The notes below the pieces were generated by a model. It ran no database searches and was not told the origin of the DNA. It was given only the letters and a program-made list of their open reading frames with translations. 64,000 nucleotides of DNA. Origin: Candidatus Poribacteria bacterium. GTDB lineage: Bacteria; Poribacteria; WGA-4E; GCA-2687025. The stretch lies in NCBI GenBank assembly GCA_963665845.2, contig OY762492.1:32001-96000 (forward strand), given 5' to 3'. How positions within the stretch are numbered: position 1 is the first letter of the stretch; every line of letters begins with the position of its first letter. Below, piece after piece: positions 1-64,000 of this stretch. The translations under genes were made by a program, and so were the position numbers.

Positions 1-807
1 CAGCGCGCGAAATGCGATCAGGTCGTGGATCTCTTCAAACGGAATGCCCCGCACCGTGATTTTTTGATGGATGCTGTAAAAATGCTTGGGGCGCCCAAAC
101 ACCTGGCTTCCCTCAATGCCGCCCTCTTCAAGCGTCTCCTGAATCTTCTCCGCCATTTCAACAGCGTACGATTCGCGTTCATCCCGCCTTTCCGCCACCT
201 TTGCGGCGATCTCGCTGTATTTTTCAGGCTCCAGCGTCTTGAACGACAGGTCTTCCAGCTGGGTGCGAATGCGGTGGATGCCGAGCCGCGCCGCCAAAGG
301 CGCATAAATGTCCAGCGTCTCTTTGGCGATCCGCCGCCGCTTCATCGCCTCCAAAAACTGTATCGTCTGCATGTTATGGAGCCTGTCCGCCAGTTTCACG
401 ATGACGACGCGCACATCGCGCGCCATCGCCAGCACCATCTTGCGGTAGTTTTCAACCTGCCGCTCCTCGAAGACCTGAAACGGCAGCGCGCCCAGCTTGG
501 TGACCCCCTCCACCAAAGAGGCGATCTCCGACCCGAAATACCCGGTCAAATGCTCCACATGCACATTTGTGTCTTCTAAAACGTCATGGAGCAGCCCGGC
601 GCAGACGGTCGGCAGGTCCATACGCATTTCGATCAGTATCTTTGCCGCTTCATACGGATGCTCAAAATAGGGGCGGTTGGAACGGCGCAGCTGTCCGCGG
701 TGCTTCTCTTCGGCGTACTCGTACGAAAGGCGCAGGAGCGCGGCGTCATCCTCCTCAAGATCCGGTTGATATTCCCGCATCAGCGTCAACAGCTCTTCAG
801 CGCTCAT
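1..807 (-). CDS. relA: RelA/SpoT (p)ppGpp synthetase/hydrolase, N-terminal part (runs off window)
   Basis: Manual translation MSAEELLTLMREY...KHRGQLRRSNRPYFEHP...AGLLHDVLEDT is an RSH HD domain; ATG overlaps the recJ stop; not in the ORF track because it is truncated. Confidence 0.93.
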   Translation of the reverse strand, partial: MSAEELLTLMREYQPDLEEDDAALLRLSYEYAEEKHRGQLRRSNRPYFEHPYEAAKILIEMRMDLPTVCAGLLHDVLEDTNVHVEHLTGYFGSEIASLVEGVTKLGALPFQVFEERQVENYRKMVLAMARDVRVVIVKLADRLHNMQTIQFLEAMKRRRIAKETLDIYAPLAARLGIHRIRTQLEDLSFKTLEPEKYSEIAAKVAERRDERESYAVEMAEKIQETLEEGGIEGSQVFGRPKHFYSIHQKITVRGIPFEEIHDLIAFRAL

Positions 808-3488
808 GGCGCGCTCCCTTCTCGACGATAAGTCCGCAGCGCCTCATACACATCCTGCGCGGTCGCCTTTGCCCAAAAACGGGACTGTATTTCAAACGCG
901 AGCCGATCAACGCGGCCGCGCCGATAGGTCGGCGACGCCTCAATCTCTTTTCGCCCAACATCTTTCGCTCTGTAACTTCCGCCGTTCGACGCGCCGATTC
1001 GTTCGTAAAGGTCCATCTCCTCAAAGACGCTTTTTGCATGGGAGAATCCAGCCTGCAGCGGTTCTGACAGCGCTTCCATCCAGTCCGTTTCCAGCATCGG
1101 CGCTTTTTGAGACGCCAGCGGTCTGTAGATTTCCCGCAGCGCGTTCTTGTCAGGCCGGGCTAAAGCGTACAGCCGCCGCGCGTGTTCAATATCGTTCTCG
1201 TTAAACAGCAGAACCGCTCTGCGCGTCTCCGACCCGCTCGGCTCTCCTTTTCCCCAACCGACAAACAACGGAGATGTCTGTATAAAGAATGTCTCGATGT
1301 CGTCCGGCGGATGACAGAACAGTACCGCCCGCGCCGCTTCCCATTTCAACTCCCCCGACTCCCCCGACTCTCCCGCCTCCGCCGCGTCGGTCAACGAAAC
1401 GGACGAGATGACCGCGTCCAGCTCTCCGTTCAAAAGGCGGCCGACCGCTTCCTGCCGTTCCTCCATGCGCGTACTCCGCGAACAGAACGCGGCGGTCTCA
1501 TGCTCCTTTAAAATGCCCTGCGCCTGCTCCAAAGCCGCGTCGTCCCGCACATAAACCAGCGCGGCGCCTTCTCGGTTTGTCAGCCAGCGCTGAAGATACT
1601 CTGCCTTGTTGACGCCCCGCGCATCCTCCACCCGCAGCCAGACCGCGCGCGGCGACGGCGGATAGGTTTTTAGATTCATACCCGGCAGCGGCGGGCGTAT
1701 CTTCCAGTCCTCCGCGGTCAGTTGAACGCTCTTTCGCCCTTTATACTCGTTGATTTCAACCCGCCCCGCGACATTCACCTCCGCTTTCGGCGTCCGCAGC
1801 GGCGTGGCATATTCAGCGCCCCGCCAACTGACAACCCGAATGGTTCGAGTTCCGTCGGTCAGCGCCGCCGCAAGATGCGCCTTGTCCTTGCCCATCAGAA
1901 GCGGCGTCCCGCCTGCCCGCAGACCGCGTACGCCGACAACGACGGCTGGATTGCCTTCGCCAAACGGCTCCAGCAAGTTCAGCTCCTCCACTTCTCGAAC
2001 GTTCAGCGCGTCCAACGGAAGTACCGCCTCCACGTCCAACTTCGGCTGCAGATCCTTCTCGGAAAGCCTCGCGCGCGCGATTCTTAAAAACGCTTCGCGC
2101 AGGTCTTTCACCTTCTCCCGTTTCACCGTCATGCCCGCCGCCGCCGCATGTCCGCCGAAGGTTTCCATATGCTCGCGGCACTCCATGAGCGCTTTTTGGA
2201 TATGGAATTCTGGTATGCTGCGCGCCGATCCGCGCCCGATCTCTCCGTCAAGCGCAATCAGCGTTGTCGGGCGCCAGTACCGCTCCGCCAAGCGCGCCGC
2301 CGCGATCCCGACGACGCCTGAATTCCAGCCGTCCCTTGCGACAAGAATCGCGGCGTCCCGTTTCAGATCGGCGTTTTTGCGCAGATACGCTTCGGCATCC
2401 TTGACGACCGCGTCCTGAATCTCGCGCCGCCGCTGGTTTTTTTCGTTTAAATCGTCCGCAATCTCCTTCGCCCGCTCTTCCGACTCGGCGCGGAGCAGCT
2501 CCACCGCCTGCTGCGCCGTCTCCAAACGCCCCGCCGCGTTCAAGCGCGGACCGAGGCGAAAACCGACATCCCCGCTCCGAATCGGCGCGTTGGAAGCGAT
2601 CCCGCTCACGCCGCACAAGGCGCGTATCCCAGGGCGCCGCCGCTCCGACATGACCTCCAAGCCGATCTTAGCAAGAACGCGGTTTTCGCCCGTCAATTCC
2701 GCCACATCCGCGATGGTGCCAAGCGCCGTCAAGTCCAGCAGGCTGCGCAAAACGTCGGAGCTTTCCACATCCCCCCCGATGAGCGCATGCGCCAGTTTGA
2801 ACGCCAGCCCGACGCCCGCCAGATGCTCATACGGATAATCATGACCCTGCAGTTTTGGATTCACCCGCGCCGCCGTATTCAACGGAAGGCGCAGATCGTC
2901 CACCGCGTGATGATCGATGACGATCACATCCATGCCCGGCGCGTCCAGCCCCATAGAGTCGTCGCCGAGCGTGTCGAGACCGAGCGTGTCATGGACGGCG
3001 CGCTTCGTCCCAAGCCGCTCCGCCTCTTCGATGCGGTCGCGCGCGGTGATGCCGCAGTCGACCGTGATGAGCAGGTCTCCGCCGCCCGCTTGGATCTTGT
3101 CCACCGCTTCGGCGTTCATGCCGTAGCCTTCGCGGAATCGGTTTGGGATATAAAATTCGGGTTCGGCGCCGAGATGCGTCAGCGCGTCCATCAACAGGGC
3201 GACGGAGGTGGCGCCGTCCACATCGTAATCGCCATACACAACAATTTTTTCGTTCTTGTTGAGGGCGCGCTGAATCCGATCCACCGCCGCCCCCATGCCC
3301 GGCAAACGCATCGGATCATGCAGATGCGAGAGGGAAGGCTCCAGAAACGCGCGCGCCGCGGACTCGGTATCAATGCCGCGGTTTAGAAGCGCCTGCGCCG
3401 TCAGGGGAGAGACGCCGGCGTCCACGCTCAACTGCGCAGCCGCTTTCGCTTGAAACGGTTTCGTCTGCCATACTCGCTGTTGACGCAT
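804..3488 (-). CDS. recJ: ssDNA exonuclease RecJ with long C-terminal extension
   Basis: YGDYDVDG, ITVDCG, IDHH, GTIADV, GPRLNAAGR, GSARS, GGHAAAAG motifs; probable start MRQQRVW at 3488. Confidence 0.95.
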   Translation of the reverse strand: MRQQRVWQTKPFQAKAAAQLSVDAGVSPLTAQALLNRGIDTESAARAFLEPSLSHLHDPMRLPGMGAAVDRIQRALNKNEKIVVYGDYDVDGATSVALLMDALTHLGAEPEFYIPNRFREGYGMNAEAVDKIQAGGGDLLITVDCGITARDRIEEAERLGTKRAVHDTLGLDTLGDDSMGLDAPGMDVIVIDHHAVDDLRLPLNTAARVNPKLQGHDYPYEHLAGVGLAFKLAHALIGGDVESSDVLRSLLDLTALGTIADVAELTGENRVLAKIGLEVMSERRRPGIRALCGVSGIASNAPIRSGDVGFRLGPRLNAAGRLETAQQAVELLRAESEERAKEIADDLNEKNQRRREIQDAVVKDAEAYLRKNADLKRDAAILVARDGWNSGVVGIAAARLAERYWRPTTLIALDGEIGRGSARSIPEFHIQKALMECREHMETFGGHAAAAGMTVKREKVKDLREAFLRIARARLSEKDLQPKLDVEAVLPLDALNVREVEELNLLEPFGEGNPAVVVGVRGLRAGGTPLLMGKDKAHLAAALTDGTRTIRVVSWRGAEYATPLRTPKAEVNVAGRVEINEYKGRKSVQLTAEDWKIRPPLPGMNLKTYPPSPRAVWLRVEDARGVNKAEYLQRWLTNREGAALVYVRDDAALEQAQGILKEHETAAFCSRSTRMEERQEAVGRLLNGELDAVISSVSLTDAAEAGESGESGELKWEAARAVLFCHPPDDIETFFIQTSPLFVGWGKGEPSGSETRRAVLLFNENDIEHARRLYALARPDKNALREIYRPLASQKAPMLETDWMEALSEPLQAGFSHAKSVFEEMDLYERIGASNGGSYRAKDVGRKEIEASPTYRRGRVDRLAFEIQSRFWAKATAQDVYEALRTYRREGSAP

Positions 3489-3552
3489 GTCGCTGCCCCA
3501 TCCCAGCGGCGAAGACGGAACGAGCATTCCCGCGCAGGCGTCCGATCAAACG

Positions 3553-4590
3553 CTATACGCCCAACGGAATCGCGACGCCGTACTCCGCCGATGTCATCGC
3601 CGCGTCGTACACTTTCATTAAACGAACCATCTGCTCCGCCGTCACGATTAAATCCGCCTCGCCGCGCAGCGCCTCCGCCACATTTCGGTAGTAACCCCGC
3701 CAGTTGCCGCGCGCGGTGTCCATGATGAACTCTTTTCGATCCCCGTCTCGGTTTGACCAGACGAGAGCGCGGTCTTTCGGGTCCTCTTCCGCCTCGTCGA
3801 TTCGACCCTCTTTCATGTACGGCTCCTGCGGATCAATTCCCGTTTTGACAAGCGCGCCCGCGTCCCCAAACACCGCAAAGCGCGGACGGGCGTACATCGA
3901 CAGGTTGCCGACTTCGACGCGGAAGATGGCGCCGCCTTCAAAGTTCAGGTTGACGCGCACATAGCTGCCGATGTCCACATCCCATTTTCGGCTCTGTATC
4001 TGGCAATAGACGCTCTCCACCTTGCCGGGAACCAGCAGCAGCGCTTGATCCATCAGATGCGCGCCCCAGTCGAACAGAATGCCGCCGCTCTCGCTTTTGA
4101 CGCTGCGCCAGCCGCCGGGTTTTCCGTAACGCATGATCGCCGATTCGTAAAGATAAGGCTCGCCCAGCCAGCCGTCCTGTATCGCCTTCTGAACCGTCAA
4201 AAAATCCCAGTCCCATCGGCGGTTGTGAAAAACGGAGAAGAGAACGCCGTTGCGCTCCGCCGCGTCAGACAGATCGATCGTCTCCGCCGCGTTCATGGCG
4301 ACAATCTTATCGGTCACCAGATGCTTGCCCGCGTCCATCGCCGCGACGCCCAGGTCGCGGTGCGTGTCATGCGGCGTCGCCAAGACAACCAGATCAATAT
4401 CGCTGTCGTTCAGTACCTCGTCCATGCTGCCGACCACGTTCACATCGGGATGCTCTTGGCGCGCTCTGGCTTGCCGCTCCTCGTTGCGCGTTGAAATCGT
4501 ATGCAGCCGTATTCCCTCCTCAAGCCCAATCAGGTAGGAGTGGAAGGACCGCCCCGCAAATCCGTAACCGATCACCGCCGCGTTGATCAT
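3553..4590 (-). CDS. Gfo/Idh/MocA oxidoreductase
   Basis: IGYGFAG Rossmann motif, VFHNRRWD, GGILFDWGAH. Confidence 0.9.
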   Translation of the reverse strand: MINAAVIGYGFAGRSFHSYLIGLEEGIRLHTISTRNEERQARARQEHPDVNVVGSMDEVLNDSDIDLVVLATPHDTHRDLGVAAMDAGKHLVTDKIVAMNAAETIDLSDAAERNGVLFSVFHNRRWDWDFLTVQKAIQDGWLGEPYLYESAIMRYGKPGGWRSVKSESGGILFDWGAHLMDQALLLVPGKVESVYCQIQSRKWDVDIGSYVRVNLNFEGGAIFRVEVGNLSMYARPRFAVFGDAGALVKTGIDPQEPYMKEGRIDEAEEDPKDRALVWSNRDGDRKEFIMDTARGNWRGYYRNVAEALRGEADLIVTAEQMVRLMKVYDAAMTSAEYGVAIPLGV

Positions 4591-5051
4591 GTGCCGCTTC
4601 CTGTTTCTGTTCCGTCTGTGTCGCCGTCCGTTTCATCCGCGCCGCCGGCTTCGTAATCGTCTAACCGTTCGCCTCGGCGGTGCGCCTCAATCTGTTTTTC
4701 AAGGTATTCGCCCTCGTGCCGATCGTATTCGGTCACATAGCGCGCTTGCTCCATCGCCTCGTCGTAGCGCTGGAATTCCATGTATATTTTTGCTAAGTAT
4801 TCATGCATCTCTCGGAAGAGTCCGTCCCAGTTCTTCTCGCCTTTCATCGCCAGAAGACGCTCGGCGTCCTCCATCGCTTCAGCGGCAAGTTCATTCATGG
4901 CGGGCGGGTCGCCCCGTCCGTTTTCAGCGTTTTCGGCATTCTGCTCGCTTTCGCGGCGCAGCTGCGCCAAGGCGGCGTCCATCGTTTTATAGACGCGCTC
5001 GATATTCAAATCTGTCCAGCGACGGTACGCCGCCAAAAGACGCTGTATCAT
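4587..5051 (-). CDS. helical hypothetical protein (TPR-like)
   Basis: YLAKIYMEFQRYDEAMEQA TPR-like helix pair; overlaps next gene by 4 nt. Confidence 0.6.
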   Translation of the reverse strand: MIQRLLAAYRRWTDLNIERVYKTMDAALAQLRRESEQNAENAENGRGDPPAMNELAAEAMEDAERLLAMKGEKNWDGLFREMHEYLAKIYMEFQRYDEAMEQARYVTEYDRHEGEYLEKQIEAHRRGERLDDYEAGGADETDGDTDGTETGSGT

Positions 5052-5060
5052 TGCTGCCGC

Positions 5061-5552
5061 TTACGAGCTGAGCGTCACCTGAATCACATTGCCCGACAGT
5101 TCCGCCGGGTACTGGTTGAGCGGTCCTGAATTGACCGCCGGACCGCGCAGCGCCTTGCCGTTCAGGTCGAACCCTGACGAGTGGCAGGGGCATCTGAACT
5201 CGGCATCGTCGGCGCTGTATTTTGTCTTGCATTTTTTGTGCGAGCAGACGTTTTCCAGCGCGATCACTTCGGTTTGCGATTTCCGCACCACGAAGAAATC
5301 TTTGCCGCGGTATTTGACATGCTTGACCCCGCCCACTTTCTGCAGTTCGGGCGCGTCTGCCAAGGGCTGCCGGTAGCGCGGAGCCGCCGCGTCCGCGGTT
5401 TGAGATGAGCTGGACGCCCCAGGCGGCGTTCCGACAACGGAAGCGCATCCCGCGGCGGCCGACGCCGCCAAAGCTCCGCCCGCCGCCGCGGCGCGCGTCA
5501 AGAATTCGCGCCGTTTCAGGTCGCCGTCGTTCGCGCGTTTTTGATCAGACAT
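5061..5552 (-). CDS. Tat-exported Rieske [2Fe-2S] protein
   Basis: KRREFL twin-arginine signal; CSHKKC and CPCHSSGFD Rieske boxes; start moved to MSDQK because rpsR occupies the upstream DNA. Confidence 0.88.
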   Translation of the reverse strand: MSDQKRANDGDLKRREFLTRAAAAGGALAASAAAGCASVVGTPPGASSSSQTADAAAPRYRQPLADAPELQKVGGVKHVKYRGKDFFVVRKSQTEVIALENVCSHKKCKTKYSADDAEFRCPCHSSGFDLNGKALRGPAVNSGPLNQYPAELSGNVIQVTLSS

Positions 5553-5566
5553 TCTGTTCTCCATTT

Positions 5567-5791
5567 CTATCGTATCGTGAACGGAAGCAGCGCCAGATGG
5601 CGCGCCCGTTTGATCGCCAGTTGCAATTTGCGCTGACCCTTCGATGTGAGATAGGTCGTGCGCCGAGGACGAATTTTCCCCGTCTCCGTAATATAAAAGC
5701 GAATCGCCAGCAGATTCTTGTAATCCAGCTGCGATTCCAGCTCCTCCACCTGCTCTTTTGTCAAGCGCCGATTGCGCCGAACCATCTGCAA
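5567..5791 (-). CDS. rpsR: 30S ribosomal protein S18
   Basis: DYKN...[12 protein letters not shown]...[19 protein letters not shown]; GAGAGG RBS upstream. Confidence 0.95.
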
Positions 5792-5830
5792 AATCTAATC
5801 CTCTCAAAAAACGCCGCTATTTTCAACTTT

Positions 5831-5859
5831 ATCATACCCCGATCCGCCCTGCCTGTCAA
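5831..5859 (-). promoter_or_regulatory. sigma70 promoter for rpsR operon
   Basis: TTGACA-17bp-TATGAT on minus strand. Confidence 0.75.
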
Positions 5860-5879
5860 CAAGAATATTCTGACCGAGG

Positions 5880-6085
5880 GTATGCCCATGCGGGGATATT
5901 TATTTTACCTTAAAGCGTCCACGCCGCGGGTAGTCATTCCCGCGCAAGCGGAATCTTAAGGCATAGCAGTCGCCGCGCCCGCCCAGAAACCCCCCTAGCC
6001 CCCCTTTTCAAGGGGGGAATCGGACGCGCGCCCTTTTCAAGGGGGAATCGGACGCGGCGCCGCGAATATCCCCGTATGGGCGTAC
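5880..6085. mobile_element. MITE-like element (family B variant) with internal REP palindromes
   Basis: TIR GTATGCCCATGCGGGGATATT / AATATCCCCGTATGGGCGTAC (19/21); contains GTCATTCCCGCGCAAGCGGAATC and two CCCTTTTCAAGGGGG-AATCGGACGCG units. Confidence 0.7.
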
Positions 6086-6104
6086 TAGCGCGCCGTTTCG
6101 TCTC

Positions 6105-7043
6105 TTATTCGCTGTCGTCAATCAGAAGCCGCCCGCGCAGATCGTCCACGCAAGAGAGCCGCTCCTCCTTGAAATACCGCTCCATCTCGTCCACAATCTC
6201 AATCGAAGCGCGCGGATTCGTAAAATTGGCGGTACCGACCGCCACCGCCGACGCCCCCGCCAAGATAAACTCCAGCGCATCCTCCGCGTTCATAATGCCG
6301 CCCATCCCGATAATCGGCAGATCAACCGCCTGCGACGCTTCCCACACCATGCGCAGCGCGATCGGCTTCACCGCCGGACCCGACAAGCCCCCGACGATGC
6401 GCGACAGGTTCGGCCGCCGAGTCTTGACGTCTATGGACATGCCCAGCAGCGTGTTGATGAGCGAGAGGCCGTCCGCGCCGCCCTGTTCACACGCCTGCGC
6501 CATCGCCGCGATGTCGCTCACGTTCGGCGTCAGCTTCACAATCAAAGGCAGGTTGGTTGCCTTCTTGCATTTTTCAACAAGATCTCGCAGCGTTTTAGCA
6601 TGCACTCCAAACGCCATCCCGCCCTTGTCGATGTTGGGGCATGACACATTCAGCTCAATGCCGTGGACGCCGTCCGCCTTGTCGATGAGGCGGCACATCT
6701 GGACATATTCGCTCACCGTATTGCCGGAAAGGTTGACGAGAACGGCGGCATCGAAACTGCGCAGATAGGGCAGCTTTTCTCTAATAAACGCATCAATGCC
6801 GACATTCTGCAAGCCGATCGTGTTGAGCATGCCGCTGGGCGTTTCGTAGATGCGAGGCGGGGCGTTGCCTTTGCGCGACTGGAGCGTTATGCATTTGACG
6901 CCGACGCCGCCCAGCAGGTCCAGATTCACAAAGTCGGCGTATTCAGGGCCGTAGCCGAATGTCCCTGACGCAGTCATGACGGGATTTTTCATTCGAAACC
7001 CGCCGATATTGACGTTCATGTTCGGTTGAAAGCCGCTCGCCAT
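6105..7043 (-). CDS. pyrD: dihydroorotate dehydrogenase B, catalytic subunit
   Basis: TASGTFGYG, ELNVSCPN, VKLTPN, GGLSGPAVKP. Confidence 0.95.
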   Translation of the reverse strand: MASGFQPNMNVNIGGFRMKNPVMTASGTFGYGPEYADFVNLDLLGGVGVKCITLQSRKGNAPPRIYETPSGMLNTIGLQNVGIDAFIREKLPYLRSFDAAVLVNLSGNTVSEYVQMCRLIDKADGVHGIELNVSCPNIDKGGMAFGVHAKTLRDLVEKCKKATNLPLIVKLTPNVSDIAAMAQACEQGGADGLSLINTLLGMSIDVKTRRPNLSRIVGGLSGPAVKPIALRMVWEASQAVDLPIIGMGGIMNAEDALEFILAGASAVAVGTANFTNPRASIEIVDEMERYFKEERLSCVDDLRGRLLIDDSE

Positions 7044-7083
7044 GACATCGCCCGTTTAGTTTAAGAAATCAATGAACGCCCGA

Positions 7084-7890
7084 TCATAGGCGGTAGCGGC
7101 TCCATAGAACGCGGCTGGAGTCAAACACAGGACCTTCGATGCAGACCCGATCATACTCCATTTCGCCGCCTTTCTGTATAGGGACGACGCAGCCGAGGCA
7201 GACGCCCATCGCGCATCCCATGCGGTTTTCCAGCGCCGACTGCGCCGGGAGCTGTCGTTCCGTTGTGAAAGACGACAACGCTTCCATCATCGCCTTCGGG
7301 CCGCAAGTGTAAACGACCGGATTGGACAGCTCAACGCTCTCTTTTTTAAACGTCTTAATAAACAGATCCGTTACGAAACCATGGTAACCGTCGCTGCCGT
7401 CGTCCGTAGCGGTATGGATGTCCAGCCCGAACGGCTCAAGGTCGTCTAGGCAGAGGAGATACTCGCGGCTGCGGGCGCCGATAAAGACGCGAGCCGCGCC
7501 GCCGCTCTGCGCGAGCCTCTCCGCCAAGAGAAACAGCGACGCCATGCCGACTCCGCCGCCCACGATATAGGCGGTCTCTCCTTTTTTTGGGAGGCTGAAG
7601 CCGTTTCCCAGCGGTCCGATCATCTGAACCGCCGCGCCGATGGGAAGCTCCGCAAGCGCGCCGCTTCCGGCGCCGACAATCTGAAACAGTATTTCCAGCT
7701 CTCCCTGCCGCCGTCTGTAAATCGTGTAAGGGCGGCGCAGGAGCAGCCCCGTCTGGTCGGGCAGGAGAAGGTGAAGAAACTGACCTGGCTCCGCTGTCGG
7801 CTCCGTCCAGCCGCATTCGATGCGCATCCAGACATGGTTCGGCGCCGGGCGTTTTTTTTCTAGGATGGTTCCGACCGCGTCCGATTTCAT
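7084..7890 (-). CDS. pyrK: dihydroorotate dehydrogenase electron transfer subunit
   Basis: LRRPYT, GPLGNGF, GGGVG, MGCAMGVCLGC...CIEGPVF; adjacent to pyrD. Confidence 0.93.
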   Translation of the reverse strand: MKSDAVGTILEKKRPAPNHVWMRIECGWTEPTAEPGQFLHLLLPDQTGLLLRRPYTIYRRRQGELEILFQIVGAGSGALAELPIGAAVQMIGPLGNGFSLPKKGETAYIVGGGVGMASLFLLAERLAQSGGAARVFIGARSREYLLCLDDLEPFGLDIHTATDDGSDGYHGFVTDLFIKTFKKESVELSNPVVYTCGPKAMMEALSSFTTERQLPAQSALENRMGCAMGVCLGCVVPIQKGGEMEYDRVCIEGPVFDSSRVLWSRYRL

Positions 7891-7893
7891 CGC

Positions 7894-8832
7894 TTACGCT
7901 GAAAGCCTTTCAAGATGGCGGACGATGGAATCGCCAAGCCCTTTTAAATTATAGCCGCCTTCCAGCAACGAGACGAGCCGACCGCCGCAATGCTCCTCGG
8001 CGATGGCGCGGACGATGTCGGTCAGCCGTCCGAAGCCGTCTGTTGTGATGTTGATGTTTCCGAGAGGATCCAGCTCATGGGCGTCAAAGCCCGCGGAGAT
8101 CAGAATGAGATTCGGTTTGAACTCCTCGGCGGCAGGGATCAGCCGTTCTTCAAAGGCGCGGATGTAGTCGCTGTCCCCGCTGCCTGGGGGGACGGGAATG
8201 TTGAGCGTTGCGCCGTCTCCTTCGCCTTCGCCCCGCTCGTCCGCCATGCCGGTTCCAGGATAAAGCGGGCTTTGATGAATGGAGAAAAAGAAAACGGACG
8301 GGTCCTCATAAAAAATATCCTGCGTCCCGTTGCCATGGTGGACATCCCAGTCGACAATGAGAATGCGCTCAAATCCGCAATTGATCTGCGCATGCTTTGC
8401 GGCGGCGGCAATCGAGTTGAAGATGCAGAACCCCATGCTTCGGGTCGGCGTCGCGTGATGCCCCGGCGGACGGACGCAGGCGAAAGCGTTCTCCGCCGCG
8501 CCTTCGGCGACCGCCTCCACGGCGCGCATCGCCGCCCCGACTGCTAAAAGCGCCGTCGCATAGGTTCCTTCGGACGCAACCGTGTCCATGTCTAAATGTC
8601 CGCCGCCCGCTTCAGAAACGGCTTTGGCAAGCTCAACCATCTCTTTGGAATGAACGCGCCGCACATCCGACTTTTGCGCAGGCGCCGGTTCTATCGGAAT
8701 CAGCCGCTGAAGAAGGTCGGCGCCGGCGAGGGCGCGCTCCGCCGCGTCCATACGCTGCCGCCGTTCGGGGTGCGCGTTTCCGGTGTCATGGTTCTTGAAT
8801 TCGGGGCTGTACAAGAAGCCTGTTCGCGTCAT
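7894..8832 (-). CDS. histone deacetylase family (AcuC/AphA-like) amidohydrolase
   Basis: HPE, RPPGHHA, GFCIFN, DWDVHHGNGTQ, SAGFDAH, LEGGY. Confidence 0.93.
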   Translation of the reverse strand: MTRTGFLYSPEFKNHDTGNAHPERRQRMDAAERALAGADLLQRLIPIEPAPAQKSDVRRVHSKEMVELAKAVSEAGGGHLDMDTVASEGTYATALLAVGAAMRAVEAVAEGAAENAFACVRPPGHHATPTRSMGFCIFNSIAAAAKHAQINCGFERILIVDWDVHHGNGTQDIFYEDPSVFFFSIHQSPLYPGTGMADERGEGEGDGATLNIPVPPGSGDSDYIRAFEERLIPAAEEFKPNLILISAGFDAHELDPLGNINITTDGFGRLTDIVRAIAEEHCGGRLVSLLEGGYNLKGLGDSIVRHLERLSA

Positions 8833-9788
8833 AGGTCGATCTCGTCCGCTTCTTCTTCCATTTCTACCGCTGTCCGCTCTGGGCTGATTCCTTCATTCCG
8901 CAAACGAAACTGATAATAAAGCAGACACTGCGCCCACCAACGCATAGGCTCAAGAAGCGCCGCCGCCGCCGTCGGAAGCCCCGCCCATAACAGCGCGGTC
9001 GCCGGCGCCGTCGGTTCAGGCGCCGGGAGACGAATCGCGTTCATATCGGGGTCGTACTCCGTCTCGCTTGGATACGCGGTCTGCTCCTCGCCTCGAATCA
9101 GGTAGTTCGCCTTCGGGTCGTACCGTTCCCCTTCTTGCAGCTGATATATATAGTAGCCGCTCTCCAGTTCGTTGAAGCCATGCGGAAACGGGGCGGGGCG
9201 CATTGCGTGAATCATCATGAGCGCGACCAACGCGGCGGAGAGCGAGATCGCCCCTGGCAGCGCCGCCGAGTTGAATTCGCCTTGCGTCAGCATACGGCTT
9301 CGTCGAAGGGCGGCGCGCCCGCCGTCCCCCTCAATGAGCGCGGCATGGGGGGAAAACATCCACCAAAAAGAGAACACCAAGGCGAGCGCGCCGTAGGGGA
9401 AGGCGTAGACCAGAATCATCGACGGGAACGCCAAGAAAGCCGCCGCCCCCGTCAAGCGAAGACGCCGTATGCCGACCGGCGGGCGCGTTTGCGTCCATGC
9501 GCATGCGGCGATGCGCGCCGTCATTGCCGATCCGAACGGGCTAAGGCAAAGAACGCATGTCAACGTCATCGCGGAGCCTACGGCGGCATGTTCGGCGCCG
9601 AGCGGCGGAGCCAAGACCCAGAGCGCGTAGGCGGTCAATCCTCCGAAGACGGTTCCGATGAAGAAAAAAAGAAGCGCGGCGGGCGCCGTCTGCCGAAACG
9701 TCGCGCCGTAAAGGCGGAAGGCGTCTATGAACAGCTCGCGCAGACCGCGCCTGCGCCATGGGTCGCCGAAAATCTCGCTCGGATCCAA
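8829..9788 (-). CDS. multi-pass membrane protein
   Basis: Several hydrophobic helices, ALRRSRMLTQG motif, extracytoplasmic loop; operonic spacing. Confidence 0.65.
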   Translation of the reverse strand: MDPSEIFGDPWRRRGLRELFIDAFRLYGATFRQTAPAALLFFFIGTVFGGLTAYALWVLAPPLGAEHAAVGSAMTLTCVLCLSPFGSAMTARIAACAWTQTRPPVGIRRLRLTGAAAFLAFPSMILVYAFPYGALALVFSFWWMFSPHAALIEGDGGRAALRRSRMLTQGEFNSAALPGAISLSAALVALMMIHAMRPAPFPHGFNELESGYYIYQLQEGERYDPKANYLIRGEEQTAYPSETEYDPDMNAIRLPAPEPTAPATALLWAGLPTAAAALLEPMRWWAQCLLYYQFRLRNEGISPERTAVEMEEEADEIDL

Positions 9789-9792
9789 CGCG

Positions 9793-10599
9793 CTAGAACC
9801 TGTTGAGATAGTTCTGCACCTCTCGATCTTTCGGATTGAGGCGCAAAGCTTGACGCAGCGCTAATTTCGAGTCGGCAGGGCGCTGCAGCAGCATGAAGAC
9901 CGCCCCTAGATTGCGGTATGCGAGCGCGTATTCCGGCGTCAGCTCAATCGCGCGGCGGAAACGTCTCTCCGCCGAGGTGACGTAACTCGCGGCTTTTCCG
10001 TAAATCAGAAAAACGGAGTAGATCGTCGCGCCGTCGTTATCTGTGCGGAGCGGATGGCTCGACATGATCGCCCGAATGCTGTCTTTGTTCCAAATCTCCA
10101 TCTGGTCATGGACCAAGTCGCGGACATTTTTATACACTTCGAATCGGAACATGCCCGATTTTTCGCTCGGTACCGCCCGCAGAGTCGTTTTGATATGGTC
10201 AAGCGCGGGGATCGGGTAGTCGACGAATTCCGTCAGATCGTACGCCTGTATCCGCTCCTGCTTTTTTCCATCCACCACAGGCGGCTCCACCTGCGCTTCC
10301 GCCGCGTTCATCAAGACGCCGCCGAAATCGTTGTGCGCTCTGGAGTTCTTGGGGCGAATCTGAATCGCTTCCCTGTAGAGACGGAACGCCAGCTCATAGT
10401 CTCCGTCCACTTCTGCCTGGACAGCGGCTTGGCTCGCCTCTTTCATCTTCATGTTGAACTGCTGCGCCGCATGGGAAATATGCGTCGGGTCGTCTTTCCA
10501 AAGCTCGGGTCCGACCATGACCATATAAATCGCTGTGATGACGAGGCAGACAGGGACCAAGACGTAGCTGATGGAGAAGCGTCGTTTTCGGGGCTGCAT
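9793..10599 (-). CDS. membrane-anchored TPR protein
   Basis: N-terminal TM helix; TPRs YREAIQIRPKNSRAHNDFG and FRRAIELTPEYALAYRNLG. Confidence 0.8.
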   Translation of the reverse strand: MQPRKRRFSISYVLVPVCLVITAIYMVMVGPELWKDDPTHISHAAQQFNMKMKEASQAAVQAEVDGDYELAFRLYREAIQIRPKNSRAHNDFGGVLMNAAEAQVEPPVVDGKKQERIQAYDLTEFVDYPIPALDHIKTTLRAVPSEKSGMFRFEVYKNVRDLVHDQMEIWNKDSIRAIMSSHPLRTDNDGATIYSVFLIYGKAASYVTSAERRFRRAIELTPEYALAYRNLGAVFMLLQRPADSKLALRQALRLNPKDREVQNYLNRF

Positions 10600-10626
10600 G
10601 CGTTTATCCTCCTTTGCGCGGACATT

Positions 10627-12054
10627 CTAAATGCGTACGTCGTATGTTTCAATCTCGTTGCCGCGGATCACCCGCACGCGCATCTGTTCGCCGTAGGAGA
10701 TCTGATACTCTAAGCCGCGCAGGTCCTCCACCGAGTCCAGATCAAAGCGTTTGGCGACGATTCTTCCGTACTGATCCCGTTCCAAAAGCGCCGCCTGCGT
10801 CAGAATATCCCCCTCTTTCAACACATCCTGAAATGCGCTGCCTTTCTCCACCTTCTCCACAACCACGCCTCGAACGGTTCGATTGACGCGGTCGGAAGAT
10901 GCGGCGTCTTGAACCGACGCGCCAAAAAACACATAGCCGGAGGGAGGCGCCTCTGGAATCAACCGCGCCTCGCGCATTTGTCCGCCGCGTTCGTAAGCGA
11001 TCCGCGTCGATTCATACGGCTCAATGAGGCGCAGAATGACATAGGCGTCCGTCTTAGAATACACCTTTTGCCCGTTGATCTCAACAATCAGGTCGCCTCT
11101 TTGGAGTCCCGCTTTTTCAGCCGGTCCCTCTTTTTGCGCATACAGGAGAACGGCGCCTTCGCTGGATGACGCCTCCAGCTCTTCAGCGGCGGCGGGCGTC
11201 ATGCTGGCGTACGCCGCGCCGATCCACGGCGCCGCCACTTTCCCCCGTTCTATGAGCGATCGGATGACCCGTTTGGCGGTGTTGATGGAGATGGCGAAGT
11301 TGACGCCGAGCGAACCGCTGCTCCCGGAGGTGAATATAAACGTGTTGATCCCGATCGCTTCGCCCGCCGCGTTCACAAGCGGGCCGCCGCTGTTGCCGGG
11401 GTTGACCGACGCGTCCGTTTGAATCAGGTTGTAGTAGGATCTGCCGCCGATGCCGACGACGCGGTTCGACGCGCTGACGACGCCGACTGTCACGGTCGGC
11501 TTCAGGTCGCGCACCTGTCTGCCGAACGGGTTGCCGATGGCGATCGCCCATTCGCCGATCTTGAGCGCGTCCGAATCGCCCAGTATCGCTTCAGGCATGT
11601 CGCGCGCGTCAATCTTGAGAACGGCAAGGTCGCTCACCGCGTCCGCGCCGACCAGACGCGCCTCGCTGAAAACGCGCCCGTCTTGAAGCGTCACCTCTAT
11701 ATCGACGGCTTCCGAAACGACATGCTCATTCGTGAGAATGTAACCTTCGCGCCCGTTGATGATAAAGCCCGAACCGTAAACCGATCTGTAGTTGCGTTCA
11801 AGTCTGCGCGGCGAACGGCTATGCGGACCGAACATGTCAAAAAACATGTAGAACACGGGATCGACCGTCGTTTCGATGCGGACAGCGCGGATGCTGACAA
11901 CGGTCGGTCCCGCCCGTTCGATGGCGTTGACGATGGCGTTGCTGCGCGTCGCGGCGATGTCTTCGGCGGGACCGGCAAACGCCGATCCGCCCATCCACAT
12001 AAAACAGGCAAGAAGACAAACCGCAAGAGCTGTCCAATTCCTGGCGCGGTTCAT
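10627..12054 (-). CDS. degP: HtrA/DegP serine protease with PDZ domains
   Basis: Signal peptide; TNEHVV, SDLAVL, IQTDASVNPGNSGGPL. Confidence 0.92.
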   Translation of the reverse strand: MNRARNWTALAVCLLACFMWMGGSAFAGPAEDIAATRSNAIVNAIERAGPTVVSIRAVRIETTVDPVFYMFFDMFGPHSRSPRRLERNYRSVYGSGFIINGREGYILTNEHVVSEAVDIEVTLQDGRVFSEARLVGADAVSDLAVLKIDARDMPEAILGDSDALKIGEWAIAIGNPFGRQVRDLKPTVTVGVVSASNRVVGIGGRSYYNLIQTDASVNPGNSGGPLVNAAGEAIGINTFIFTSGSSGSLGVNFAISINTAKRVIRSLIERGKVAAPWIGAAYASMTPAAAEELEASSSEGAVLLYAQKEGPAEKAGLQRGDLIVEINGQKVYSKTDAYVILRLIEPYESTRIAYERGGQMREARLIPEAPPSGYVFFGASVQDAASSDRVNRTVRGVVVEKVEKGSAFQDVLKEGDILTQAALLERDQYGRIVAKRFDLDSVEDLRGLEYQISYGEQMRVRVIRGNEIETYDVRI

Positions 12055-13256
12055 TTTAAAAGGCTCCGAAGCGACTGTTCAACGATCTCTGCCGCCTCCT
12101 CCACATGCGTTTTCTCGATGTTGAGCGGCGGCAGAAAGCGCAGGATATGGTTGTTTGTGCAGATGCTGATGAGTCCGTTTTGAATGCATTCGGCGGCAAG
12201 CGCGTTTCCGTCGATGGAGACCTCCAGCCCGCGCAGCAAACCCCGCCCGCGCATCCCTTTGACGCACTCGAACGAGTCCTGAAGCGCCAGCATGCGCTCC
12301 TCTAGATAACCGCCCATTTCAGCGGCGTTGGCGGCAAGGTTCTCATCCAGAACCGTTTTGAGCGCGGCGTCCGCGGCGGCAGCGCAGAGCGGATTTCCGC
12401 CAAAGGTGGAAGCGTGCGTCCCCGGACTAAAGCTTTCGGCGATCTTGTCAGTGGTGAGTATGGCTCCAATCGGCGCGCCCCCGCCCAGCGCCTTCGCCAT
12501 CGAGACGATGTCGGGCTGAACGCCGTACGTTTCATAACCCCAGAGCGTTCCGAGGCGGCCCATCGCAGTTTGGACCTCGTCCAGAATCAGCAGCGCGCCT
12601 TGATCGCCGCATATCTCGCGCAAACCGGCGAGATACCCATGCGCAGGCTCGTTCACGCCGCCTTCCGATTGGATCGGCTCCACCAGAACGGCGCAGACCG
12701 TTTCGTCAATGGCGTCCCGCGCCGCGTCCAGATCGTCGAACGGAATGATGGTGAAACCTGGCGCAAGCGGCTCAAAACCGACATGGTATTTCGGCTGCCC
12801 AGTCGCCGTCACGGTGGCGATGGTGCGCCCGTGGAACGACTGCTTCATCGTGATGACGGTCGTCTTGTCGGGATTGCCTTGATCTTTGGCGTATTTTCGG
12901 GCGAGTTTGATGGCCGCTTCGTTCGCTTCGGCGCCGCTGTTGCAGAAGAAGGTTTTGTCGGCAAACGAGTTTTCAACAAGGCGCTGCGCCAAACGCGCCT
13001 GCGGCTCAATGTAGTACAGGTTGGAGCAGTGAATCAGCTGGGCGGCTTGCTTTTGAAGCGCGTTCACGACGTTCGGGTGGCAATGTCCGAGCGCGTTGAC
13101 CGCAAGCCCGCCGAGAAAATCCAGATAGCGCCGGCCGTCGGCGTCCCAAACATACGGCCCCTCCCCCCGAACAAGAGCGAGAGTACGCGCTGTGCCGTAG
13201 GTGTTGATGATATACTGCGATGCCTGCGCTTTAACAGATGCGTTCGTATGAGTCAT
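12051..13256 (-). CDS. argD: acetylornithine aminotransferase
   Basis: NSGAEANEAA, SFHGRT, EPIQSEGG, DEVQT, AKALGGG, STFGGNPL. Confidence 0.92.
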   Translation of the reverse strand: MTHTNASVKAQASQYIINTYGTARTLALVRGEGPYVWDADGRRYLDFLGGLAVNALGHCHPNVVNALQKQAAQLIHCSNLYYIEPQARLAQRLVENSFADKTFFCNSGAEANEAAIKLARKYAKDQGNPDKTTVITMKQSFHGRTIATVTATGQPKYHVGFEPLAPGFTIIPFDDLDAARDAIDETVCAVLVEPIQSEGGVNEPAHGYLAGLREICGDQGALLILDEVQTAMGRLGTLWGYETYGVQPDIVSMAKALGGGAPIGAILTTDKIAESFSPGTHASTFGGNPLCAAAADAALKTVLDENLAANAAEMGGYLEERMLALQDSFECVKGMRGRGLLRGLEVSIDGNALAAECIQNGLISICTNNHILRFLPPLNIEKTHVEEAAEIVEQSLRSLLK

Positions 13257-13314
13257 CGGGCGGTTCCGTGTCCTTGATCAGCATGTCCATGCCGGCTTGG
13301 GCGGCATGGAAAAT

Positions 13315-13392
13315 TGGGGCGAACGAGGGGACTCGAACCCCCGACCTCCTGATCCACAGTCAGGAGCTCTAACCAGCTGAGCTACGTCCGCC
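13315..13392 (-). tRNA. tRNA-His (GTG)
   Basis: GGCGGACGTAGCTCAGCTGGTTAGAGC...CTGTGGA...GGTTCGAGTCC...CGTTCGCCCCA: G-1, GTG anticodon, C discriminator, encoded CCA. Confidence 0.96.
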
Positions 13393-13482
13393 GCGCCTTG
13401 CGCTATAGTATGCGCCGCCGTTTTCAAAAAGGCAAGCAAACCGGCGATATTTCCGGTATCATACCATAAACAAGCGCAGGGA

Positions 13483-13572
13483 CTGACCTTACGTCTATAG
13501 TTGGGACATGTCGGCGGGTGGACGCGGACGGTTTCTGTGACGCCTCTGGATTCCCGCTTACGCGGGAATGAC
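13483..13572. repeat. MITE family A, left half
   Basis: CTGACCTTACGTCTATAGTTGGGACATG...CTGGATTCCCGCTTACGCGGGAATGAC matches the element at 37068. Confidence 0.75.
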
Positions 13573-13591
13573 GGTTTGGTTCAGGGAGTCT

Positions 13592-14503
13592 ATGAACGAT
13601 AACGATCATCCTAAAGAATACCGCGCCGGCTATGTCTCCATCATCGGCAGGCCGAATGTCGGCAAGTCAACGCTTTTAAATGCGCTCGTGGACCAGAAGC
13701 TGGCGGCTGTGACCGACAAGCCGCAAACGACGCGCCACCGCATCTCCGCCATTCAGACAACCGAAACGGCGCAGATGATCTATCTAGACACCCCCGGCAT
13801 TTTTCCCCCGCGCTACAGGCTGCAGGAGCAGATGGTGAAGGCGGCTTACGACGCGGCGAAGGGCGCGGACGCCGCCGTTTATGCGATGGACGCCTCGGCG
13901 AAGCGGCTTGAGCCGGACTGGGAAATTCTAGACCGTCTGCGCAGCCTGAAGGCGCCGATGGTCTTAGCGCTCAACAAGGTTGACCGCGTCTATAAACCGC
14001 TGCTGCTGCCGATTTTGGAGATGTGCGCGGCGCGGGAGCAGTTTGTGGAGATGACGCCGATCTCGGCGCTGCGGCGGGACGGGCTGGACAGGTTGATAAA
14101 CGCGGTTGTCCCGCTGCTGCCGCTGAGTCCGCCGCTCTTTCCGCTTGACCAGTTGAGCGACCTGCCCGAACGTTTTTTCATCGCGGAGACGGTGCGGGAG
14201 AAGGTGTTTTTGAAGACGCGGCAGGAGGCTCCTTACGCCTCCTCGGTCGTTGTTGAAGAGTGGGATCAGGAGACGGGCGCGAGCCGCGCGTATATCCGCG
14301 TTGCGATTTATGTTGAGCGCCCGACGCAGAAGCGCATCATGATCGGAAAAGGCGGCTCCATGTTAAAGGAGATCGGGACCGCCGCCCGAAAAGATATTGA
14401 GGCGTTTCTAGGCGGTCCTGTTTTTCTAGAGCTGTATGTCGGCGTCCGCCGCCGCTGGCGCGACAATGAACAATCGCTCCGCGAATTCGGCTATCGAGAA
14501 TAA
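13592..14503 (+). CDS. era: GTPase Era
   Basis: GRPNVGKS, PQTTR, DTPG, NKVD, KH domain IGKGGSMLKEIG. Confidence 0.96.
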   Translation: MNDNDHPKEYRAGYVSIIGRPNVGKSTLLNALVDQKLAAVTDKPQTTRHRISAIQTTETAQMIYLDTPGIFPPRYRLQEQMVKAAYDAAKGADAAVYAMDASAKRLEPDWEILDRLRSLKAPMVLALNKVDRVYKPLLLPILEMCAAREQFVEMTPISALRRDGLDRLINAVVPLLPLSPPLFPLDQLSDLPERFFIAETVREKVFLKTRQEAPYASSVVVEEWDQETGASRAYIRVAIYVERPTQKRIMIGKGGSMLKEIGTAARKDIEAFLGGPVFLELYVGVRRRWRDNEQSLREFGYRE

Positions 14504-14550
14504 ACCCCGAAACAGCCCGCCCGATGACAGTGTAGGGCGCTGGATTTCTG

Positions 14551-14650
14551 GACTCCCCCCTTGAAAAGGGGGGCTGGGGGGGTTTTCGCCGCGCGCGGAA
14601 CGCGGAGGTTGTCTGGGAAAACTCTGGATTCCCGCTTGCGCGGGAATGAC
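14551..14650. repeat. composite REP-like palindromes
   Basis: CCCCCCTTGAAAAGGGGGGCTGGGGGG (inverse of ~5990-6020) followed by CTCTGGATTCCCGCTTGCGCGGGAATGAC. Confidence 0.7.
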
Positions 14651-14778
14651 AAGCAGTCCAACTCAATCAGGATTTTCGTACATCATCGCTTATAGAAACG
14701 GCTTGCTTGCGCCGAGCGGTCGATTCTGTTACCATGCGTCCGTTGAATAAACGCCAATTAATTTAGAGGAGAATTAGA

Positions 14779-15576
14779 ATGCGATACCGATTAACGATCT
14801 GCGCCGCGGCAGTTTTGGCGGTTTTCATGGCTTCCGCGTCATCGGCGCTTGACTCTGAAGGTCTCATCGCCGGCTACCCGATGAACGAAGGGGACGGCGA
14901 CGCGGTCAAAGACATTTCAGGCAACGAATACCACGGAACGCTGAACGGCGCCGACTGGCATAAAAGCGCGGACGCCCCCACCGGCGGCATGGCGGTTGAA
15001 TTCACAGGCGGGCAGTCCCACATGGCGGCGGACAATGTGTTCTCGTCCCTGCCGAACAACGCCGTCAGCATGGGCGCATGGTTCTACCTGACGAACCACA
15101 CCACCTACGAAGGCATCTTGAGCGGAAGCGAAGGCGGCAAAGGCAACCCGCCCGGCGCATGCTGCCAGTACCGCATCATGGTGGACCCAAGCTCCCGGCC
15201 GTTTTTTGACGCTGGGACGCATGCGGATGTCGCCGTCGGAGGTTTCACCGTCGAAGAGGAGCGCTGGTACCATTATGTGATGACGATCGGCGACGGCAAG
15301 GTCTTCATCTACATGGACGGCGACGACATCCATGACGATGTCCCGAAGAGCGACCCGCTCCCCGAACTGGCGACGCCGCTGCTGGTCGGAACCGGCGAAA
15401 ACCCCGGCACATGGCCGATGACAGGCTATGTGGACGACGTTTTTGTGTTCGACCGCGTCCTCTCGCAAGAGGAGGTGGTAGAGATCATGAACGAGGGCTT
15501 AGAGGGCGCATTGAGCGTCAGCCCAAAAGGGAAACTGGCGTCCCGCTGGGCGGCATTAAAACTGCAGGCGCGCTGA
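14779..15576 (+). CDS. secreted LamG/concanavalin-like domain protein
   Basis: Signal peptide; DISGNEYHG, WYHYVMT, GYVDDVFVFDRVLS; C-terminal SPKGKLASRWAALK. Confidence 0.88.
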   Translation: MRYRLTICAAAVLAVFMASASSALDSEGLIAGYPMNEGDGDAVKDISGNEYHGTLNGADWHKSADAPTGGMAVEFTGGQSHMAADNVFSSLPNNAVSMGAWFYLTNHTTYEGILSGSEGGKGNPPGACCQYRIMVDPSSRPFFDAGTHADVAVGGFTVEEERWYHYVMTIGDGKVFIYMDGDDIHDDVPKSDPLPELATPLLVGTGENPGTWPMTGYVDDVFVFDRVLSQEEVVEIMNEGLEGALSVSPKGKLASRWAALKLQAR

Positions 15577-15582
15577 GGAACT

Positions 15583-15939
15583 TTACTCCTCTTCGCCGCT
15601 TTCCTGCGTCAAATAGACGCGCTCAACGACTCGCCCGCGGTTGTAAACGACACGCACTTCGGGCGTTCCGTCTCGGCGGTACTGCGTCCACGCGCCTTCT
15701 TTGCGCCCGTCGCGCGAGTTGCCCTGTATCTCGGCGTAATGCCCTTCGCGGAACTTTTGCCCGTTGTCATGGTATGCGCAGTAGTAGCCCGCGTATTTGC
15801 CTTCGTGGAAGGTTGCCTCGCTTTTGAGCGCGCCGTTTCGGTGATAGATTTTCCAGACGCCGTGTTTCTTGCCGTTTTTGTATTCGCCTTCGCGCATGCG
15901 TCTCCCTGCCGCTGTTTTTCTGTACGGTTGAATCGTCAT
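15583..15939 (-). CDS. MORN-variant repeat protein (YwqK-like)
   Basis: Repeats EGEYKNGKKHGVWKIYHRNG, YHDNGQKFREG, KEGAWTQY. Confidence 0.8.
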   Translation of the reverse strand: MTIQPYRKTAAGRRMREGEYKNGKKHGVWKIYHRNGALKSEATFHEGKYAGYYCAYHDNGQKFREGHYAEIQGNSRDGRKEGAWTQYRRDGTPEVRVVYNRGRVVERVYLTQESGEEE

Positions 15940-16003
15940 GATGCATACACGCCGGCGGACGCCCGCGTTACATATTCCTCGGCGCCGACCTGTCCATCAG
16001 GTT

Positions 16004-17323
16004 TTACCGCGGGGGAGGCGCGGCAGGCGGTCCGTCAGAACGCTTGCGAAGACGGCGGCGCTCCGCCTCCGCCTCCGACTGGTAAAGATCATACAACTCC
16101 TTCAGTTGCAAAATGGAACGTTCCTCATCCGTTAAACCTTCGCCGGTCTGTTCCCGCTTGATCAAATCCAATAGGACTTGCAATTCGGGAGCGGAGATAC
16201 GCGGATTGGTTGACGGCCGCTTCGTCGCAGGCGCTTCAAAGTCTGGCGGAGGCGGAAGGGCGAGAGGGGATGGCTCCTTCGGTCCCGTTTCCGTTGGCGT
16301 TGGATCTGGACTTTGTTTATGTCCGACAGGATCTGGCGAACGCCCTGGCGGAGGCGCAACCGTCTTTGAAGGCGACGGCGCAGAATTCCAAGCCGACGGA
16401 CGCTCCAACCAAGCGGCCATTAATCCGTAGAGCGCGTCCTCAAATTGCATCCGCCCGTTAGGCGTTTGCATAACTTCATCTAAAATCGTTTGTTGAGCGG
16501 AGGTCGGGTTCGTCAAAAGCCCGTACATTCCTTCAACTAGGGGCTGCAATTCCTCATCGCTAAGATGCTTGAACGACTCTGCTGGATCCAGCGCCGCAGG
16601 CGCCTCCCCATGAGGAAGCTCTTGGCCGTCTTCTCCGATATAGACCACCTTGACGCCGGGAGGAGCCATGCCGCGGTGAATAACGTTGTGGTAGTCTTCG
16701 TCGGATAAAAGCTCTGCGTCTGCCCCGTCCTTGTAGCGGAACGCGTCCTGATTATAGGCAACGCCTCCCCCTTCAAAGATCGTCATTTGGGACATATCCA
16801 CATAGATAGTCGGGTCTCGAGGGCGTGAATCGCCCAGAGTTTCGTCCCATACATATTCTATGTACATGGGAGTGCCGAGAGGAGGGTGAAGGGTTTTCGG
16901 CAACGGCGCGTCGGCAAGCGCGACGCCTTGCCTCCAAAGCTCCTTGTATTCTTTCATAAGATAATCGGTCGTAATCTCTTCAATGTCGCTCGTATGCGGC
17001 CAGCCATCCTGCTTGCGTTCCACAAAAAAGTCGGCAAGATTTTCCTTGATCTGTTTTTCCCAAACGCTCCATTTTTCGTAATGGAACTTGAAGCCGTACT
17101 TTTCGCCGGCTTTGTCGAGAAGGTCGGCGTACGGCATCTCTTTGTTTTCTTTGGAGGAGGAGACGGCCGCCGTCTGCGCATTTTTGATTTTGACAGGGGG
17201 CGTTTGAAGAGCCTCCGTCTCTGGAGCAGGCGCGCTTTCTGAACTCGTCCACCGGCCGACCAGATAAGCTGCAACCGCCAGCAATACGATTCCGACAGCG
17301 ACAAGGGGTTTATTTTTCAGCAT
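16004..17323 (-). CDS. membrane-anchored hypothetical protein with Pro-rich segment
   Basis: 439-aa ORF, N-terminal hydrophobic anchor, no recognised domain. Confidence 0.7.
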   Translation of the reverse strand: MLKNKPLVAVGIVLLAVAAYLVGRWTSSESAPAPETEALQTPPVKIKNAQTAAVSSSKENKEMPYADLLDKAGEKYGFKFHYEKWSVWEKQIKENLADFFVERKQDGWPHTSDIEEITTDYLMKEYKELWRQGVALADAPLPKTLHPPLGTPMYIEYVWDETLGDSRPRDPTIYVDMSQMTIFEGGGVAYNQDAFRYKDGADAELLSDEDYHNVIHRGMAPPGVKVVYIGEDGQELPHGEAPAALDPAESFKHLSDEELQPLVEGMYGLLTNPTSAQQTILDEVMQTPNGRMQFEDALYGLMAAWLERPSAWNSAPSPSKTVAPPPGRSPDPVGHKQSPDPTPTETGPKEPSPLALPPPPDFEAPATKRPSTNPRISAPELQVLLDLIKREQTGEGLTDEERSILQLKELYDLYQSEAEAERRRLRKRSDGPPAAPPPR

Positions 17324-17387
17324 CGCTCGGTTTCCTAGATCAACTGGACCGTACCGAAGAATACCGCAGCTTTTTCAATCGCGCAAC

Positions 17388-17512
17388 CTGACCTCATGTC
17401 TAAAGTCGGGACATTTCGCCTGGCGAACGCGGACGTCTTCTGCGGCGCCTCTAGATTCCCGCGCGTTTTACCGCGGGGGCGGGAATGACGGCGAGTGGGA
17501 CGCGTCATTCCC
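17388..17512. repeat. MITE family A left half plus inverted REP half
   Basis: CTGACCTCATGTCTAAAGTCGGGACAT...GATTCCCGC..GCGGGAATGACG then CGTCATTCCC forming a second hairpin. Confidence 0.7.
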
Positions 17513-17530
17513 GCTGGTTGCCGCGGTTCG

Positions 17531-18283
17531 TCACGACGCCCCAACTTTAGGGGCGGTGTCGGCGATTTCGCTGCTCACATCGATCTCGTCCAGACCAAAG
17601 AGGGACGACTCCTCCTTTGCGGCGATCCGCCCGTTTTCTAGGTAGAGCGTCTCGTCGCAGGCGTCCGCCAGCTCCAGGTCATGCGTCGCCGTGAGAACGG
17701 CGATGCCGTCCTGCGCAAGCTCCTTGAAGAGGCCGCTGACGGCGCCGCGCATGGAGGTCTCTAAGCTGCCGGTTGGTTCGTCCGCGATGAGTATCTTGGG
17801 CGCGTTGACGACCGCTCTTGCGATGGCGACGCGCTGCCGGTCGCCGCTGTTCAGCTGCGACGCCGGCAGATTCCGTTTCCCGCTCAGCCCGACCCGTTCG
17901 AGCGTCTCGTCAACGCGCTTTCGGTCGAGCTTTTGACGCGAAAACAGGGTCGGGAGAAGCGCGTTTTCTTCAGCCGTCAGCGTCGGTATGAGATGAAAAC
18001 GCTGAAAGATGAAGCCGATCGTGTTGCGCCGAATCGCCGTCAGCTCCCGTTCGGAAGCGTTGGCGACATTCCGCCCGTTGATCCAAAGCTCTCCCTCCGA
18101 CGGCGAGTCGAGGCATGCAATCAGGTTCAGGAGCGTCGATTTGCCGGACCCTGACGGACCCGCCAGCGCCGTGACAGTACCTTCCTGCAGCTGAACATCG
18201 ACCCCGTCCAGAGCGCGCACGGTTTCGGACCCGCGCTCATACCGTTTTTTCAGTTGGATTCCTTCGGCGGCAAATTTGCTCAT
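17531..18283 (-). CDS. ABC ATPase (LolD/MacB type), degenerate signature
   Basis: GPSGSGKS; signature reads LNSGD; ILIADEPTG. Confidence 0.9.
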   Translation of the reverse strand: MSKFAAEGIQLKKRYERGSETVRALDGVDVQLQEGTVTALAGPSGSGKSTLLNLIACLDSPSEGELWINGRNVANASERELTAIRRNTIGFIFQRFHLIPTLTAEENALLPTLFSRQKLDRKRVDETLERVGLSGKRNLPASQLNSGDRQRVAIARAVVNAPKILIADEPTGSLETSMRGAVSGLFKELAQDGIAVLTATHDLELADACDETLYLENGRIAAKEESSLFGLDEIDVSSEIADTAPKVGAS

Positions 18284-18975
18284 GCTGTCCTCCTTTCCTC
18301 ACTGATGACGCCGTCCCGCAGATGCGCAACGCGGTCGGCGAGCGCGGCGAGCTTCGCGTTGTGCGTCGCGGCGACGACCGCAAGCCCCTGCGAATCCGCC
18401 AACTTGCGGAACAGCTGAAAGACCGCCAGCGAGTTCAGCACATCCAGATTCCCGGTCGGCTCGTCCGCAAGCAGAACCTTGGGGCGGTTCACCAACGCGC
18501 GCGCAATCGCCGTACGCTGCATTTCCCCGCCGCTCATTTCAGGCGGGCGGTGATCTTTTCGATGCTCAAGCCCGACCGCTTCCAGCAGCTCATGCGCGAT
18601 CCGCCCATTCTTTTTTCGGCTAAAGAACAGCGGCATTTCCACATTTTCCAGCGCGGTCAGATTCGGCAGCAGGTGGAACTCCTGAAAGACGAACCCGACC
18701 GTCTCTTGGCGCATCTTCGCGCGCTCTTTTTCGCTTTCGCTCCATGTTTGCCCGTTCACTTCGGCGGAGCCTTCCGTCGGCGCGTCCAGCCCGCCCAGCA
18801 GGTTGAGCAGCGTCGTTTTGCCGGCGCCGGAAGGTCCCATCACGACCACAAACTCGCCCGCCGACGCCTCAAAGTCCGCCTTTTTAAGGGCGTGTATCGA
18901 CTCGTTCGGCAGACGGTACGTTTTGCTGAGCTGCGCCGCTTTCACCATCTCATGTCCCTTTCCGAATCGCTTCAA
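18280..18975 (-). CDS. ABC ATPase (LolD/MacB type)
   Basis: GPSGAGKT, MSGGEMQR, LLADEPTGNLD. Confidence 0.92.
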   Translation of the reverse strand: MKRFGKGHEMVKAAQLSKTYRLPNESIHALKKADFEASAGEFVVVMGPSGAGKTTLLNLLGGLDAPTEGSAEVNGQTWSESEKERAKMRQETVGFVFQEFHLLPNLTALENVEMPLFFSRKKNGRIAHELLEAVGLEHRKDHRPPEMSGGEMQRTAIARALVNRPKVLLADEPTGNLDVLNSLAVFQLFRKLADSQGLAVVAATHNAKLAALADRVAHLRDGVISEERRTA

Positions 18976-20125
18976 TCGGGCGCATGGAGGCGGCGCGCGC
19001 CGCAGGATAAAGCCCCGCCGCCATGCCCAGCAATACCGCCCCGCCGGCGCATGCGGCCATCAAGCCGACCGTGATCGACATGATCGGACCGTTCGGCGCG
19101 TAGGTGAGCGCGTTGCGCACAAGCGACTCCACAATTTGCGCCGCCGCCAGCGCCAGGACGCATCCGATAAAACCGCCCGCGGCGCAGATCAGCGTCGTTT
19201 CGGACCAGATCAACCTGAAGATGTCCGCCTTGGAGGCGCCCATCGCTTTCATGATTCCGATCTCCTGCGTCCGCTCAAAAACCGACATGAGAATCGTGTT
19301 GATGACGCCGACCGCGGCGACGATGAGCGCAATCGCGGCGACCGACATGACCAGTATGCGCGCGCTTGACACAAGACCCATGATCGTCTGTTTCACCCGC
19401 GCCATCGTGACCACCTGTATGTCGGGTATTTCGTACATGTCCGCTTCAAACGCGCTTGTCGCGTTCAGTTCTTTCAGCTTGACGCCGACGCCGGTCAGCT
19501 TGTTTTCAAGATGCGGAAAAATGCTCTGCAGCGTTTCCATACGGACAAAAGCCATCGCGTCGTCCTGCGATCCGCTTCGTTCAAAGACGCCGACAACTTT
19601 GAGCGTCTCTTCTGTGCCGTGAACGAGTATGAAATCGCCTGGGCTCCGCTGGTCAAGTTCGGCGGCTTCATACCCAAGAACGACCTCGCCGGCCGCGCCG
19701 GGCGTGAGCCATTCTCCCTCTTTGAATTGCATCCACGGCTTCAACTGCCGATAGGCGTCCGTCACCCCCATGTAGATGCCGGTCGCTTCGCGGTCAGGGT
19801 CGTATGAAGCATGGAGCAGCTGCGGCATAAACTTGTCGACGCGCGGATCGCTCATGATGACCTGCGCCGTCTCTTCGCTGATGTAGGTCGGGTCGACGCC
19901 GCCGGCAAGCATCATCGTCGCGGCTTCGTAGGGGCAGCCCTTCGCCGTGACGAGCATCTGGTAGCCGAGCCTGTCGACATCGTCTTCGAGCGCGTTCTGG
20001 TAGCCGTTGTTGAACCCAAGCAGGCTCACCAGAACCGCCGCGGAGGCCGCGACGCCCGCGAGCGTCAAGGCGGTGCGCGTCTTTCGGCGGAACAGGTTTT
20101 TCCAGCTCAGTTTGAAAAAGCGCAT
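18950..20125 (-). CDS. MacB/FtsX-type ABC permease
   Basis: KNLFRRKTRTALT, SVFERTQEIGIMKAMGA, YPAARAASMRPIEA. Confidence 0.92.
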   Translation of the reverse strand: MRFFKLSWKNLFRRKTRTALTLAGVAASAAVLVSLLGFNNGYQNALEDDVDRLGYQMLVTAKGCPYEAATMMLAGGVDPTYISEETAQVIMSDPRVDKFMPQLLHASYDPDREATGIYMGVTDAYRQLKPWMQFKEGEWLTPGAAGEVVLGYEAAELDQRSPGDFILVHGTEETLKVVGVFERSGSQDDAMAFVRMETLQSIFPHLENKLTGVGVKLKELNATSAFEADMYEIPDIQVVTMARVKQTIMGLVSSARILVMSVAAIALIVAAVGVINTILMSVFERTQEIGIMKAMGASKADIFRLIWSETTLICAAGGFIGCVLALAAAQIVESLVRNALTYAPNGPIMSITVGLMAACAGGAVLLGMAAGLYPAARAASMRPIEAIRKGT

Positions 20126-20143
20126 GTCGTCTCTCCTTTCGCT

Positions 20144-20545
20144 TTATTCGATCGTGTTGCCGAGGCCGAGGATATAAACGGGGGCGTCTTCGGTGAATCG
20201 AACGCGCCCCTGAACGACCGATCTCTTCCCCGCCGAATTTTTGGGGATGGCGTAGGAATCTGACCGCATTTCAAGGTCCACCTTGATCTGCTGCGTCTCG
20301 TCGGCGATGTTGAACCAGCAGCCATGCTCTGGACACACCTTCGCGATCTTGCCTTCGACGCGGACGATTTTGTCATGGTACTCTTCAGGGTTGTTGAGAA
20401 TGTCGGCGATGGCCGTGGTTTCCGTTAAGTCGACCGCTTTCCCGTAGGACTTCTCGCCGGACTTTCCGCAGCCAATCAGAAGCGCGGCGGAGGCGAGAGC
20501 GATGACGAAGAAGCTGTTGCGGAGCGTTGCGGGGCGAATGTTCAT
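20144..20545 (-). CDS. OB-fold-like lipoprotein (DUF4920-like), copy 2
   Basis: Lipobox LIGC; YG...VRVEGKIAKVCPEHGCWF. Confidence 0.75.
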   Translation of the reverse strand: MNIRPATLRNSFFVIALASAALLIGCGKSGEKSYGKAVDLTETTAIADILNNPEEYHDKIVRVEGKIAKVCPEHGCWFNIADETQQIKVDLEMRSDSYAIPKNSAGKRSVVQGRVRFTEDAPVYILGLGNTIE

Positions 20546-20725
20546 TTTGAGTTTCCCTTTCTTGCTTTCAAGGAACTGTTACCGCGCTTTCGTTCAGGTT
20601 GAAAAGTCGGTTTTCAAAGCGTCCATGGTTTCAGTTCCTGGCAGGCGTCAAGGCGGCGCGCGTCTTTCGGCGAAGCAGGTTTTTCCAGCTCAATTTGAAA
20701 ACGCGCGCGCCTTGCTCCTTTCTGG
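20546..20725 (-). pseudogene. duplication scar: permease 5' remnant plus FMN-domain gene 3' remnant
   Basis: ~20645-20705 reads RVFKLSWKNLLRRKTRAALT, nearly identical to the permease start at 20062-20125; ~20560-20610 resembles 21261-21315. Confidence 0.75.
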
Positions 20726-21172
20726 TCACCGGATCGTGTTGCCCATGCCGATGAGTTGTATGGCTCCGTTGGACACGCGAACGCTGGCTTGAACCGACGC
20801 TTCTTTCCCCTTGGAACCCTTCGGAATCACGTACGGGTCGCTGCCCGCATCCAAGACCACCTTGATGCGCTCGGTGCCGTCGGCGATATAGAACCAGCAT
20901 CCCGACATCTGGCACACCTGGCCAATCTCGCCTTCTACGCGGACCGTCTTGCCGTCGTACGCTTCCGCGTTCTTTTTAATGTCGGCAATCGTTGATGTTT
21001 CGGTGACGGTGATCTCCTTGCCGTAAAGAACCCCGTCAGCAGCTTTCTCTTTAGAAGTGGACGTTTCGGGCGCGTCAGCGCCGTTCGTTTCCTTGTCTTT
21101 GGATTTTCCGCAGCCGGCAATCAGCGCAACGGAAATGACGAAAGCGGCGGCGAGAAAAAGGTTGCGTCGCAT
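20726..21172 (-). CDS. OB-fold-like lipoprotein (DUF4920-like), copy 1
   Basis: Lipobox IAGC; VRVEGEIGQVCQMSGCWF; paralogous to 20144-20545. Confidence 0.75.
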   Translation of the reverse strand: MRRNLFLAAAFVISVALIAGCGKSKDKETNGADAPETSTSKEKAADGVLYGKEITVTETSTIADIKKNAEAYDGKTVRVEGEIGQVCQMSGCWFYIADGTERIKVVLDAGSDPYVIPKGSKGKEASVQASVRVSNGAIQLIGMGNTIR

Positions 21173-21249
21173 GTTTCGGTTCCCTTTCTTTTGAAGGAAT
21201 GGTCGCTCGTTCTTTGGTTTCTGGTTGAAAGAGTTTGGAGCCGCTCCTT

Positions 21250-21882
21250 TCATTTCTCTTTCTTGATTTCATGGAATTGCTTGTCGTATTTGCGGTCCAG
21301 GTTGAAAAAGTCGGCGTAGATCAGGTTTTTGCGAACCGCGCGAACGGTCGCTTTGAAGTCGACAGCGCTTTTTTCGTTCGGCGAACGCAGAGCCGCCGCC
21401 TTTTTGGCGTTCAGGTAGAAGTCGCCGAGCGTCAGGTCTTTGAACTGAAGCAGCGTCTCTTCCGTCTTCAACGCTTTCGCGTGCGGCGACACGACCCGCT
21501 GGTACGACACCTTCAGGATCTTCCCCTCCAGATCCAGCGCTGTGAACACCTGCATCGCGCCGAATTGCCCTTTCTGGTTCACCCCAGAGACATAGCCGAT
21601 CGGCTTTTCCCCTTTGAGAACCACATAGGTGGTGTGTTCCAGGTCTGCAGGCTCATATTTTTTGTCCAGTTTGTCGCCGAGACGCGCCTCAAATTCTTTG
21701 ATCAGCGTCTCTCCGCCCGCCTCTTTGAGCGAGCTGACGACCGTTTTGTAACCGGTCGATTCAGGAAAAAACTTGCGGATGTCCCTGTCCGGCTTTTGAA
21801 GTTTGCATGCCGTGATCGCGTCGGCGCCGTTCGGCAGCGCGGCGGCGATCATGAAGGCGGCAAACAGAGCGATTCGTTTCAT
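21250..21882 (-). CDS. exported FMN-binding-like domain protein
   Basis: Signal peptide; IRKFFP..., KGQFGAMQVFTALDLEGKILKV, LLQFKD pattern; no [S/T]GAT motif. Confidence 0.55.
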   Translation of the reverse strand: MKRIALFAAFMIAAALPNGADAITACKLQKPDRDIRKFFPESTGYKTVVSSLKEAGGETLIKEFEARLGDKLDKKYEPADLEHTTYVVLKGEKPIGYVSGVNQKGQFGAMQVFTALDLEGKILKVSYQRVVSPHAKALKTEETLLQFKDLTLGDFYLNAKKAAALRSPNEKSAVDFKATVRAVRKNLIYADFFNLDRKYDKQFHEIKKEK

Positions 21883-21894
21883 GGGGCATTCCTT

Positions 21895-22860
21895 TCAAAA
21901 TGCAGTGTGAAGAAGCATGAGAAGAGCGGGGCGGCGCAGGTCCGTCAACTCTTGGGTGAACGCCGCCTCCCACGCAAACGAGAGCGGACCGCCGCTGAAT
22001 TCTCGGCGCAGCGAGGCGATTGCCCACGCCGCGTCCTGATGAGCGCGCGCGCTGACGGTCAACCGCCACGGGTCCATCGGACGAACGGCGGTCGCTTCGC
22101 CCGCATAAAGCCGCTTGCCGTTTCTCTGCCCGACCGACAGCTCCAAGCGCGGTTCAATCGTTCCGTTGAAGGCGAAGAGGACGGTTTGCAGGTCGAACGC
22201 GGCGCGCTGCTCCCCGTCTTGAATCGACGCGCCGTTCTGATGTTTCCACAGCGCCGAGACGCCGTATTGCATGACGCCGTCCGAATAAGGCTGAACGCGC
22301 GCGGACGCCGTCCATTCGCCTGCTTTCTTGTCGAACGGGTTGCGTTGGTTTCCTCCAAGAACAGCCGCTTCGTAGTCGAAGCTGTCCAGCTGCCCGTTCA
22401 GCGAGGCTCCCCATCGGCGCGCCGGTATTCCGTTCGACATGGACAAGCTGGGTATCAGCTCTCGGTGAAAATCGATAACGGGGTTCAGTCCGAACGGCGT
22501 TTTGAACCGTCCGAGGCGCAGGTTGGCGCGCCCGTTCAGCCCTCTTAAGTTGATGTAGGCGTCATGGATTTCGGCGCCCCAGTCGCCGCTTCTCTGCATG
22601 AAGCGGTTGTCCATGGCGAGGTTTTGCGTATGCGCATACCGCAGCTGCAGGGCGGCGGTCGCCCAGTCGCCGCTCTCGGTCGCCAGTATCTGTACGACTT
22701 CGATGCCGGCGGCGGCGCGGAGGGAGCTGACCAGCTCGTTGTCGGCGCGCGCGCCGCCGGCAGCGAGATAAAGCTCGCCGCTTGCCGTTCCCTCGGCATG
22801 AGCGAACGCGGCGGCCGCCATGCAGGCGGCGTATGTGAGTGTCCAAAGCGGTTTCCGCAT
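21895..22860 (-). CDS. outer-membrane beta-barrel (porin-like) protein
   Basis: Signal peptide; IHDAYINL, LRLGRFKTPFGL, amphipathic strands, terminal Phe. Confidence 0.65.
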   Translation of the reverse strand: MRKPLWTLTYAACMAAAAFAHAEGTASGELYLAAGGARADNELVSSLRAAAGIEVVQILATESGDWATAALQLRYAHTQNLAMDNRFMQRSGDWGAEIHDAYINLRGLNGRANLRLGRFKTPFGLNPVIDFHRELIPSLSMSNGIPARRWGASLNGQLDSFDYEAAVLGGNQRNPFDKKAGEWTASARVQPYSDGVMQYGVSALWKHQNGASIQDGEQRAAFDLQTVLFAFNGTIEPRLELSVGQRNGKRLYAGEATAVRPMDPWRLTVSARAHQDAAWAIASLRREFSGGPLSFAWEAAFTQELTDLRRPALLMLLHTAF

Positions 22861-22926
22861 GATAGGAAACGCCTTCTGTTGCGCAATGAAAGATGAAGGT
22901 TGTTGAAGCGCGCCGGTCTTGTTGAA

Positions 22927-23337
22927 TTAGACGGGGGGCGCTCTAGAGGGGTGGGCGGCGCGTCGAGGCGGAGGAGGAGGAAGCGCGCGGGATTCAAGAC
23001 AGGAGGAAGAGGCAGAAACGGGCGCGTTCAAGGCGGCGGCGCATTCGGTCATGCCAAGATCGAAGGAAGCGCCTATGTTCACCGTTTGCGCGGGGACAAC
23101 AGGCGCATGCTCGGCGCTCTCTTCAACGGAGCAATCGCTAGAGCAGAGCGGCTCTGCCGTCCCGCAACAGCAGGCGGCGGACCCCGTCGGCGAAACGTCG
23201 GCATAGGACGCCAGAAGGACCGCCGTCGGGAGAGTCGCCATCGCCGCTAAAATCAGAAAAATAGCGGCGGCATGTTGAACGCGCTGATGGTTCTTTGTGC
23301 GCATCGTTCCGCTCATGTGTATCGTCATGCCGTTCAC
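22927..23337 (-). CDS. Cys-rich leader protein with C-terminal RAPP motif (DUF2946/CutF/CruR-like)
   Basis: Hydrophobic N-segment, ACCCG..LCSSDC, C-terminus PPPPPRRAAHPSRAPPV*; true start may be one of the downstream ATGs. Confidence 0.7.
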   Translation of the reverse strand: MNGMTIHMSGTMRTKNHQRVQHAAAIFLILAAMATLPTAVLLASYADVSPTGSAACCCGTAEPLCSSDCSVEESAEHAPVVPAQTVNIGASFDLGMTECAAALNAPVSASSSCLESRALPPPPPRRAAHPSRAPPV

Positions 23338-23478
23338 TTTATTTATAACATGCGACGGGCGGGCGAGTCAAGCGTTTCACGATTTTTATGCTCGCCGCTC
23401 CCCTCATGCGCTTCGTCATGCCGTTCACTTTATTTATAACATGCGGCGGGCGGGCGAGTCAAGCGTTTCACGATTTTT
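23322..23478 (-). promoter_or_regulatory. duplicated sigma70-like promoter (66-bp direct repeat, period 91)
   Basis: 23322-23387 and 23413-23478 differ at 1 nt; each contains TTGACT...TGTTATAAAT on minus strand. Confidence 0.75.
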
Positions 23479-23480
23479 GA

Positions 23481-24770
23481 CTAATTTAGACTAGAAAATG
23501 GATTGAATAAACGGACGCAAGACAACTGCCACCGCTTCGCCTCCTCTGCAAACTGGCTGATGTCCATAAAGCGGGCGGGGCGGTCCGAAAGCGTTTCTTC
23601 GTTGCGCACATTCTGCCGCATCCGCGCGATATACTGCGGATGAAGCTCGGTCATGAAGAAATAACGCCCCAGCAGCAGAGCCGCCTTGCCGAGCGTTCCG
23701 CTTCCGCCGAACGGATCAAACACCAGATCGCCCCGAAACGAGTACAGCTTCACCGCCTGCATACACAGCTTCAACGGAAACACGGCGCTATGGACGCGGT
23801 CGGACGCCGGCGCAATCTCCCACACGTTCGAACGTTCAAAATCGTCGTCCACCTTGCTGCGCTGCGCGGCGTCTTCAGAATACTGCCGCAGGTTCCAGTC
23901 GATCAGCCTGCGCGACTTTTTCCGATACACCATCACATATTCGGTTCGCGCGTTCGCTTTGTAGGTCAACGGCGTTCGATTCGTCTCAAAACCCGCGACC
24001 CGATTTTTGACGCTTTTGTCCGGCTTCGCCCAGACGATGTCGTCAATAAACTCCCAGCCCATCGGCGTCAACCGCGCATGCAGGTCGAACGGAACCGCAT
24101 ACCGCCGGCTAGAATACTTGCGCCCCGCCCGCGGAACGATCACCGGCGATGTGTTTAAAACAAAAAACCGCCCCTCCTTCGTCACGCGGTGGACTGCCCG
24201 AAACGCTTCCTCTAAAAAGTCGAGATATTCGCCGTAGCTGCCGTAGATCGCATAGTCGCGCGCGTTGTAGTACGGCGGCGATGTGAAGGTCAGGTGAACG
24301 GACGCCGAAGGGACATGCCCCAGCGTCTGCAGCGCGTCCCCTTGAATCGCCGCGTTTTTCATGAAGTCGGGAGACGCCGCATGCGGCTCCTCCTCAACCG
24401 GCGCATTCCCCTCCAGCTCCTGCGCCACGATGTCCTGAATCATATCGTTCGGATGATTCCGCAGCCCGTTCAAAAACTGAACGACGGACGGATCCGACCG
24501 AAACACAAGCAGCCCGCGAATCGCCTGAAGCGCGATCTCCGGGTTCGGATGCTCCGCGTATTGCGTCAAGATCGGCTTGAGAGACGGATCGCGCTTTCTG
24601 CCGATAGAGGCGGCCGCCTCCCGCTTCTCGGCGGTGGACGCCTCGCTTTCAAGGACGGCGAGGCAATCCTCCAGCGGCATCTCCGCGGATCCCAAGAGGC
24701 GCCGCGTTTCCGTCGGCGCCTCCTCGCTCTCAAAGAGCGGGTTGTCGTAACGCTCTTCCTGGTTGGGCAT
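23481..24770 (-). CDS. beta-class N4/N6 DNA methyltransferase with N-terminal HEAT repeats
   Basis: FTSPPYY catalytic motif precedes DPFGGSGT SAM motif; N-terminal KREAAASIG...ALQAIRGL HEAT-like. Confidence 0.88.
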   Translation of the reverse strand: MPNQEERYDNPLFESEEAPTETRRLLGSAEMPLEDCLAVLESEASTAEKREAAASIGRKRDPSLKPILTQYAEHPNPEIALQAIRGLLVFRSDPSVVQFLNGLRNHPNDMIQDIVAQELEGNAPVEEEPHAASPDFMKNAAIQGDALQTLGHVPSASVHLTFTSPPYYNARDYAIYGSYGEYLDFLEEAFRAVHRVTKEGRFFVLNTSPVIVPRAGRKYSSRRYAVPFDLHARLTPMGWEFIDDIVWAKPDKSVKNRVAGFETNRTPLTYKANARTEYVMVYRKKSRRLIDWNLRQYSEDAAQRSKVDDDFERSNVWEIAPASDRVHSAVFPLKLCMQAVKLYSFRGDLVFDPFGGSGTLGKAALLLGRYFFMTELHPQYIARMRQNVRNEETLSDRPARFMDISQFAEEAKRWQLSCVRLFNPFSSLN

Positions 24771-24774
24771 GGTT

Positions 24775-25626
24775 TCAGTCCAGCCCCGCTTGATCCCACA
24801 CCTCTTTGAGCGCGTTTCCGACAACGCGCGCCGCTTCGTCCTTGTCTTCGATGCTGTTCAGCTTTTTGCTGAACGGCTCTGGGGTGACGGGACCGTCAAA
24901 ACCGATCTCGTTCAGCGCCTGCAGAAAGCCGACCAGATCGATGACGCCTGTTTCGCCCGGCAGGCAGCGGACGCTGTCGATCTGCTCTAAGACATCCACG
25001 CCCGCCGGCGCGTCGTTCACATGGACATAGACCACCTCCTCCGCGACCAGCTGGCGCAGGTCGGTGAGGGTGCTTTGGCAGGTGTACCAGTGCCAGCAGT
25101 CAAGCAGCAGCCCGACATTGCCTGTGCCGATGGCGCATCCGATCGCGAGCATCGCGTCCATCGTATAGACGCAGCCGTATCGGGCGCCGCGGCGCGAGGT
25201 GTGCGGACCGATGAACTCAAGACCGAGAACGCACCCGTAGTCGAGCAGAACCTTCGCCGTCAGGCCGAATCGGCGGACGAAGAAGTCGAACTGCTCCTGC
25301 CGCGTTTTGTCGTTTGACCATCCCGCGACCCATGTCATCGTGCGGTATGATCCGAGCTCCGCCGCCAGCTGCGCGTGTTCCGGCAGCTTGGACAGGCTTT
25401 CGTAAAATTGCGCGTCGGTTCCGTTCCAGTGAACGGGCAGCGGCCATGCGCCGATGCGGATTCCCGCCTCGTCATACATCTCCTTGACCGCCGACGCCCC
25501 CAGTTGATGCGCTTGACCCAGATTCAGGTCAAGCCCCTGAAAACCGCCGATCTTTGCGTAATGCAGCCCCTTTTCAATCGTGTCGGCATGAATGCCGACG
25601 GCGCCGGGCGATAAGTTTCGGTACAT
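24775..25626 (-). CDS. sugar-phosphate isomerase/epimerase (TIM barrel)
   Basis: LGLEF, LLLDCWHW, HVND, LPGETGVIDL, PEPFS. Confidence 0.88.
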   Translation of the reverse strand: MYRNLSPGAVGIHADTIEKGLHYAKIGGFQGLDLNLGQAHQLGASAVKEMYDEAGIRIGAWPLPVHWNGTDAQFYESLSKLPEHAQLAAELGSYRTMTWVAGWSNDKTRQEQFDFFVRRFGLTAKVLLDYGCVLGLEFIGPHTSRRGARYGCVYTMDAMLAIGCAIGTGNVGLLLDCWHWYTCQSTLTDLRQLVAEEVVYVHVNDAPAGVDVLEQIDSVRCLPGETGVIDLVGFLQALNEIGFDGPVTPEPFSKKLNSIEDKDEAARVVGNALKEVWDQAGLD

Positions 25627-25628
25627 TT

Positions 25629-26408
25629 TTACCCCACTTCCTGTCCGTCCAGTCTCCCCACATCAAGATTCGCTTCCTCGCGCGTCTCGATTTTAGAAAC
25701 GCGCCCGTCCTGAATATGAATGATGCGGTCGGACACATCCAGCATTTTCAAGTCATGCGTCGCCGTGATGATCGTCGTGTTCTTCTCCGCGTTCAGCTCT
25801 CTCAACAGGTTGATGATCTCGATTCCTGTCTTTGTGTCCAGGTTGCCGGTCGGCTCGTCCGCCAAGATGATGGACGGATCGTTTGCAAAAGCGCGCGCGA
25901 TGGCGACGCGCTGCTGCTGACCGCCCGACAGCTCCACCGGCTTATGCCGAAGCCGGTCGCCCAGCCCCACCATGCCCAATATCTGCGCCCCTTTCTCAAT
26001 GGAATCGTCCCCCGTGCCGCCTGCGAAGATCATTGGCAGCGTCACATTTTCCAGCGCCGTCATGACCGGTATCAGGTTGAAGGTTTGAAAAATATACCCG
26101 ATCTTGCGGCAGCGCAGCCATGCCAGCTCATAGGCGTCCAGCTGCGCGATGTCCACCTCGTCAATGTAGACGCGCCCCTCCGTCGGCTTGTCGAGTCCGC
26201 CGACCATGTTGAAGAGCGTCGACTTGCCCGAACCGGACGGACCGACGATGGAGATATACTCGCCGCGCCGTATCTCTAAGTTCACCCCGCGCAGCGCCTC
26301 TACGACCACATCGCCCATCTCGTATTTCTTGACAACGTTGCGAACGCGCACCGCGTTCTCGACAATCTGTGACGGCGCCGCCGCGGCGGCCGCTTGCTCT
26401 GGAATCAT
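25629..26408 (-). CDS. ABC ATPase (LolD/MacB type)
   Basis: GPSGSGKS, LSGGQQQR, ILADEPTGNLD, ATHD. Confidence 0.93.
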   Translation of the reverse strand: MIPEQAAAAAAPSQIVENAVRVRNVVKKYEMGDVVVEALRGVNLEIRRGEYISIVGPSGSGKSTLFNMVGGLDKPTEGRVYIDEVDIAQLDAYELAWLRCRKIGYIFQTFNLIPVMTALENVTLPMIFAGGTGDDSIEKGAQILGMVGLGDRLRHKPVELSGGQQQRVAIARAFANDPSIILADEPTGNLDTKTGIEIINLLRELNAEKNTTIITATHDLKMLDVSDRIIHIQDGRVSKIETREEANLDVGRLDGQEVG

Positions 26409-26866
26409 CGTCTTTTGCCCGCCTTTCCTCGTTTTGCTTGTTGGATAGCTTCTTTAGCCGCTTCTGGCGCGGCAAATGCCAGTATACCGCGTTTTCCAAG
26501 ATTGCGGAAGAACGCCGCCAGCGACGTCTCCGACTCCCGGCGCGTCATTCGAAAACGTTCCGATAAACGGCGCGCAATCTGCTCAAAGGTCTGCTCCCCG
26601 TCGCACTCCCGCCACACAAACGAACCGACCTTGTCCAGCGCCACAACGCGCGTTTTCGGCAGATCCATCACCCGAATCAAAATGCGGAAAAGACGCTTCT
26701 GATCCGCCGGTATGATGAGCGACACCTCGCCGCGTTCGTCCGTTTCCCACTTCACCTTCGGGTTGCGGAACGGCACCGATTTGAGCACATCCGCGCGGTT
26801 GCGCTGAACCGGCGGACGCTTTTTCAAGCGGAGGGCGGTCAGCGCGCGGTTCAACGCCTGCCCCAT
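26405..26866 (-). CDS. PqqD-family / RiPP recognition element protein
   Basis: VALDKVGSFVWRECDGEQTFEQIARRLSERF...FFRNLGKRGIL is a PqqD winged-helix pattern; ATG overlaps upstream TGA. Confidence 0.8.
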   Translation of the reverse strand: MGQALNRALTALRLKKRPPVQRNRADVLKSVPFRNPKVKWETDERGEVSLIIPADQKRLFRILIRVMDLPKTRVVALDKVGSFVWRECDGEQTFEQIARRLSERFRMTRRESETSLAAFFRNLGKRGILAFAAPEAAKEAIQQAKRGKAGKRR

Positions 26867-27783
26867 CAGCCGCGCATGCTCTCTGCGATGGGGCGTATCC
26901 ACCGCTCAAGCGGCCCCTTGCCGGTCGCGCGGGCGACATAAATGCGGTTCGTTGTTTCATCGTTCCAGAAGTAGCCGCGCGTCGTCGGACGGCGGTAGCT
27001 CCGTTCCCACGGCTTCGGGAATCGCACATCCCATAGCCGATAGACGCCGCCCATCTCCTCAACAGGATCGGCAGCCAGGACGGAGCCTTTGATCTCTTTT
27101 CGATAGGCGCCGCGGAACCAGTCGTCTAGGCTCGCGTTCTCAAGCAGCGCGTCCGCCAGCCCGTAGCGTTCAACAGCGATGCGCCGCGACCCGTCCGTGA
27201 ACGACATTAGAATATACCCGTTCATGAACTGCGTTTTTTCAAGGCGGAACCGCCTCGGCGTTTCGACCTCAAATCCGTATGCTGTCCATAGGTTGAGTCC
27301 ATTTTCGGGATGGTCTCGAAACGAGCTGAAGATGCGCGACGCGGTTTGACGCAGATTTTCGCCGCTGGGCGGTCCGATCGCCTGTATCATGACCGCGCGG
27401 CAGCAATGTTCGCAGCGCATGACAGCGCCGAACGCCCTGTATCCGCCTTTCCATGAGAAAAAAAGCGCTTCTTTGTTTTCATAAAACGCGGCGTATTTGC
27501 CCGATTTGGGGATCAAGCGGCGGTCGCGCCGTATTTCAATGTTTCCGATCTGTTTTCGGTAGGTTTTTTGAACGCCCTTCAGATACTGGTTTGCCGTTTT
27601 ATCTAGGTTGAATTTGCGCTGCGCTTTGCTCCATTTCAGCTCAAGGCGGGGCTGATTGGCGTCGTCTAGGCGGAGATAGCCTTCCCATGGATCATGCGTC
27701 TTTGGGGCGCCCGCCAGCTCCCAGTCCGCCGGCATCTCCGCCGACATCCCTTGCCATCCAAATCGTACCCAGCCGTCCAACAT
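26866..27783 (-). CDS. hypothetical protein with two similar halves
   Basis: FGWQGMSAEMPADWEL vs WTAYGFEVETPRRFRL; CEHC motif; operonic. Confidence 0.7.
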   Translation of the reverse strand: MLDGWVRFGWQGMSAEMPADWELAGAPKTHDPWEGYLRLDDANQPRLELKWSKAQRKFNLDKTANQYLKGVQKTYRKQIGNIEIRRDRRLIPKSGKYAAFYENKEALFFSWKGGYRAFGAVMRCEHCCRAVMIQAIGPPSGENLRQTASRIFSSFRDHPENGLNLWTAYGFEVETPRRFRLEKTQFMNGYILMSFTDGSRRIAVERYGLADALLENASLDDWFRGAYRKEIKGSVLAADPVEEMGGVYRLWDVRFPKPWERSYRRPTTRGYFWNDETTNRIYVARATGKGPLERWIRPIAESMRG

Positions 27784-27821
27784 GGCGGCTTTTCTCCCAT
27801 TTCATGCGTTCATGCGCGGCG

Positions 27822-29882
27822 TCAAAACGGCTTCACAATGACCGATTTTTGGATCAGGTCTAAGGCGACGCCCGCCATCCCGACTAGAGCCAGTCCACAC
27901 CAGAAGCCTGCCAGCAGAACAGGGTTGTACCGAGACCAGCGGTTCCGCCCAAACCGCTTGATCATCGCATACCGCCCGACAAGCGCGCCGACAAACTGCA
28001 ATAAAAACTGCCCAGGGTCGGCGCCGAGACCGCCGATGAACCCGTACCCCGCGATATGTTTATACGGCAGGCGCGCCGCGACGCTCAACCCGTACACCCC
28101 CAGCGACGCGACCATGCCGACCATCACAAAGGCGGGGCGTATCGCCTGCAGCTGTTCGCTGTGTCCGTCGCGCAGGGCGGTGATCCAGAGCGCGCGCTGC
28201 GTCGCAAAGATGGGCCACATCATCTGCGAAAACTGGTACTGCGCGGACGGAATCGGCGCCAGCTTCCAGATGAAATGCCACGCCGCAATGCCCGCAATGA
28301 GCAGCACGGGCCAGGCGATGAAATCCGCCAAAACGCGGCTTGTAAAGGTGGTGCCGGTCAGCTCCAGAACGCGCCACCGCTCCGTCTCCGTTCCGTAGTC
28401 TTCGTTCGGGAAGGGGGCGAACCAGATGTCGATCTCGTCGTATTTGCTGAGAATAAAGGTTGCCTCGCGGATATACGGTATATCGAACAGGTCGCGGCTC
28501 ATGATGCCGAATGTCCGCGCGCTGATATACGAGTTGAGCGGCGTGTATAAGAAACCGAAGCCGAGCAGAAACGCGAGCGGGAAATTCGGGATGAGGCGGT
28601 GAACCACATACACATAGCCCGCCATGCCCAACGCCCAGATGAGCAGCGTCGCCCAGAGCGGGAAGTCGCCCCGCCCCGCCGGGACTTTCCATGTGCCGCC
28701 TTCTCCGACTCCCGGCGCCTGCGCGTTCGCCTGCCTTCTCCGACGCGCCCATAGCATGGACGCGATGGTGCCTAAACCTAAAATCGCAAAGGCGAAGCTG
28801 CGCCCGTACCCAAAACTCATCCAAAAATCGAGGCTGTTGCGCAGCATCGTCACCCGGACATCCATGCCTGGTTCCCAGGTGTTCAGTATATCTTGGCGGT
28901 ACAGAAACGGGTTTAGGATAAACTGCGAAAAACATGCCGCCACAAATTGCGCCACCACAACAGGAATCGGCATGACGAACCCATGCAAGATCTGGCTCGC
29001 GTCCGTATGGATGGCGAAGACGCCTGTCGGGGCGAAGCTCTCGACGCTCTGCGTGAAATCGATAAACGGAATGGGGATGATGCGCAGCGGCTCCGACATG
29101 CCCAGCGCGCCGCTCACCTGCGGTATGCCGACATACACCGCGCCCCATGCCATGCCGATGATGGAGCCGATGCTGAAAACCCGCCAGCGCCATGTCTCCG
29201 TCTTCGTCGTGCTTTCGGCTAAAGCGGTCGCGCCCTGGGCGTGTACGGGCGCCATCGGGTACGGCAGTTTCTCAAAGTCGGCGGTGAGCCTGTATAAGAA
29301 GTAGCTGCCGGAGAGATGGCGCATCCTCCCTAACAGCTGCAAGATGAGCATGAGCGTGATGGGACCGACGGCGATGCCGAACACGGTTCGTTTGTCGCGG
29401 GCGGCGATCCACCAGTCCTTATGCAGCAGCGACCGCTCCGCATGCGCCTCCGAGTCTTTGGGCGGTATTGACCAGTCCGGCACCTTGTCCGAGACCTCAA
29501 ACGATTCCGCCTGCTGCGAGTTGATGAAGTAGGAGTCGAAGATGTAGTGGCTGTACTGTCCCCCCGCGCCGACGGCGGCGCCTGTCAACGCGAGCAGGAT
29601 ATACAGCTCCTGGCGGCGCGCTGTTTGAAAGGATCGGCGGGCGATCTCCGTAAACAGAATCACCGCGACCCACGGCGCCGCGGCCCCGCCCGCGCCTTGA
29701 CCCGTCTGTATCGACAGGTACAACGCGCCGGGCATCATCAGAAAGCCGACGAAAAAGGCGCCGAGCAGCACCTTCAGCGTCAAGCCCGATTCAAAACGGC
29801 GATGCCCCTCGTCCGTCTCATAACGTTTTGCCCATGACTGCATCTCCTCAGCCAAGGACTCCGATCTGCGTTGTCTTGCCAC
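27822..29882 (-). CDS. OPT-superfamily-like polytopic transporter
   Basis: Many TM helices; WVAVILFTEIARRS, EKLPYPMAPV, FSIGSIIG, IPIPFIDFT. Confidence 0.7.
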   Translation of the reverse strand: MARQRRSESLAEEMQSWAKRYETDEGHRRFESGLTLKVLLGAFFVGFLMMPGALYLSIQTGQGAGGAAAPWVAVILFTEIARRSFQTARRQELYILLALTGAAVGAGGQYSHYIFDSYFINSQQAESFEVSDKVPDWSIPPKDSEAHAERSLLHKDWWIAARDKRTVFGIAVGPITLMLILQLLGRMRHLSGSYFLYRLTADFEKLPYPMAPVHAQGATALAESTTKTETWRWRVFSIGSIIGMAWGAVYVGIPQVSGALGMSEPLRIIPIPFIDFTQSVESFAPTGVFAIHTDASQILHGFVMPIPVVVAQFVAACFSQFILNPFLYRQDILNTWEPGMDVRVTMLRNSLDFWMSFGYGRSFAFAILGLGTIASMLWARRRRQANAQAPGVGEGGTWKVPAGRGDFPLWATLLIWALGMAGYVYVVHRLIPNFPLAFLLGFGFLYTPLNSYISARTFGIMSRDLFDIPYIREATFILSKYDEIDIWFAPFPNEDYGTETERWRVLELTGTTFTSRVLADFIAWPVLLIAGIAAWHFIWKLAPIPSAQYQFSQMMWPIFATQRALWITALRDGHSEQLQAIRPAFVMVGMVASLGVYGLSVAARLPYKHIAGYGFIGGLGADPGQFLLQFVGALVGRYAMIKRFGRNRWSRYNPVLLAGFWCGLALVGMAGVALDLIQKSVIVKPF

Positions 29883-29906
29883 TCGACTCCCTCTAAGGCG
29901 CCATGT

Positions 29907-32900
29907 TTAGTCGGAAGCGAACGCGGGCTGGCTTTCCTCGCGTCCGCGCGCGTGAAACTCGCCCCGCAGCTCCACATTGAAGGTGCGCCATATCAACAAT
30001 TGCTTGCGTATCAAATTGAGAAAGCGCCGGTTGACCCGCTTCCACGACGCGATCTCCCCGCTCTCGCGGTAGATCGTCAGGTGAATGCGGCACAGGTCTT
30101 CCTCCTCGCCCCCGACGGGCGACGTCTGCAAACTGATCCGCTGGCTCACTCCAAGATCGTACGGCGCAAGCCAGATCATCATCTCAATTGCAAACTGCTC
30201 CTTAGACTCTCCCTCTGGACGTTCACGTTTAAACGTTACATTGTCGGCGTAAAAGTCGCTTGCCGATTCATCCGCATGCGCCTCAAAATAGTCGCGCATG
30301 AAGATGTTCAGTCCAAGCGCCTCTTCGCCCAAAACCGTAAACGGCAGATCAAAATTCCACTCGTCGCCGTCCGGGTCGGGCAGCCTCCATTTGCGTTCAA
30401 TGTCCGGCACCGCCATGCGCCCCGCTTTAATCGCCGGGTAGAGCGTTGACGCCAAAACAACAAACATAACGATCATCGTTGCATAGACCGTCGAACGCGC
30501 CGAATAGTTGAGCGTCAAACCGGCGAGCCATCCTGTCTGCACAAGGGTCCATGCGGTCGCCTGACCAATCAAATATCCGACCACCGCTCCCAAAACCGCA
30601 TAGACGCACGCCTCCGCCATGAACAAAAACGCGATATGGACGGGCGCCAAACCGACCGCGCTGTAGATGCCGATCTCGCGGACGCGCTCATAGACGGCGC
30701 CCAGCATCGTGTTCAACACAATCAGCGCGGCAATCAAAATCGGAATGAACAGGTTGCTCATCTGCTCCGTCGATGAGCCGCCAATGGAGCTGTAAAGATA
30801 GACGTTGCGCCCCTTGCCGACAAAAAAGTCCAAGCCCGACCGCTTCATGATCGGCGCCATGACCGCGTCAATCTTCTGCTCTACCGAGACGCCTTCGGGA
30901 AGCTCCTTGTTCAGATCCTGCATGTTGACCGCAACCGACTTCACATTGCCGCCTGAATCGAGCGCCAGCTGATAAGGTATGACCGCAATCTGATCAGGCG
31001 GAAGGTGCTGATATTTCTGCAGCTCGCCCTCCAGCGTCTCATCGGTCGATTGCCGCTGTTGCTGCTGCTGGAGGAGCGTGTAGTCGACAGGCGTCAGCTC
31101 TTCGCCGTCCAGATCGCGCAGCTCCTTGAAGTCGATGCCGAGAACGCCTACGACGGTGAAATCGGCGCCGAGAAGTCGAACCTGCGCCGTCTCATTCACA
31201 ACCGCTTCTTCCGTGATTCCAAGCGAGTCCGCCATTCCCTTCGGCAGAACGCACACGTAGGCGTCCCGCTCGTTCTCCTCAAACCAGCGTCCGTACGCCA
31301 GCTTCGAATCGATGCGCGTTACCCGCTTTTCTTCGGGCGCCATGCCGACCAGCATAGCGGCGTTGTACGCCCTGTCAGGCTCCATGAGGCTTTCGATGCG
31401 GATGGAGGACTGGTTTCCGACGCTTGCCGACTCATACCATGCCCGCGGGGCGACGACGTTGGTCGCTTCTATCTGGTACGTCTCGCCGTCCGCGCGCGCT
31501 TCGATGGTCGATTTAGAAAAGTTTGTCTTGGCGCCTTCGACGACCGGCTCCTCCAGCGGGCGCCAGTACTGATCGCGTATCAGCGCGCCTTGATAGCTCG
31601 GCGTCACGCCCGGTATGCGCGTTGAGTGCGCCCGTATCTCCGTCCGAACCGAGGTGAAGGAGATGACCGTAAAGGTGAGGGCGATGAGCGTCGCGCAGGT
31701 CAACAGGGTGCGCCCGCGCCGCTTGCGCATGTTGGAGATGCCGAGAGAGAACGCCGCCGCGCTCGCCGACAGGCGCCCGACATCCGCCTTGTAGATGCGC
31801 GACTTCTCCCGCCGCATCTGCTCCAGCTGCTCGTTGAACTTGCGCAAAATGATCGAGATAACAACGATGGTGAGCGCGAGAATGATGAACGCGATCAGGA
31901 TGATGAACGCTGTCTCGGCGATCTCAAACGCCGGATGGACGCGGCTTAAAAAGAAAAAGACGGCTAAGAAGATGCCGAAGGTGTAAAGGATGCGCTTGTT
32001 GATATTCGTCGCTGAAAAGAGGAGCCGTTCCCCAAAAAGCGAGAACGGCAGCAGCAGAAACAGGTAGAACATGACGCCGCGGATCACATCGTTGCCGGTC
32101 GCTTTGACGTCTGGATAGGCGATCGATTCGTTGCCCCATCCCGCGCGCGCCTTTTTGAGCGCCGCAGAGTATTCGTTCGCCGCGAGCAGCGTCTCCGCCT
32201 CGTTCAGCAGGCGCGCCGCTTCGCCATGCAGCTCCTCTAGGCGCTGGTTGCTGATGCCGTAACGTCTGTACATGCCGATGCGCGCCTCGTCCAGACGCCA
32301 CATGTCCTGAACGACCACATACGGCGTGACGCGGATGGAGCCGTTTTCAAGCGCCAGATACCCTTCGCCTGTGTAAAGCGTCGGGTTTTCGACGTTCGTC
32401 TCGGTCGCCTTCACCAGAAGCAGCAGCTTGCCGAGCAGCCCCGACGTCATGCTGATTTTGACGCGCGCGCCCGGTTCCGAATAGACCAGCGCGATCGGCT
32501 CCGCCGCGGACACCATCGGCTGCGACCATGGCGCGGACGCCCCGTAACGCTCCGGCGGCGCGTCCCGAAAAGCGTCAAACACCTGCAGAGAGGTCAGCGT
32601 ACGCAGATAGCGCTGGTCGACAAGATCGTAGATCGTGGTGCTGACGCATGGAAACGCGACCACATTTGCGCCGACGCGCCGGCGGTTCACGGCCACATTG
32701 CGCGGATAGATCTTGTCGCCGAACTCGCCCAGGTCGGGCGCATACGCAATATCGCCCGAATCTTTGTCGAGAACAAACGCCTCGACCGTTTGCCGCCCGC
32801 CTGGACGGCGCGTCGCCCTGCCCTCCATCGCCAAGCCGCTGACGACATACTTGCCTTTCTGGTTGCCTAATACGGTCAGGTCGCCGCGGACGCCCATCAT

Positions 32901-35900
32901 CGTTTTGTTGCGGCGGCGCACGATGACGACCGCGTCCTGAACGGGCGTCTGCGGAACGGCGCTCTCCCGCGCGTCATACTCGACGACACGCCCGGTGAGC
33001 GTCACATAAAAGTTGCCGACGCGCGCCGAGGTCGGCATCTTCGGATCGCGCAGCGTCTGAACCATGAGAGACGCGAGCGTCTGTACCTGCTCGCTTAGGT
33101 TTTCAAAGTTGAGCCTGTCGTAGGTGTCCAGCGGCGTGTCGGTATAAACGCGCCCGTCGTTCACGGTGGCGAACGCGATTCCTGTTTTGCCGGACAGCGT
33201 CGCCACCTCCGAGTCGAAGGCGATCTTGCCGGGGATGTAGGTCTGCCAAGTGTTGCCGCCGCTGGCGCTGATGGCGTTCACAAAGTTGGTCTCGGAGCGG
33301 ATGCCCGCCATGCTTGTCAAGGCGCGCAGGTCGCTGATCTCCTCCTCCGTCAGCTCTTCGATGGGAACATTCTTGAGCGCCAGCATCTTTTCAACGCGCG
33401 CGAAAAGCCGTTTCGTCGATTTGCGGCGGCGGCGCGTCTCGCGTATGTCGTTGCGGACGAACCGCTCCGCCTCCTTGCGGATGTAGTCGATGTCTTTCAA
33501 CATCGTTTTGGACGGCTCGCCTTTCTCGCGCATGTCTTCAAACTGCAGCTTCATCAAACGGCTCACGCCGCCGAGCGTTTTGAGCGTGTCGTAATGGTCA
33601 AAGACAAGCGTTTCAAGCGTCTTGCCTTCCAGCTCCTCCAGCGCCGCTAAGCGGTCGGCGACCGCCCATTGACTTGTTAAAATCGCCTGTTTGATATGGT
33701 CGTCGGGAAATTTGCGCAGCGTCTCAAGGTTCCGCTTCAGGTTCGCGTTCAACGCATATTCGGACAGCTTATTGCCGATGGGGGCATATTCTCGGCGCAG
33801 GCTGAATTCGCGGTTGTCGTCGTAAAACCAGCCCTTGTAAAAGACGCCGAAATCTTTGCTCTGCGTTGACAAATCCAGCGAGACGACAAGCGACTGATAA
33901 TACTGCCCCAGTTCCTGTTGAAGCTGAAGCGACTGAATCACATTGCCGATGCGTTCTGAATACTCCGCCGTGTCGATGCGCGAGAGCCGCTCCACACGTT
34001 TATGTACATTCCGCACGCGCGAGTTGCGCATCGTCAGGAGGTTGTTGCGCAGGAGCCGTTTTTCGTCTTCGTTGTATGCTCTGTCCATGGAGGGCAGCTC
34101 TTGTGCCAGGCGGTTCAGCTCCAAGATGTCGTTGCGCGCCTGACGCAGCGCCTTTTCCAGAAGCGATTTTTCCTCATGCTCCGCGAACAGCTGGCGGCGC
34201 GCCGTCTCCAGCGTTTTCATGTCTTCTTGAGATAAATGGCGGCGAAGGGCAAGCCGTTCTTCATGGCGAAACTCGCGCTGGAGCCTGTCCGACTCCGACA
34301 GCGTCAACAGCTGCTCAATGCGGCGCGGCTCCCACTCAATGCGCCGGCGGGCGATCTCCAGATAGCGCGCCGCCTCGCGGGACGCCGCCTCCTTCGCCTT
34401 CGGGTCGCGCATCTCTTCGTATATGCGCCCCATTGCCGCCAGTTCGTCTTCGGTTAAGTACATCTCCAGCAGACGTTTCGCGTCTCGAAACGACCCGTCC
34501 AGCAAGCCGTCCATCGCTTCTATGTCGGCGTCGCGTTCGCCGGAGGTTTCAAACGCGGCCGCCGATTCCAGCGCCGTATTCAGCAGCCGCCTCTCGTCGG
34601 ACAGGTAGCTCTCGCTGTCCAGTTCCCGCTCATGCAGCGCGGCGCGCGCCCGGCGAATGCGCCCCAGCTCCAGCGCTGTCAGGTGCCGTCCGAGTATCTT
34701 GTCGGGGACATACATGCGGGCGATGCGCCCTCTTTCGATCTCCCAATCTTCCAGCGCCTGCGGCTCCGCTAGGCTTGCCAGCGCCTCGTTCGGGTCGATC
34801 TGTCCGTAGCCCGGTATGGCGGCGGTCGGCATCTGCGGGGCGGAACTCAACAGTTCGGCGCGCAGATAAAGCGGGAGAATCGAATCGGTTTCATCGCGCG
34901 GATATTCGCCGCCGTATTCCCCCTTCGCCAGGCTTTCGGCGATGGCGTCCATCGCCCAGACATCCACCTTCGCCAACGGCAGCGCAATGTCGATGATCTG
35001 CCGCCGCTCCGTGTCGCGCGCCTGCCGCAAGGCGGCCGCTTTCAAGTCGCCGACGCGCGCCGCGATGCCCTTTAAAAACTGCGCCGTCTGAATGCCTAAA
35101 AACTCCGCCCGCGCCAAACCGGTGTCCAGAAGGGCGCGCTCCTCGTCGGTGAACTCCTGGCGGTCGCGGTTTTTGGAAAGGTCAACCGTCGTGCGTTTCC
35201 GCTCATCCTCTTTAAAGGAGCGCTGCTGCTCCTTTAACCGATCCACGCGCGACTGAACGGCGCTCAAATCTTCTAAACTCAACTCAACCGATTTCAGATC
35301 GGTCGACAGCGCCTCCACCCGGTGAAAGAAGGCGGGCGGAAACTCGACCAGATAGCCGCGGTCAATCGACAGCGCGATCTTGCGCCCCAGCTCGGAAAAC
35401 TCGATGGCGTCGGAATTCAGGTCGCGCCGAAGTTCCCGCATCGCCTCGACATTGTCTTGACTCAACCCCTCCATGAAAGCGCGCATGCCTGACAAGCCTG
35501 AAAAATGCCCTCCCGTCGCCAAAAACAGCGCCGAACGGCTAGGGCGGAATTCCGGCTGGCTCAAGAGGCGTATCAGTTCCAGCATCGCTGCGATGCCGCT
35601 GGTCGTCTGCGCTCCCGGCGCCAGAGACGGAACGACCGACATCGAATCGTAATAGGTCTGAATGACAATCAGCTCGTCGCGGAGAGACGGATCGCTCCCG
35701 CGCAGAAGCCCCGTGATGTTCTGCCCCTGCCGGCTTTCCCAGCGCACATCGCAGGTGAGCTGGGCGTCCAAAGCCGCGCCGGCGTCCATCTCTTTCAATA
35801 AAAATTCGGCGTCGTCGCGTCCGATCCAGAAGCGGGGAATGCTTGCCGGCACCGTCAAAAACTTGTTCTCCGCCGCGCCGCGCAAGGTGTCTTCAGGCTC

Positions 35901-36983
35901 TATGAACAAGACCGCCTGCGCGCCCAGCATCGCGGCGTTGATCCAGTTGGAGCTGGCGTTGAAGTCGATGAGAGCGACGGCGCCCTGCGGTATGAAAAGG
36001 GAAGCTTCGTCCGCCTTGGCGGGGTCTTCATCCGCCGTTTCGTCAATGTTACCGTCCTCGTCGTTGTCGATCCCGTCGGACGCCCAGCCGGCGATGGTGG
36101 AGAGTGGATCGATTTCGCCGTCCTCATCGATTTCGCCGTCTCCGTCGTTGTCGATGCCGTCCGTTGAGCGGCTCAAATGCAGGTTTAGGATGTCGTCCAG
36201 AATGGCGCCGGTCGTCACGCGGTGGCGGCGCGCGACCGACTCCAACGTGTCGCCCGGTTGAACAGAGACCCAGAAGCCGCCGATCGGCTGCCCGTCAAAA
36301 TCGGACAGGTCGCCTGTCCCGCCGTATGCCAAACGCCCTTCAAGCCCGCCTGTTGGGATGAAGATCGGCGCGCCTTCTACAGGCGTGATCTCTCCGTCCA
36401 GATCGGCGTCGTCCACATAGCCGTCGTTGTCGTTGTCTAAGCCGTCGCTGCGTTGACCGCGGAGGGAGGCGTTGCGCGGGTCGTTCACGATGGCGTCCGC
36501 GCTGACGCGGTAGTCGGAGGCGAGGGAGGCTAACGTTTCGCCCTGCCCGACGCGCCGTTTCAACCCGTTCGGAATGAAGGAGGTGCGCGCCAAATTCGGC
36601 CAGATCGAACGCACATCAATCTGGCGCAGTACCGTTCCGTTTGATGAGACGGTCAGGCGTCCGCTTTCGCGTTCCACGGGCGTTGCGACGGAGAAGGAGC
36701 GCGACTCAACCTCCTCTAGCCCAAGATCATGGAACCGGTCGAACACATACTTTGCGGCGCTGTCGGCTCCTGGGTAGCCGACGATGCGCGACTCCAGCGC
36801 CGTTAGACGCGCCATATCGCGTTTGATCCGATCGATCTCGACGGCTTGCCGAATCGCTTCCGCGTCCTCGGAGAGCGTCAACTTGGAACGCTGCGCATGC
36901 GAGGAGATAAACGGGAGCGCCGCCAGCGCCAGAAGAACGGCAAGCAAGAGCCGCTTTTTTTCAGAACCGCAAATCGTTTTCAT
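29907..36983 (-). CDS. giant exported LysM/PA/M28-like protein fused to FtsX/MacB-type permease
   Basis: Signal peptide; SRIVGYPGADSAAKYV; 2 LysM; NITGLLRGSD..YYDS; ISNMRKRRGRTLLT; AVYERVREIGIYSAVGL. Confidence 0.85.
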   Translation of the reverse strand: MKTICGSEKKRLLLAVLLALAALPFISSHAQRSKLTLSEDAEAIRQAVEIDRIKRDMARLTALESRIVGYPGADSAAKYVFDRFHDLGLEEVESRSFSVATPVERESGRLTVSSNGTVLRQIDVRSIWPNLARTSFIPNGLKRRVGQGETLASLASDYRVSADAIVNDPRNASLRGQRSDGLDNDNDGYVDDADLDGEITPVEGAPIFIPTGGLEGRLAYGGTGDLSDFDGQPIGGFWVSVQPGDTLESVARRHRVTTGAILDDILNLHLSRSTDGIDNDGDGEIDEDGEIDPLSTIAGWASDGIDNDEDGNIDETADEDPAKADEASLFIPQGAVALIDFNASSNWINAAMLGAQAVLFIEPEDTLRGAAENKFLTVPASIPRFWIGRDDAEFLLKEMDAGAALDAQLTCDVRWESRQGQNITGLLRGSDPSLRDELIVIQTYYDSMSVVPSLAPGAQTTSGIAAMLELIRLLSQPEFRPSRSALFLATGGHFSGLSGMRAFMEGLSQDNVEAMRELRRDLNSDAIEFSELGRKIALSIDRGYLVEFPPAFFHRVEALSTDLKSVELSLEDLSAVQSRVDRLKEQQRSFKEDERKRTTVDLSKNRDRQEFTDEERALLDTGLARAEFLGIQTAQFLKGIAARVGDLKAAALRQARDTERRQIIDIALPLAKVDVWAMDAIAESLAKGEYGGEYPRDETDSILPLYLRAELLSSAPQMPTAAIPGYGQIDPNEALASLAEPQALEDWEIERGRIARMYVPDKILGRHLTALELGRIRRARAALHERELDSESYLSDERRLLNTALESAAAFETSGERDADIEAMDGLLDGSFRDAKRLLEMYLTEDELAAMGRIYEEMRDPKAKEAASREAARYLEIARRRIEWEPRRIEQLLTLSESDRLQREFRHEERLALRRHLSQEDMKTLETARRQLFAEHEEKSLLEKALRQARNDILELNRLAQELPSMDRAYNEDEKRLLRNNLLTMRNSRVRNVHKRVERLSRIDTAEYSERIGNVIQSLQLQQELGQYYQSLVVSLDLSTQSKDFGVFYKGWFYDDNREFSLRREYAPIGNKLSEYALNANLKRNLETLRKFPDDHIKQAILTSQWAVADRLAALEELEGKTLETLVFDHYDTLKTLGGVSRLMKLQFEDMREKGEPSKTMLKDIDYIRKEAERFVRNDIRETRRRRKSTKRLFARVEKMLALKNVPIEELTEEEISDLRALTSMAGIRSETNFVNAISASGGNTWQTYIPGKIAFDSEVATLSGKTGIAFATVNDGRVYTDTPLDTYDRLNFENLSEQVQTLASLMVQTLRDPKMPTSARVGNFYVTLTGRVVEYDARESAVPQTPVQDAVVIVRRRNKTMMGVRGDLTVLGNQKGKYVVSGLAMEGRATRRPGGRQTVEAFVLDKDSGDIAYAPDLGEFGDKIYPRNVAVNRRRVGANVVAFPCVSTTIYDLVDQRYLRTLTSLQVFDAFRDAPPERYGASAPWSQPMVSAAEPIALVYSEPGARVKISMTSGLLGKLLLLVKATETNVENPTLYTGEGYLALENGSIRVTPYVVVQDMWRLDEARIGMYRRYGISNQRLEELHGEAARLLNEAETLLAANEYSAALKKARAGWGNESIAYPDVKATGNDVIRGVMFYLFLLLPFSLFGERLLFSATNINKRILYTFGIFLAVFFFLSRVHPAFEIAETAFIILIAFIILALTIVVISIILRKFNEQLEQMRREKSRIYKADVGRLSASAAAFSLGISNMRKRRGRTLLTCATLIALTFTVISFTSVRTEIRAHSTRIPGVTPSYQGALIRDQYWRPLEEPVVEGAKTNFSKSTIEARADGETYQIEATNVVAPRAWYESASVGNQSSIRIESLMEPDRAYNAAMLVGMAPEEKRVTRIDSKLAYGRWFEENERDAYVCVLPKGMADSLGITEEAVVNETAQVRLLGADFTVVGVLGIDFKELRDLDGEELTPVDYTLLQQQQQRQSTDETLEGELQKYQHLPPDQIAVIPYQLALDSGGNVKSVAVNMQDLNKELPEGVSVEQKIDAVMAPIMKRSGLDFFVGKGRNVYLYSSIGGSSTEQMSNLFIPILIAALIVLNTMLGAVYERVREIGIYSAVGLAPVHIAFLFMAEACVYAVLGAVVGYLIGQATAWTLVQTGWLAGLTLNYSARSTVYATMIVMFVVLASTLYPAIKAGRMAVPDIERKWRLPDPDGDEWNFDLPFTVLGEEALGLNIFMRDYFEAHADESASDFYADNVTFKRERPEGESKEQFAIEMMIWLAPYDLGVSQRISLQTSPVGGEEEDLCRIHLTIYRESGEIASWKRVNRRFLNLIRKQLLIWRTFNVELRGEFHARGREESQPAFASD

Positions 36984-37029
36984 ACCGCGTTATGCCAACT
37001 TTCGATGGTCGCCTCAACACACAGCCTAC

Positions 37030-37058
37030 ACTATACGCGAATGCGGACGCAATGTCAA
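37030..37058 (-). promoter_or_regulatory. sigma70 promoter of the giant-protein operon
   Basis: TTGACA-17bp-TATAGT. Confidence 0.75.
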
Positions 37059-37067
37059 CCGGACTTC

Positions 37068-37236
37068 CTGACCTTACGTCTTAAGTTGGGACATGTCGGC
37101 ATGCGAACGCGGACGTCTTCTGCGGCGGTCTCTGGATTCCCGCTTGCGCGGGAATGGCGACCTGGTTAGCAACGTCTTTTTCCCATGAATAAAGACTTTG
37201 GTCGTTCAAATGTCCCAACTTTCTGCATGAGGTCAG
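37068..37236. mobile_element. complete 169-bp MITE-like element (family A)
   Basis: 27-bp TIR CTGACCTTACGTCTTAAGTTGGGACAT / ATGTCCCAACTTTCTGCATGAGGTCAG (21/27), central GATTCCCGC..GCGGGAAT hairpin; partial copies elsewhere. Confidence 0.8.
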
Positions 37237-37246
37237 ACAGCGCCGC

Positions 37247-37275
37247 TTGACGCAGACGCCCCAACATTCTATCCT
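37247..37275 (+). promoter_or_regulatory. sigma70-like promoter
   Basis: TTGACG-17bp-TATCCT upstream of 37310. Confidence 0.55.
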
Positions 37276-37309
37276 CTCAACAGAAGACGCCTATATTGAA
37301 GGGTGAAAC

Positions 37310-37699
37310 ATGAGTCGATGCCCCCATTGCGGCGCAGATGTCAACAACGTTTCTACGACCGCTTCACAGGGCGGCGCGTCAACCTGCGGCGAATGCGGCG
37401 GCGCGCTGGAACAGACGCGGCATGAAGACGCCCCCGCCATGGTGGAGCGCATCGACTGGGTGAAGGCGGTCGGCGCGCCGCACCCGGTCGCCGGCGTCAT
37501 GCTGATGGGCGTTCTGGAGGCGGCGGAGATCCCCGCGCGGCTAGAGGAACGCTCCATCCCGGCATACGGCGCCATACCGAGCTCATGGAACGAAGACGCA
37601 TGGGGAATCATCTATGTCCCCGCCGAATACGCCGCCGAGGCGACTAGAGAGATTGAGGCGTATCTGAAGGCGCTGGACCTAGACGCGCATTCCGAATAA
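37310..37699 (+). CDS. zinc-ribbon + DUF2007-like protein
   Basis: CPHC...CGEC; GVLEAAEIPARL...IYVPAEYAAEA. Confidence 0.7.
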   Translation: MSRCPHCGADVNNVSTTASQGGASTCGECGGALEQTRHEDAPAMVERIDWVKAVGAPHPVAGVMLMGVLEAAEIPARLEERSIPAYGAIPSSWNEDAWGIIYVPAEYAAEATREIEAYLKALDLDAHSE

Positions 37700-37781
37700 G
37701 CCGCAAATGGCTAAGAACGGCGCGAAGGCGCAGGTCGGATGGTTCCATCGGCGGTATGAGGAGCATGACCCCATGGCCGTT

Positions 37782-37811
37782 GAGCTGGGGGATAGCGCCT
37801 TCCCCCAGCTC
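37782..37811. terminator. hairpin between convergent genes
   Basis: GAGCTGGGGGA-8nt-TCCCCCAGCTC perfect 11-bp stem; no clear U-tract. Confidence 0.55.
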
Positions 37812-37825
37812 GCCGCTTCATGGCC

Positions 37826-38794
37826 TCATTCATTAATGACGCCAAAGTCCAACACCGTCAGCCGTAAATCTGGACTAGAAGGCTGAAGATCTTCAGGCTT
37901 GGGCTTAGGCCTCGGCCCCCGTAGTTGACTGCGTTCCCTCGCCCTGCGTTTTATCTCCTCGGGGCCTAGACCAATCCGCACCTCTTTCCAGCGGTTTTTC
38001 AGTTGGGGCGTTCTCATATCGACCATCCACGTTTGTAAGGCTGCGATAGCTTCCAGCGTCTCCGTATTTCCAGGGTCATGCGTCAGCTTGGTTTCCAACT
38101 CCGCGCAATCCTTTTCCATCTGCGCCAGCATCTGTCGACCCTCTTCCGTATCTGCAGGGACGTGCCGCGTTTGCCATATCACAACCACCTCCTCGTCATG
38201 GTCGAAGTAGTAACGCTCTCCGTTGGGGAGGCTGAGCGAGCCAGCCTTCAATGCCAGGGGCGGCAAACGACCCGCGCGGACAAGAAATCGTGTCGTCCCG
38301 TACTCTTTCAATGGCATCCTTTTTTCCGTCCGTTCTTCCATCGGCACGGAGTCAGAATACGGCAGGTACTGTTCCAACGCCTCAGCGAGAGCGGGGTCTT
38401 CTCTACCGATAAAGATTTTTTCTTGGACGTCATGGAATGCTTGCGACTCCGCTTTATCCGGATCCACGCCCGCCGCTATCTGCGCGTCGTACTCAAGCCC
38501 AACCAGCTCCGCATAATGGTTCGCCGCGTCTTCCCAGCGTTCAAACTTGTACGGTCCCGTGTCCGATTCGGGCGCCCCCGAATCGGCGCTCGGCTCCCCG
38601 TCAGCCGCGGGCGTCTCCTGCGGCTGAACGGGAGATGGCGCCTCTTCCATCAATGCGGCGTCTCCGCCGTCGACGCCCTCCAAGGGCGTCGACGTTTCAG
38701 ACAGCATGGGATCGTCCCTCAACGAAAGCCAGATGAGCGCGGCAAGGAGAACTGCCGCCGCCAGCGCCGCGGCGATGGTTATTTTTCGAGTCAT
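37826..38794 (-). CDS. membrane-anchored hypothetical protein
   Basis: N-terminal anchor, acidic/Pro linker, AAAGGAGA RBS. Confidence 0.75.
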   Translation of the reverse strand: MTRKITIAAALAAAVLLAALIWLSLRDDPMLSETSTPLEGVDGGDAALMEEAPSPVQPQETPAADGEPSADSGAPESDTGPYKFERWEDAANHYAELVGLEYDAQIAAGVDPDKAESQAFHDVQEKIFIGREDPALAEALEQYLPYSDSVPMEERTEKRMPLKEYGTTRFLVRAGRLPPLALKAGSLSLPNGERYYFDHDEEVVVIWQTRHVPADTEEGRQMLAQMEKDCAELETKLTHDPGNTETLEAIAALQTWMVDMRTPQLKNRWKEVRIGLGPEEIKRRARERSQLRGPRPKPKPEDLQPSSPDLRLTVLDFGVINE

Positions 38795-38822
38795 GTCAAG
38801 TCTCCTTTCTCGGACCCCTCAA

Positions 38823-39600
38823 TCAGGGAACGGGGCTGTCGAACCACGCGTTCAGATCTCCGGGTGTGGGCAGGCCTGTGACTGACGCCCTTCCCCATCC
38901 GGCGTGCTTGGCATCATGTTGCGCGTCGGAAGGCTTTATGCGAACGTACCCTGAGCCTTCTGTCTCGTCAGCAATGGTCTTGTCCGGGGAGTGCACATAC
39001 TCCCAATTCCATGTCTTTCCGTTCCAGATCCGGAGATAATCTCTCTCCATGACTACAGTCTCCTGCTCGCCCGTCATATTTGACCGGTTGACAACGGCGT
39101 CAATCCAGTAAGTCAGACGAAGAGTATATTTGCCCAACTTACCGCATGTCGCCGTCTCATCAAACCACGCGCTCGCATGTCCATGTGAATCAGCCTCCGT
39201 GTACCAATGCCAATACCGCTTTGATATTGGCGCTTGAGACGAGGAATTTATTCCGCCGACATTTTCGAGGGGCGCCCATTCCGCTGGGCCATGGCTCCCA
39301 TTCCCGCCAGTGTAGACGAGAGCGTAAAGGTGCTCAGGATTCGTTTGACGAACTCCTGAGTTCGAGTGGTGTTCGGCGTTTGAAATGGCATCGCCAAGGT
39401 TGCGGCCGCTGTAAAGGTACTCGTTTGTCGCGAACTGGTGCATGGATACGGGCCCGGTCTCTTGCTGCCATTCATGCGCGCTTGTGGTGAAGGCGAAGGC
39501 GAGCGAGAAGAAAAGGAAGAGAAGAACGGTCAGCCCAGAGCCAACCCAGTTGGCGCGAAAATTGTGTGTGTGTGGCTTGACATGTGTTTTGAAACATCAT
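38823..39600 (-). CDS. secreted protein, start out of frame across (CA)6 tract
   Basis: Frame stays open upstream of M39443 through signal peptide LTVLLFLFFSLAFAFTTSA; RBS-linked ATG at 39600 is out of frame (778 nt to stop). Confidence 0.65.
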
Positions 39601-39660
39601 ACGTTGCCTTTCTCGTAAGTTATGTTGCGACGGTCAAGCTCATCTCGACCGCCTCCATTC

Positions 39661-39890
39661 ATCATAGCGGAAACTCGTTTGCTTGTCAACATCTTTTTGT
39701 CGGGCAACGAACTCCGCCTCACTTTGTATTCTAGCAGCGATTCGTTGCCGGGTCAATGTCTTTTCTCCGCGCAACGAATTCGCTCCAAAAATTATCGTAG
39801 CAGAGAATCTGACGCGCGTCAACAATCTTATCAACGCCCGCGAACTGTCCGCCGTATTTTCATCTTAGCAGAGACGCATGCGCGCGTCAA
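39661..39890 (-). promoter_or_regulatory. array of four tandem sigma70 promoters
   Basis: TTGACA/TATGAT, TTGACC/TAGAAT, TTGACG/TACGAT, TTGACG/TAAGAT, each with 17-bp spacer; periods 67, 66, 68. Confidence 0.75.
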
Positions 39891-39928
39891 ACCTTATTAT
39901 TTCCGCGGAGGCGGGAAGGTCAAGCAAC

Positions 39929-40077
39929 GGCAGTACGCTCATGCGATGATGTTGATCACAGACGCCATATGGACGGCGTCTGCGACGCCTAAGATTCCCG
40001 TTTTCACGGGAATGACGACAGGCGGCGCGAGACGCTTTAGGGTTAAAAAATGAAGATCATCGCATGGGAGTACTGCC
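39929..40077. mobile_element. MITE-like element (family B)
   Basis: TIR GGCAGTACGCTCATGCGATGA / TCATCGCATGGGAGTACTGCC; central GATTCCCGTTTTCACGGGAAT; near copy at 56466. Confidence 0.8.
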
Positions 40078-40147
40078 CAAGCAACCCGCCTCTTGACCCA
40101 AACGGCGCAGAAAGGCATCATATGTTCAAATATACGGAGAACGCTTT

Positions 40148-41068
40148 GTGAAAACCCGCTTCTTACAGCAGCTGAACCGAGACGTCTCATGCGTCGGTCT
40201 TGGAACGATGGTCTTTAGAACCGCCCCCCGTCCAGACGCCTTCGAAATGTTGGACGCATGGCGGGAGGCGGGCGGAAACCTGTTGGACGCCGCCGAAGTG
40301 TACGGCTCCGAACCGGCGATCGCCGACTGGTTTGAGGCGCGCGGGAACCGAGGCGAGATCGTCCTCTTAAACAAAGCGTGCATCGACCTGAACGAAATCG
40401 CGCCCGACGGAATCCGCCGAGGCGTCGCCGGCAACCTGGAACGGACGCGAACCGATTATATCGACATCTGGATGCTGCACCGCGACGACCCGTCCAAGCC
40501 GATAGAAATGATTGTGGAGAGCGTCAACGAACAGATCGACCTTGGCAAAATACGCGCCTGGGGCGGCTCCAACTGGACGACGCGCCGCATTATTGAAGCG
40601 AACGAATGCGCAGACAAGCGCGGACTTGTCGGCATGATCGGCTCCAGCGAAAACATCAGCCTCGCCGTTCCGAACGAGCCGCGCTGGGGCGGCGTCCGCT
40701 CCTTAGACGCCGACGACATTGCATGGCGGCGCGCGACGCAGTTTCCCGTTTTTTCATGGTCGGCGCAGGCGGGCGGCTTCTTCGGCGGGCAGTTCTCCCC
40801 CGACGACCGCTCCAACGGCGAGATGGTCCGCGTCTATTACTCGGACGAGAACTTTGCCAAGCTGGAGAGGGCGCGCCAGCTCGCCGACGAAAAAGGCGTC
40901 TCGGCGATACAGATCGCGCTCGCGTATCTGCTCGCGCTTGACTTTGCCGTCTATCCGCTGGTCGGACCGCGCAGCATGGCGGAATTAAGATCATGCATCG
41001 AAGGAGAGGCGGTTCAACTGACGCCTGACGAAGCGGCATGGCTCTCCCTCGAACAGAACGACCGATGA
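40148..41068 (+). CDS. aldo/keto reductase
   Basis: GLGT, DAAEVYG, TDYIDIWMLHRDD, GKIRAWGGSNW. Confidence 0.92.
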   Translation: MKTRFLQQLNRDVSCVGLGTMVFRTAPRPDAFEMLDAWREAGGNLLDAAEVYGSEPAIADWFEARGNRGEIVLLNKACIDLNEIAPDGIRRGVAGNLERTRTDYIDIWMLHRDDPSKPIEMIVESVNEQIDLGKIRAWGGSNWTTRRIIEANECADKRGLVGMIGSSENISLAVPNEPRWGGVRSLDADDIAWRRATQFPVFSWSAQAGGFFGGQFSPDDRSNGEMVRVYYSDENFAKLERARQLADEKGVSAIQIALAYLLALDFAVYPLVGPRSMAELRSCIEGEAVQLTPDEAAWLSLEQNDR

Positions 41069-41793
41069 CGAACGACAGCGGCATGTGGGGCGAAGACTAT
41101 TTTTTAGGAGAGATGCCCAGCCGCGAGGAGACGATCCCTGAGGCGGAGTTTCTGATGGAGGCGCTGGAGCTGACGCCTGACGACCGCGTCTTGGATGTGG
41201 CTTGCGGGGCGGGTCGGCATGCGCATTTGCTGGCGGAATGCGGCGTTCGCGTCGTCGGCGTGGACCGGTCGCTTCCGCTTTTGAAACGCGCGCGGGCTTC
41301 AAACTCCGCCGCGCTCTTTCTCCGCGCCGATATGCGCGCGCTGCCGTTTGTCGAGGCGTTCGACGCGGCGGTCTGTCTGTTCGCCTCCTTCGGCTTGCTG
41401 GGGTTAAAGGGAGACCAAGCGGCTCTGGCGTCCATCAGCGCCGCGCTGGCGCCGAACGGGATCGCGCTCATTGAAACCTGGAACCCGTATGCCGCCGCGC
41501 AGCTGGACGGACGGCGCAACTGGTGGAGAACGGACGACGCGCTCTATCTCGCCGAGGCGGAATTCGACGCGCTGGAGGGCAAGGCGCGCGACGCGCGAAT
41601 CGTCATGCCCCTGCGCGGAGCCGCCCGTTCTTGGACGCGCGAGACCCGTTTCTACACCGCGCCTGAACTGCGCGCGATGGCGGAATCGGCGGGCTTGCGT
41701 CCGATGCGCTGGTTCGGCGATTTTGACGGAAGCCCCTACGCCGCCGACTCGCCGAGACTCATCGCCGCGTTTGAAAAGGTTCGCGCATCATGA
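41065..41793 (+). CDS. class I SAM methyltransferase
   Basis: VLDVACGAGRH, ADMRALPF, FDAAVCLFASFG. Confidence 0.9.
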   Translation: MTNDSGMWGEDYFLGEMPSREETIPEAEFLMEALELTPDDRVLDVACGAGRHAHLLAECGVRVVGVDRSLPLLKRARASNSAALFLRADMRALPFVEAFDAAVCLFASFGLLGLKGDQAALASISAALAPNGIALIETWNPYAAAQLDGRRNWWRTDDALYLAEAEFDALEGKARDARIVMPLRGAARSWTRETRFYTAPELRAMAESAGLRPMRWFGDFDGSPYAADSPRLIAAFEKVRAS

Positions 41794-43607
41794 AACGGTG
41801 GACAGCCGCATGGGGATGGATACGCCCGCATTTCGGCTCGCTGCTGCTGGCGCTGTTGCTGGCTCTGCTGGGCGCGTTTCTTCAGGGGGTTCTTGTGCAT
41901 GTCGTCGCGCTCATGGCGGACGCGGCGGATCTATACCGTTCGGGCGGTTTTCCGCTGCCGCTGCGTCTGCTGCGCTTGGAGCCGTTTTTTGAGGGGGTCT
42001 CGGTCGTCCTGACGGACGCCGCCCATGCCCAACGCGCCTTGACGATTCTCTTGGCGTCGATGGTCGGATTGATGGCGCTGCGCGGCGTCTCCGCCTACGG
42101 ACGCGCCTATCTGCAAGGGCGCGTCACCTACAAGGCGATGACCTCCGCCCGCAACCAGCTCCACGCCAAACTGATTGCGCTCCCGATTGGACTCATCGCC
42201 AAGCAGCGCAGCGGCGACCTGATGACGCGCGTTGTGAGCGACGTCCATCACCTGACGCAATCGATCAACACGTTTTCGGGCGCGCTGCATTCCATCGGCG
42301 CGGCGGCTGTCTTCTTTGCGCTCATGCTCATGAACAGCTGGACGCTGACGCTCATCACGCTTGCGTTCGCGCCTCTCATCGCGCTGCTTCTCGGCGCTGT
42401 CGGGACGGCGATACGGCGTTTCAGCATACGCATGCAGCGCGAGTTGAGCGCCGTCGCCAATCGGCTTGAACGGAGCGTCGCAGGGCTGAAGGTGATCAAG
42501 GCGTTCGGCGCGGAGGGGGATGAAAAGCGCCGCTTTCAGGAGGAAACGCAGGCGATGTACCGCACAGCGATGCGCCGCGTTCGGGTGTACGGCGCTCAAG
42601 GTCCGGCAACGGAGCTGATTGGGGCGTTGGCGCTGTGCGGCGTGTTTGGGATCGGCTGCTGGGCGGTGATTCAAGGAACGCTCACGCTGGGCGGATTGCT
42701 GGCGCATTTCGGGTTGAGCGCGCTGCTGATCGACCCGCTGCGCAAGATCGGAGAGTTCCATGCGCAGTTTCAGCAGGGACTCGCCTCCATTGAACGCATC
42801 GAAGAAACGCGCGCCTTGCCGAGCGAAACGATAGATCAAGGCGCCGTTCTGCATCAGGCGCGCGGCGAGATCGAGTTTCGGAATGTATCCTTCGCATACG
42901 ACGGCAGCGCCCATGTACTTAAAGACGTGTCCTTCAAAGTGAAGGCGGGTCAAACCGCGGCGCTGGTCGGGCGGAGCGGGGCGGGAAAGACGACGCTTCT
43001 TCAGCTGATCCCGCGCTTTTACGAGCCGACGTCGGGCGAGGTACTCATTGACGGGGAGCCGATGCGCCGTTATTCGCTGGAGTCGCTTCGGGCGCATACG
43101 GCTCTCGCGCCGCAGGAGACGCTGCTGTTTGCCGGTACCGTCGCCGACAATATCCGCATGGCGAAGCCTGGCGCGGACGACAAGGCGGTCCGCGAAGCCG
43201 CCCGCCGCGCCCATGCGCATGCGTTCATCGAGTCGTTTCCTGACGGGTATGAGACGGCGGTCGGCGAGCGCGGGGCGCGCCTCTCCGGCGGTCAAGCGCA
43301 GCGGCTTTCTATCGCGCGCGTTTTTTTAAAAAATCCAGCCGTTTTTCTGTTGGATGAGGCGATGTCGGCGCTGGACGCGGAATCGGAGGCGGCGGTTCAA
43401 AAATCGCTCGAAGAGCTTGCCCAAACGCGCACAACTTTTATCATTGCGCATCGGCTCTCAACAGTCGTCAACGCCGACATGATCATCGTACTGGACAAAG
43501 GGAGGGTCGTTGAAATCGGCAAGCACGAGGAGCTGATTCAACGCAACGGCCTCTACAAAAAGCTCTGCTCAACATTCTACCGCAAACAGCCCAAACAGCG
43601 CATTTAA
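41790..43607 (+). CDS. ABC exporter, MsbA-like TMD+NBD
   Basis: TM domain; GRSGAGKT, LSGGQAQR, LLDEAMSALD, IAHRLST. Confidence 0.92.
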   Translation: MKRWTAAWGWIRPHFGSLLLALLLALLGAFLQGVLVHVVALMADAADLYRSGGFPLPLRLLRLEPFFEGVSVVLTDAAHAQRALTILLASMVGLMALRGVSAYGRAYLQGRVTYKAMTSARNQLHAKLIALPIGLIAKQRSGDLMTRVVSDVHHLTQSINTFSGALHSIGAAAVFFALMLMNSWTLTLITLAFAPLIALLLGAVGTAIRRFSIRMQRELSAVANRLERSVAGLKVIKAFGAEGDEKRRFQEETQAMYRTAMRRVRVYGAQGPATELIGALALCGVFGIGCWAVIQGTLTLGGLLAHFGLSALLIDPLRKIGEFHAQFQQGLASIERIEETRALPSETIDQGAVLHQARGEIEFRNVSFAYDGSAHVLKDVSFKVKAGQTAALVGRSGAGKTTLLQLIPRFYEPTSGEVLIDGEPMRRYSLESLRAHTALAPQETLLFAGTVADNIRMAKPGADDKAVREAARRAHAHAFIESFPDGYETAVGERGARLSGGQAQRLSIARVFLKNPAVFLLDEAMSALDAESEAAVQKSLEELAQTRTTFIIAHRLSTVVNADMIIVLDKGRVVEIGKHEELIQRNGLYKKLCSTFYRKQPKQRI

Positions 43608-43627
43608 GAAAGAAAAAGGAGCCACTG

Positions 43628-45013
43628 ATGACAAATAAACGCCCCAATATCCTGTTCGTTTTTCCTGATCAGTACCGTCTTCAGGCGCTCGGATTTCGCG
43701 GAGAGGACCCTGTTCACACGCCGAATCTGGACGCGTTCGCCGCCGAAAGCCGCGTCTTGACGCATGCGGTCAGCACCCGCCCCGTCTGCAGCCCCTACCG
43801 CGCGATGCTCTTGACAGGGCAATATCCGCATCAAAACGGCGTGGTCGTGAACTGCAACTCAAATACCTCCGCGCTCGGCAACTATCTGAAAGAGTCGACC
43901 GTCTGCCTGTCCGACGTTCTGGCGGAAGCGGGCTACTCGCAGGGGTATATCGGCAAGTGGCACCTTGACCCGCCGAACCCCGACCATAACGCCTATACGG
44001 AGGGACCGCGCGGCGCGGGCGGCGTCATCTGGGACACTTACACCCCGCCGAGCCGCCGCCATCAGTTCGACTTCTGGCACAGCTACGGCTGCTGCGACCG
44101 CCATTTCAACCCGCATTACTGGACGACCGATGCCGCGCTGCATGAGCGCATTGAGCCGCAGGAGTGGTCGGTGAAGCATGAGACGGATGTCGCGGTCGAT
44201 TATATCCGCAACGCGAACGGAGAGCGCGACCCTGATAAGCCGTTTTCGCTTCTCATTTCGCACAACCCGCCGCATCCGCCGTATCAGCAGGTTCCGCCGA
44301 GATACTTGGAGCGGTATGAGGAGATGCCGCTGGAGACGCTGGAGAACCGCGCCAATTTTGACGCGCAGACCTTCCGAGGCGAAGAGGCGGCGGCGCGGAC
44401 GATGCGCCAATACTTCGCCGCCGTTACAGGCGTGGACGAGCAGTTTGGACGGCTGCTTCGGGCGTTGGACGAGGAGGGGCTGCGCGAGAACACGATCGTT
44501 GTCTTCACCGCCGACCATGGGGACATGATGGGTTCGCATGGGCGCATCGGCAAAGACCTCTGGTACGCGGAGTCGTTTCGCGTTCCGTTTATCGTTCGCT
44601 GGCCAGGGCGTTTGGCTGAAGGGGAAGACGATCTGCTCATCGGGACGCCCGACCTCATGCCGACGCTTCTAGGGTTGACGGGCGAGGCGGGGCGCATTCC
44701 AGACGAGGTTCAGGGGACAAATTACGCGCCCGCTCTCTTGGGCGAAGAGCAGGCGCGCCCGACCTCCGCGCTTTACTGGACAGCCGGCGCCGGCGGCGGA
44801 GGAAACGGCGTCCAGCGGCGCGGTCTATTGACGCATCAACACACGTTCGTCGTCCAGAGAAAAGGAGAAGAGGAGCAGATCATTCTGCATGACGACAACG
44901 CCGACCTGTACCAGCTGCACAACGCCGCGGACGCAAACGCCGATCTGGTCGAGTCGCTGCGGGCGGAGCTTTGGGCGCGGCTGCAGGAAATTGGGGATCC
45001 ATGGGCGGTCTAA
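43628..45013 (+). CDS. Cys-type sulfatase
   Basis: PNILF..DQ, CSPYRAMLLTG, IGKWHL, FTADHG. Confidence 0.93.
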   Translation: MTNKRPNILFVFPDQYRLQALGFRGEDPVHTPNLDAFAAESRVLTHAVSTRPVCSPYRAMLLTGQYPHQNGVVVNCNSNTSALGNYLKESTVCLSDVLAEAGYSQGYIGKWHLDPPNPDHNAYTEGPRGAGGVIWDTYTPPSRRHQFDFWHSYGCCDRHFNPHYWTTDAALHERIEPQEWSVKHETDVAVDYIRNANGERDPDKPFSLLISHNPPHPPYQQVPPRYLERYEEMPLETLENRANFDAQTFRGEEAAARTMRQYFAAVTGVDEQFGRLLRALDEEGLRENTIVVFTADHGDMMGSHGRIGKDLWYAESFRVPFIVRWPGRLAEGEDDLLIGTPDLMPTLLGLTGEAGRIPDEVQGTNYAPALLGEEQARPTSALYWTAGAGGGGNGVQRRGLLTHQHTFVVQRKGEEEQIILHDDNADLYQLHNAADANADLVESLRAELWARLQEIGDPWAV

Positions 45014-45046
45014 TGGGACGCCCCGCCGTTGTCATTCAGCGTCAGC

Positions 45047-45165
45047 TGTCTGGAAAAACTCTGGATTCCCGTTTGCGCGGGAATGACGGTCTGGTGGGCG
45101 ACGCCTTTTCCCCGTGAATAACGTCTTTGGTCATCCATATGTCCCGACTTTCAGCATGAGGTCAG
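45047..45165. repeat. MITE family A, right half
   Basis: CTCTGGATTCCCGTTTGCGCGGGAATGAC...ATGTCCCGACTTTCAGCATGAGGTCAG matches the 3' part of 37068-37236. Confidence 0.75.
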
Positions 45166-45247
45166 TCGGGAATGGAGGCGGACGCTTGAACTGGGCGGGA
45201 AACCATGCCACCATGCGCTGTGTTGAAACGGAAAGAACGGAGAAAGC

Positions 45248-45568
45248 ATGTTTTTTGAATTGAGGCAGTATCGAACCCGACCGGGCAAACGGGACGAATG
45301 GGTCGAGTTCATGGAAGGCGAGATCGTCCCTTACCAGATCTCCAAAGGGATGGTCGTCATCGGCAGCTTTGTCGGGGAGGAAGAGGACGATCTGTACGTC
45401 TGGATTCGCCGCTTTGAAAGCGAGGAGCAGCGCGAGCAGCTTTACGCCGCCGTGTACGACGACCCGCACTGGAAAGAGACGCTTAGCCCAAGAGTCGGCG
45501 AGCTGATCGACCGCGAGCGCATTGTGGTAACGCGCCTGAACGCGACGCCGCGCTCCGTCGTCCAATAA
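45248..45568 (+). CDS. NIPSNAP family protein
   Basis: FELRQYRTRPGK...YVWIRRFESEEQRE. Confidence 0.88.
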   Translation: MFFELRQYRTRPGKRDEWVEFMEGEIVPYQISKGMVVIGSFVGEEEDDLYVWIRRFESEEQREQLYAAVYDDPHWKETLSPRVGELIDRERIVVTRLNATPRSVVQ

Positions 45569-45630
45569 GCTCCAGTCATCCGTTGACGAAACCGAAGCGC
45601 GCCGCCGTTCGTTAAATTGAACGACTCCAG

Positions 45631-46566
45631 ATGGAATCATCGCCGATGCGACAAGAAGATGTCCGCGCCCGATACCAAGACGCCGTTGAAACCCTGTGCG
45701 GCAAACTGAAACGGGACAGCCATGTTCTCGCCGCGATCCTGTGGGGAAGCCTCGCCTACGATCAGGTGTGGGACAAGTCGGACATCGACATGTATATCGT
45801 CATGCGGGACGAGAAGATGAAGCCGACCTCGTATGTTCTCGTGGAGAACGACGTCTTCATCCACGCGCAGCTGTATCCGCGCAACAGCTTCAAAAAAATG
45901 CTGGAGGGGCGGAATATCTTTTTTCAGTCAACGATTGAGCTTTCGACGCTGCTTTTTTCGCATGACGAAACGATAGAGCAGTTTTATGCAGAACGCGGGC
46001 AGAAAATCGGGGCGAAAGACCGCGAAAACGCCCTGATACGCGAGGCGTGCGGGCTGTTCCCGACGCTTGTCAAGGCGGAGAAATGGCATTATGTGAAGAA
46101 CGACGTCGAGTACGCTTTCATGTGGCTCATGTGGGTCGTCGAAAGCCTCGCGCGGATAGAGGTCATCTCGCGCGGGGAGATTGTCCGCCGAGAGGTGATT
46201 CATCAGGCGATTCGGTTCAACCCCGACTTCTTCAACGCGATCTACACCGATTTCATTCATCTACCGAAAACGGCGGAGGCGAACCAAGCCGCGCTGGACG
46301 CGGTGAACGGGTACATTGAAGAACGGGTGGAGGACATCTTTGAGAGCCTGTTTCAGTTTTTGGCGGAAGCGCACGGCCCCCGCTCCATGCGCGAGATCAA
46401 CGACCGGTTCCGCCGCGTCGCGCAAACAGGGATGACCAGCGCCTGCGAGTGGCTTTCCGACCGCGGCTACATCGACAAGGTTTCCGCGCCGATGCGCCTC
46501 GTAAAAGGAAGCCGCGTCAATGTGGAGGAAGCCGCCTTTTATTTTGACGAGGAGATGCGGTTTTGA
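45631..46566 (+). CDS. Pol-beta superfamily nucleotidyltransferase domain protein
   Basis: [17 protein letters not shown] (GS..DxD) followed by helical domain. Confidence 0.75.
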
Positions 46567-49433
46567 GAAACACGATAGAGGTGATCGGAGCGCGCGAGAA
46601 CAACCTCAAAGACATCCATGTTGAGATGCCGCGCGATCGGCTGATCGTTGTAACGGGCGTCAGCGGTTCGGGCAAATCGTCTCTTGCGTTTGAGACGGTG
46701 TACGCCGAGGGTCAGCGCCGTTTTCTGGAGTCGCTCTCTTCGTTTGCGAAGCGTTTTATCGCCCAGCTGAAAAAGCCGGATGTCGATTTTGTGTACGGAC
46801 TTTCGCCCGTCGTTTCCATTGAACAAAAAACGACAGGGAACAACCCGCGCTCCACCGTCGGCACCATGACCGACATCAGCAACTATCTTCAGCTGCTTTA
46901 CGCCGCTGTCGGAGAGCCGCGCTGCCCTGTCTGCCAAGAGCGCATCGCTTATAAATCGGTTCATCAGATGGTGGAGCGCGTTCTGTCGCTGCCTGAAGGC
47001 GCCGCCGTAGAGTTGCGCGCTCCCGTCTGGAAAATCTTCGGGGAAGATTATCCGTATATGCTCGGAACGATACGCGGCAAAGGTTACCGCCGGCTCTACA
47101 TCGACGGAGAATTGACCGACATCAGCGACGAGGTCGAACTGGACGAGGACACCGAATATGATATGGAGGCGCTGGTTGATCGGTTTGTCGTCAAGCCTGG
47201 GATCGACAAGAACCTGCATGTGTCTATTGAACAGGCTTTGACCCTCGGCGAAGGCTTTATACGATTTCATATCGACAACGCCGAGGAGCTGGATATTGAT
47301 CTAGAGGCTTTCCACCGCGCTTTCTCCTGCGGCAAACACCATTTGACGATGGGGGAGCCGGCGCCGCCTTATTTTCAGTTCAACAACCCGGACGCCGCCT
47401 GTCAAACCTGCTCGGGACTCGGCTCCTATCTGCAGGTGCATCCCGACCTGCTTGTGCCGGACCGATCGCGCTCCATACGGGAAGGCGCGTTTGTGAGAGA
47501 GGCGTTTAAGTACAACCCCGACACATGGGACGGGCAGATGATGTACAGCCTCTCCCAGCATTACGGGTTCAGCCTGGACGACCCGTACGAGAAGCTGTCG
47601 CCAAAGACAATAGGGATTCTTCTTTACGGCACGAAGGGGGAGCGGTTCCCGATGGCGATCCCGCCTGAATCTAAAAAGAAGAGGCGGGAAGGGCATGAGT
47701 TTCGATTCGACGGCATTGTGAACCGCATTGACCGGCATTACCGCCATTACCGCCGCAAGCAGGAAGCGCACACGGGAATGGAAAACTACCTGCGCAAGGT
47801 GATGGTGGAACACACATGCCCAGAATGCGCCGGGACGCGCCTGAAATCGCAGCGGACGCTCGTCACGGTGAACGGAATGAACATACATGAGCTGGGAAAC
47901 CTGCATCTGTCCGACCTGCGCGCCTATTTTGACGGGGTTCGGCTGCCGGAAGAAAAAGTCGAGGTCGGCGGGCAGGTCATGAAGGAGATCACCGACCGGC
48001 TGGATGTGCTGCTTGGGATCGGCTTGGATTATCTGAACCTGAATCGGCGGTCCGGGACGCTGTCGGGCGGCGAATCGCAGCGGATACGGCTCTCAACGCA
48101 GATCGGATCGGGGCTGATGGGCATGCTGTATGTCCTGGATGAGCCGAGCATCGGCCTTCACCCGAAGGACAATCTGAAGATGATCGAGACGCTGAAACAT
48201 CTGCAGAGCCTCGGCAACACGGTCATTGTGGTTGAACATGATGAAGCGACAATGCGCGCCGCCGACCATATCATCGAGATCGGACCGGGGCCGGGTATTT
48301 ACGGCGGAGAGATTGTCGCGGAGGGGGACATTGAAAAGATTTTGGCGAACCCCGCCTCGTTGACAGGGCAATATCTGAGCGGGCGAAAAATGATTGAGCT
48401 GCCGCCGAGTCGGCGCGAGTCGAACGGAAAGGCGCTGCGCATTCGCGGCGCGCGCGCCAACAACCTGAAAGAGATCGATGTTGAGATACCGCTTGGCATG
48501 TTCGTATGCGTGACGGGCGTTTCTGGGTCCGGCAAAAGTACGCTCATCAATGAGATTCTTTACAAGAAGCTCTATTCGATCTATTACGACAGCCGGACGC
48601 TTTCGGGCGACCATGACGAGATGACCGGGCATGAAGATGTGACCGACATCATCAACATTGACCAGTCGCCGATTGGACGGACGCCGCGCTCCAACCCCGC
48701 GACCTATATCGGCGTGTACGACCATATCCGCGGGCTGTTTGCCGGGGTGGAGGAATCGCAGATGCGCGGGTATAAGCCCGGCCGTTTCTCGTTCAACCTG
48801 AAAGGCGGGCGGTGCGAAGAGTGCGCGGGCGACGGCGCCATCAAAACGCCCATGCATTTCATGCCGGATGTGGAGGTGACCTGCCCCGTCTGCAAGGGCG
48901 CGCGGTATAACCAAGAGACGCTTGAAATCCTGTATAACGGAAAAACGATCAAGGACATACTCGATATGCCGCTGGAGGAGGCGGAGCTGTTTTTTGCCGA
49001 GTCGAAGACGGTCAGCAAAAAAATCGGCGTCATGAACGAGCTGGGGCTGGGCTATCTGAACATGGGGCAATCCTCAACGACGCTCTCCGGCGGAGAGGCG
49101 CAGCGCGTCAAGCTGGCAAAAGAGCTGAGCAAGATCAAGCGCGGGGCGCATAAGCTGTATCTCCTAGACGAGCCGACGACCGGCTTGCATGCGGCGGACA
49201 TTCAGCGGCTTCTGGACGCGCTCAATCGGCTTGTGGACGCCGGCAACACGGCGATTGTCATCGAGCATCATCTGGATGTCGTCAAAACAGCCGACCATGT
49301 CATCGATCTTGGTCCTGAAGGCGGACACAGCGGCGGAGAGGTTGTCGCGGTCGGGACGCCCGAACAGGTCGCGGAGGTTGAGGCGTCGCATACGGGGCGT
49401 TATTTGCGGGAGACGCTTGCTTCCTCACCCTAA
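46563..49433 (+). CDS. uvrA: UvrA-family excinuclease ATPase
   Basis: GARENNLK, two GVSGSGKS, two LSGGE, zinc fingers, [17 protein letters not shown]. Confidence 0.92.
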
Positions 49434-50879
49434 GACGCGTTTCCACATCGCTAAATGATCAGGAATCTCGTACAGAAATCTGGACGGGTATTTCCCAGCC
49501 CCTTTATGCCTCTCCGCATAAGACAGGCACAACACCTCTTTCGCCCGGGTCATCCCGACATAGAATAGCCGTCTTTCTTCTTCGATATCGTTTCGCGGAT
49601 CGGGAATAATGGCGTCTTTTAGGGCGTACAGAAAAACGGCTCTGAATTCCAGCCCCTTCGCGCCATGGATCGTCGAGAGCGTGACCTCGTTGGCGCCATT
49701 CTCATTATCCATCGCGCCCCATCCCAGCAGTTCTGGTCTTCCCAGGATTTCCGTCTGGCGGACGTTGTACGGTATCTCATTTTGATACAGCGCGCCCTGC
49801 ATATTCTTTGCGAGCCATCTGTTTCGGTAGAGGACAGCAATGTCGCTGTATTTGTATCCTAATGCAACCAAAATCTTGATTCTCTCAGCGATTGTCCGCG
49901 ACTCAGCAAAGAAGGTGTCGCAGCGCGAGATGATGACTTTTCCGCCTTGATTCTTTTTTGTGATCAAATTTTTGGATACGCGGTCCTTGTTATTCTTGAT
50001 CATAGAGACAGCGGCATTCAAAATCGATTTCGTCGATCTGTAATTTTGAGTCAGTGTCACCGTCCTGGCGTTTGGATAATGCCTTTCGAATTTGCGTATG
50101 TTGTTAGGTTGCGCGCCATGAAACCCGTAGATCGATTGGTCGTCGTCGCCGACGACAAAGATGGAGTCGTTCGGTCCTGCGAGCTGCCTCGCTAATTTTT
50201 CCTGCAGGCGATTGGTGTCCTGGTATTCATCCACATGGAGAAATCGAATCTCGTCGTTCACCTCCGCGAGCAGATCTGGGCATTCTTCAAACAGCCGAAC
50301 CGTCTTATCGAGGAGGTCGGCGAAGTCCAGCATTTTGTATCGGCTCAGCTGTATTTGGTACGGACGATACCAGTTTTGGATCCAGGATTGCGTATGCGTA
50401 AAAATGTTCCGATGTTTTACCTTGTAGTTCTGGATTTCCAGGCTTCTCTTGCGGAGTTCCCTATCCAAGTCGTTGCCCGGTAGAATATCGCAGGCGGGGA
50501 GTCCTTTTAGGATGTCATGCTGCTTGAGCTCATCCGCGAGCTCAAAGTCGTTATTCCCGCCGATGCGGTCATAATGGAGTTTCAGCATTTTCAAGCAGAA
50601 TGAATGGATGGTGCTTGCCTGTACCTCGTCGTTTCCGACCAGCTTTCTGAGTCGCCGTTTCAATTCGCCGGCGGCTTTGCGGGTGAAGGTGAATGCCATG
50701 ATGTTTTCAGGGCTGACACCCGATTCAATCAGGCGGGCAATGCGCTCGGTTAAGACGTATGTCTTCCCGCTGCCGGGTCCTGCAAAAACGCGGATTGGCC
50801 CCTCTGTATGTTCAATGGCTTTGCGTTGTTGTTCGTTCGGTGTTTTTTCTTCATTTGGCATCGGTGACTCCACTGTCAT
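49425..50879 (-). CDS. short UvrD/PcrA-like SF1A helicase, copy 2
   Basis: [51 protein letters not shown]; ATG overlaps copy-1 stop. Confidence 0.9.
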
Positions 50880-52243
50880 GTCTGCAGATTGAAAGGCTGC
50901 TCCATTAGAAATTTGGAAGGCTGCTCCGCATACGAAAGATATAGAAGCTGTTCCGCCCGCGTCATCCCGACATAGAAAAGCCGCCTTTCTTCTTCGCGGG
51001 AACATCGCCTGTCGGGAATGATGTCGTTCTCTAGTCCGATCAGAAAAACGATCTTGAATTCCAATCCCTTTGCGCCATGGATCGTCGATAGCGCGACCGC
51101 GTTTGGATCATCCCCGTCTCCCGCGTCGCCTAGCAATTCTTTTTGGCCCAGCGCGCCCGCCTTGCTTGTAAAGCGTATGTGTCGGGCCGTCAGTTTCTTC
51201 TTCAGCTCTTTCGCTACCCAACCGTTTCGATACAGGACAGCAATGTTGCGGTACTGCAAGCCGTTCCATTTCGTCATCAATGTTTGAATCGATTTCGCAA
51301 TTTTTGCAGCCTCCTCCCAACGATTTTGACTGTGCATGATGCGTATCTGACCGCCTTGCTTATTTCTGGTGAACAAATATTTTGGAACGCGGTTATTGTT
51401 GTTTTCGATCACACTGACCGCCTTCTTCAATATCGTTTTCGTTGATCTGTAATTCTGCTCCAGTGTGACGGTCTCGGCGCTGGGATACTGCTCTGTAAAT
51501 TTGCGGATGTTGTCAGGATGCGCGCCGTGGAAGCCGTAGATCGATTGGTCGTCGTCGCCGACAACGCAGATATTCCCGCGTGGACCGGCGAGCATATTCG
51601 CCAGTTTTCCTTGCAAATAATTCGTGTCCTGGTATTCGTCCACATGGATATAGCGAAGGGCGTCCCTCGCGTTAGCGAGAAGATCGGGGCATTCCTCAAA
51701 CAGCTGAACCGTTTTGGCGAGCAAGTCGGCAAAGTCCAGCATGTTGCGTTCTTTCAGAGCTGACTCGTACGGCTCATAACATTCTTGCAGCCATGCGGGA
51801 TGCGCCTCTACAGCGTTTGGATCCCTTAGCTTGTATTTCTGGATTTTCAGTTTGTCGCAGTCGGGCAGGTTGGTTAAGAGCTGATCCTGCATCTCCTCGT
51901 CTGCAACCTCAAAGTTTTTGTCCCCGCCGATGAGGCTATAATGACGCTTCAGAGTTGCCCTGCAGAATGCATGGAAGGTGTTTGCATAAACGGCGCTGTT
52001 TCCGACCATCTCGTTCAGTCGCCGTTTTAATTCGCCGGCGGCTTTACGGGTGAAGGTGACCGCCATGATATTTTCGGGTTTGACTCCCGTCTGAATTAGG
52101 CGGGCGATGCGACAGATCAAAACCCGCGTCTTTCCGCTGCCAGGGCCGGCGAAGACGCACAACGGGCCGTTTTGATGTTCAACGGCTTCGAGCTGCTGCT
52201 GGTTTAAGCCGTCAAGCGGGTTCGGCATTGGCGGTTCCAACAT
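50876..52243 (-). CDS. short UvrD/PcrA-like SF1A helicase, copy 1
   Basis: Same SF1A motif set in 455 aa. Confidence 0.9.
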   Translation of the reverse strand: MLEPPMPNPLDGLNQQQLEAVEHQNGPLCVFAGPGSGKTRVLICRIARLIQTGVKPENIMAVTFTRKAAGELKRRLNEMVGNSAVYANTFHAFCRATLKRHYSLIGGDKNFEVADEEMQDQLLTNLPDCDKLKIQKYKLRDPNAVEAHPAWLQECYEPYESALKERNMLDFADLLAKTVQLFEECPDLLANARDALRYIHVDEYQDTNYLQGKLANMLAGPRGNICVVGDDDQSIYGFHGAHPDNIRKFTEQYPSAETVTLEQNYRSTKTILKKAVSVIENNNNRVPKYLFTRNKQGGQIRIMHSQNRWEEAAKIAKSIQTLMTKWNGLQYRNIAVLYRNGWVAKELKKKLTARHIRFTSKAGALGQKELLGDAGDGDDPNAVALSTIHGAKGLEFKIVFLIGLENDIIPDRRCSREEERRLFYVGMTRAEQLLYLSYAEQPSKFLMEQPFNLQT

Positions 52244-52287
52244 GAAAGCGAATGGCGTTTTTTATTGCGCGACCTGTTCTGATGTTC

Positions 52288-52316
52288 ATTATAGACGGCG
52301 TTGGAAGCGCGGTCAA
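52288..52316 (-). promoter_or_regulatory. sigma70 promoter for helicase pair
   Basis: TTGACC-17bp-TATAAT. Confidence 0.75.
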
Positions 52317-52400
52317 TTTCAATTTCCGATATTTATTTGGCGGTGTAGTGAAGGACTCGATCCAGCTTCGCTGCGCTCGCCCATGCCGCTTTATACGCGG

Positions 52401-52940
52401 TCAGGCTTTGTCCTCCTTTATTTGAGCCAGCAGCGCGTTGACCTCTGCCGTTGCCTTCTCAATCGCTGCGTCATGTTCAGCCGCCGCCGCTCTGCGTTCA
52501 GACAGCGCCGTGTTCAAGTGGATCTTTGCCTCGTCCGCCGCCTTCTCACTCGCCTTAACCGCCGCCTCAATTGCCGCTTCATGTACAGGCAGCGCCATGT
52601 CCTCTGCCATCCACTCTTTCTCCGTCGACTGAACTGCCGCTCTGTAGTCAGACAGCGCCGCGTTCAACATCTCCTTGGCTTTGGCCGCGGCTGTCTCAAT
52701 CCCCGCCTCATGTTCAAACCCCGCTGCCTCCCACACCGTTGCTTCCTCTTCCCATGCCGACGCTTCCGCCTTCAAACGCCGCTCCGCCGCTTTCAACCGC
52801 GCTGTTGCAAATTCATGCCCCGCTGCTTGCATCGCCGCCGCAAATTCTTCACCCGCTGCTTGCATTGCCGTCGCGAGTTCAGCCGCCGCCGCCTGAAACG
52901 CTTCTTGCGCTGCGCCCGTCTTTATTCGCTCGTTACTCAT
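52401..52940 (-). CDS. Ala/Glu-rich helical repeat protein
   Basis: GGAGG RBS; upstream TTGACA-17bp-TATATC (52980-53008); 11-residue repeats. Confidence 0.7.
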   Translation of the reverse strand: MSNERIKTGAAQEAFQAAAAELATAMQAAGEEFAAAMQAAGHEFATARLKAAERRLKAEASAWEEEATVWEAAGFEHEAGIETAAAKAKEMLNAALSDYRAAVQSTEKEWMAEDMALPVHEAAIEAAVKASEKAADEAKIHLNTALSERRAAAAEHDAAIEKATAEVNALLAQIKEDKA

Positions 52941-53075
52941 CCGCCGCCTCCGTTCATTTGTTTTGACTTGCCGGCTCTAGATATACCGCCAACAGCCCGC
53001 AATGTCAATATGCCGCGCTGACCCTACGGGCTTTACCCGAAATCTGAATCGGACGGCTCAAAAAATGCGGATTTT

Positions 53076-53176
53076 GCGACCTCACCCCCGCCGCATGCAA
53101 TTTCCGATAATATGTTGATTGGGCATTTATATTGGCGGCGGGCATTCTACTTCCGATAATATTTCTATTGTGCATC
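53076..53176 (+). repeat. 36-bp repeat and two degenerate dif-like sites
   Basis: 53076-53111 is an inverted copy (35/36) of 56293-56328; ATTTCCGATAA at 53100 and ACTTCCGATAA at 53149. Confidence 0.6.
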
Positions 53177-53190
53177 AAGGCGCGGCGCAT

Positions 53191-53219
53191 TCGACAAAAC
53201 GGGCGAAGCGCGCTATGAT
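53191..53219 (+). promoter_or_regulatory. sigma70-like promoter
   Basis: TCGACA-17bp-TATGAT. Confidence 0.6.
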
Positions 53220-53248
53220 GTTCATGGAATCATTGCGAAGCGGAACGC

Positions 53249-54094
53249 ATGAAGATAAGCCCTCATCACCTCGTCCTTGAAATCGGCAGCGGACACAACC
53301 CGCATCCGCGCTCCGACGTCCTGTGCGACAAGGCGCTCGTCAACGACAGGGAGCGCGGCGGCCCTCTTGTCGCCGACCGCCCCCTCGTCATCGCCGACGC
53401 CGAAGCGCTCCCGTTCAAAGAGAACGCCTTCGACTACATCATTTGCTCGCATGTGTTGGAACATGCGCGCGACATCGAACGTTTCCTAAAGGAAGTCCAG
53501 CGCGTCGGAAGAGCGGGCTATATCGAAACCCCCTCCTCCATCGCCGAACGCTTGTACGGATGGGATTACCACCGATGGCTTATCGACCGCATCGACGACC
53601 GTCTCGTCATTCGCCCAAAGACCTTCTCGAACGCTTTCGGCATGCTGTTTCACGAGCTGGTCAAGCAGAGCCGCAGTTTCGCCGCGTTTCACCGCGATTT
53701 CAGCGGGCTGCTGCTGACGCAGTACGAATGGAGCGGGCGGATCGAATACCGCATGGAGCCGGCGGACTTCGAGCCGTACGACCTGCGCGGAGTCGAGTCG
53801 GCGCGTTCCATGCTGAACATGCCGAAACGAAGTTGGCGGCGCCGTTTTGGGTCGATGGTTCCGGCGGGGGCGCGCCGTTTCGCCAAGCGGACGCTTTCCA
53901 GACGGCTCCGTTCCGCGCGTCCGAAAGTGTCTCTCCAGGAGCTGGCGGTATGCCCCTCATGCAAGGGGGAGCTGGTCTGGTCGGACAGCGCGGCGGCATG
54001 CGCGGCGGAGGGCATTACGTTTAAAACGGCGGACGGAACGCCTATATTTCTGTTGGACGACACGCAAACGAGCGAGGATGAACATGAACATTGA
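53249..54094 (+). CDS. SAM methyltransferase with Trm112-like C-terminus
   Basis: VLEIGSG, LPFKENAFDYIICSHVLEH; LAVCPSCKGEL...DGTPIFL. Confidence 0.8.
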   Translation: MKISPHHLVLEIGSGHNPHPRSDVLCDKALVNDRERGGPLVADRPLVIADAEALPFKENAFDYIICSHVLEHARDIERFLKEVQRVGRAGYIETPSSIAERLYGWDYHRWLIDRIDDRLVIRPKTFSNAFGMLFHELVKQSRSFAAFHRDFSGLLLTQYEWSGRIEYRMEPADFEPYDLRGVESARSMLNMPKRSWRRRFGSMVPAGARRFAKRTLSRRLRSARPKVSLQELAVCPSCKGELVWSDSAAACAAEGITFKTADGTPIFLLDDTQTSEDEHEH

Positions 54095-55301
54095 ATCGAA
54101 ACGGCTGCTCCGACTTCCCGCCTACATGCTAGGGGCGCTTCGCCAGAAAACGCATCAGATGCGCCGATCCGGCATCGATGTGATCGATCTGGGCATGGGA
54201 AATCCGGATCAGCGGACGCCGCAGCATGTGATCGACAAGCTGTGCGAGACGGCGCAGGAAGCGCGCAACCATGGATACGCGCCGTCCAAGGGCATCTTCA
54301 ACCTTCGGCGCGAGATCTGCCGGCTGTACGCCTCCCGCTACGATGTCATGCTGGACCCTGAAACCGAAGCGATCTCGGTCATCGGCACGAAGGAGGGGAT
54401 CGCCAACCTGGCGCTCGCCATCGTGGATGAGGGAGACATCGCCCTGATCCCCGATCCGACCTACCCGATACATATGTACAGCGTTGTGATTGCCGGCGGG
54501 AGCGCCATCAGCGTTCCCCTGAACGATGTTGAAACTTTCATTCCGAGCGTCGCGCAAATTGTGGAATCGATTCGTCCAAAGCCGAAGATGATGATTCTCA
54601 GTTTTCCGCACAACCCGACTGGAGCGGTTGTGGACCTTGCCTTTTTTGAGGAGGCGGTTCAGTTTGCGCGTCGGCATGAGATTCTGCTGGTTCATGACAT
54701 GGCGTACGCCGATCTGACCTTTGACGGCGTCGCGGCGCCGAGCGTCCTGCAGGTTCCGAAAGCGAAAGAGATCGCCGTCGAGTTCTATTCGCTCTCCAAG
54801 TCGCACAGCATGGCGGGCTGGCGAACCGGTTTCTGCGTCGGCAACCGCGACATCATCGCGGCGCTGGCGAAGATCAAAAGCTACAGCGACTACGGCATCT
54901 TCCTGCCGATACAGGTTGCCGCGATCATGGCGCTGCGCACCGAGGAGCATATACTCAAAGAGACAGCGGCGATCTACCGAAAACGGCGCGATGTGCTGAT
55001 CGACTCGTTCGGGCGCATCGGCTGGGAAATCCCGTCCCCGCCCGCGACCATCTTTGCATGGGCGGAGATACCGGAGCCTTACAGGGCGGAAGGCTCGCTC
55101 AAGTTTGCGACGCGCCTGCTGAACGAGGCGGAGGTGTGCGTCTCTCCCGGCGTCGGCTTCGGAACGCAAGGAGACGGGCATGTGCGCATCGCGCTTGTTG
55201 AGAACGAAAACCGAATACGGCAGGCGGCGCGTCAAATACGCCGCGCGCTTCAATTGCCGAACGCGCAGAACGGTCATAAGGAAAAACGCAATGATGAATG
55301 A
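54078..55301 (+). CDS. class I/II PLP aminotransferase (AlaC/LL-DAP-like)
   Basis: DLGMGNPD, GTKEG, PHNPTG, HDMAYAD, SLSKSHSMAGWRTG. Confidence 0.9.
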   Translation: MNMNIESKRLLRLPAYMLGALRQKTHQMRRSGIDVIDLGMGNPDQRTPQHVIDKLCETAQEARNHGYAPSKGIFNLRREICRLYASRYDVMLDPETEAISVIGTKEGIANLALAIVDEGDIALIPDPTYPIHMYSVVIAGGSAISVPLNDVETFIPSVAQIVESIRPKPKMMILSFPHNPTGAVVDLAFFEEAVQFARRHEILLVHDMAYADLTFDGVAAPSVLQVPKAKEIAVEFYSLSKSHSMAGWRTGFCVGNRDIIAALAKIKSYSDYGIFLPIQVAAIMALRTEEHILKETAAIYRKRRDVLIDSFGRIGWEIPSPPATIFAWAEIPEPYRAEGSLKFATRLLNEAEVCVSPGVGFGTQGDGHVRIALVENENRIRQAARQIRRALQLPNAQNGHKEKRNDE

Positions 55302-56049
55302 ACGATCCTGCCGCGCTCTCTTTGCCGCATTATGCGCCGCCGCAGCGTTGGCCGCTTTCCATCCAGCGTCCGCGTTGCGCCTCATTGTGATCGACGCCGG
55401 ACATGGCGGCGCCGATCCAGGGGCGGTGAAAGGCGGCGTGCTAGAAAAAGATGTGAACCTCGCTGTCGCAAAGCGGCTGAAGGCTTATCTGGAAAAACAT
55501 ACGACGGCGCGCATCGTCATGACTCGAACGGGCGACCAGACGCTCTCGCTGTCGCAGCGGTCGGCAATCGCCAACAAGGCGCAAAAACCCGGCATGGACG
55601 GCCTCTTCATCAGCCTGCACTGCAACTCCGCCTACAACAGATTGGCGCGCGGCATTGAAACCTACGTCCACAACAACAAGGCGAGCGACGCCCGGGCGGC
55701 GCGTCTGGCGAGACGCGAAAACTTGGGGGACCAGGGCAACCGCAACATGATCATGCTTGACATGAACAACAGGCTGCATAACTCCCGTTCCAACGACCTT
55801 GCGAAGTCGGTTCATACGGAGATGATCAAGCGGGCGCATGCGCATGATCGGCGCGTTCGTCAGGCTCCGTTTTATGTGCTGTTTTATTCCCAGATGCCGT
55901 CCATTCTGGTGGAGCTGGGTTTCTTGAGCAACACAACGGAGCGGAACGCTCTCAAGACCGCGGCGTATCAGCAGAAGCTGGCGGAGGCTCTCGGCGGGGG
56001 CGTGACTCAGTTTTTATCGCGCTCTCCCGCTGTCGGCTCCACTCGCTAA
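55291..56049 (+). CDS. N-acetylmuramoyl-L-alanine amidase (Amidase_3)
   Basis: Signal peptide; IDAGHGG, EKDVNL, FISLHCN, LVELGFLSN. Confidence 0.93.
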   Translation: MMNERSCRALFAALCAAAALAAFHPASALRLIVIDAGHGGADPGAVKGGVLEKDVNLAVAKRLKAYLEKHTTARIVMTRTGDQTLSLSQRSAIANKAQKPGMDGLFISLHCNSAYNRLARGIETYVHNNKASDARAARLARRENLGDQGNRNMIMLDMNNRLHNSRSNDLAKSVHTEMIKRAHAHDRRVRQAPFYVLFYSQMPSILVELGFLSNTTERNALKTAAYQQKLAEALGGGVTQFLSRSPAVGSTR

Positions 56050-56059
56050 CCGCCTTTCG

Positions 56060-56202
56060 GCTGGACGCTTTCGCCAGCGGCTGTCCGGACCGTCCTTTGG
56101 GGATGTTCTGGGCAGCCGTTCGTATGTACGTTGTACGGACGGGTTCGGTTTTGGTGAACGTCAAGCGAACATGCGCTGGAAACGTGAGGTTAACGCGTTC
56201 GC
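56060..56202 (+). ncRNA. candidate structured RNA (consecutive hairpins)
   Basis: 4-5 abutting stems whose non-Watson-Crick pairs are mostly G-U on the + strand; family not recognised. Confidence 0.3.
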
Positions 56203-56276
56203 CCGCGGAGGAGCCGACGCTGCGCATTCTCCTAAAAGCTAGCGTTGGCGCAGGTTTGGGCGATTTCCGCTTTGAA

Positions 56277-56304
56277 AGTATACATAATAATCATTATCGG
56301 AAAT
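56277..56304 (-). other. dif-like XerC/XerD recombination site
   Basis: ATTTCCGATAA-TGATTA-TTATGTATACT: 11-6-11 layout, D-arm 1 nt from B. subtilis TTATGTAAACT. Confidence 0.65.
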
Positions 56305-56465
56305 TGCATGCGGCGGGGGTCAGGTCGCCCATTTCGACTTTTCATGCCTCCGAGCGCGTTTCGCCGCAGCGACTCTCTTCGAGACCATGCGCCGCCTAAA
56401 TTCAACGATCAAACCGTTATCGGAAGTCAGCGCGGATCAAACAATCTCGAAGGGTAAGATCAGCA

Positions 56466-56609
56466 GGTAGTACGCTCATACGATGATGTTGATCGGAGAC
56501 GCGATATGGACGGCGTCTGCGACGCCTAAGATTCCCGTTTTCACGGGAATGACGTCAGGCGGCGCCGACGCTTATGGTCAAATGAAGTTCATCGCATGGG
56601 CGTACCGCC
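56466..56609. mobile_element. MITE-like element (family B)
   Basis: Near copy of 39929-40077 with TIRs GGTAGTACGCTCATACGATGA / TCATCGCATGGGCGTACCGCC. Confidence 0.8.
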
Positions 56610-56699
56610 AGGTCGGCAGGTTGACTTGACCTGGCGCCGTCCATGCTTTATCGTTAATGCGTTGACCTGTATATCCCCTCCCGGCGCCGGGGAAACGGA

Positions 56700-57623
56700 T
56701 TGAAAAAGTTTTACCGCAGCGTGCTGGACATGATCGGCGAAACGCCGATGACGACGCTAAACAACCTGACCGACGCCGACTCGGCGGAGACGTTGGCGAA
56801 GCTGGAAATGCGCAACCCAGGCGGCAGCGTCAAAGACCGCATCGGCCTCTCCATGATATTAGACGCCGAGCGGCGCGGCGCCGTCCGCCGAGGCTCCATC
56901 ATCGTGGAGCCGACCGCCGGGAACACCGGCATTGCGCTGGCGGTTGTCGCAAAAGCGCGGGGTTACCGCGCCGTTTTGACGATGCCGGACAACATCAGCC
57001 GAGAAAAGATCGCGCTTCTCCGAGCCTTCGGAGCCGAGGCGGTCTTGACCCCCGCCTCCGACACCATGGCGGGCGCCATCTGGGAAGCGGAGGAGATCGC
57101 CCGCGCCGAAAAGAACGCCTTTATGCCGAACCAGTTCTCCAACCCCGCCAACCCCGCCGCTCATCAGATGACAACAGGACAAGAGATCATCCGCCAGACG
57201 GACGGACGCATAGACGCCTTCGTCTGCGGCGTCGGGACGGGCGGCACGCTGACCGGCGTCGCGCGCGCTTTAAAAGAACGCGGCATGGAGACGGAGATTG
57301 TCGCCGTTGAGCCGAGCGTCAGCCCCGCCATCTCCGGCGGTCCCCTCGGTCCGACGCGCATTGACGGGCTGGGCGCGGGCTTCATACCGGAGGCGCTGGA
57401 CGCCGATCTGATCGATAGCGTTGAGACGGTTGAGGAGAAAGAAGCGTATGAGATGATGCGCGCCTTAGGTCAGGAGGAGGGCTTGCTGACTGGCATGAGT
57501 TCTGGAGCCGCCGCGGCCGCCGCCCTGCGCGTCGCCAAACGGCTCGGACCAGGCAAGCGCGTCGTTACGATCTTAGCAGACACGGGAGACCGTTACTTGA
57601 GCCTATCGGAGATGTTTGAATGA
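56700..57623 (+). CDS. cysK: cysteine synthase A
   Basis: NPGGSVKDR, EPTAGNTG, NQFSNPAN, GVGTGGT. Confidence 0.88.
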   Translation: MKKFYRSVLDMIGETPMTTLNNLTDADSAETLAKLEMRNPGGSVKDRIGLSMILDAERRGAVRRGSIIVEPTAGNTGIALAVVAKARGYRAVLTMPDNISREKIALLRAFGAEAVLTPASDTMAGAIWEAEEIARAEKNAFMPNQFSNPANPAAHQMTTGQEIIRQTDGRIDAFVCGVGTGGTLTGVARALKERGMETEIVAVEPSVSPAISGGPLGPTRIDGLGAGFIPEALDADLIDSVETVEEKEAYEMMRALGQEEGLLTGMSSGAAAAAALRVAKRLGPGKRVVTILADTGDRYLSLSEMFE

Positions 57624-58360
57624 ACAAGACGCGCGAACGCGCCGTTCCCAAGCGGGATGAAGAGAACGCGTCCCAACTTGCCGAGCGGCTGCAGAATGAA
57701 ACGCCCCAGAACATCGTCCAGTGGGGCGTCGAGAGATACCATCCGAAGCTGGCGGTCGTTTCCAATTTTGGACCTAGCACCAATGTCATAATTCACCATT
57801 TAGCCGAAATTGGGCGCCCGGACGTCCCGATCGTCCATATCAACACGGGATTTGAATTTGAAGAAACGGCGGAAATCGCGCAGCGGTTGGAGCGGCGGTA
57901 CGGGGTCCAGATACGGCACATTCGCCCAGAATTGACCGTGGAGCAGCAGGCGGAAAAATACGGACCGAAGCTGTACAGCGACGACCCCGATTACTGCTGC
58001 TACATGCGCAAGGTGGCGCCGCTTGAAAAGGCGTTGAGGGGCATGGAGGCTTGGGTTACCGGCATCCGCAAGAGCCAGGCGGCGACCCGCCGAGGCGCCA
58101 AAGTCATCGAATGGGACGCGCGGCATGATATGATTAAAATCAACCCGATGGCGGAATGGACGGCGGAGCGGGTTTGGGAATTTATCCGCAAACACGACAT
58201 ACCCTACAACGCCCTGCATGACCAAGGCTACGCGAGCGTCGGGTGCTGGCCCTGCACAATGCCCGTTCTGGACGGCGAGGATGAACGCGCCGGCCGATGG
58301 AAAGGCAGGGGCAAAACGGAATGCGGCATCCATCTCACGCAGCCGCTTCCGCCGACTTAA
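57620..58360 (+). CDS. cysH: (P)APS reductase
   Basis: CCYMRKV, GIRKSQ, SVGCWPCT, RAGRW, KTECGIH. Confidence 0.92.
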   Translation: MNKTRERAVPKRDEENASQLAERLQNETPQNIVQWGVERYHPKLAVVSNFGPSTNVIIHHLAEIGRPDVPIVHINTGFEFEETAEIAQRLERRYGVQIRHIRPELTVEQQAEKYGPKLYSDDPDYCCYMRKVAPLEKALRGMEAWVTGIRKSQAATRRGAKVIEWDARHDMIKINPMAEWTAERVWEFIRKHDIPYNALHDQGYASVGCWPCTMPVLDGEDERAGRWKGRGKTECGIHLTQPLPPT

Positions 58361-58385
58361 AACGAACAACGCGAAGAAAGAACGC

Positions 58386-58922
58386 ATGAAGAAAAAAGGC
58401 TTCACCATCTGGTTCACTGGACTCTCCGGGTCTGGAAAAACGACCGTCTCGCAGCGCGTCGCTGAAATGCTGGACGAACGCGGCGTCCAATCTGAAATAC
58501 TGGACGGCGACATCATACGCGAGAATCTAAGCAAAGGACTCGGCTTCAGCAAAGAGGACAGGGACACGAACATCAAGCGCATCGCGTTTGTCTGCAAACT
58601 GCTCACCCGTCAAGGCGCCGCCTGCATCGCCGCGGCGATCTCGCCATACCGCGAAACGCGCGAATACGCCCGAAACGAAATCAAAAACTTCGTCGAAGTG
58701 TATGTCAACAGCCCCATCGATGTGTGCATTGAGCGCGATGTGAAAGGGCTGTACAAAAAAGCGATTGCGGGCGAAATACAGAACTTCACCGGCATTAGCG
58801 ACCCGTATGAACCGCCCGTCAACCCCGAAGCGGTCTGCTGCACAGACCGAGAAACGGTGGACGAATCGGCGGCAAAAGTCGTTCGAATCCTGGAAGAATT
58901 AGGCTATCTTGAACCAGCGTGA
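58386..58922 (+). CDS. cysC: adenylyl-sulfate kinase
   Basis: WFTGLSGSGKT, LDGD, RDVKGLY, FTGISDPYE. Confidence 0.95.
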   Translation: MKKKGFTIWFTGLSGSGKTTVSQRVAEMLDERGVQSEILDGDIIRENLSKGLGFSKEDRDTNIKRIAFVCKLLTRQGAACIAAAISPYRETREYARNEIKNFVEVYVNSPIDVCIERDVKGLYKKAIAGEIQNFTGISDPYEPPVNPEAVCCTDRETVDESAAKVVRILEELGYLEPA

Positions 58923-58939
58923 ACGCGGAAAGGAACCCC

Positions 58940-59233
58940 ATGGCTACCGTACGAATACCGACGCCCTTGAGACGCCTCACCAACGGAAACGCCGAAGTCG
59001 AAGCCGACGGCGGCACGATCGCTGAACTGATCGACAACCTGGAGAGCAATTACGAAGGTCTCAAAAAGCGCATCTGCGACGAAAACGGAACCGTCCGCCG
59101 CTTTGTGAATATCTACATCAACGACGAGGACATACGGTTCCTAGACAACGCCGATACCGAACTGGAGCCGGACGATGTGGTCTCGATCATACCCGCCATC
59201 GCCGGCGGAAACGAAACAGAGGCGGCGCGATGA
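58940..59233 (+). CDS. ubiquitin-like sulfur carrier (CysO/MoaD/ThiS) with C-terminal extension
   Basis: VRIPTPLR...RRFVNIYINDEDIRF...IIPAIAGG-NETEAAR. Confidence 0.9.
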   Translation: MATVRIPTPLRRLTNGNAEVEADGGTIAELIDNLESNYEGLKKRICDENGTVRRFVNIYINDEDIRFLDNADTELEPDDVVSIIPAIAGGNETEAAR

Positions 59234-60033
59234 ATTTCACCGACGAGCAGATTGAGCGTTACAGCCGGCATATCATCCTCAAAGAGGTGGGCGGCGTCGG
59301 GCAAACGAAGCTGCTGAACGCGAAGGTCTTGATGATCGGAGCGGGCGGACTCGGCTCGCCGGCGGCGCTGTATCTGGCGGCGGCGGGCGTCGGAACGATC
59401 GGCATCGTCGACGACGACGAGGTGGACATCAGCAACCTGCAGCGGCAGATCCTGCATCGCAACGAGGATGTCGGACGCGCCAAGGTCGCCTCGGCGCAGG
59501 AGACGCTGAACGGGATCAACCCCGATGTGAAGGTCGTACCTTACAACATGCGCCTCAGCTCCGACAATGTGATGGAAATCCTGCGCGAATACGATCTTGT
59601 CGTGGACGGCTGCGACAACCTGCCGACGCGGTATCTTCTGAACGACGCGAGCGTCTTCACCGGGACGCCTGTTGTGCATGGGAGCATCTTTCAGTTTGAG
59701 GGTCAGGTCACCGTGTTCGACCCGACGCAGGGACCGTGCTACCGGTGCCTCTATCCAGAGCCGCCTCCGCCGGAGATGGTGCCGAGCTGCCAAGAGGCGG
59801 GCGTTCTGGGCGTCCTGCCGGGCATTATCGGTTCGATTCAGGGGCTGGAAGCGATCAAGCATATCATCGGCGCGGGAGAAACGCTGGTCGGGAAGCTGCT
59901 GCTTTACGACACGCTGCGGCAGGATATCCGCAAGCATATTCTCCATAAAGACCCCGCCTGCCCCGTCTGCGGCGAGAATCCGACCGTGACGGAGCTGATC
60001 GATTATGAAGAGTTTTGCGGAGTGAGATGGTAA
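59230..60033 (+). CDS. moeB: MoeB/ThiF adenylyltransferase
   Basis: RYSRH, GAGGLGS, SNLQRQ, CYRC, SCQEAGVLG, CPVC; no rhodanese domain. Confidence 0.9.
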   Translation: MNFTDEQIERYSRHIILKEVGGVGQTKLLNAKVLMIGAGGLGSPAALYLAAAGVGTIGIVDDDEVDISNLQRQILHRNEDVGRAKVASAQETLNGINPDVKVVPYNMRLSSDNVMEILREYDLVVDGCDNLPTRYLLNDASVFTGTPVVHGSIFQFEGQVTVFDPTQGPCYRCLYPEPPPPEMVPSCQEAGVLGVLPGIIGSIQGLEAIKHIIGAGETLVGKLLLYDTLRQDIRKHILHKDPACPVCGENPTVTELIDYEEFCGVRW

Positions 60034-60040
60034 AAATCAG

Positions 60041-60373
60041 ATGGTAAAGACGCTGGCGGGCAAAACGCTTGGGCTGCTGTTGACGACAAGCCCCGAACGC
60101 GCCGACCTGAATTCCGCCGTCCAGTTGGCAAGGGCGGCGATGCGTTTAGGCGCGGAGACGCGCCTGTTTGTGATGTGCGACGGGGTCTACGCGCTTGGAG
60201 AAGACGCGCTCAAGGAGCTGGCGGCTGAAGGCGCGCGGGTGAAGGTCTGCGGACACAACGCCGAGCGGCGGCGCGTTGATGAAATAACGGACGCCCCGAA
60301 CATTGAATGGGGGAGCCAGTACGACCTCGCGCAGATGTCCGAAGAGTGCGACCGAATCGTCGCCTTCAACTAA
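60041..60373 (+). CDS. DsrE-like sulfur relay protein
   Basis: LFVMCDGVY, KVCGHNAERR. Confidence 0.75.
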   Translation: MVKTLAGKTLGLLLTTSPERADLNSAVQLARAAMRLGAETRLFVMCDGVYALGEDALKELAAEGARVKVCGHNAERRRVDEITDAPNIEWGSQYDLAQMSEECDRIVAFN

Positions 60374-60391
60374 ACAGGCGGAGCGAACGGC

Positions 60392-60724
60392 ATGGCGGTT
60401 GTCATGACATGGATACGCGGCGGCGCGTTTGAATCCAGCCGGACGGCGGAAGCGATGCGCATGACGGTCGGGCAAACGCTGGGCGACCATGATGTCCGTC
60501 TTATTTTTGCTGAAGAGGCGGTGTTCGCTCTCCTGGCGCTGGAAACGAGCGAGCAAACCGCCCGCCCGTTTGAGACGTTAAAAATGCTGGGCTGCTCCGT
60601 CTACGCCGAGAAAGAATCGATGGAGGAGCGCGGCATTGGGCGTCCTCCCGCCGGCGTGGAGACCATCAGCCGAGCCGGCGCGGCGCGCATGGCGGCGGAA
60701 AGCGAAGCCGTGTACATATGGTGA
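60392..60724 (+). CDS. DsrF-like protein
   Basis: AEAMRMTVG, LIFAEEAVF, VYAEKESMEERG. Confidence 0.7.
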   Translation: MAVVMTWIRGGAFESSRTAEAMRMTVGQTLGDHDVRLIFAEEAVFALLALETSEQTARPFETLKMLGCSVYAEKESMEERGIGRPPAGVETISRAGAARMAAESEAVYIW

Positions 60725-60728
60725 GCCG

Positions 60729-60986
60729 ATGCGCGTTTTACACCTGATACGTCGGCGGACGGACGCCTACGCCGAAAGCGTCATGAAAACGCATGAAGAG
60801 GAGGGGCTGCAAGTGTTTGCGGCGTATCTGCAGGACGCGGTGTACGGCCCCTTCCCCCGAAGCGAAAACGCCGCCGCCCTGAAAGAAGACTGCCAAATGC
60901 GCGGCGTAGAACCTGACCTGCCGACATTGACTTACGCGCAGCTGGCGGCTCTTATCTTTGAATACGATCGGGTCGTCTCATGGTGA
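60729..60986 (+). CDS. DsrH-like protein
   Basis: YLQDAVY, LKEDCQMRGV, TYAQLAALIFEYDRVVSW. Confidence 0.7.
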   Translation: MRVLHLIRRRTDAYAESVMKTHEEEGLQVFAAYLQDAVYGPFPRSENAAALKEDCQMRGVEPDLPTLTYAQLAALIFEYDRVVSW

Positions 60987-61942
60987 TCCCAAAGAGCAAG
61001 CCGAACGGCATCTTGGAGCGGATCGGAAACACGCCGCTTCTTCAAATGCGCCGCATTCCGATGGAGCTGAACAATCCGAACGTCGAGATACACGCCAAAG
61101 CGGAGTGGTTCAACCCCGGCGGTTCTGTTAAAGACCGAGCGGCGCTGCGCATCGTTGAAGACGCGGAGCGGAACGAGCGGATGCATCGCGGCAAAACGCT
61201 GCTTGATTCCACCTCCGGCAACACCGGGATCGCTTATGCGATGGTCTGCGCTGTCAAGGGATACCGGTGCGAACTTGTCATGCCGTCCAATGTCAGCAAG
61301 GAGCGGGTTTTGACCGTCCGCGCCTACGGGGCGGAGATCACGTACTCGGATCCGCTGGAAGGTTCGGACGGCGCGCTTCTCTTGGCAAAACAGCTTTATG
61401 AAGAGAACCCCGACAAATATTATCTCCCATGCCAGTACGACAACCCGTCCAACTGGCAGGCGCATTTCGAGACGACCGGGCGCGAGATCATCCGCCAGAC
61501 CGATGGACGGGTCACCCATTTTATCGCCGGGATCGGAACGAGCGGAACCGCCGTCGGCACGAGCCGCCGCCTGAAAGCGTTCAACAGCGGAATCAAAACG
61601 TACGGCGTTGAACCGGAAAGCGGTTTTCACGGACTGGAAGGCTTGAAGCATATCGAGTCGGCGATCACGCCCGGCATCTACGACGCCTCAACGTTGGACG
61701 ACACCTTTTACATGAACACTGAAGAATCGTACGATATGGCGCGCCGTCTGGCGATGGAAGAGGGCGTTTTGGTCGGCAAATCGAGCGGCGCCGCCATGCT
61801 TGCCGCCATGCAGCTGGCGCGCCGTCTTGACGAGGCGGTCATCGTCGTCGTTTTTCCGGACGGCGGATCGCGTTATCTTAGCACGCCGCTTTTTGAAACC
61901 GCCGTATCTCTTCAAAAGAGCCGAAAGGCGGGTTCGCCATGA
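60980..61942 (+). CDS. cysM: cysteine synthase B / CysM-like
   Basis: NPGGSVKDRAA, STSGNTG, QYDNPSNWQAH, GLEGLKH. Confidence 0.85.
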   Translation: MVIPKSKPNGILERIGNTPLLQMRRIPMELNNPNVEIHAKAEWFNPGGSVKDRAALRIVEDAERNERMHRGKTLLDSTSGNTGIAYAMVCAVKGYRCELVMPSNVSKERVLTVRAYGAEITYSDPLEGSDGALLLAKQLYEENPDKYYLPCQYDNPSNWQAHFETTGREIIRQTDGRVTHFIAGIGTSGTAVGTSRRLKAFNSGIKTYGVEPESGFHGLEGLKHIESAITPGIYDASTLDDTFYMNTEESYDMARRLAMEEGVLVGKSSGAAMLAAMQLARRLDEAVIVVVFPDGGSRYLSTPLFETAVSLQKSRKAGSP

Positions 61943-62415
61943 CGCCGCTGCGCATCTCCCGCGCGTTGATGACAGCGGTTCAGCGCCATGCTGAAGAGGC
62001 GTTTCCGTTGGAATGCTGCGGCGCGCTCCTTTATATAAACGGAAAAATGGAAGCGCGGCAATTCAAAAACGCGCAGAATGAAAACCCAGCGGTTGACCAT
62101 GAAGGCGCCGTCCGTTCCGCCGAAACCGCTTACCGCGTCAGTCCAGAAGACGAGAAGCAGCTGCATCAAGAGCTGGCGGGCGGCGCGGAGCTGGCGGCCA
62201 TCTACCATTCCCATCCAAACGCGGCAGCGTATTTCTCCGAGATGGACAAGCATGCCGCGACAGCGGGCGGCGCATGGGATTTCCCGGCGTATCCCGACCA
62301 TCTGGTCGTATCGGTTATGAAGGGGGAGGCGCAGGAGGCGCGCGCCTTTTCTTGGGATGAGGAGAAGACGGAGTTCGTTGAGCGCGCCGTTGTGATTGTG
62401 AAAAATGCGTCTTAA
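61939..62415 (+). CDS. JAB/MPN+ (Mec-like) metallopeptidase
   Basis: ECCG, YHSHP...YFSEMD JAMM motif. Confidence 0.9.
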   Translation: MTPLRISRALMTAVQRHAEEAFPLECCGALLYINGKMEARQFKNAQNENPAVDHEGAVRSAETAYRVSPEDEKQLHQELAGGAELAAIYHSHPNAAAYFSEMDKHAATAGGAWDFPAYPDHLVVSVMKGEAQEARAFSWDEEKTEFVERAVVIVKNAS

Positions 62416-62436
62416 AACGGTTCGAAATTCGGCTCG

Positions 62437-63423
62437 ATGCCCATGTTAGAGTTGGCGCAGGCGGAAGCGGCGCGCGTCTGGAGCGCGCATGGTTTTTTGA
62501 TAACGGCGGTCTGGTTCTATCTTGCGGCGGGGATGGTTCTAGCGGCGTTTGCGTCGCGCCGTTCGCGTCTGGCGGAGCCTCGAAAGCGGACGCGCTGGGT
62601 ATGGCTCATGCCGTTCATGGCGCCGTTGACGCTCGCGCGTCTCTTGTTGAAAAGCGCGCCGGCTCCGTGGGAGTCGCCGTTTGGCGTTCCGCGCCCTGTT
62701 CAAGAAACGCCCCCTGACGATGAAGAAACGGCTCCTGTTGAAAACACGCGCGGCAGCTGCCGATCCAGCCGCTTTCCGCCCGTACGAACGCTGATCGGAT
62801 CGTTCGCCGCCGGTCTTTTTCCTGGCTTGGGTCAGCTGGTTTACGGACGTTTCGCGCGCGTTCTTTTCATCTGGACGATGGGCGGGTTCGCGCTGTTTTT
62901 GATCGCCGCGTATGTTTTGCAGATCGAACGCTCATGGCCGACGCCCGAATGGATGCCGGGCTTCTTCGTCCCTGAAACTGAAGAAGGGGACACCACGACG
63001 CTCTACTTTAGAGTCGAACGCCCGTTTTACATCTTTCTATGCATCGAACTGGCGGCAGTCTTAATCTGGGCATATATAGACGCGGCGCGGCTGGGCGACG
63101 CCCATATCGCAAAACGGCTGCGGGAGGATGACGCGCGCCAATGGGAGCTCTATAATCTGCGCATCGTCAAGCGGGACGGAACGGAAGAGCTGAGAACCAT
63201 CGACGATCCTGTATTCAATCCAGCGGCGCTGATGGAGGCGGAGATGGACGGGCGCATGCGTTTTATCATGCAGTATCAGCCGGACATCGGCCTTGATCTT
63301 CGGCTTTCAACAAGCTTCGAGGGCGCGCAGCTGAACGGCAAGCCGGCTTTCGACGACGCGCCGCTCCGCCCCCGCGGCCTGCTTGAGATCAACGGCGTTC
63401 AGTTTCAGTTCAAACGACTCTAA
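62437..63423 (+). CDS. membrane protein with FHA-like C-terminal tail
   Basis: TM helices, FPGLGQLVYG motif; GAQLNGK...LRPRGLLEINGVQFQF. Confidence 0.55.
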   Translation: MPMLELAQAEAARVWSAHGFLITAVWFYLAAGMVLAAFASRRSRLAEPRKRTRWVWLMPFMAPLTLARLLLKSAPAPWESPFGVPRPVQETPPDDEETAPVENTRGSCRSSRFPPVRTLIGSFAAGLFPGLGQLVYGRFARVLFIWTMGGFALFLIAAYVLQIERSWPTPEWMPGFFVPETEEGDTTTLYFRVERPFYIFLCIELAAVLIWAYIDAARLGDAHIAKRLREDDARQWELYNLRIVKRDGTEELRTIDDPVFNPAALMEAEMDGRMRFIMQYQPDIGLDLRLSTSFEGAQLNGKPAFDDAPLRPRGLLEINGVQFQFKRL

Positions 63424-63439
63424 TTTACGAAAGGCAAGC

Positions 63440-64000
63440 ATGGCAAACACCTACCGCGTCGGCGTCATCGGTTTCGCGCATATGCATGTAACATGGCATC
63501 TGGACGAATTCAGCCAACTGGACAATATCGAATGGACGGGATGCGCCGACACCGCGCCGACCGCCCCCTCCCTTTCGGACGGACCCTTGACGCGCGCCGA
63601 GAACCTGAAACATGCCCTTGAAAAAACGGGCGTGCCGCGCTTTTACGACGACTATCGCGAGCTGCTTGAAAAAGAGGCATGCGATATTGTGATCGTCTGT
63701 CCAGAAAACGCGCGGCACGCGGAGGCGATTGAAGCGGTCGCTGAAACCGGGGCGCATATCATCGTGGAAAAGCCGCCCGCGCACAACTTTGACGATTACG
63801 CGCGGATGCTGCGCGCCGTTCAAAAGACCGACGCGACGATGGCGGTCAACTGGCCCTCCACATGGTCGCCCGCGCTGCGCCTGGCGAAAGAGATTGTCGA
63901 CAGCGGCGACATCGGACAGGTTTTTCAGATCAAATGGCGGCAAGGCTCCACAGGTCCGCTCCCCCGCCTGAACGACCGCGAAAAAGGCGCCGAATGGTGG
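63440..64000 (+). CDS. Gfo/Idh/MocA oxidoreductase (runs off window)
   Basis: Manual translation MANTYRVGVIGFAHMH...HIIVEKP...VNWP. Confidence 0.85.
   Translation, partial: MANTYRVGVIGFAHMHVTWHLDEFSQLDNIEWTGCADTAPTAPSLSDGPLTRAENLKHALEKTGVPRFYDDYRELLEKEACDIVIVCPENARHAEAIEAVAETGAHIIVEKPPAHNFDDYARMLRAVQKTDATMAVNWPSTWSPALRLAKEIVDSGDIGQVFQIKWRQGSTGPLPRLNDREKGAEWW

Follow-up and report, generated by a model that had tools for sequence, protein, structure and literature searches.

What does a small, cysteine-rich protein ending in RAPP do directly ahead of an outer-membrane protein gene in Candidatus Poribacteria? The window analysed here is a stretch of 64,000 nucleotides of contig OY762492.1, and a sequence-only reading of it had described a candidate leader peptide with a hydrophobic segment, CCC and CxxxC clusters and a RAPP C-terminus. 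All of these elements are present in the minus-strand ORF 22927-23337, and 66 nt separate this ORF from the ATG at 22860 of the outer-membrane protein gene, behind which a MacB-type ABC operon continues on the same strand. The leader region of this genome (G000) is laid out as follows, with a genome of the same genus (G001) for comparison:

22927..23337, minus strand, leader ORF, 136 aa from the GTG at 23337, more likely 125 aa from the ATG at 23304
23212..23268, minus strand, hydrophobic export segment (residues 24-42) behind a basic N-region, from hydropathy (Kyte-Doolittle 19-mer, 2.35)
23131..23172, minus strand, Cys cluster, CCC (56-58) plus CxxxC (65-69), with 62 residues from the last Cys to the Arg of RAPP
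22966..22980, minus strand, PPPPP run (residues 120-124), strain-specific and not conserved in relatives
22933..22944, minus strand, RAPP motif (residues 132-135), the predicted arrest site, followed by V136 and the stop codon
23342..23371, minus strand, promoter-like TTGACT-N18-TATAAA with a TG extension, conserved in G001 and absent from the consensus-scan calls (0 sites)
23294..23475, no strand assigned, tandem duplication of 91 nt (89% identity) that covers the promoter-like element together with the leader 5' end, single copy in G001

The GTG start at 23337 is doubtful because only 4 nt separate it from the -10-like hexamer, and the ATG at 23304, which is the start used by four of five database homologues and by the leader of a sister operon (L116), is probably the real one. 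The scan for consensus promoters and intrinsic terminators returned none above shuffle level at the leader locus. The upstream copy of the 91-nt duplication opens a 29-codon out-of-frame ORF that ends at the second -10-like element, and the short-read contig graphs of three runs of one study contain the collapsed 91-nt repeat together with a bridging piece. Next to the duplication lies a gene for a HEAT-repeat N6/N4 DNA methylase (23481-24824, minus strand; also L004:5663-6580). In G001 the gene after this methylase encodes a CfrBI-like restriction endonuclease (Pfam E 3e-18), and because the endonuclease has no tblastn match in G000, the G000 methylase is read as an orphan, the endonuclease loss adjoining the duplication.

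A RAPP ending alone proves nothing, because RAPP-like endings are common in six-frame translation: 62 six-frame ORFs of 40-260 aa in this genome carry one, 43 of which are RAPP itself. Bare motif counting was likewise ruled out as evidence, since RAPP, RGPP and RAGP are not enriched upstream of the operon in the 160 best-match loci introduced below (11, against 9, 9 and 8 elsewhere). What carries weight is the conservation of RAPP before homologous operons, a check that the sequence-only reading had proposed and that came out in favour of the motif. The leader ORF of G001 is 64% identical and keeps the Cys cluster and SRAPP, with a diverged linker before RAPP, and the four full-length database homologues (P0127-P0130) all end in SRAPPFSV. 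All five cluster cysteines and RAPP are kept in G001 and P0127-P0130, i.e., in five of five other full-length close homologues, and the spacing from the last cluster Cys to the Arg is 62 in each of these and in G000. A fifth database homologue, P0131, continues as another sequence beyond residue ~70 and is without RAPP. The L116 leader also has RAPP and shows no detectable similarity to this leader. RAPP is thus beyond chance here, because it is kept in G001 despite linker divergence, in four of four further full-length homologues and in L116. The PPPPP run, in contrast, is not kept, the longest proline runs in five close sequences being 5, 2, 2, 2 and 4. In the crude gene calls of this genome RAPP is scarce (7 seen, 25 expected; for AAPP, 53 and 38), and the available text of PMC12992588 reports its under-representation in bacteria generally.

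The coding character of the ORF emerges from the comparison of G000 with G001, in which the reading frame is preserved across indels and 19 codons show synonymous differences, 13 of these changes falling in the diverged half. Changes in the conserved blocks are most frequent at third codon positions (8/4/12), and residues 1-75 carry 14 non-synonymous and 6 synonymous changes. The leader gene is real and conserved, its ORF is very probably translated, and the nascent peptide is highly likely to arrest the ribosome. Neither the leader nor its relatives have a family match in Pfam or NCBIfam. A profile of eight leaders retrieved from 1.84 billion representatives only three proteins in three clusters, of which two were already part of the profile and the third is almost identical to its L116 sequence, and from 176 genomes of the phylum only G000, G001 and one stop-interrupted stretch (E 0.004); the sequence family, as seen in these searches, is tiny and lineage-restricted. 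In a screen of 25233 segments of this genome for a hydrophobic segment, Cys/His and a C>G end, nine were hits and only this one is leader-like. RAPP and Cys conservation, the first position in the operon and the tiny lineage-restricted family agree with the earlier proposal of a cis-acting, Cys-containing RAPP leader of the CruR/CutF type.

The genes behind the leader encode a porin, exported proteins and an ABC transporter:

21895..22860, minus strand, porin-like outer-membrane beta-barrel, 321 aa (model pLDDT 87.8; best Foldseek match OmpU, E 3e-11)
21250..21882, minus strand, exported RnfG/NqrC-fold (FMN-binding-like) protein with invariant Cys26, flavinylation-type motif absent
20726..21253, minus strand, DUF4920-like OB-fold lipoprotein, copy 1, below the Pfam cut-off (24.6 vs 25 bits)
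20144..20545, minus strand, DUF4920 OB-fold lipoprotein, copy 2 (Pfam)
18950..20125, minus strand, MacB/FtsX-type permease with an invariant KGCPYEAA
18280..18975, minus strand, ABC ATPase, LolD/MacB type
17531..18283, minus strand, second ABC ATPase, LolD/MacB type

The porin gene product is predicted to be a 16-strand-type barrel, strands not formally counted. The model of the RnfG/NqrC-fold protein (hereafter FMN-fold protein) has a pLDDT of 94.8 and a best match at E 1e-4 and TM 0.51, and its flavinylation is unlikely because [ST]GA[ST], which we take to be the flavinylation motif, occurs in only 3 of 150 family members. One invariant Cys each is found in the FMN-fold protein (145/145), DUF4920 (63/63) and the permease (108/108). 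The Poribacteria operon has lost other family-conserved residues, with Arg at the porin His118 and Met173 positions and Ser at His99 of the FMN-fold protein. The content of the operon includes no sec or yidC gene. G004 and G042 also have the operon, on contigs that break off within the porin gene or just short of it, and a scan of metagenomes with the porin alignment turned up no relative.

Several observations concern the surroundings of these genes. The DUF4920 lipoprotein gene is duplicated in tandem in G000 and present in one copy in G001, and 62 nt of the permease 5' end (20062-20123) are repeated behind the first DUF4920 gene (20645-20706). About 200 nt beyond the operon lies an ORF for a 439-aa membrane-anchored protein (16004-17323, minus strand) with a Pro-rich tail ending in PPPR and no Pfam family over cut-off. 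Elsewhere in the window, a 2358-aa ORF with a signal peptide and many membrane segments (29907-36983, minus strand) precedes a gene for a 686-aa membrane protein and some small ORFs.

The same operon (porin, FMN-fold protein, DUF4920 lipoproteins, MacB-type ABC transporter) spans many phyla with a stable gene order. The FMN-fold protein has 611 homologues, and 160 loci (L036-L195) were assembled from the best 80 of 415 genome matches and the best 80 of 392 metagenome matches to it. Upstream classes, which overlap, were counted in the 95 of these best-match loci that have at least 2.5 kb upstream. A same-strand gene of the CsoR family heads the operon in 24 of the 95 and a divergent one is found in one more, while YtkA-like genes (by matches below the cut-off) occur in 46, YHS in 6 and none of these in 23. 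The Cu(I) fingerprint Tyr-Cys-His-Cys-Glu, the Tyr of which predicts Cu(I) sensing and selectivity according to the available part of PMC4235346, is present in 30 of 30 aligned CsoRs, and the nearest solved structures to the operon CsoRs are copper CsoRs. TAC-N9-GTA operators with G/C tracts, which match the CsoR consensus published in PMC3902906 (as given in the part available), lie upstream in 16 of the 24 CsoR loci and in none of five leader loci among the best matches. The CsoR-headed form was found in Omnitrophota, Planctomycetota and others. CsoR lifts its repression upon copper binding, and CsoR-headed copies of the operon should therefore be copper-induced.

Among the best-match loci the operon splits into a DUF4920 subtype, to which 23 of the 24 CsoR loci belong, and a YtkA-like subtype (0/45 with DUF4920), the two forming well-separated clades; most YtkA-type loci have neither CsoR nor leader. 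A quick permease tree with 65 rows, to which 23 of the 45 YtkA loci were offered and for which no direction of replacement is claimed, places the operons of G000, L036, L037 and L116 in one clade (support 100). This clade falls inside the DUF4920 subtype, which also holds 22 of 23 CsoR rows, and the branch to its relatives is long (0.73). The CsoR-controlled and the leader-headed forms are alike in gene content and order and in the invariant cysteines of their exported parts, and differ in that a Cu(I)-type repressor and its operator stand where Poribacteria have the leader peptide. Judged by these relatives, the porin-MacB operon is a probable copper-handling system. The sequence-only reading had left the metal open, and the Cu(I)-fingerprint CsoR over the same operon in other phyla now points to copper.

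No CsoR gene was detected in G000 or G001 (genomes about 90% complete). All 160 best-match loci were scanned with a rule that asked for ORFs of 70-260 aa with a hydrophobic segment, at least 3 Cys and PP among the final 18 residues. Of 1178 upstream sense segments 6 satisfied the rule, as did 6 of 4008 control segments; three leaders were already known when the rule was drawn up, and only L117 and L123 are new to it. Five of the six are leader-like ORFs that lie 66-204 nt before the first operon gene, and the remaining one (L184) lies a long way upstream and resembles a shadow frame. Their tails carry RAPP in L036 (the G001 locus) and L116, RSPP in L117 and L123, and SPPLY in L064 (Nitrospinota), RSPP being partly permissive for arrest according to the available text of PMC12992588. 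The leaders scarcely align, with only L117 and L123 matching each other (E 1e-6). Each has a Cys 59-63 residues before its motif, a shared spacing that is only suggestive because this Cys was chosen among several. No best-match locus has both a leader and CsoR, and the five leader loci are without CsoR or operator, an exclusion that reflects few events rather than 29 because the loci are related and partly duplicates. L048, which is near the leader loci in the permease tree, has neither.

Some of these loci have peculiarities of their own. The RSPP leaders (L117:1660-2046 and L123:1401-1802) head a rearranged operon with DUF4920 and ABC genes ahead of the porin, and in Nitrospinota a Cys/His-rich exported ORF (L064:4252-4653) with a different tail type, ending SSPPLYILKSSFLN, stands at the head of the operon. 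In five of eight genomes of the family, CsoR-family genes head P-type-ATPase-like genes (assigned by eye) and no porin-family match was found there. G000 itself has a copper P-type ATPase gene (L209:2847-5165; G000:C1 about 1502300-1504700) with no CsoR or RAPP leader ahead of it and a divergent 156-aa ORF upstream.

How arrest on the leader might reach the operon depends on the RNA between RAPP and the porin gene, which has three relevant features:

22930..23019, minus strand, C>G unstructured mRNA stretch, candidate Rho loading site (46 C, 16 G, MFE -10.1 kcal/mol), the skew of which runs into the intergenic region
22861..22926, minus strand, leader-porin intergenic region, 66 nt (21 C, 11 G), with a GCGC arm that is the predicted pairing partner of the R-A-P codons
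22846..22875, minus strand, hairpin predicted around the start codon of the porin gene, also in G001 and without compensatory changes

The excess of C over G in the last 90 nt of the leader (30) is equalled by none of 2515 long ORFs of the genome, and its folding energy of -10.1 kcal/mol compares with a median of -27.9 kcal/mol for the same stretch of 300 folded long ORFs. Part of the skew follows from Pro and Ser codons. The excess nevertheless goes beyond random synonymous recoding in G000 (p<0.001), G001 (0.003), L116 (0.010), L117 (0.014) and L123 (0.009), and is absent by the same measure from L064 (p 0.55) and from codons 21-50. The intergenic skew alone is ordinary, as 10.5% of 1356 control regions show it. 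A rho gene is present in the genome, and in cruR a C>G bubble at the same place holds a mapped Rho site (PMC9426467, in the part available). The pairing of the R-A-P codons with the downstream GCGC arm is predicted in both G000 and G001, without compensatory pairs. In equilibrium folding, blocking the footprint of a ribosome at RAPP shifts the opening of the porin ribosome-binding site (RBS) by 0.3-0.9 kcal/mol in G000, by -0.7 to 2.8 in G001 and by 0.2-1.0 in L116 with the TTG start. The porin RBS has an opening energy of 13.2, a value inside the range of the genome, for which the median is 10.4 and the 90th percentile 17.3. Melting of the Shine-Dalgarno by a stalled ribosome thus receives no support from folding, the change in G000 being 0.3-0.9 kcal/mol. 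Of the translational sensor that had been proposed, the cis-acting leader is supported and the translational output is the less likely one, Rho-dependent attenuation being likelier given the strong C>G bubble and the lack of predicted RBS opening; Rho is, on the present RNA predictions, somewhat favoured as the output.

These elements can be assembled into a tentative model, less than evenly probable as a whole, in which a copper-sensing ribosome-arrest leader would turn on the porin-ABC operon, copper prolonging the arrest and the ribosome blocking Rho. The nascent leader would enter the Sec channel by its hydrophobic segment. The ribosome tunnel holds 35-40 residues, so a spacer of 62 leaves roughly 25 beyond it, enough to cross the Sec channel, and the ~62 residues from the last Cys to the Arg could place the Cys cluster outside the inner membrane while the ribosome is at RAPP. 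Without copper, export would pull the chain free, the ribosome would leave, and Rho could load on the C-rich end of the leader and end transcription ahead of the porin gene. With copper bound, release would be delayed, and the stalled ribosome would stand between the Rho site and RNA polymerase and let the operon be transcribed. That copper should prolong the arrest follows from the combination of a stalled ribosome that shields the transcript from Rho with relatives that are on in copper. Of the parts of this model, the metal is probably copper and the operon leans towards going on with the metal, both because the same operon sits under a Cu(I)-fingerprint CsoR in other phyla; the copper and the "on" would be borrowed by analogy from these relatives, across the long branch (0.73). 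It is possible, if rather doubtful, that the leader is a hybrid switch in which a CutF-like input (copper outside the inner membrane) is wired to a CruR-like Rho output and so produces copper induction. Copper-prolonged arrest is published for the poly-Pro motif of CutF and not for RAPP, within the available parts of PMC9973294 and bioRxiv 10.1101/2025.02.05.636593.

The closest known system is CruR (Bp2923) of Bordetella pertussis, a DUF2946 (PF11162) protein (PMC9426467). It shares with the Poribacteria leader the first position in the operon, an export signal (here by hydropathy), a Cys motif, RAPP only a few residues from the C-terminus, an outer-membrane protein gene as the next gene and a C>G bubble that covers the 3' part of the ORF and continues into the intergenic region. 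However, CruR has CxxC, which occurs in none of six sequences examined here, whereas the Poribacteria leader has CCC plus CxxxC, the latter in the five close ones. The spacing from Cys to RAPP is 45 in CruR against 62 in G000, G001 and P0127-P0130, and the gap to the next gene is 162 nt against 66 nt. The CruR target is a TonB-dependent transporter and not a porin with a MacB-type ABC transporter, and copper represses there while the Poribacteria operon would be copper-induced. PF11162 matches neither the leader nor its relatives nor anything else in G000, and the leader likely works like CruR and CutF while standing outside DUF2946 by HMM, CxxC and spacing. CutF of Rhodobacter capsulatus (PMC9973294; bioRxiv 10.1101/2025.02.05.636593, as available) would be alike in periplasmic sensing and copper induction. 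The leader also agrees with those rules of the CutF-like set in the available text of PMC9973294 that were tried, i.e., fewer than 150 aa, CxxxC, PP in the last 15 residues and a same-strand neighbour within 1000 nt. CutF differs in its poly-Pro run, which is rescued by EF-P, whereas the conserved motif here is RAPP and poly-Pro is not kept; probably in its Shine-Dalgarno hairpin opened by the stalled ribosome, for which folding gives little support here within ribosome reach; and in its multicopper oxidase target, which the Poribacteria leader lacks. ApdA, ApdP, ApcA, SecM and the wider RAPP/RGPP class (PMC12992588, as available) are also small, exported and equipped with RAPP near the C-terminus, ahead of envelope or metal genes, but ApdA, ApdP, ApcA and SecM have sec or yidC downstream, whereas the Poribacteria leader has neither and carries a Cys cluster.

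The resemblance to CruR raises the reading of opposite polarity, in which arrest would be the default and keep the operon on, and copper would free the ribosome and let Rho terminate, giving a copper-repressed operon with an uptake or delivery role in Poribacteria. RAPP and the C>G bubble are as in cruR, where this polarity is shown (PMC9426467), RAPP arrest is robust and resists EF-P (PMC12992588, in the available text), the porin is the first gene, and family-conserved residues are changed in the Poribacteria lineage. Such a polarity is nevertheless unlikely, given that the relatives stand under a Cu(I)-fingerprint CsoR with its operator, i.e., a copper-induced arrangement, and that CruR requires its spacing of 45 within about 2 residues, as far as the published part states, against 62 here. 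An output of the CutF type, in which the stalled ribosome would change the mRNA fold so that the hairpin no longer covers the porin ribosome-binding site, would agree with CsoR in direction. It also fits the start-codon hairpin and the R-A-P/GCGC pairing predicted in G000 and G001, and a 66-nt gap that is within the usual range of CutF-like genes (PMC9973294, as available). The small changes in opening energy in G000, G001 and L116, the lack of compensatory pairs, an opening energy that is ordinary for the genome and gaps of 204 nt in L123 and 173 nt in L064 make it decidedly unlikely.

The input, rather than the output, may also be different, as another thiophilic metal, the disulfide or redox state of the periplasm or the capacity of Sec export could act on an arrest leader of this kind. 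CCC and CxxxC are not metal-specific, one invariant Cys per exported operon protein suits thiol chemistry as well, and RAPP leaders precede thioredoxin/DsbA and many other genes (PMC12992588, available text), but the CsoR, YHS and YtkA/FixH-like neighbours lean to copper, even with YtkA matches below cut-off, and the operon is without sec or yidC, so that such an input is quite unlikely. Very unlikely is the reading without any regulator, in which the ORF would encode a small exported metal-binding protein or belong, untranslated, to a long 5' leader, its RAPP being incidental. The 62 chance RAPP-like endings of the genome, the equal motif rates up- and downstream in the best-match loci, the surplus of non-synonymous over synonymous changes in residues 1-75 (14 to 6) and the missing family match speak for it. 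Against it stand the frame kept through indels, the 13 synonymous changes in the diverged half, the third positions that vary most in the conserved blocks, and the RAPP or RSPP that four leaders have at an equivalent position although their sequences are hardly or not at all similar. The preferred reading is still the copper-sensing arrest leader with Rho as its output.

The class of Cys-rich RAPP leaders is itself already well known, with small RAPP proteins ahead of many metal genes (PMC12992588) and 5334 CutF-like proteins catalogued (PMC9973294), as the available parts of these sources describe. The literature search found no paper on the porin-MacB operon, the Poribacteria leader or a swap of leader and CsoR, and none on DUF4920. 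The portions covered of the supplements of PMC12992588 and PMC9973294 gave no Poribacteria or DUF4920 match; because the list of 5334 lay outside them, the leader may be in that list under an accession. Thousands of Cys-rich RAPP leaders are predicted, and only two have been tested, acting oppositely via different outputs: CruR, the tested RAPP copper leader, the ribosome arrest of which is shown (PMC12992588) and in which copper releases the arrest and shuts the operon (PMC9426467; PMC12992588, both as available), and CutF. For most of these leaders neither the metal nor the direction is readable from the sequence. Here the CsoR-headed relatives give an outside prediction (copper, on) and the RNA gives one for the output (Rho), and what sets polarity in such leaders is therefore directly testable.

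The finding draws attention to an undescribed porin-MacB operon, probably for copper handling, in which the leader holds the slot that a copper-type repressor gene occupies in many other bacteria. If the hybrid switch is true, it would give copper induction from parts that yield copper repression in CruR, and a ruler of 60-63 residues, ~17 longer than that of CruR, would place sensing beyond the membrane. Leaders interchangeable with CsoR at one undescribed copper operon would, if true, be a natural swap between translational and transcriptional sensing.

Follow-up and report, generated by a model that had tools for sequence, protein, structure and literature searches.

Group II ECF transporters rely on one ATP-hydrolysing module per genome, on which many scattered, substrate-specific membrane subunits depend (excerpts of PMC4820897 and PMC7755397). 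According to the excerpted text of PMC5985334, the type VII ABC units described so far do their work outside the membrane, and translocation of substrates is not ascribed to them. Barley YS1, an OPT-fold protein, is a self-sufficient proton symporter that was expressed alone in insect cells, and the tip of its first hairpin lines the substrate site (PMC9691689, in excerpt). M28 pseudo-peptidases such as transferrin receptor, nicalin and nicastrin combine PA and M28 folds, and have lost the first His and the Glu-Glu pair of the active enzymes. The locus analysed here invites comparison with all of these systems. No description of the seven-part system to which it belongs was found in open-licence PMC and bioRxiv texts (without supplements), and DUF6785 and DUF6784, the families of one of its parts, are unmentioned in the papers searched there.

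The window is a stretch of 64,000 nucleotides from a Candidatus Poribacteria contig. Five ORFs, A to E, reside on its minus strand; E encodes the ATPase called E1 below. The relevant features are:

37030..37058, minus strand: sigma-70-like promoter match TTGACA-17-TATAGT, a match to consensus only (11/12), 47 nt 5' of A
29907..36983, minus strand: A, 2358 aa, with Pfam Peptidase_M28, LysM, MacB_PCD and FtsX
33143..36791, minus strand: M28/PA region of A, metal site remodelled (motifs YYDS, PGAQ, GGH, LDLS, TDTPLDT)
31830..32090, minus strand: three extra transmembrane (TM) helices that precede A's FtsX unit, from hydropathy and model helices
27822..29882, minus strand: B, 686 aa, membrane protein with a modelled OPT/YS1 fold; single-copy, conserved, full-length homologue of DUF6785/6784
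26866..27783, minus strand: C, 305 aa, cytoplasmic two-repeat protein without a Pfam family; some genomes have C and D fused
26405..26902, minus strand: D, 165 aa, PqqD/RRE fold (Pfam PqqD, E 4e-11), a system-specific subfamily
25629..26408, minus strand: E1, 259 aa, ABC_tran, LolD/MacB-type ATPase

A first-pass annotation had described five tightly spaced or overlapping genes behind one promoter. Positions, sizes and gaps (24, 38, -37 and -4 nt along A-B-C-D-E) bear this out, and the run extends beyond E. The promoter match is the top-scoring one within 15 kb, a span holding 7 promoter-like sites against 4.0 +/- 2.1 in shuffles. A repeat element lies upstream; its left arm begins at 37068, past the -35 box, and it was ruled out as the source of the promoter. 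A xylose-isomerase-like gene follows E after 2 nt, and a DNA methylase gene 4 nt further. Both were rejected as parts of the system; the isomerase gene lies behind E in only 1 of 80 related loci (L004), and is therefore not a core part. Short metatranscriptomic contigs from a related strain (three runs of one study) cover much of the block, in data where DNA carry-over is possible and which are silent on transcription and co-transcription.

The five genes are a conserved core, and make up five of seven parts; the other two, called S and U, lie outside the window. B was found in all 41 Poribacteria genomes searched. Of the 41 loci closest to this one, 39 keep the A-B-C-D order, and contig ends cut the remaining two. 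A conserved module that links type VII ABC machinery to an OPT-fold protein and a PqqD-like adaptor is thus supported, as the first-pass annotation had predicted. Among 39 B loci from outside Poribacteria, seven carry an A-B-C-D-S-E block, and 14 have no adjacent A (two of these are cut by contig ends). Of 28 loci retrieved for the G041 set, 7 unite all seven part types in a single block. In the same set, 37 B-positive genomes were compared with 37 B-negative ones: C occurs in 31 versus 0, D in 32 versus 1, and S, the second type VII membrane unit, in 35 versus 0 (E<1e-40).

U is a family of DUF6785/6784 proteins. Over 496 genomes of three phyla, A and U occur together in 179, A alone in 1, U alone in 3 and neither in 313, counts in which genomes of the same phylum are kin and not independent observations. 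In the G041 phylum (n=251) the corresponding figures are 33, 1, 2 and 215, and B is present in all 35 U-positive genomes; in the G042 phylum (n=151) 126 genomes have both, 1 has only U and 24 have neither; in the G044 phylum A and U are found in the same 20 of 94 genomes. Copy numbers are markedly uneven. A is usually single-copy, and U reaches about 25 genes per genome. DUF6784 matches number 26 in G012, 27 in G023 and 18 in G042 (a few of them fragments), where the core genes compared number 1 B, 2 tandem B and 1 A. Such matches were counted in five genomes, four of which have 18 to 44. The source genome has 8 U genes, none adjoining A. U paralogues within G012 are 33-71% identical. A and U are fused in one polypeptide in P0237 (a cluster of 56 proteins with Latescibacterota names) and in L095.

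A starts with a signal or anchor, followed by an M28/PA pseudo-peptidase interrupted by insertions of a Poribacteria type (LysM-like, acidic repeats, long helical inserts). Next come transthyretin-like and beta domains, a helical bundle and the three extra TM helices. The C-terminal part consists of a MacB/LolC-type TM1, a periplasmic domain, TM2-4 and a cytoplasmic helix-grip (START/KA1-like) domain. The arrangement TM1/periplasmic domain/TM2-4, together with an intact LolD-like ATPase, places A with the type VII mechanotransducers (MacB, LolCDE, FtsEX, YtrEF, HrtBA and BceAB); the three extra helices are A's own, and are absent from the MacB/LolC unit. A structure model was obtained for residues 526-1512 of an Armatimonadota orthologue (pLDDT 87.6). 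It matches MacB (5gko, E 5e-11), YtrF (Z 16.2) and LolC/E, and its transthyretin-like domain finds fold matches at Z about 9. NCBIfam models of MacAB-TolC, LolCDE and FtsEX score 17-32 bits on A, below cut-offs of 250-966. In M28 aminopeptidases the metal-ligand and catalytic roles are well established, and the active set is His-x-Asp, Asp, Glu-Glu, Asp/Glu and His. A lacks this set. By alignment to 2ek8, the first metal-site His is replaced by Tyr in 113 of 147 A sequences and kept in 10, the Glu-Glu pair is replaced by Gly/Ala-His, and Asp takes the place of the last His in 122 of 146. The ectodomain has conserved residues of its own, Asp236 (146/147), His281 (143/147) and Asp334 (144/149), and this invariant Asp/His set could possibly form a metal or ligand site. 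This set, and the fusion of the M28 domain to an ABC permease, set A apart from transferrin receptor, nicalin and nicastrin.

For B, Pfam yields a weak OPT_sfam match alone (E 0.0037), PF03169 is matched by 9 of 60 B homologues, and viral contigs searched for B relatives contained none. The B profile matched no PDB sequence, but the fold search retrieved barley YS1 (7WSR/7WST): Z 22.4 over 552 residues at rmsd 4.5, Foldseek E 5e-10, TM 0.60, with a sequence identity of 12-13%. B is accordingly modelled with the YS1/OPT elevator fold (YS core plus scaffold), as anticipated by the first-pass annotation, which had called this 686-aa protein OPT-like. U is likely an OPT-fold, carrier-like protein as well, by profile homology to the modelled B; the two profiles align over 571 columns with a probability of 94.6%, where earlier shallow alignments gave 2%, and the OPT NCBIfam model matches none of 36 U members. 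In B, conservation of the first hairpin tip exceeds the average (0.57 vs 0.46); among the U paralogues of one genome it falls short of it (0.37 vs 0.48); in the second hairpin and TM9 of U, variability within one genome is no higher than average. The OPTs known so far work alone, as proton symporters; B and U, by contrast, almost never occur without the ABC core in the genomes tested.

C yielded no PDB sequence match and, over 25 members, no Pfam family; its nearest Atlas neighbours, DUF3805 and Alr1449 (0.81-0.82), are leads only. D usually directly precedes S. S is a small FtsX-only subunit, nearly devoid of periplasmic domain in Poribacteria and Armatimonadota. In the genome under study it is encoded elsewhere (G000:C1:3233639-3235095), beside E2, a second ATPase paralogous to E1, and S and E2 are also adjacent in five of five other Poribacteria. 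Walker A, Q-loop, signature, Walker B and H-loop are intact in E1, and the motifs of E2 are intact too; the best NCBIfam match of E1 is a LolD-like model, at 236 below the cut-off of 308. In an ATPase tree, unrooted as outgroups were too long, and with unsettled bootstrap, the six Poribacteria E2 cluster together with support, separate from E1. Two different FtsX-type chains recall LolC and LolE, and we infer that A and S pair as a similar heterodimer.

The first-pass annotation had proposed an uncharacterised complex. Its composition is indeed undescribed in the texts searched; its five-gene limit does not hold, as S, the second ATPase and the multi-copy U had been missed. With these three components, a system of one motor and many carriers replaces a single five-gene transporter. 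The best reading, which we rate at slightly short of an even chance, is that of an ECF-like importer built from other folds, in which one type VII ABC motor would serve many exchangeable OPT-fold carriers. An ATPase dimer would carry a membrane heterodimer of A and S, akin to that of LolCDE, B would be the motor's constant OPT-fold partner, and the many U proteins would dock one at a time, plausibly on B through the OPT scaffold interface, as substrate-specific elevator carriers. ATP-driven movement of the FtsX helices would shift the carrier, beyond the periplasmic domains alone. C-D may serve S and the ATPase from the cytoplasm, as their adaptor or regulator. Transport would be inward, and the substrates probably sugars and other small organic nutrients. 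Parts, folds (modelled for A and B, by profile homology for U), gene order, A-U and C-D fusions, near-complete co-occurrence and one-to-many copy numbers are the direct basis of this scheme; from these we infer contact between parts, coupling of ATP to the carriers, import direction, substrates, docking of U on B and the role of C-D.

The likeness to ECF transporters lies in the shared motor logic and in occasional fusions and operons. A/U counts reproduce the ECF genomic pattern, one motor and multiple solitary carriers; physical exchange of the carriers is a prediction of the scheme. No fold is shared: the motor is of type VII (MacB/FtsX) and not EcfT, the variable subunits are probable OPT-fold proteins of about 650 aa and not 20-kDa S-components, and the present system adds a giant pseudo-peptidase in the periplasm, an OPT-fold subunit that stays constant, and two adaptors in the cytoplasm. 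ECF families of Pfam and NCBIfam match none of the core membrane proteins. Unlike known type VII mechanotransducers, the system has OPT-fold membrane proteins as partners, and MacA/TolC, LolA, EnvC or kinase partners are missing from its conserved gene set (no MacA/TolC, LolA or EnvC gene lies in the conserved neighbourhood); A carries about 1,300-1,900 extra residues. Some observations oppose the motor scheme. Type VII units work outside the membrane and YS1 is self-sufficient; by analogy, U could thus run on protons. The large conserved periplasmic part of A would be superfluous for a pure membrane motor. There are B loci without A nearby, and three genomes with U but no A match. DUF6785 clusters also exist in archaea, beyond the three bacterial phyla covered by the A/U counts. 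Predicting a complex of B and A's membrane segments, from paired alignments of Armatimonadota orthologues, gave a score of 0.11 where 0.32 is the mark, a value that speaks neither for the scheme nor against it.

Co-occurrence and fusions would also be explained if the ABC unit moves the A ectodomain in order to capture, strip or process a substrate, possibly carrier-bound, a mode that we regard as rather unlikely and that matches the working of known type VII systems (PMC5985334, in excerpt). The substrate would then pass to attached B/U carriers and be translocated on the proton gradient, a step to be doubted in equal measure. In A the MacB-type periplasmic domain is complete, the large ectodomain has Asp236, His281 and Asp334 conserved, and the M28/PA fold is a ligand receptor in transferrin receptor, matched by the A profile at E 1e-5. 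Yet a single ectodomain would have to serve about 25 carriers as divergent as those of G012, with differing pockets, S is almost free of periplasmic domain in Poribacteria and Armatimonadota, and the additions specific to the A family include membrane and cytoplasmic parts (the three TM helices and the helix-grip domain). Nicalin, NOMO and TMEM147 form a membrane-protein biogenesis complex, of which the domain mix of A is reminiscent: a nicalin-like pseudo-peptidase (E 5e-8; nicastrin E 0.05), a transthyretin-like domain and seven C-terminal TM helices. A-S-E with C-D might accordingly be an assembly, quality-control or gating machine that inserts, matures or activates carriers which then work alone. 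Copy numbers would fit one machine with many clients, and a PilZ domain joined to S in L080 hints at regulation. This we consider improbable: true aminopeptidases score far better than nicalin (E 4e-21), so that convergent decay may account for the likeness; ordinary OPT/YSL proteins need no such machine to fold, to judge from YS1 in the excerpted source; and a permanent A-U fusion fits a working complex more than a transient client.

The peptide substrate put forward in the first-pass annotation is not supported. A RiPP-like capture or export system, in which D binds a peptide moved by the ABC unit and the OPT protein, would suit the PqqD/RRE fold of D and the peptide carriers of the OPT family, as well as an M16 peptidase pair found upstream in two loci and a radical SAM gene that one locus has downstream. 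No conserved RiPP precursor or maturase was found beside the cassette in 80 + 36 loci (ORFs above 80-90 aa), however; D is fused to C and sits ahead of S, away from biosynthetic genes, and a phylum-wide, single-copy core gene set is unlike RiPP clusters. Enzymes beside the variable U genes serve mostly sugar and small-molecule catabolism, and peptide transport is, on balance, very unlikely. Catabolic, redox and carbohydrate enzymes make up 19 of 40 U neighbours, against 9 of 40 control positions in the same genome (p 0.034), a modest enrichment in categories defined after viewing the data. Some U genes sit in glycosidase loci, for instance next to GH2 or GH116 (L140, L152).

The one-motor, many-carrier scheme could define a new class of primary active importers, in which a MacB/FtsX ABC unit drives the elevator stroke of secondary-carrier folds and ECF logic has arisen independently; we rate this as possible, and somewhat less than an even bet. 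The same tentative standing applies to the layout of the importer, in which one motor, with a single OPT-fold adaptor that stays constant, would serve exchangeable DUF6785/6784 carriers, up to dozens of them. If true, the scheme would assign a function to two DUF families whose expansion is among the largest for membrane proteins in several uncultured phyla, offer a possible explanation of how these degraders of polysaccharides and small molecules acquire their substrates, and blur the boundary between primary ABC and secondary elevator transport. It may be a main route of nutrient uptake in Poribacteria, Armatimonadota, Latescibacterota and part of Planctomycetota. Even under the alternatives, the literature searched contains no type VII ABC unit in obligate partnership with OPT-fold proteins and an RRE-fold adaptor outside RiPP biosynthesis. 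Armatimonadota include cultured members, and the system is therefore open to testing.

Five tightly spaced minus-strand ORFs occur where the first-pass annotation had placed them, and the promoter proposed ahead of the first one matches the sigma-70 consensus better than any other site in the region. Pfam recognizes M28, MacB_PCD and FtsX in the 2358-aa protein A; D matches PqqD, and the LolD-type ATPase E matches ABC_tran. The OPT call for B is matched weakly, and C, which had been read as a tandem-domain protein, matches no family. The closest named homologues are from Candidatus Poribacteria. An isomerase gene 2 nt behind E, and the methylase gene next to it, are not conserved. Features of the window nearby are:

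23481-24770, N6/N4 DNA methylase whose N-terminal region has HEAT repeats, 4 nt downstream of the isomerase gene
37068-37236, MITE-like element bounded by imperfect terminal inverted repeats of 27 nt, immediately upstream of the promoter
17531-23337, second FtsX cassette, unrelated to A-E

In the source genome the MITE-like element is matched, over 120 nt, at least 163 times. Besides a porin-like gene, the second cassette has two lipoproteins of DUF4920/OB-fold type and a MacB_PCD/FtsX permease with two tandem ABC ATPases. Restriction-modification and HNH genes are inserted within the A-E cassette in other Poribacteria (loci L005, L010, L024).

B occurs in every one of the 41 Poribacteria genomes searched, mostly in single copy. 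Gene order was read in the best 80 of 570 confirmed GTDB loci. The 41 closest have A-B-C-D(-E) wherever the contig permits; among the remaining 39, A lies immediately ahead of B in 25, the order is A-B-C-D-S-E in 7 and S-E-A-B in 6 (S being a small FtsX-only subunit), and B lacks an adjacent A in 14, contig ends cutting 2 of these. In the source genome S and a second ATPase, E2, 63% identical to E, reside at C1:3233639-3235095, an adjacency kept in 5 of 5 other Poribacteria; motifs are intact in both ATPases. C and D usually precede S, and are fused to each other in three of the genomes fetched. One locus lacking C and D suggests c-di-GMP control of the machine:

L080:11968-13026, S-PilZ fusion, in place of C/D

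Extra B paralogues of Armatimonadota, devoid of an adjacent A, have a HEAT/TPR gene upstream, in many cases with a zinc-ribbon gene ahead of it, and so form another conserved setting of B (L047, L051, L053, L057, L058, L062, L067, L068). Prepilin-type N-methylation/DUF1559-like genes also recur in this phylum beside B and U (DUF6785/6784 proteins), which may be due to chance given their abundance:

L043, L044, L046, L049, L052, L054, L055, L056, L070, prepilin-type/DUF1559-like genes after B
L143, L147, L153, prepilin-type/DUF1559-like genes near U

The A family is large (800 clusters at 50% identity, E<1e-30 against the A ectodomain). In profile searches the N-terminal part matches M28 aminopeptidases that carry a PA domain (E 4e-21), followed by nicalin (5e-8) and the transferrin receptor (1e-5). 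Across the family the metal site is remodelled, the first His being changed to Tyr, the catalytic Glu-Glu to Gly/Ala-His and the last His to Asp, and three Asp/His positions of the ectodomain are 97-99% conserved. Judging from these residues, the ectodomain is no canonical peptidase, and probably not a dead site either. An Armatimonadota orthologue was modelled over its C-terminal 987 residues (pLDDT 87.6). The model shows transthyretin-like and beta domains and a helical bundle, three TM helices in addition to those of a MacB/LolC-type unit, and a helix-grip domain on the cytoplasmic side; fold matches of the small domains are middling (Z 8-9). In the A of the window, nine insertions add about 785 residues. 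The ectodomain is freely extended, as in P0220, P0260 and P0267 (2769-3053 aa), where repeats of Ig-like-looking domains stretch over more than 1,000 residues N-terminal to M28.

The link of the cassette to U proteins emerged from fusions and co-occurrence. P0237, an A relative from a cluster of 56 with Latescibacterota names, has a U fused at the C-terminus, L095 hosts a second A-U fusion, and U genes adjoin A in many loci. All seven part types form a single block in 7 of 28 Planctomycetota loci, which were not fetched at random. Among 251 Planctomycetota genomes A was found in 34, U in 35 and B in 37; A and U are together in 33, and B is in every U-positive genome. Of 151 Armatimonadota genomes 126 have A and 127 U, with U in every A-positive one, and in the phylum of genome G044 both occur in the same 20 of 94. 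A was detected by an ectodomain profile (E<=1e-30) in Planctomycetota and a membrane profile (E<=1e-60) in the other two phyla. In the pooled 496 genomes, which are incomplete and kin, so that counts are not independent trials, A and U coexist in 179, A is alone in 1, U alone in 3, and 313 have neither. C, D and S (the latter scored at E<1e-40, generic FtsX matches ending at 1e-29) are in 31, 32 and 35 of 37 B-positive Planctomycetota genomes, versus 0, 1 and 0 of 37 B-negative ones. DUF6784 matches number 26, 27, 18, 44 and 6 in five genomes, fragments included, and A is usually one; the source genome has 8 U genes, none at the operon. Mostly archaeal DUF6784/6785 clusters exist in the Atlas (Thermoproteota, Bathyarchaeota).

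The sole fold match of the B model (pLDDT 87.5) is barley YS1 (E 5e-10, Z 22.4 versus 4.4 for the next), according to PMC9691689 an elevator-type proton symporter in which two helical hairpins build the substrate site and the scaffold makes the dimer contact. U and B profiles align end to end (probability 94.6%), and U paralogues within one genome are 33-71% identical. The tip of the first hairpin is polar and variable in U paralogues, glycine-rich and conserved in B; the second hairpin offered no such contrast within one genome.

In the reading we favour, to which we give slightly less than even chances, A, S and an ATPase dimer would be the motor and B its fixed adaptor; U subunits would dock and carry the substrate inward. 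The scheme resembles group II ECF importers in having one ATP module, a constant carrier-fold subunit, many solitary variable carriers found almost exclusively alongside the module, and fusions, but is built from unrelated folds. Since known type VII ABC units, according to PMC5985334, work on the periplasmic side, the machine might instead capture the substrate and hand it over, which we regard as doubtful, or have a role in assembly or gating, which is less probable still. The peptide system originally proposed is quite unlikely; among the U neighbours examined, the one hint of peptides is a family-5 binding protein gene that lies divergently to a U. Each part has a known fold, but no known kind of system joins them obligately, and no description of this combination was found in open-licence full text.

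The neighbours of U give some hints of the substrates. For 20 U genes of one Poribacteria genome, 19 of 40 immediate neighbours encode catabolic, redox or carbohydrate enzymes, compared with 9 of 40 beside control positions set at even spacing (p 0.034, with categories set afterwards). In two other genomes, 11 of 22 neighbours, partly hand-picked and lacking a control, are glycosidases, sugar kinases, isomerases or similar. One U of the source genome lies behind a thiamine-pyrophosphokinase-like gene, the motif being recognized by eye, and one U there lies behind a 2063-aa gingipain-like-looking gene. PorV-type-like outer-membrane barrel genes, recognized by eye and with no family match at the threshold used, adjoin U three times:

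G000:C1:1216269-1221206 (source genome), PorV-type-like gene beside U
L122:6463-7557, PorV-type-like gene beside U
L131:8808-9743, PorV-type-like gene beside U

The small contig region G000:C3:2833-12945 repeats the selB-like/U/large-protein region of C1:1289176-1299277 with the U copy split, and is possibly an assembly duplicate.
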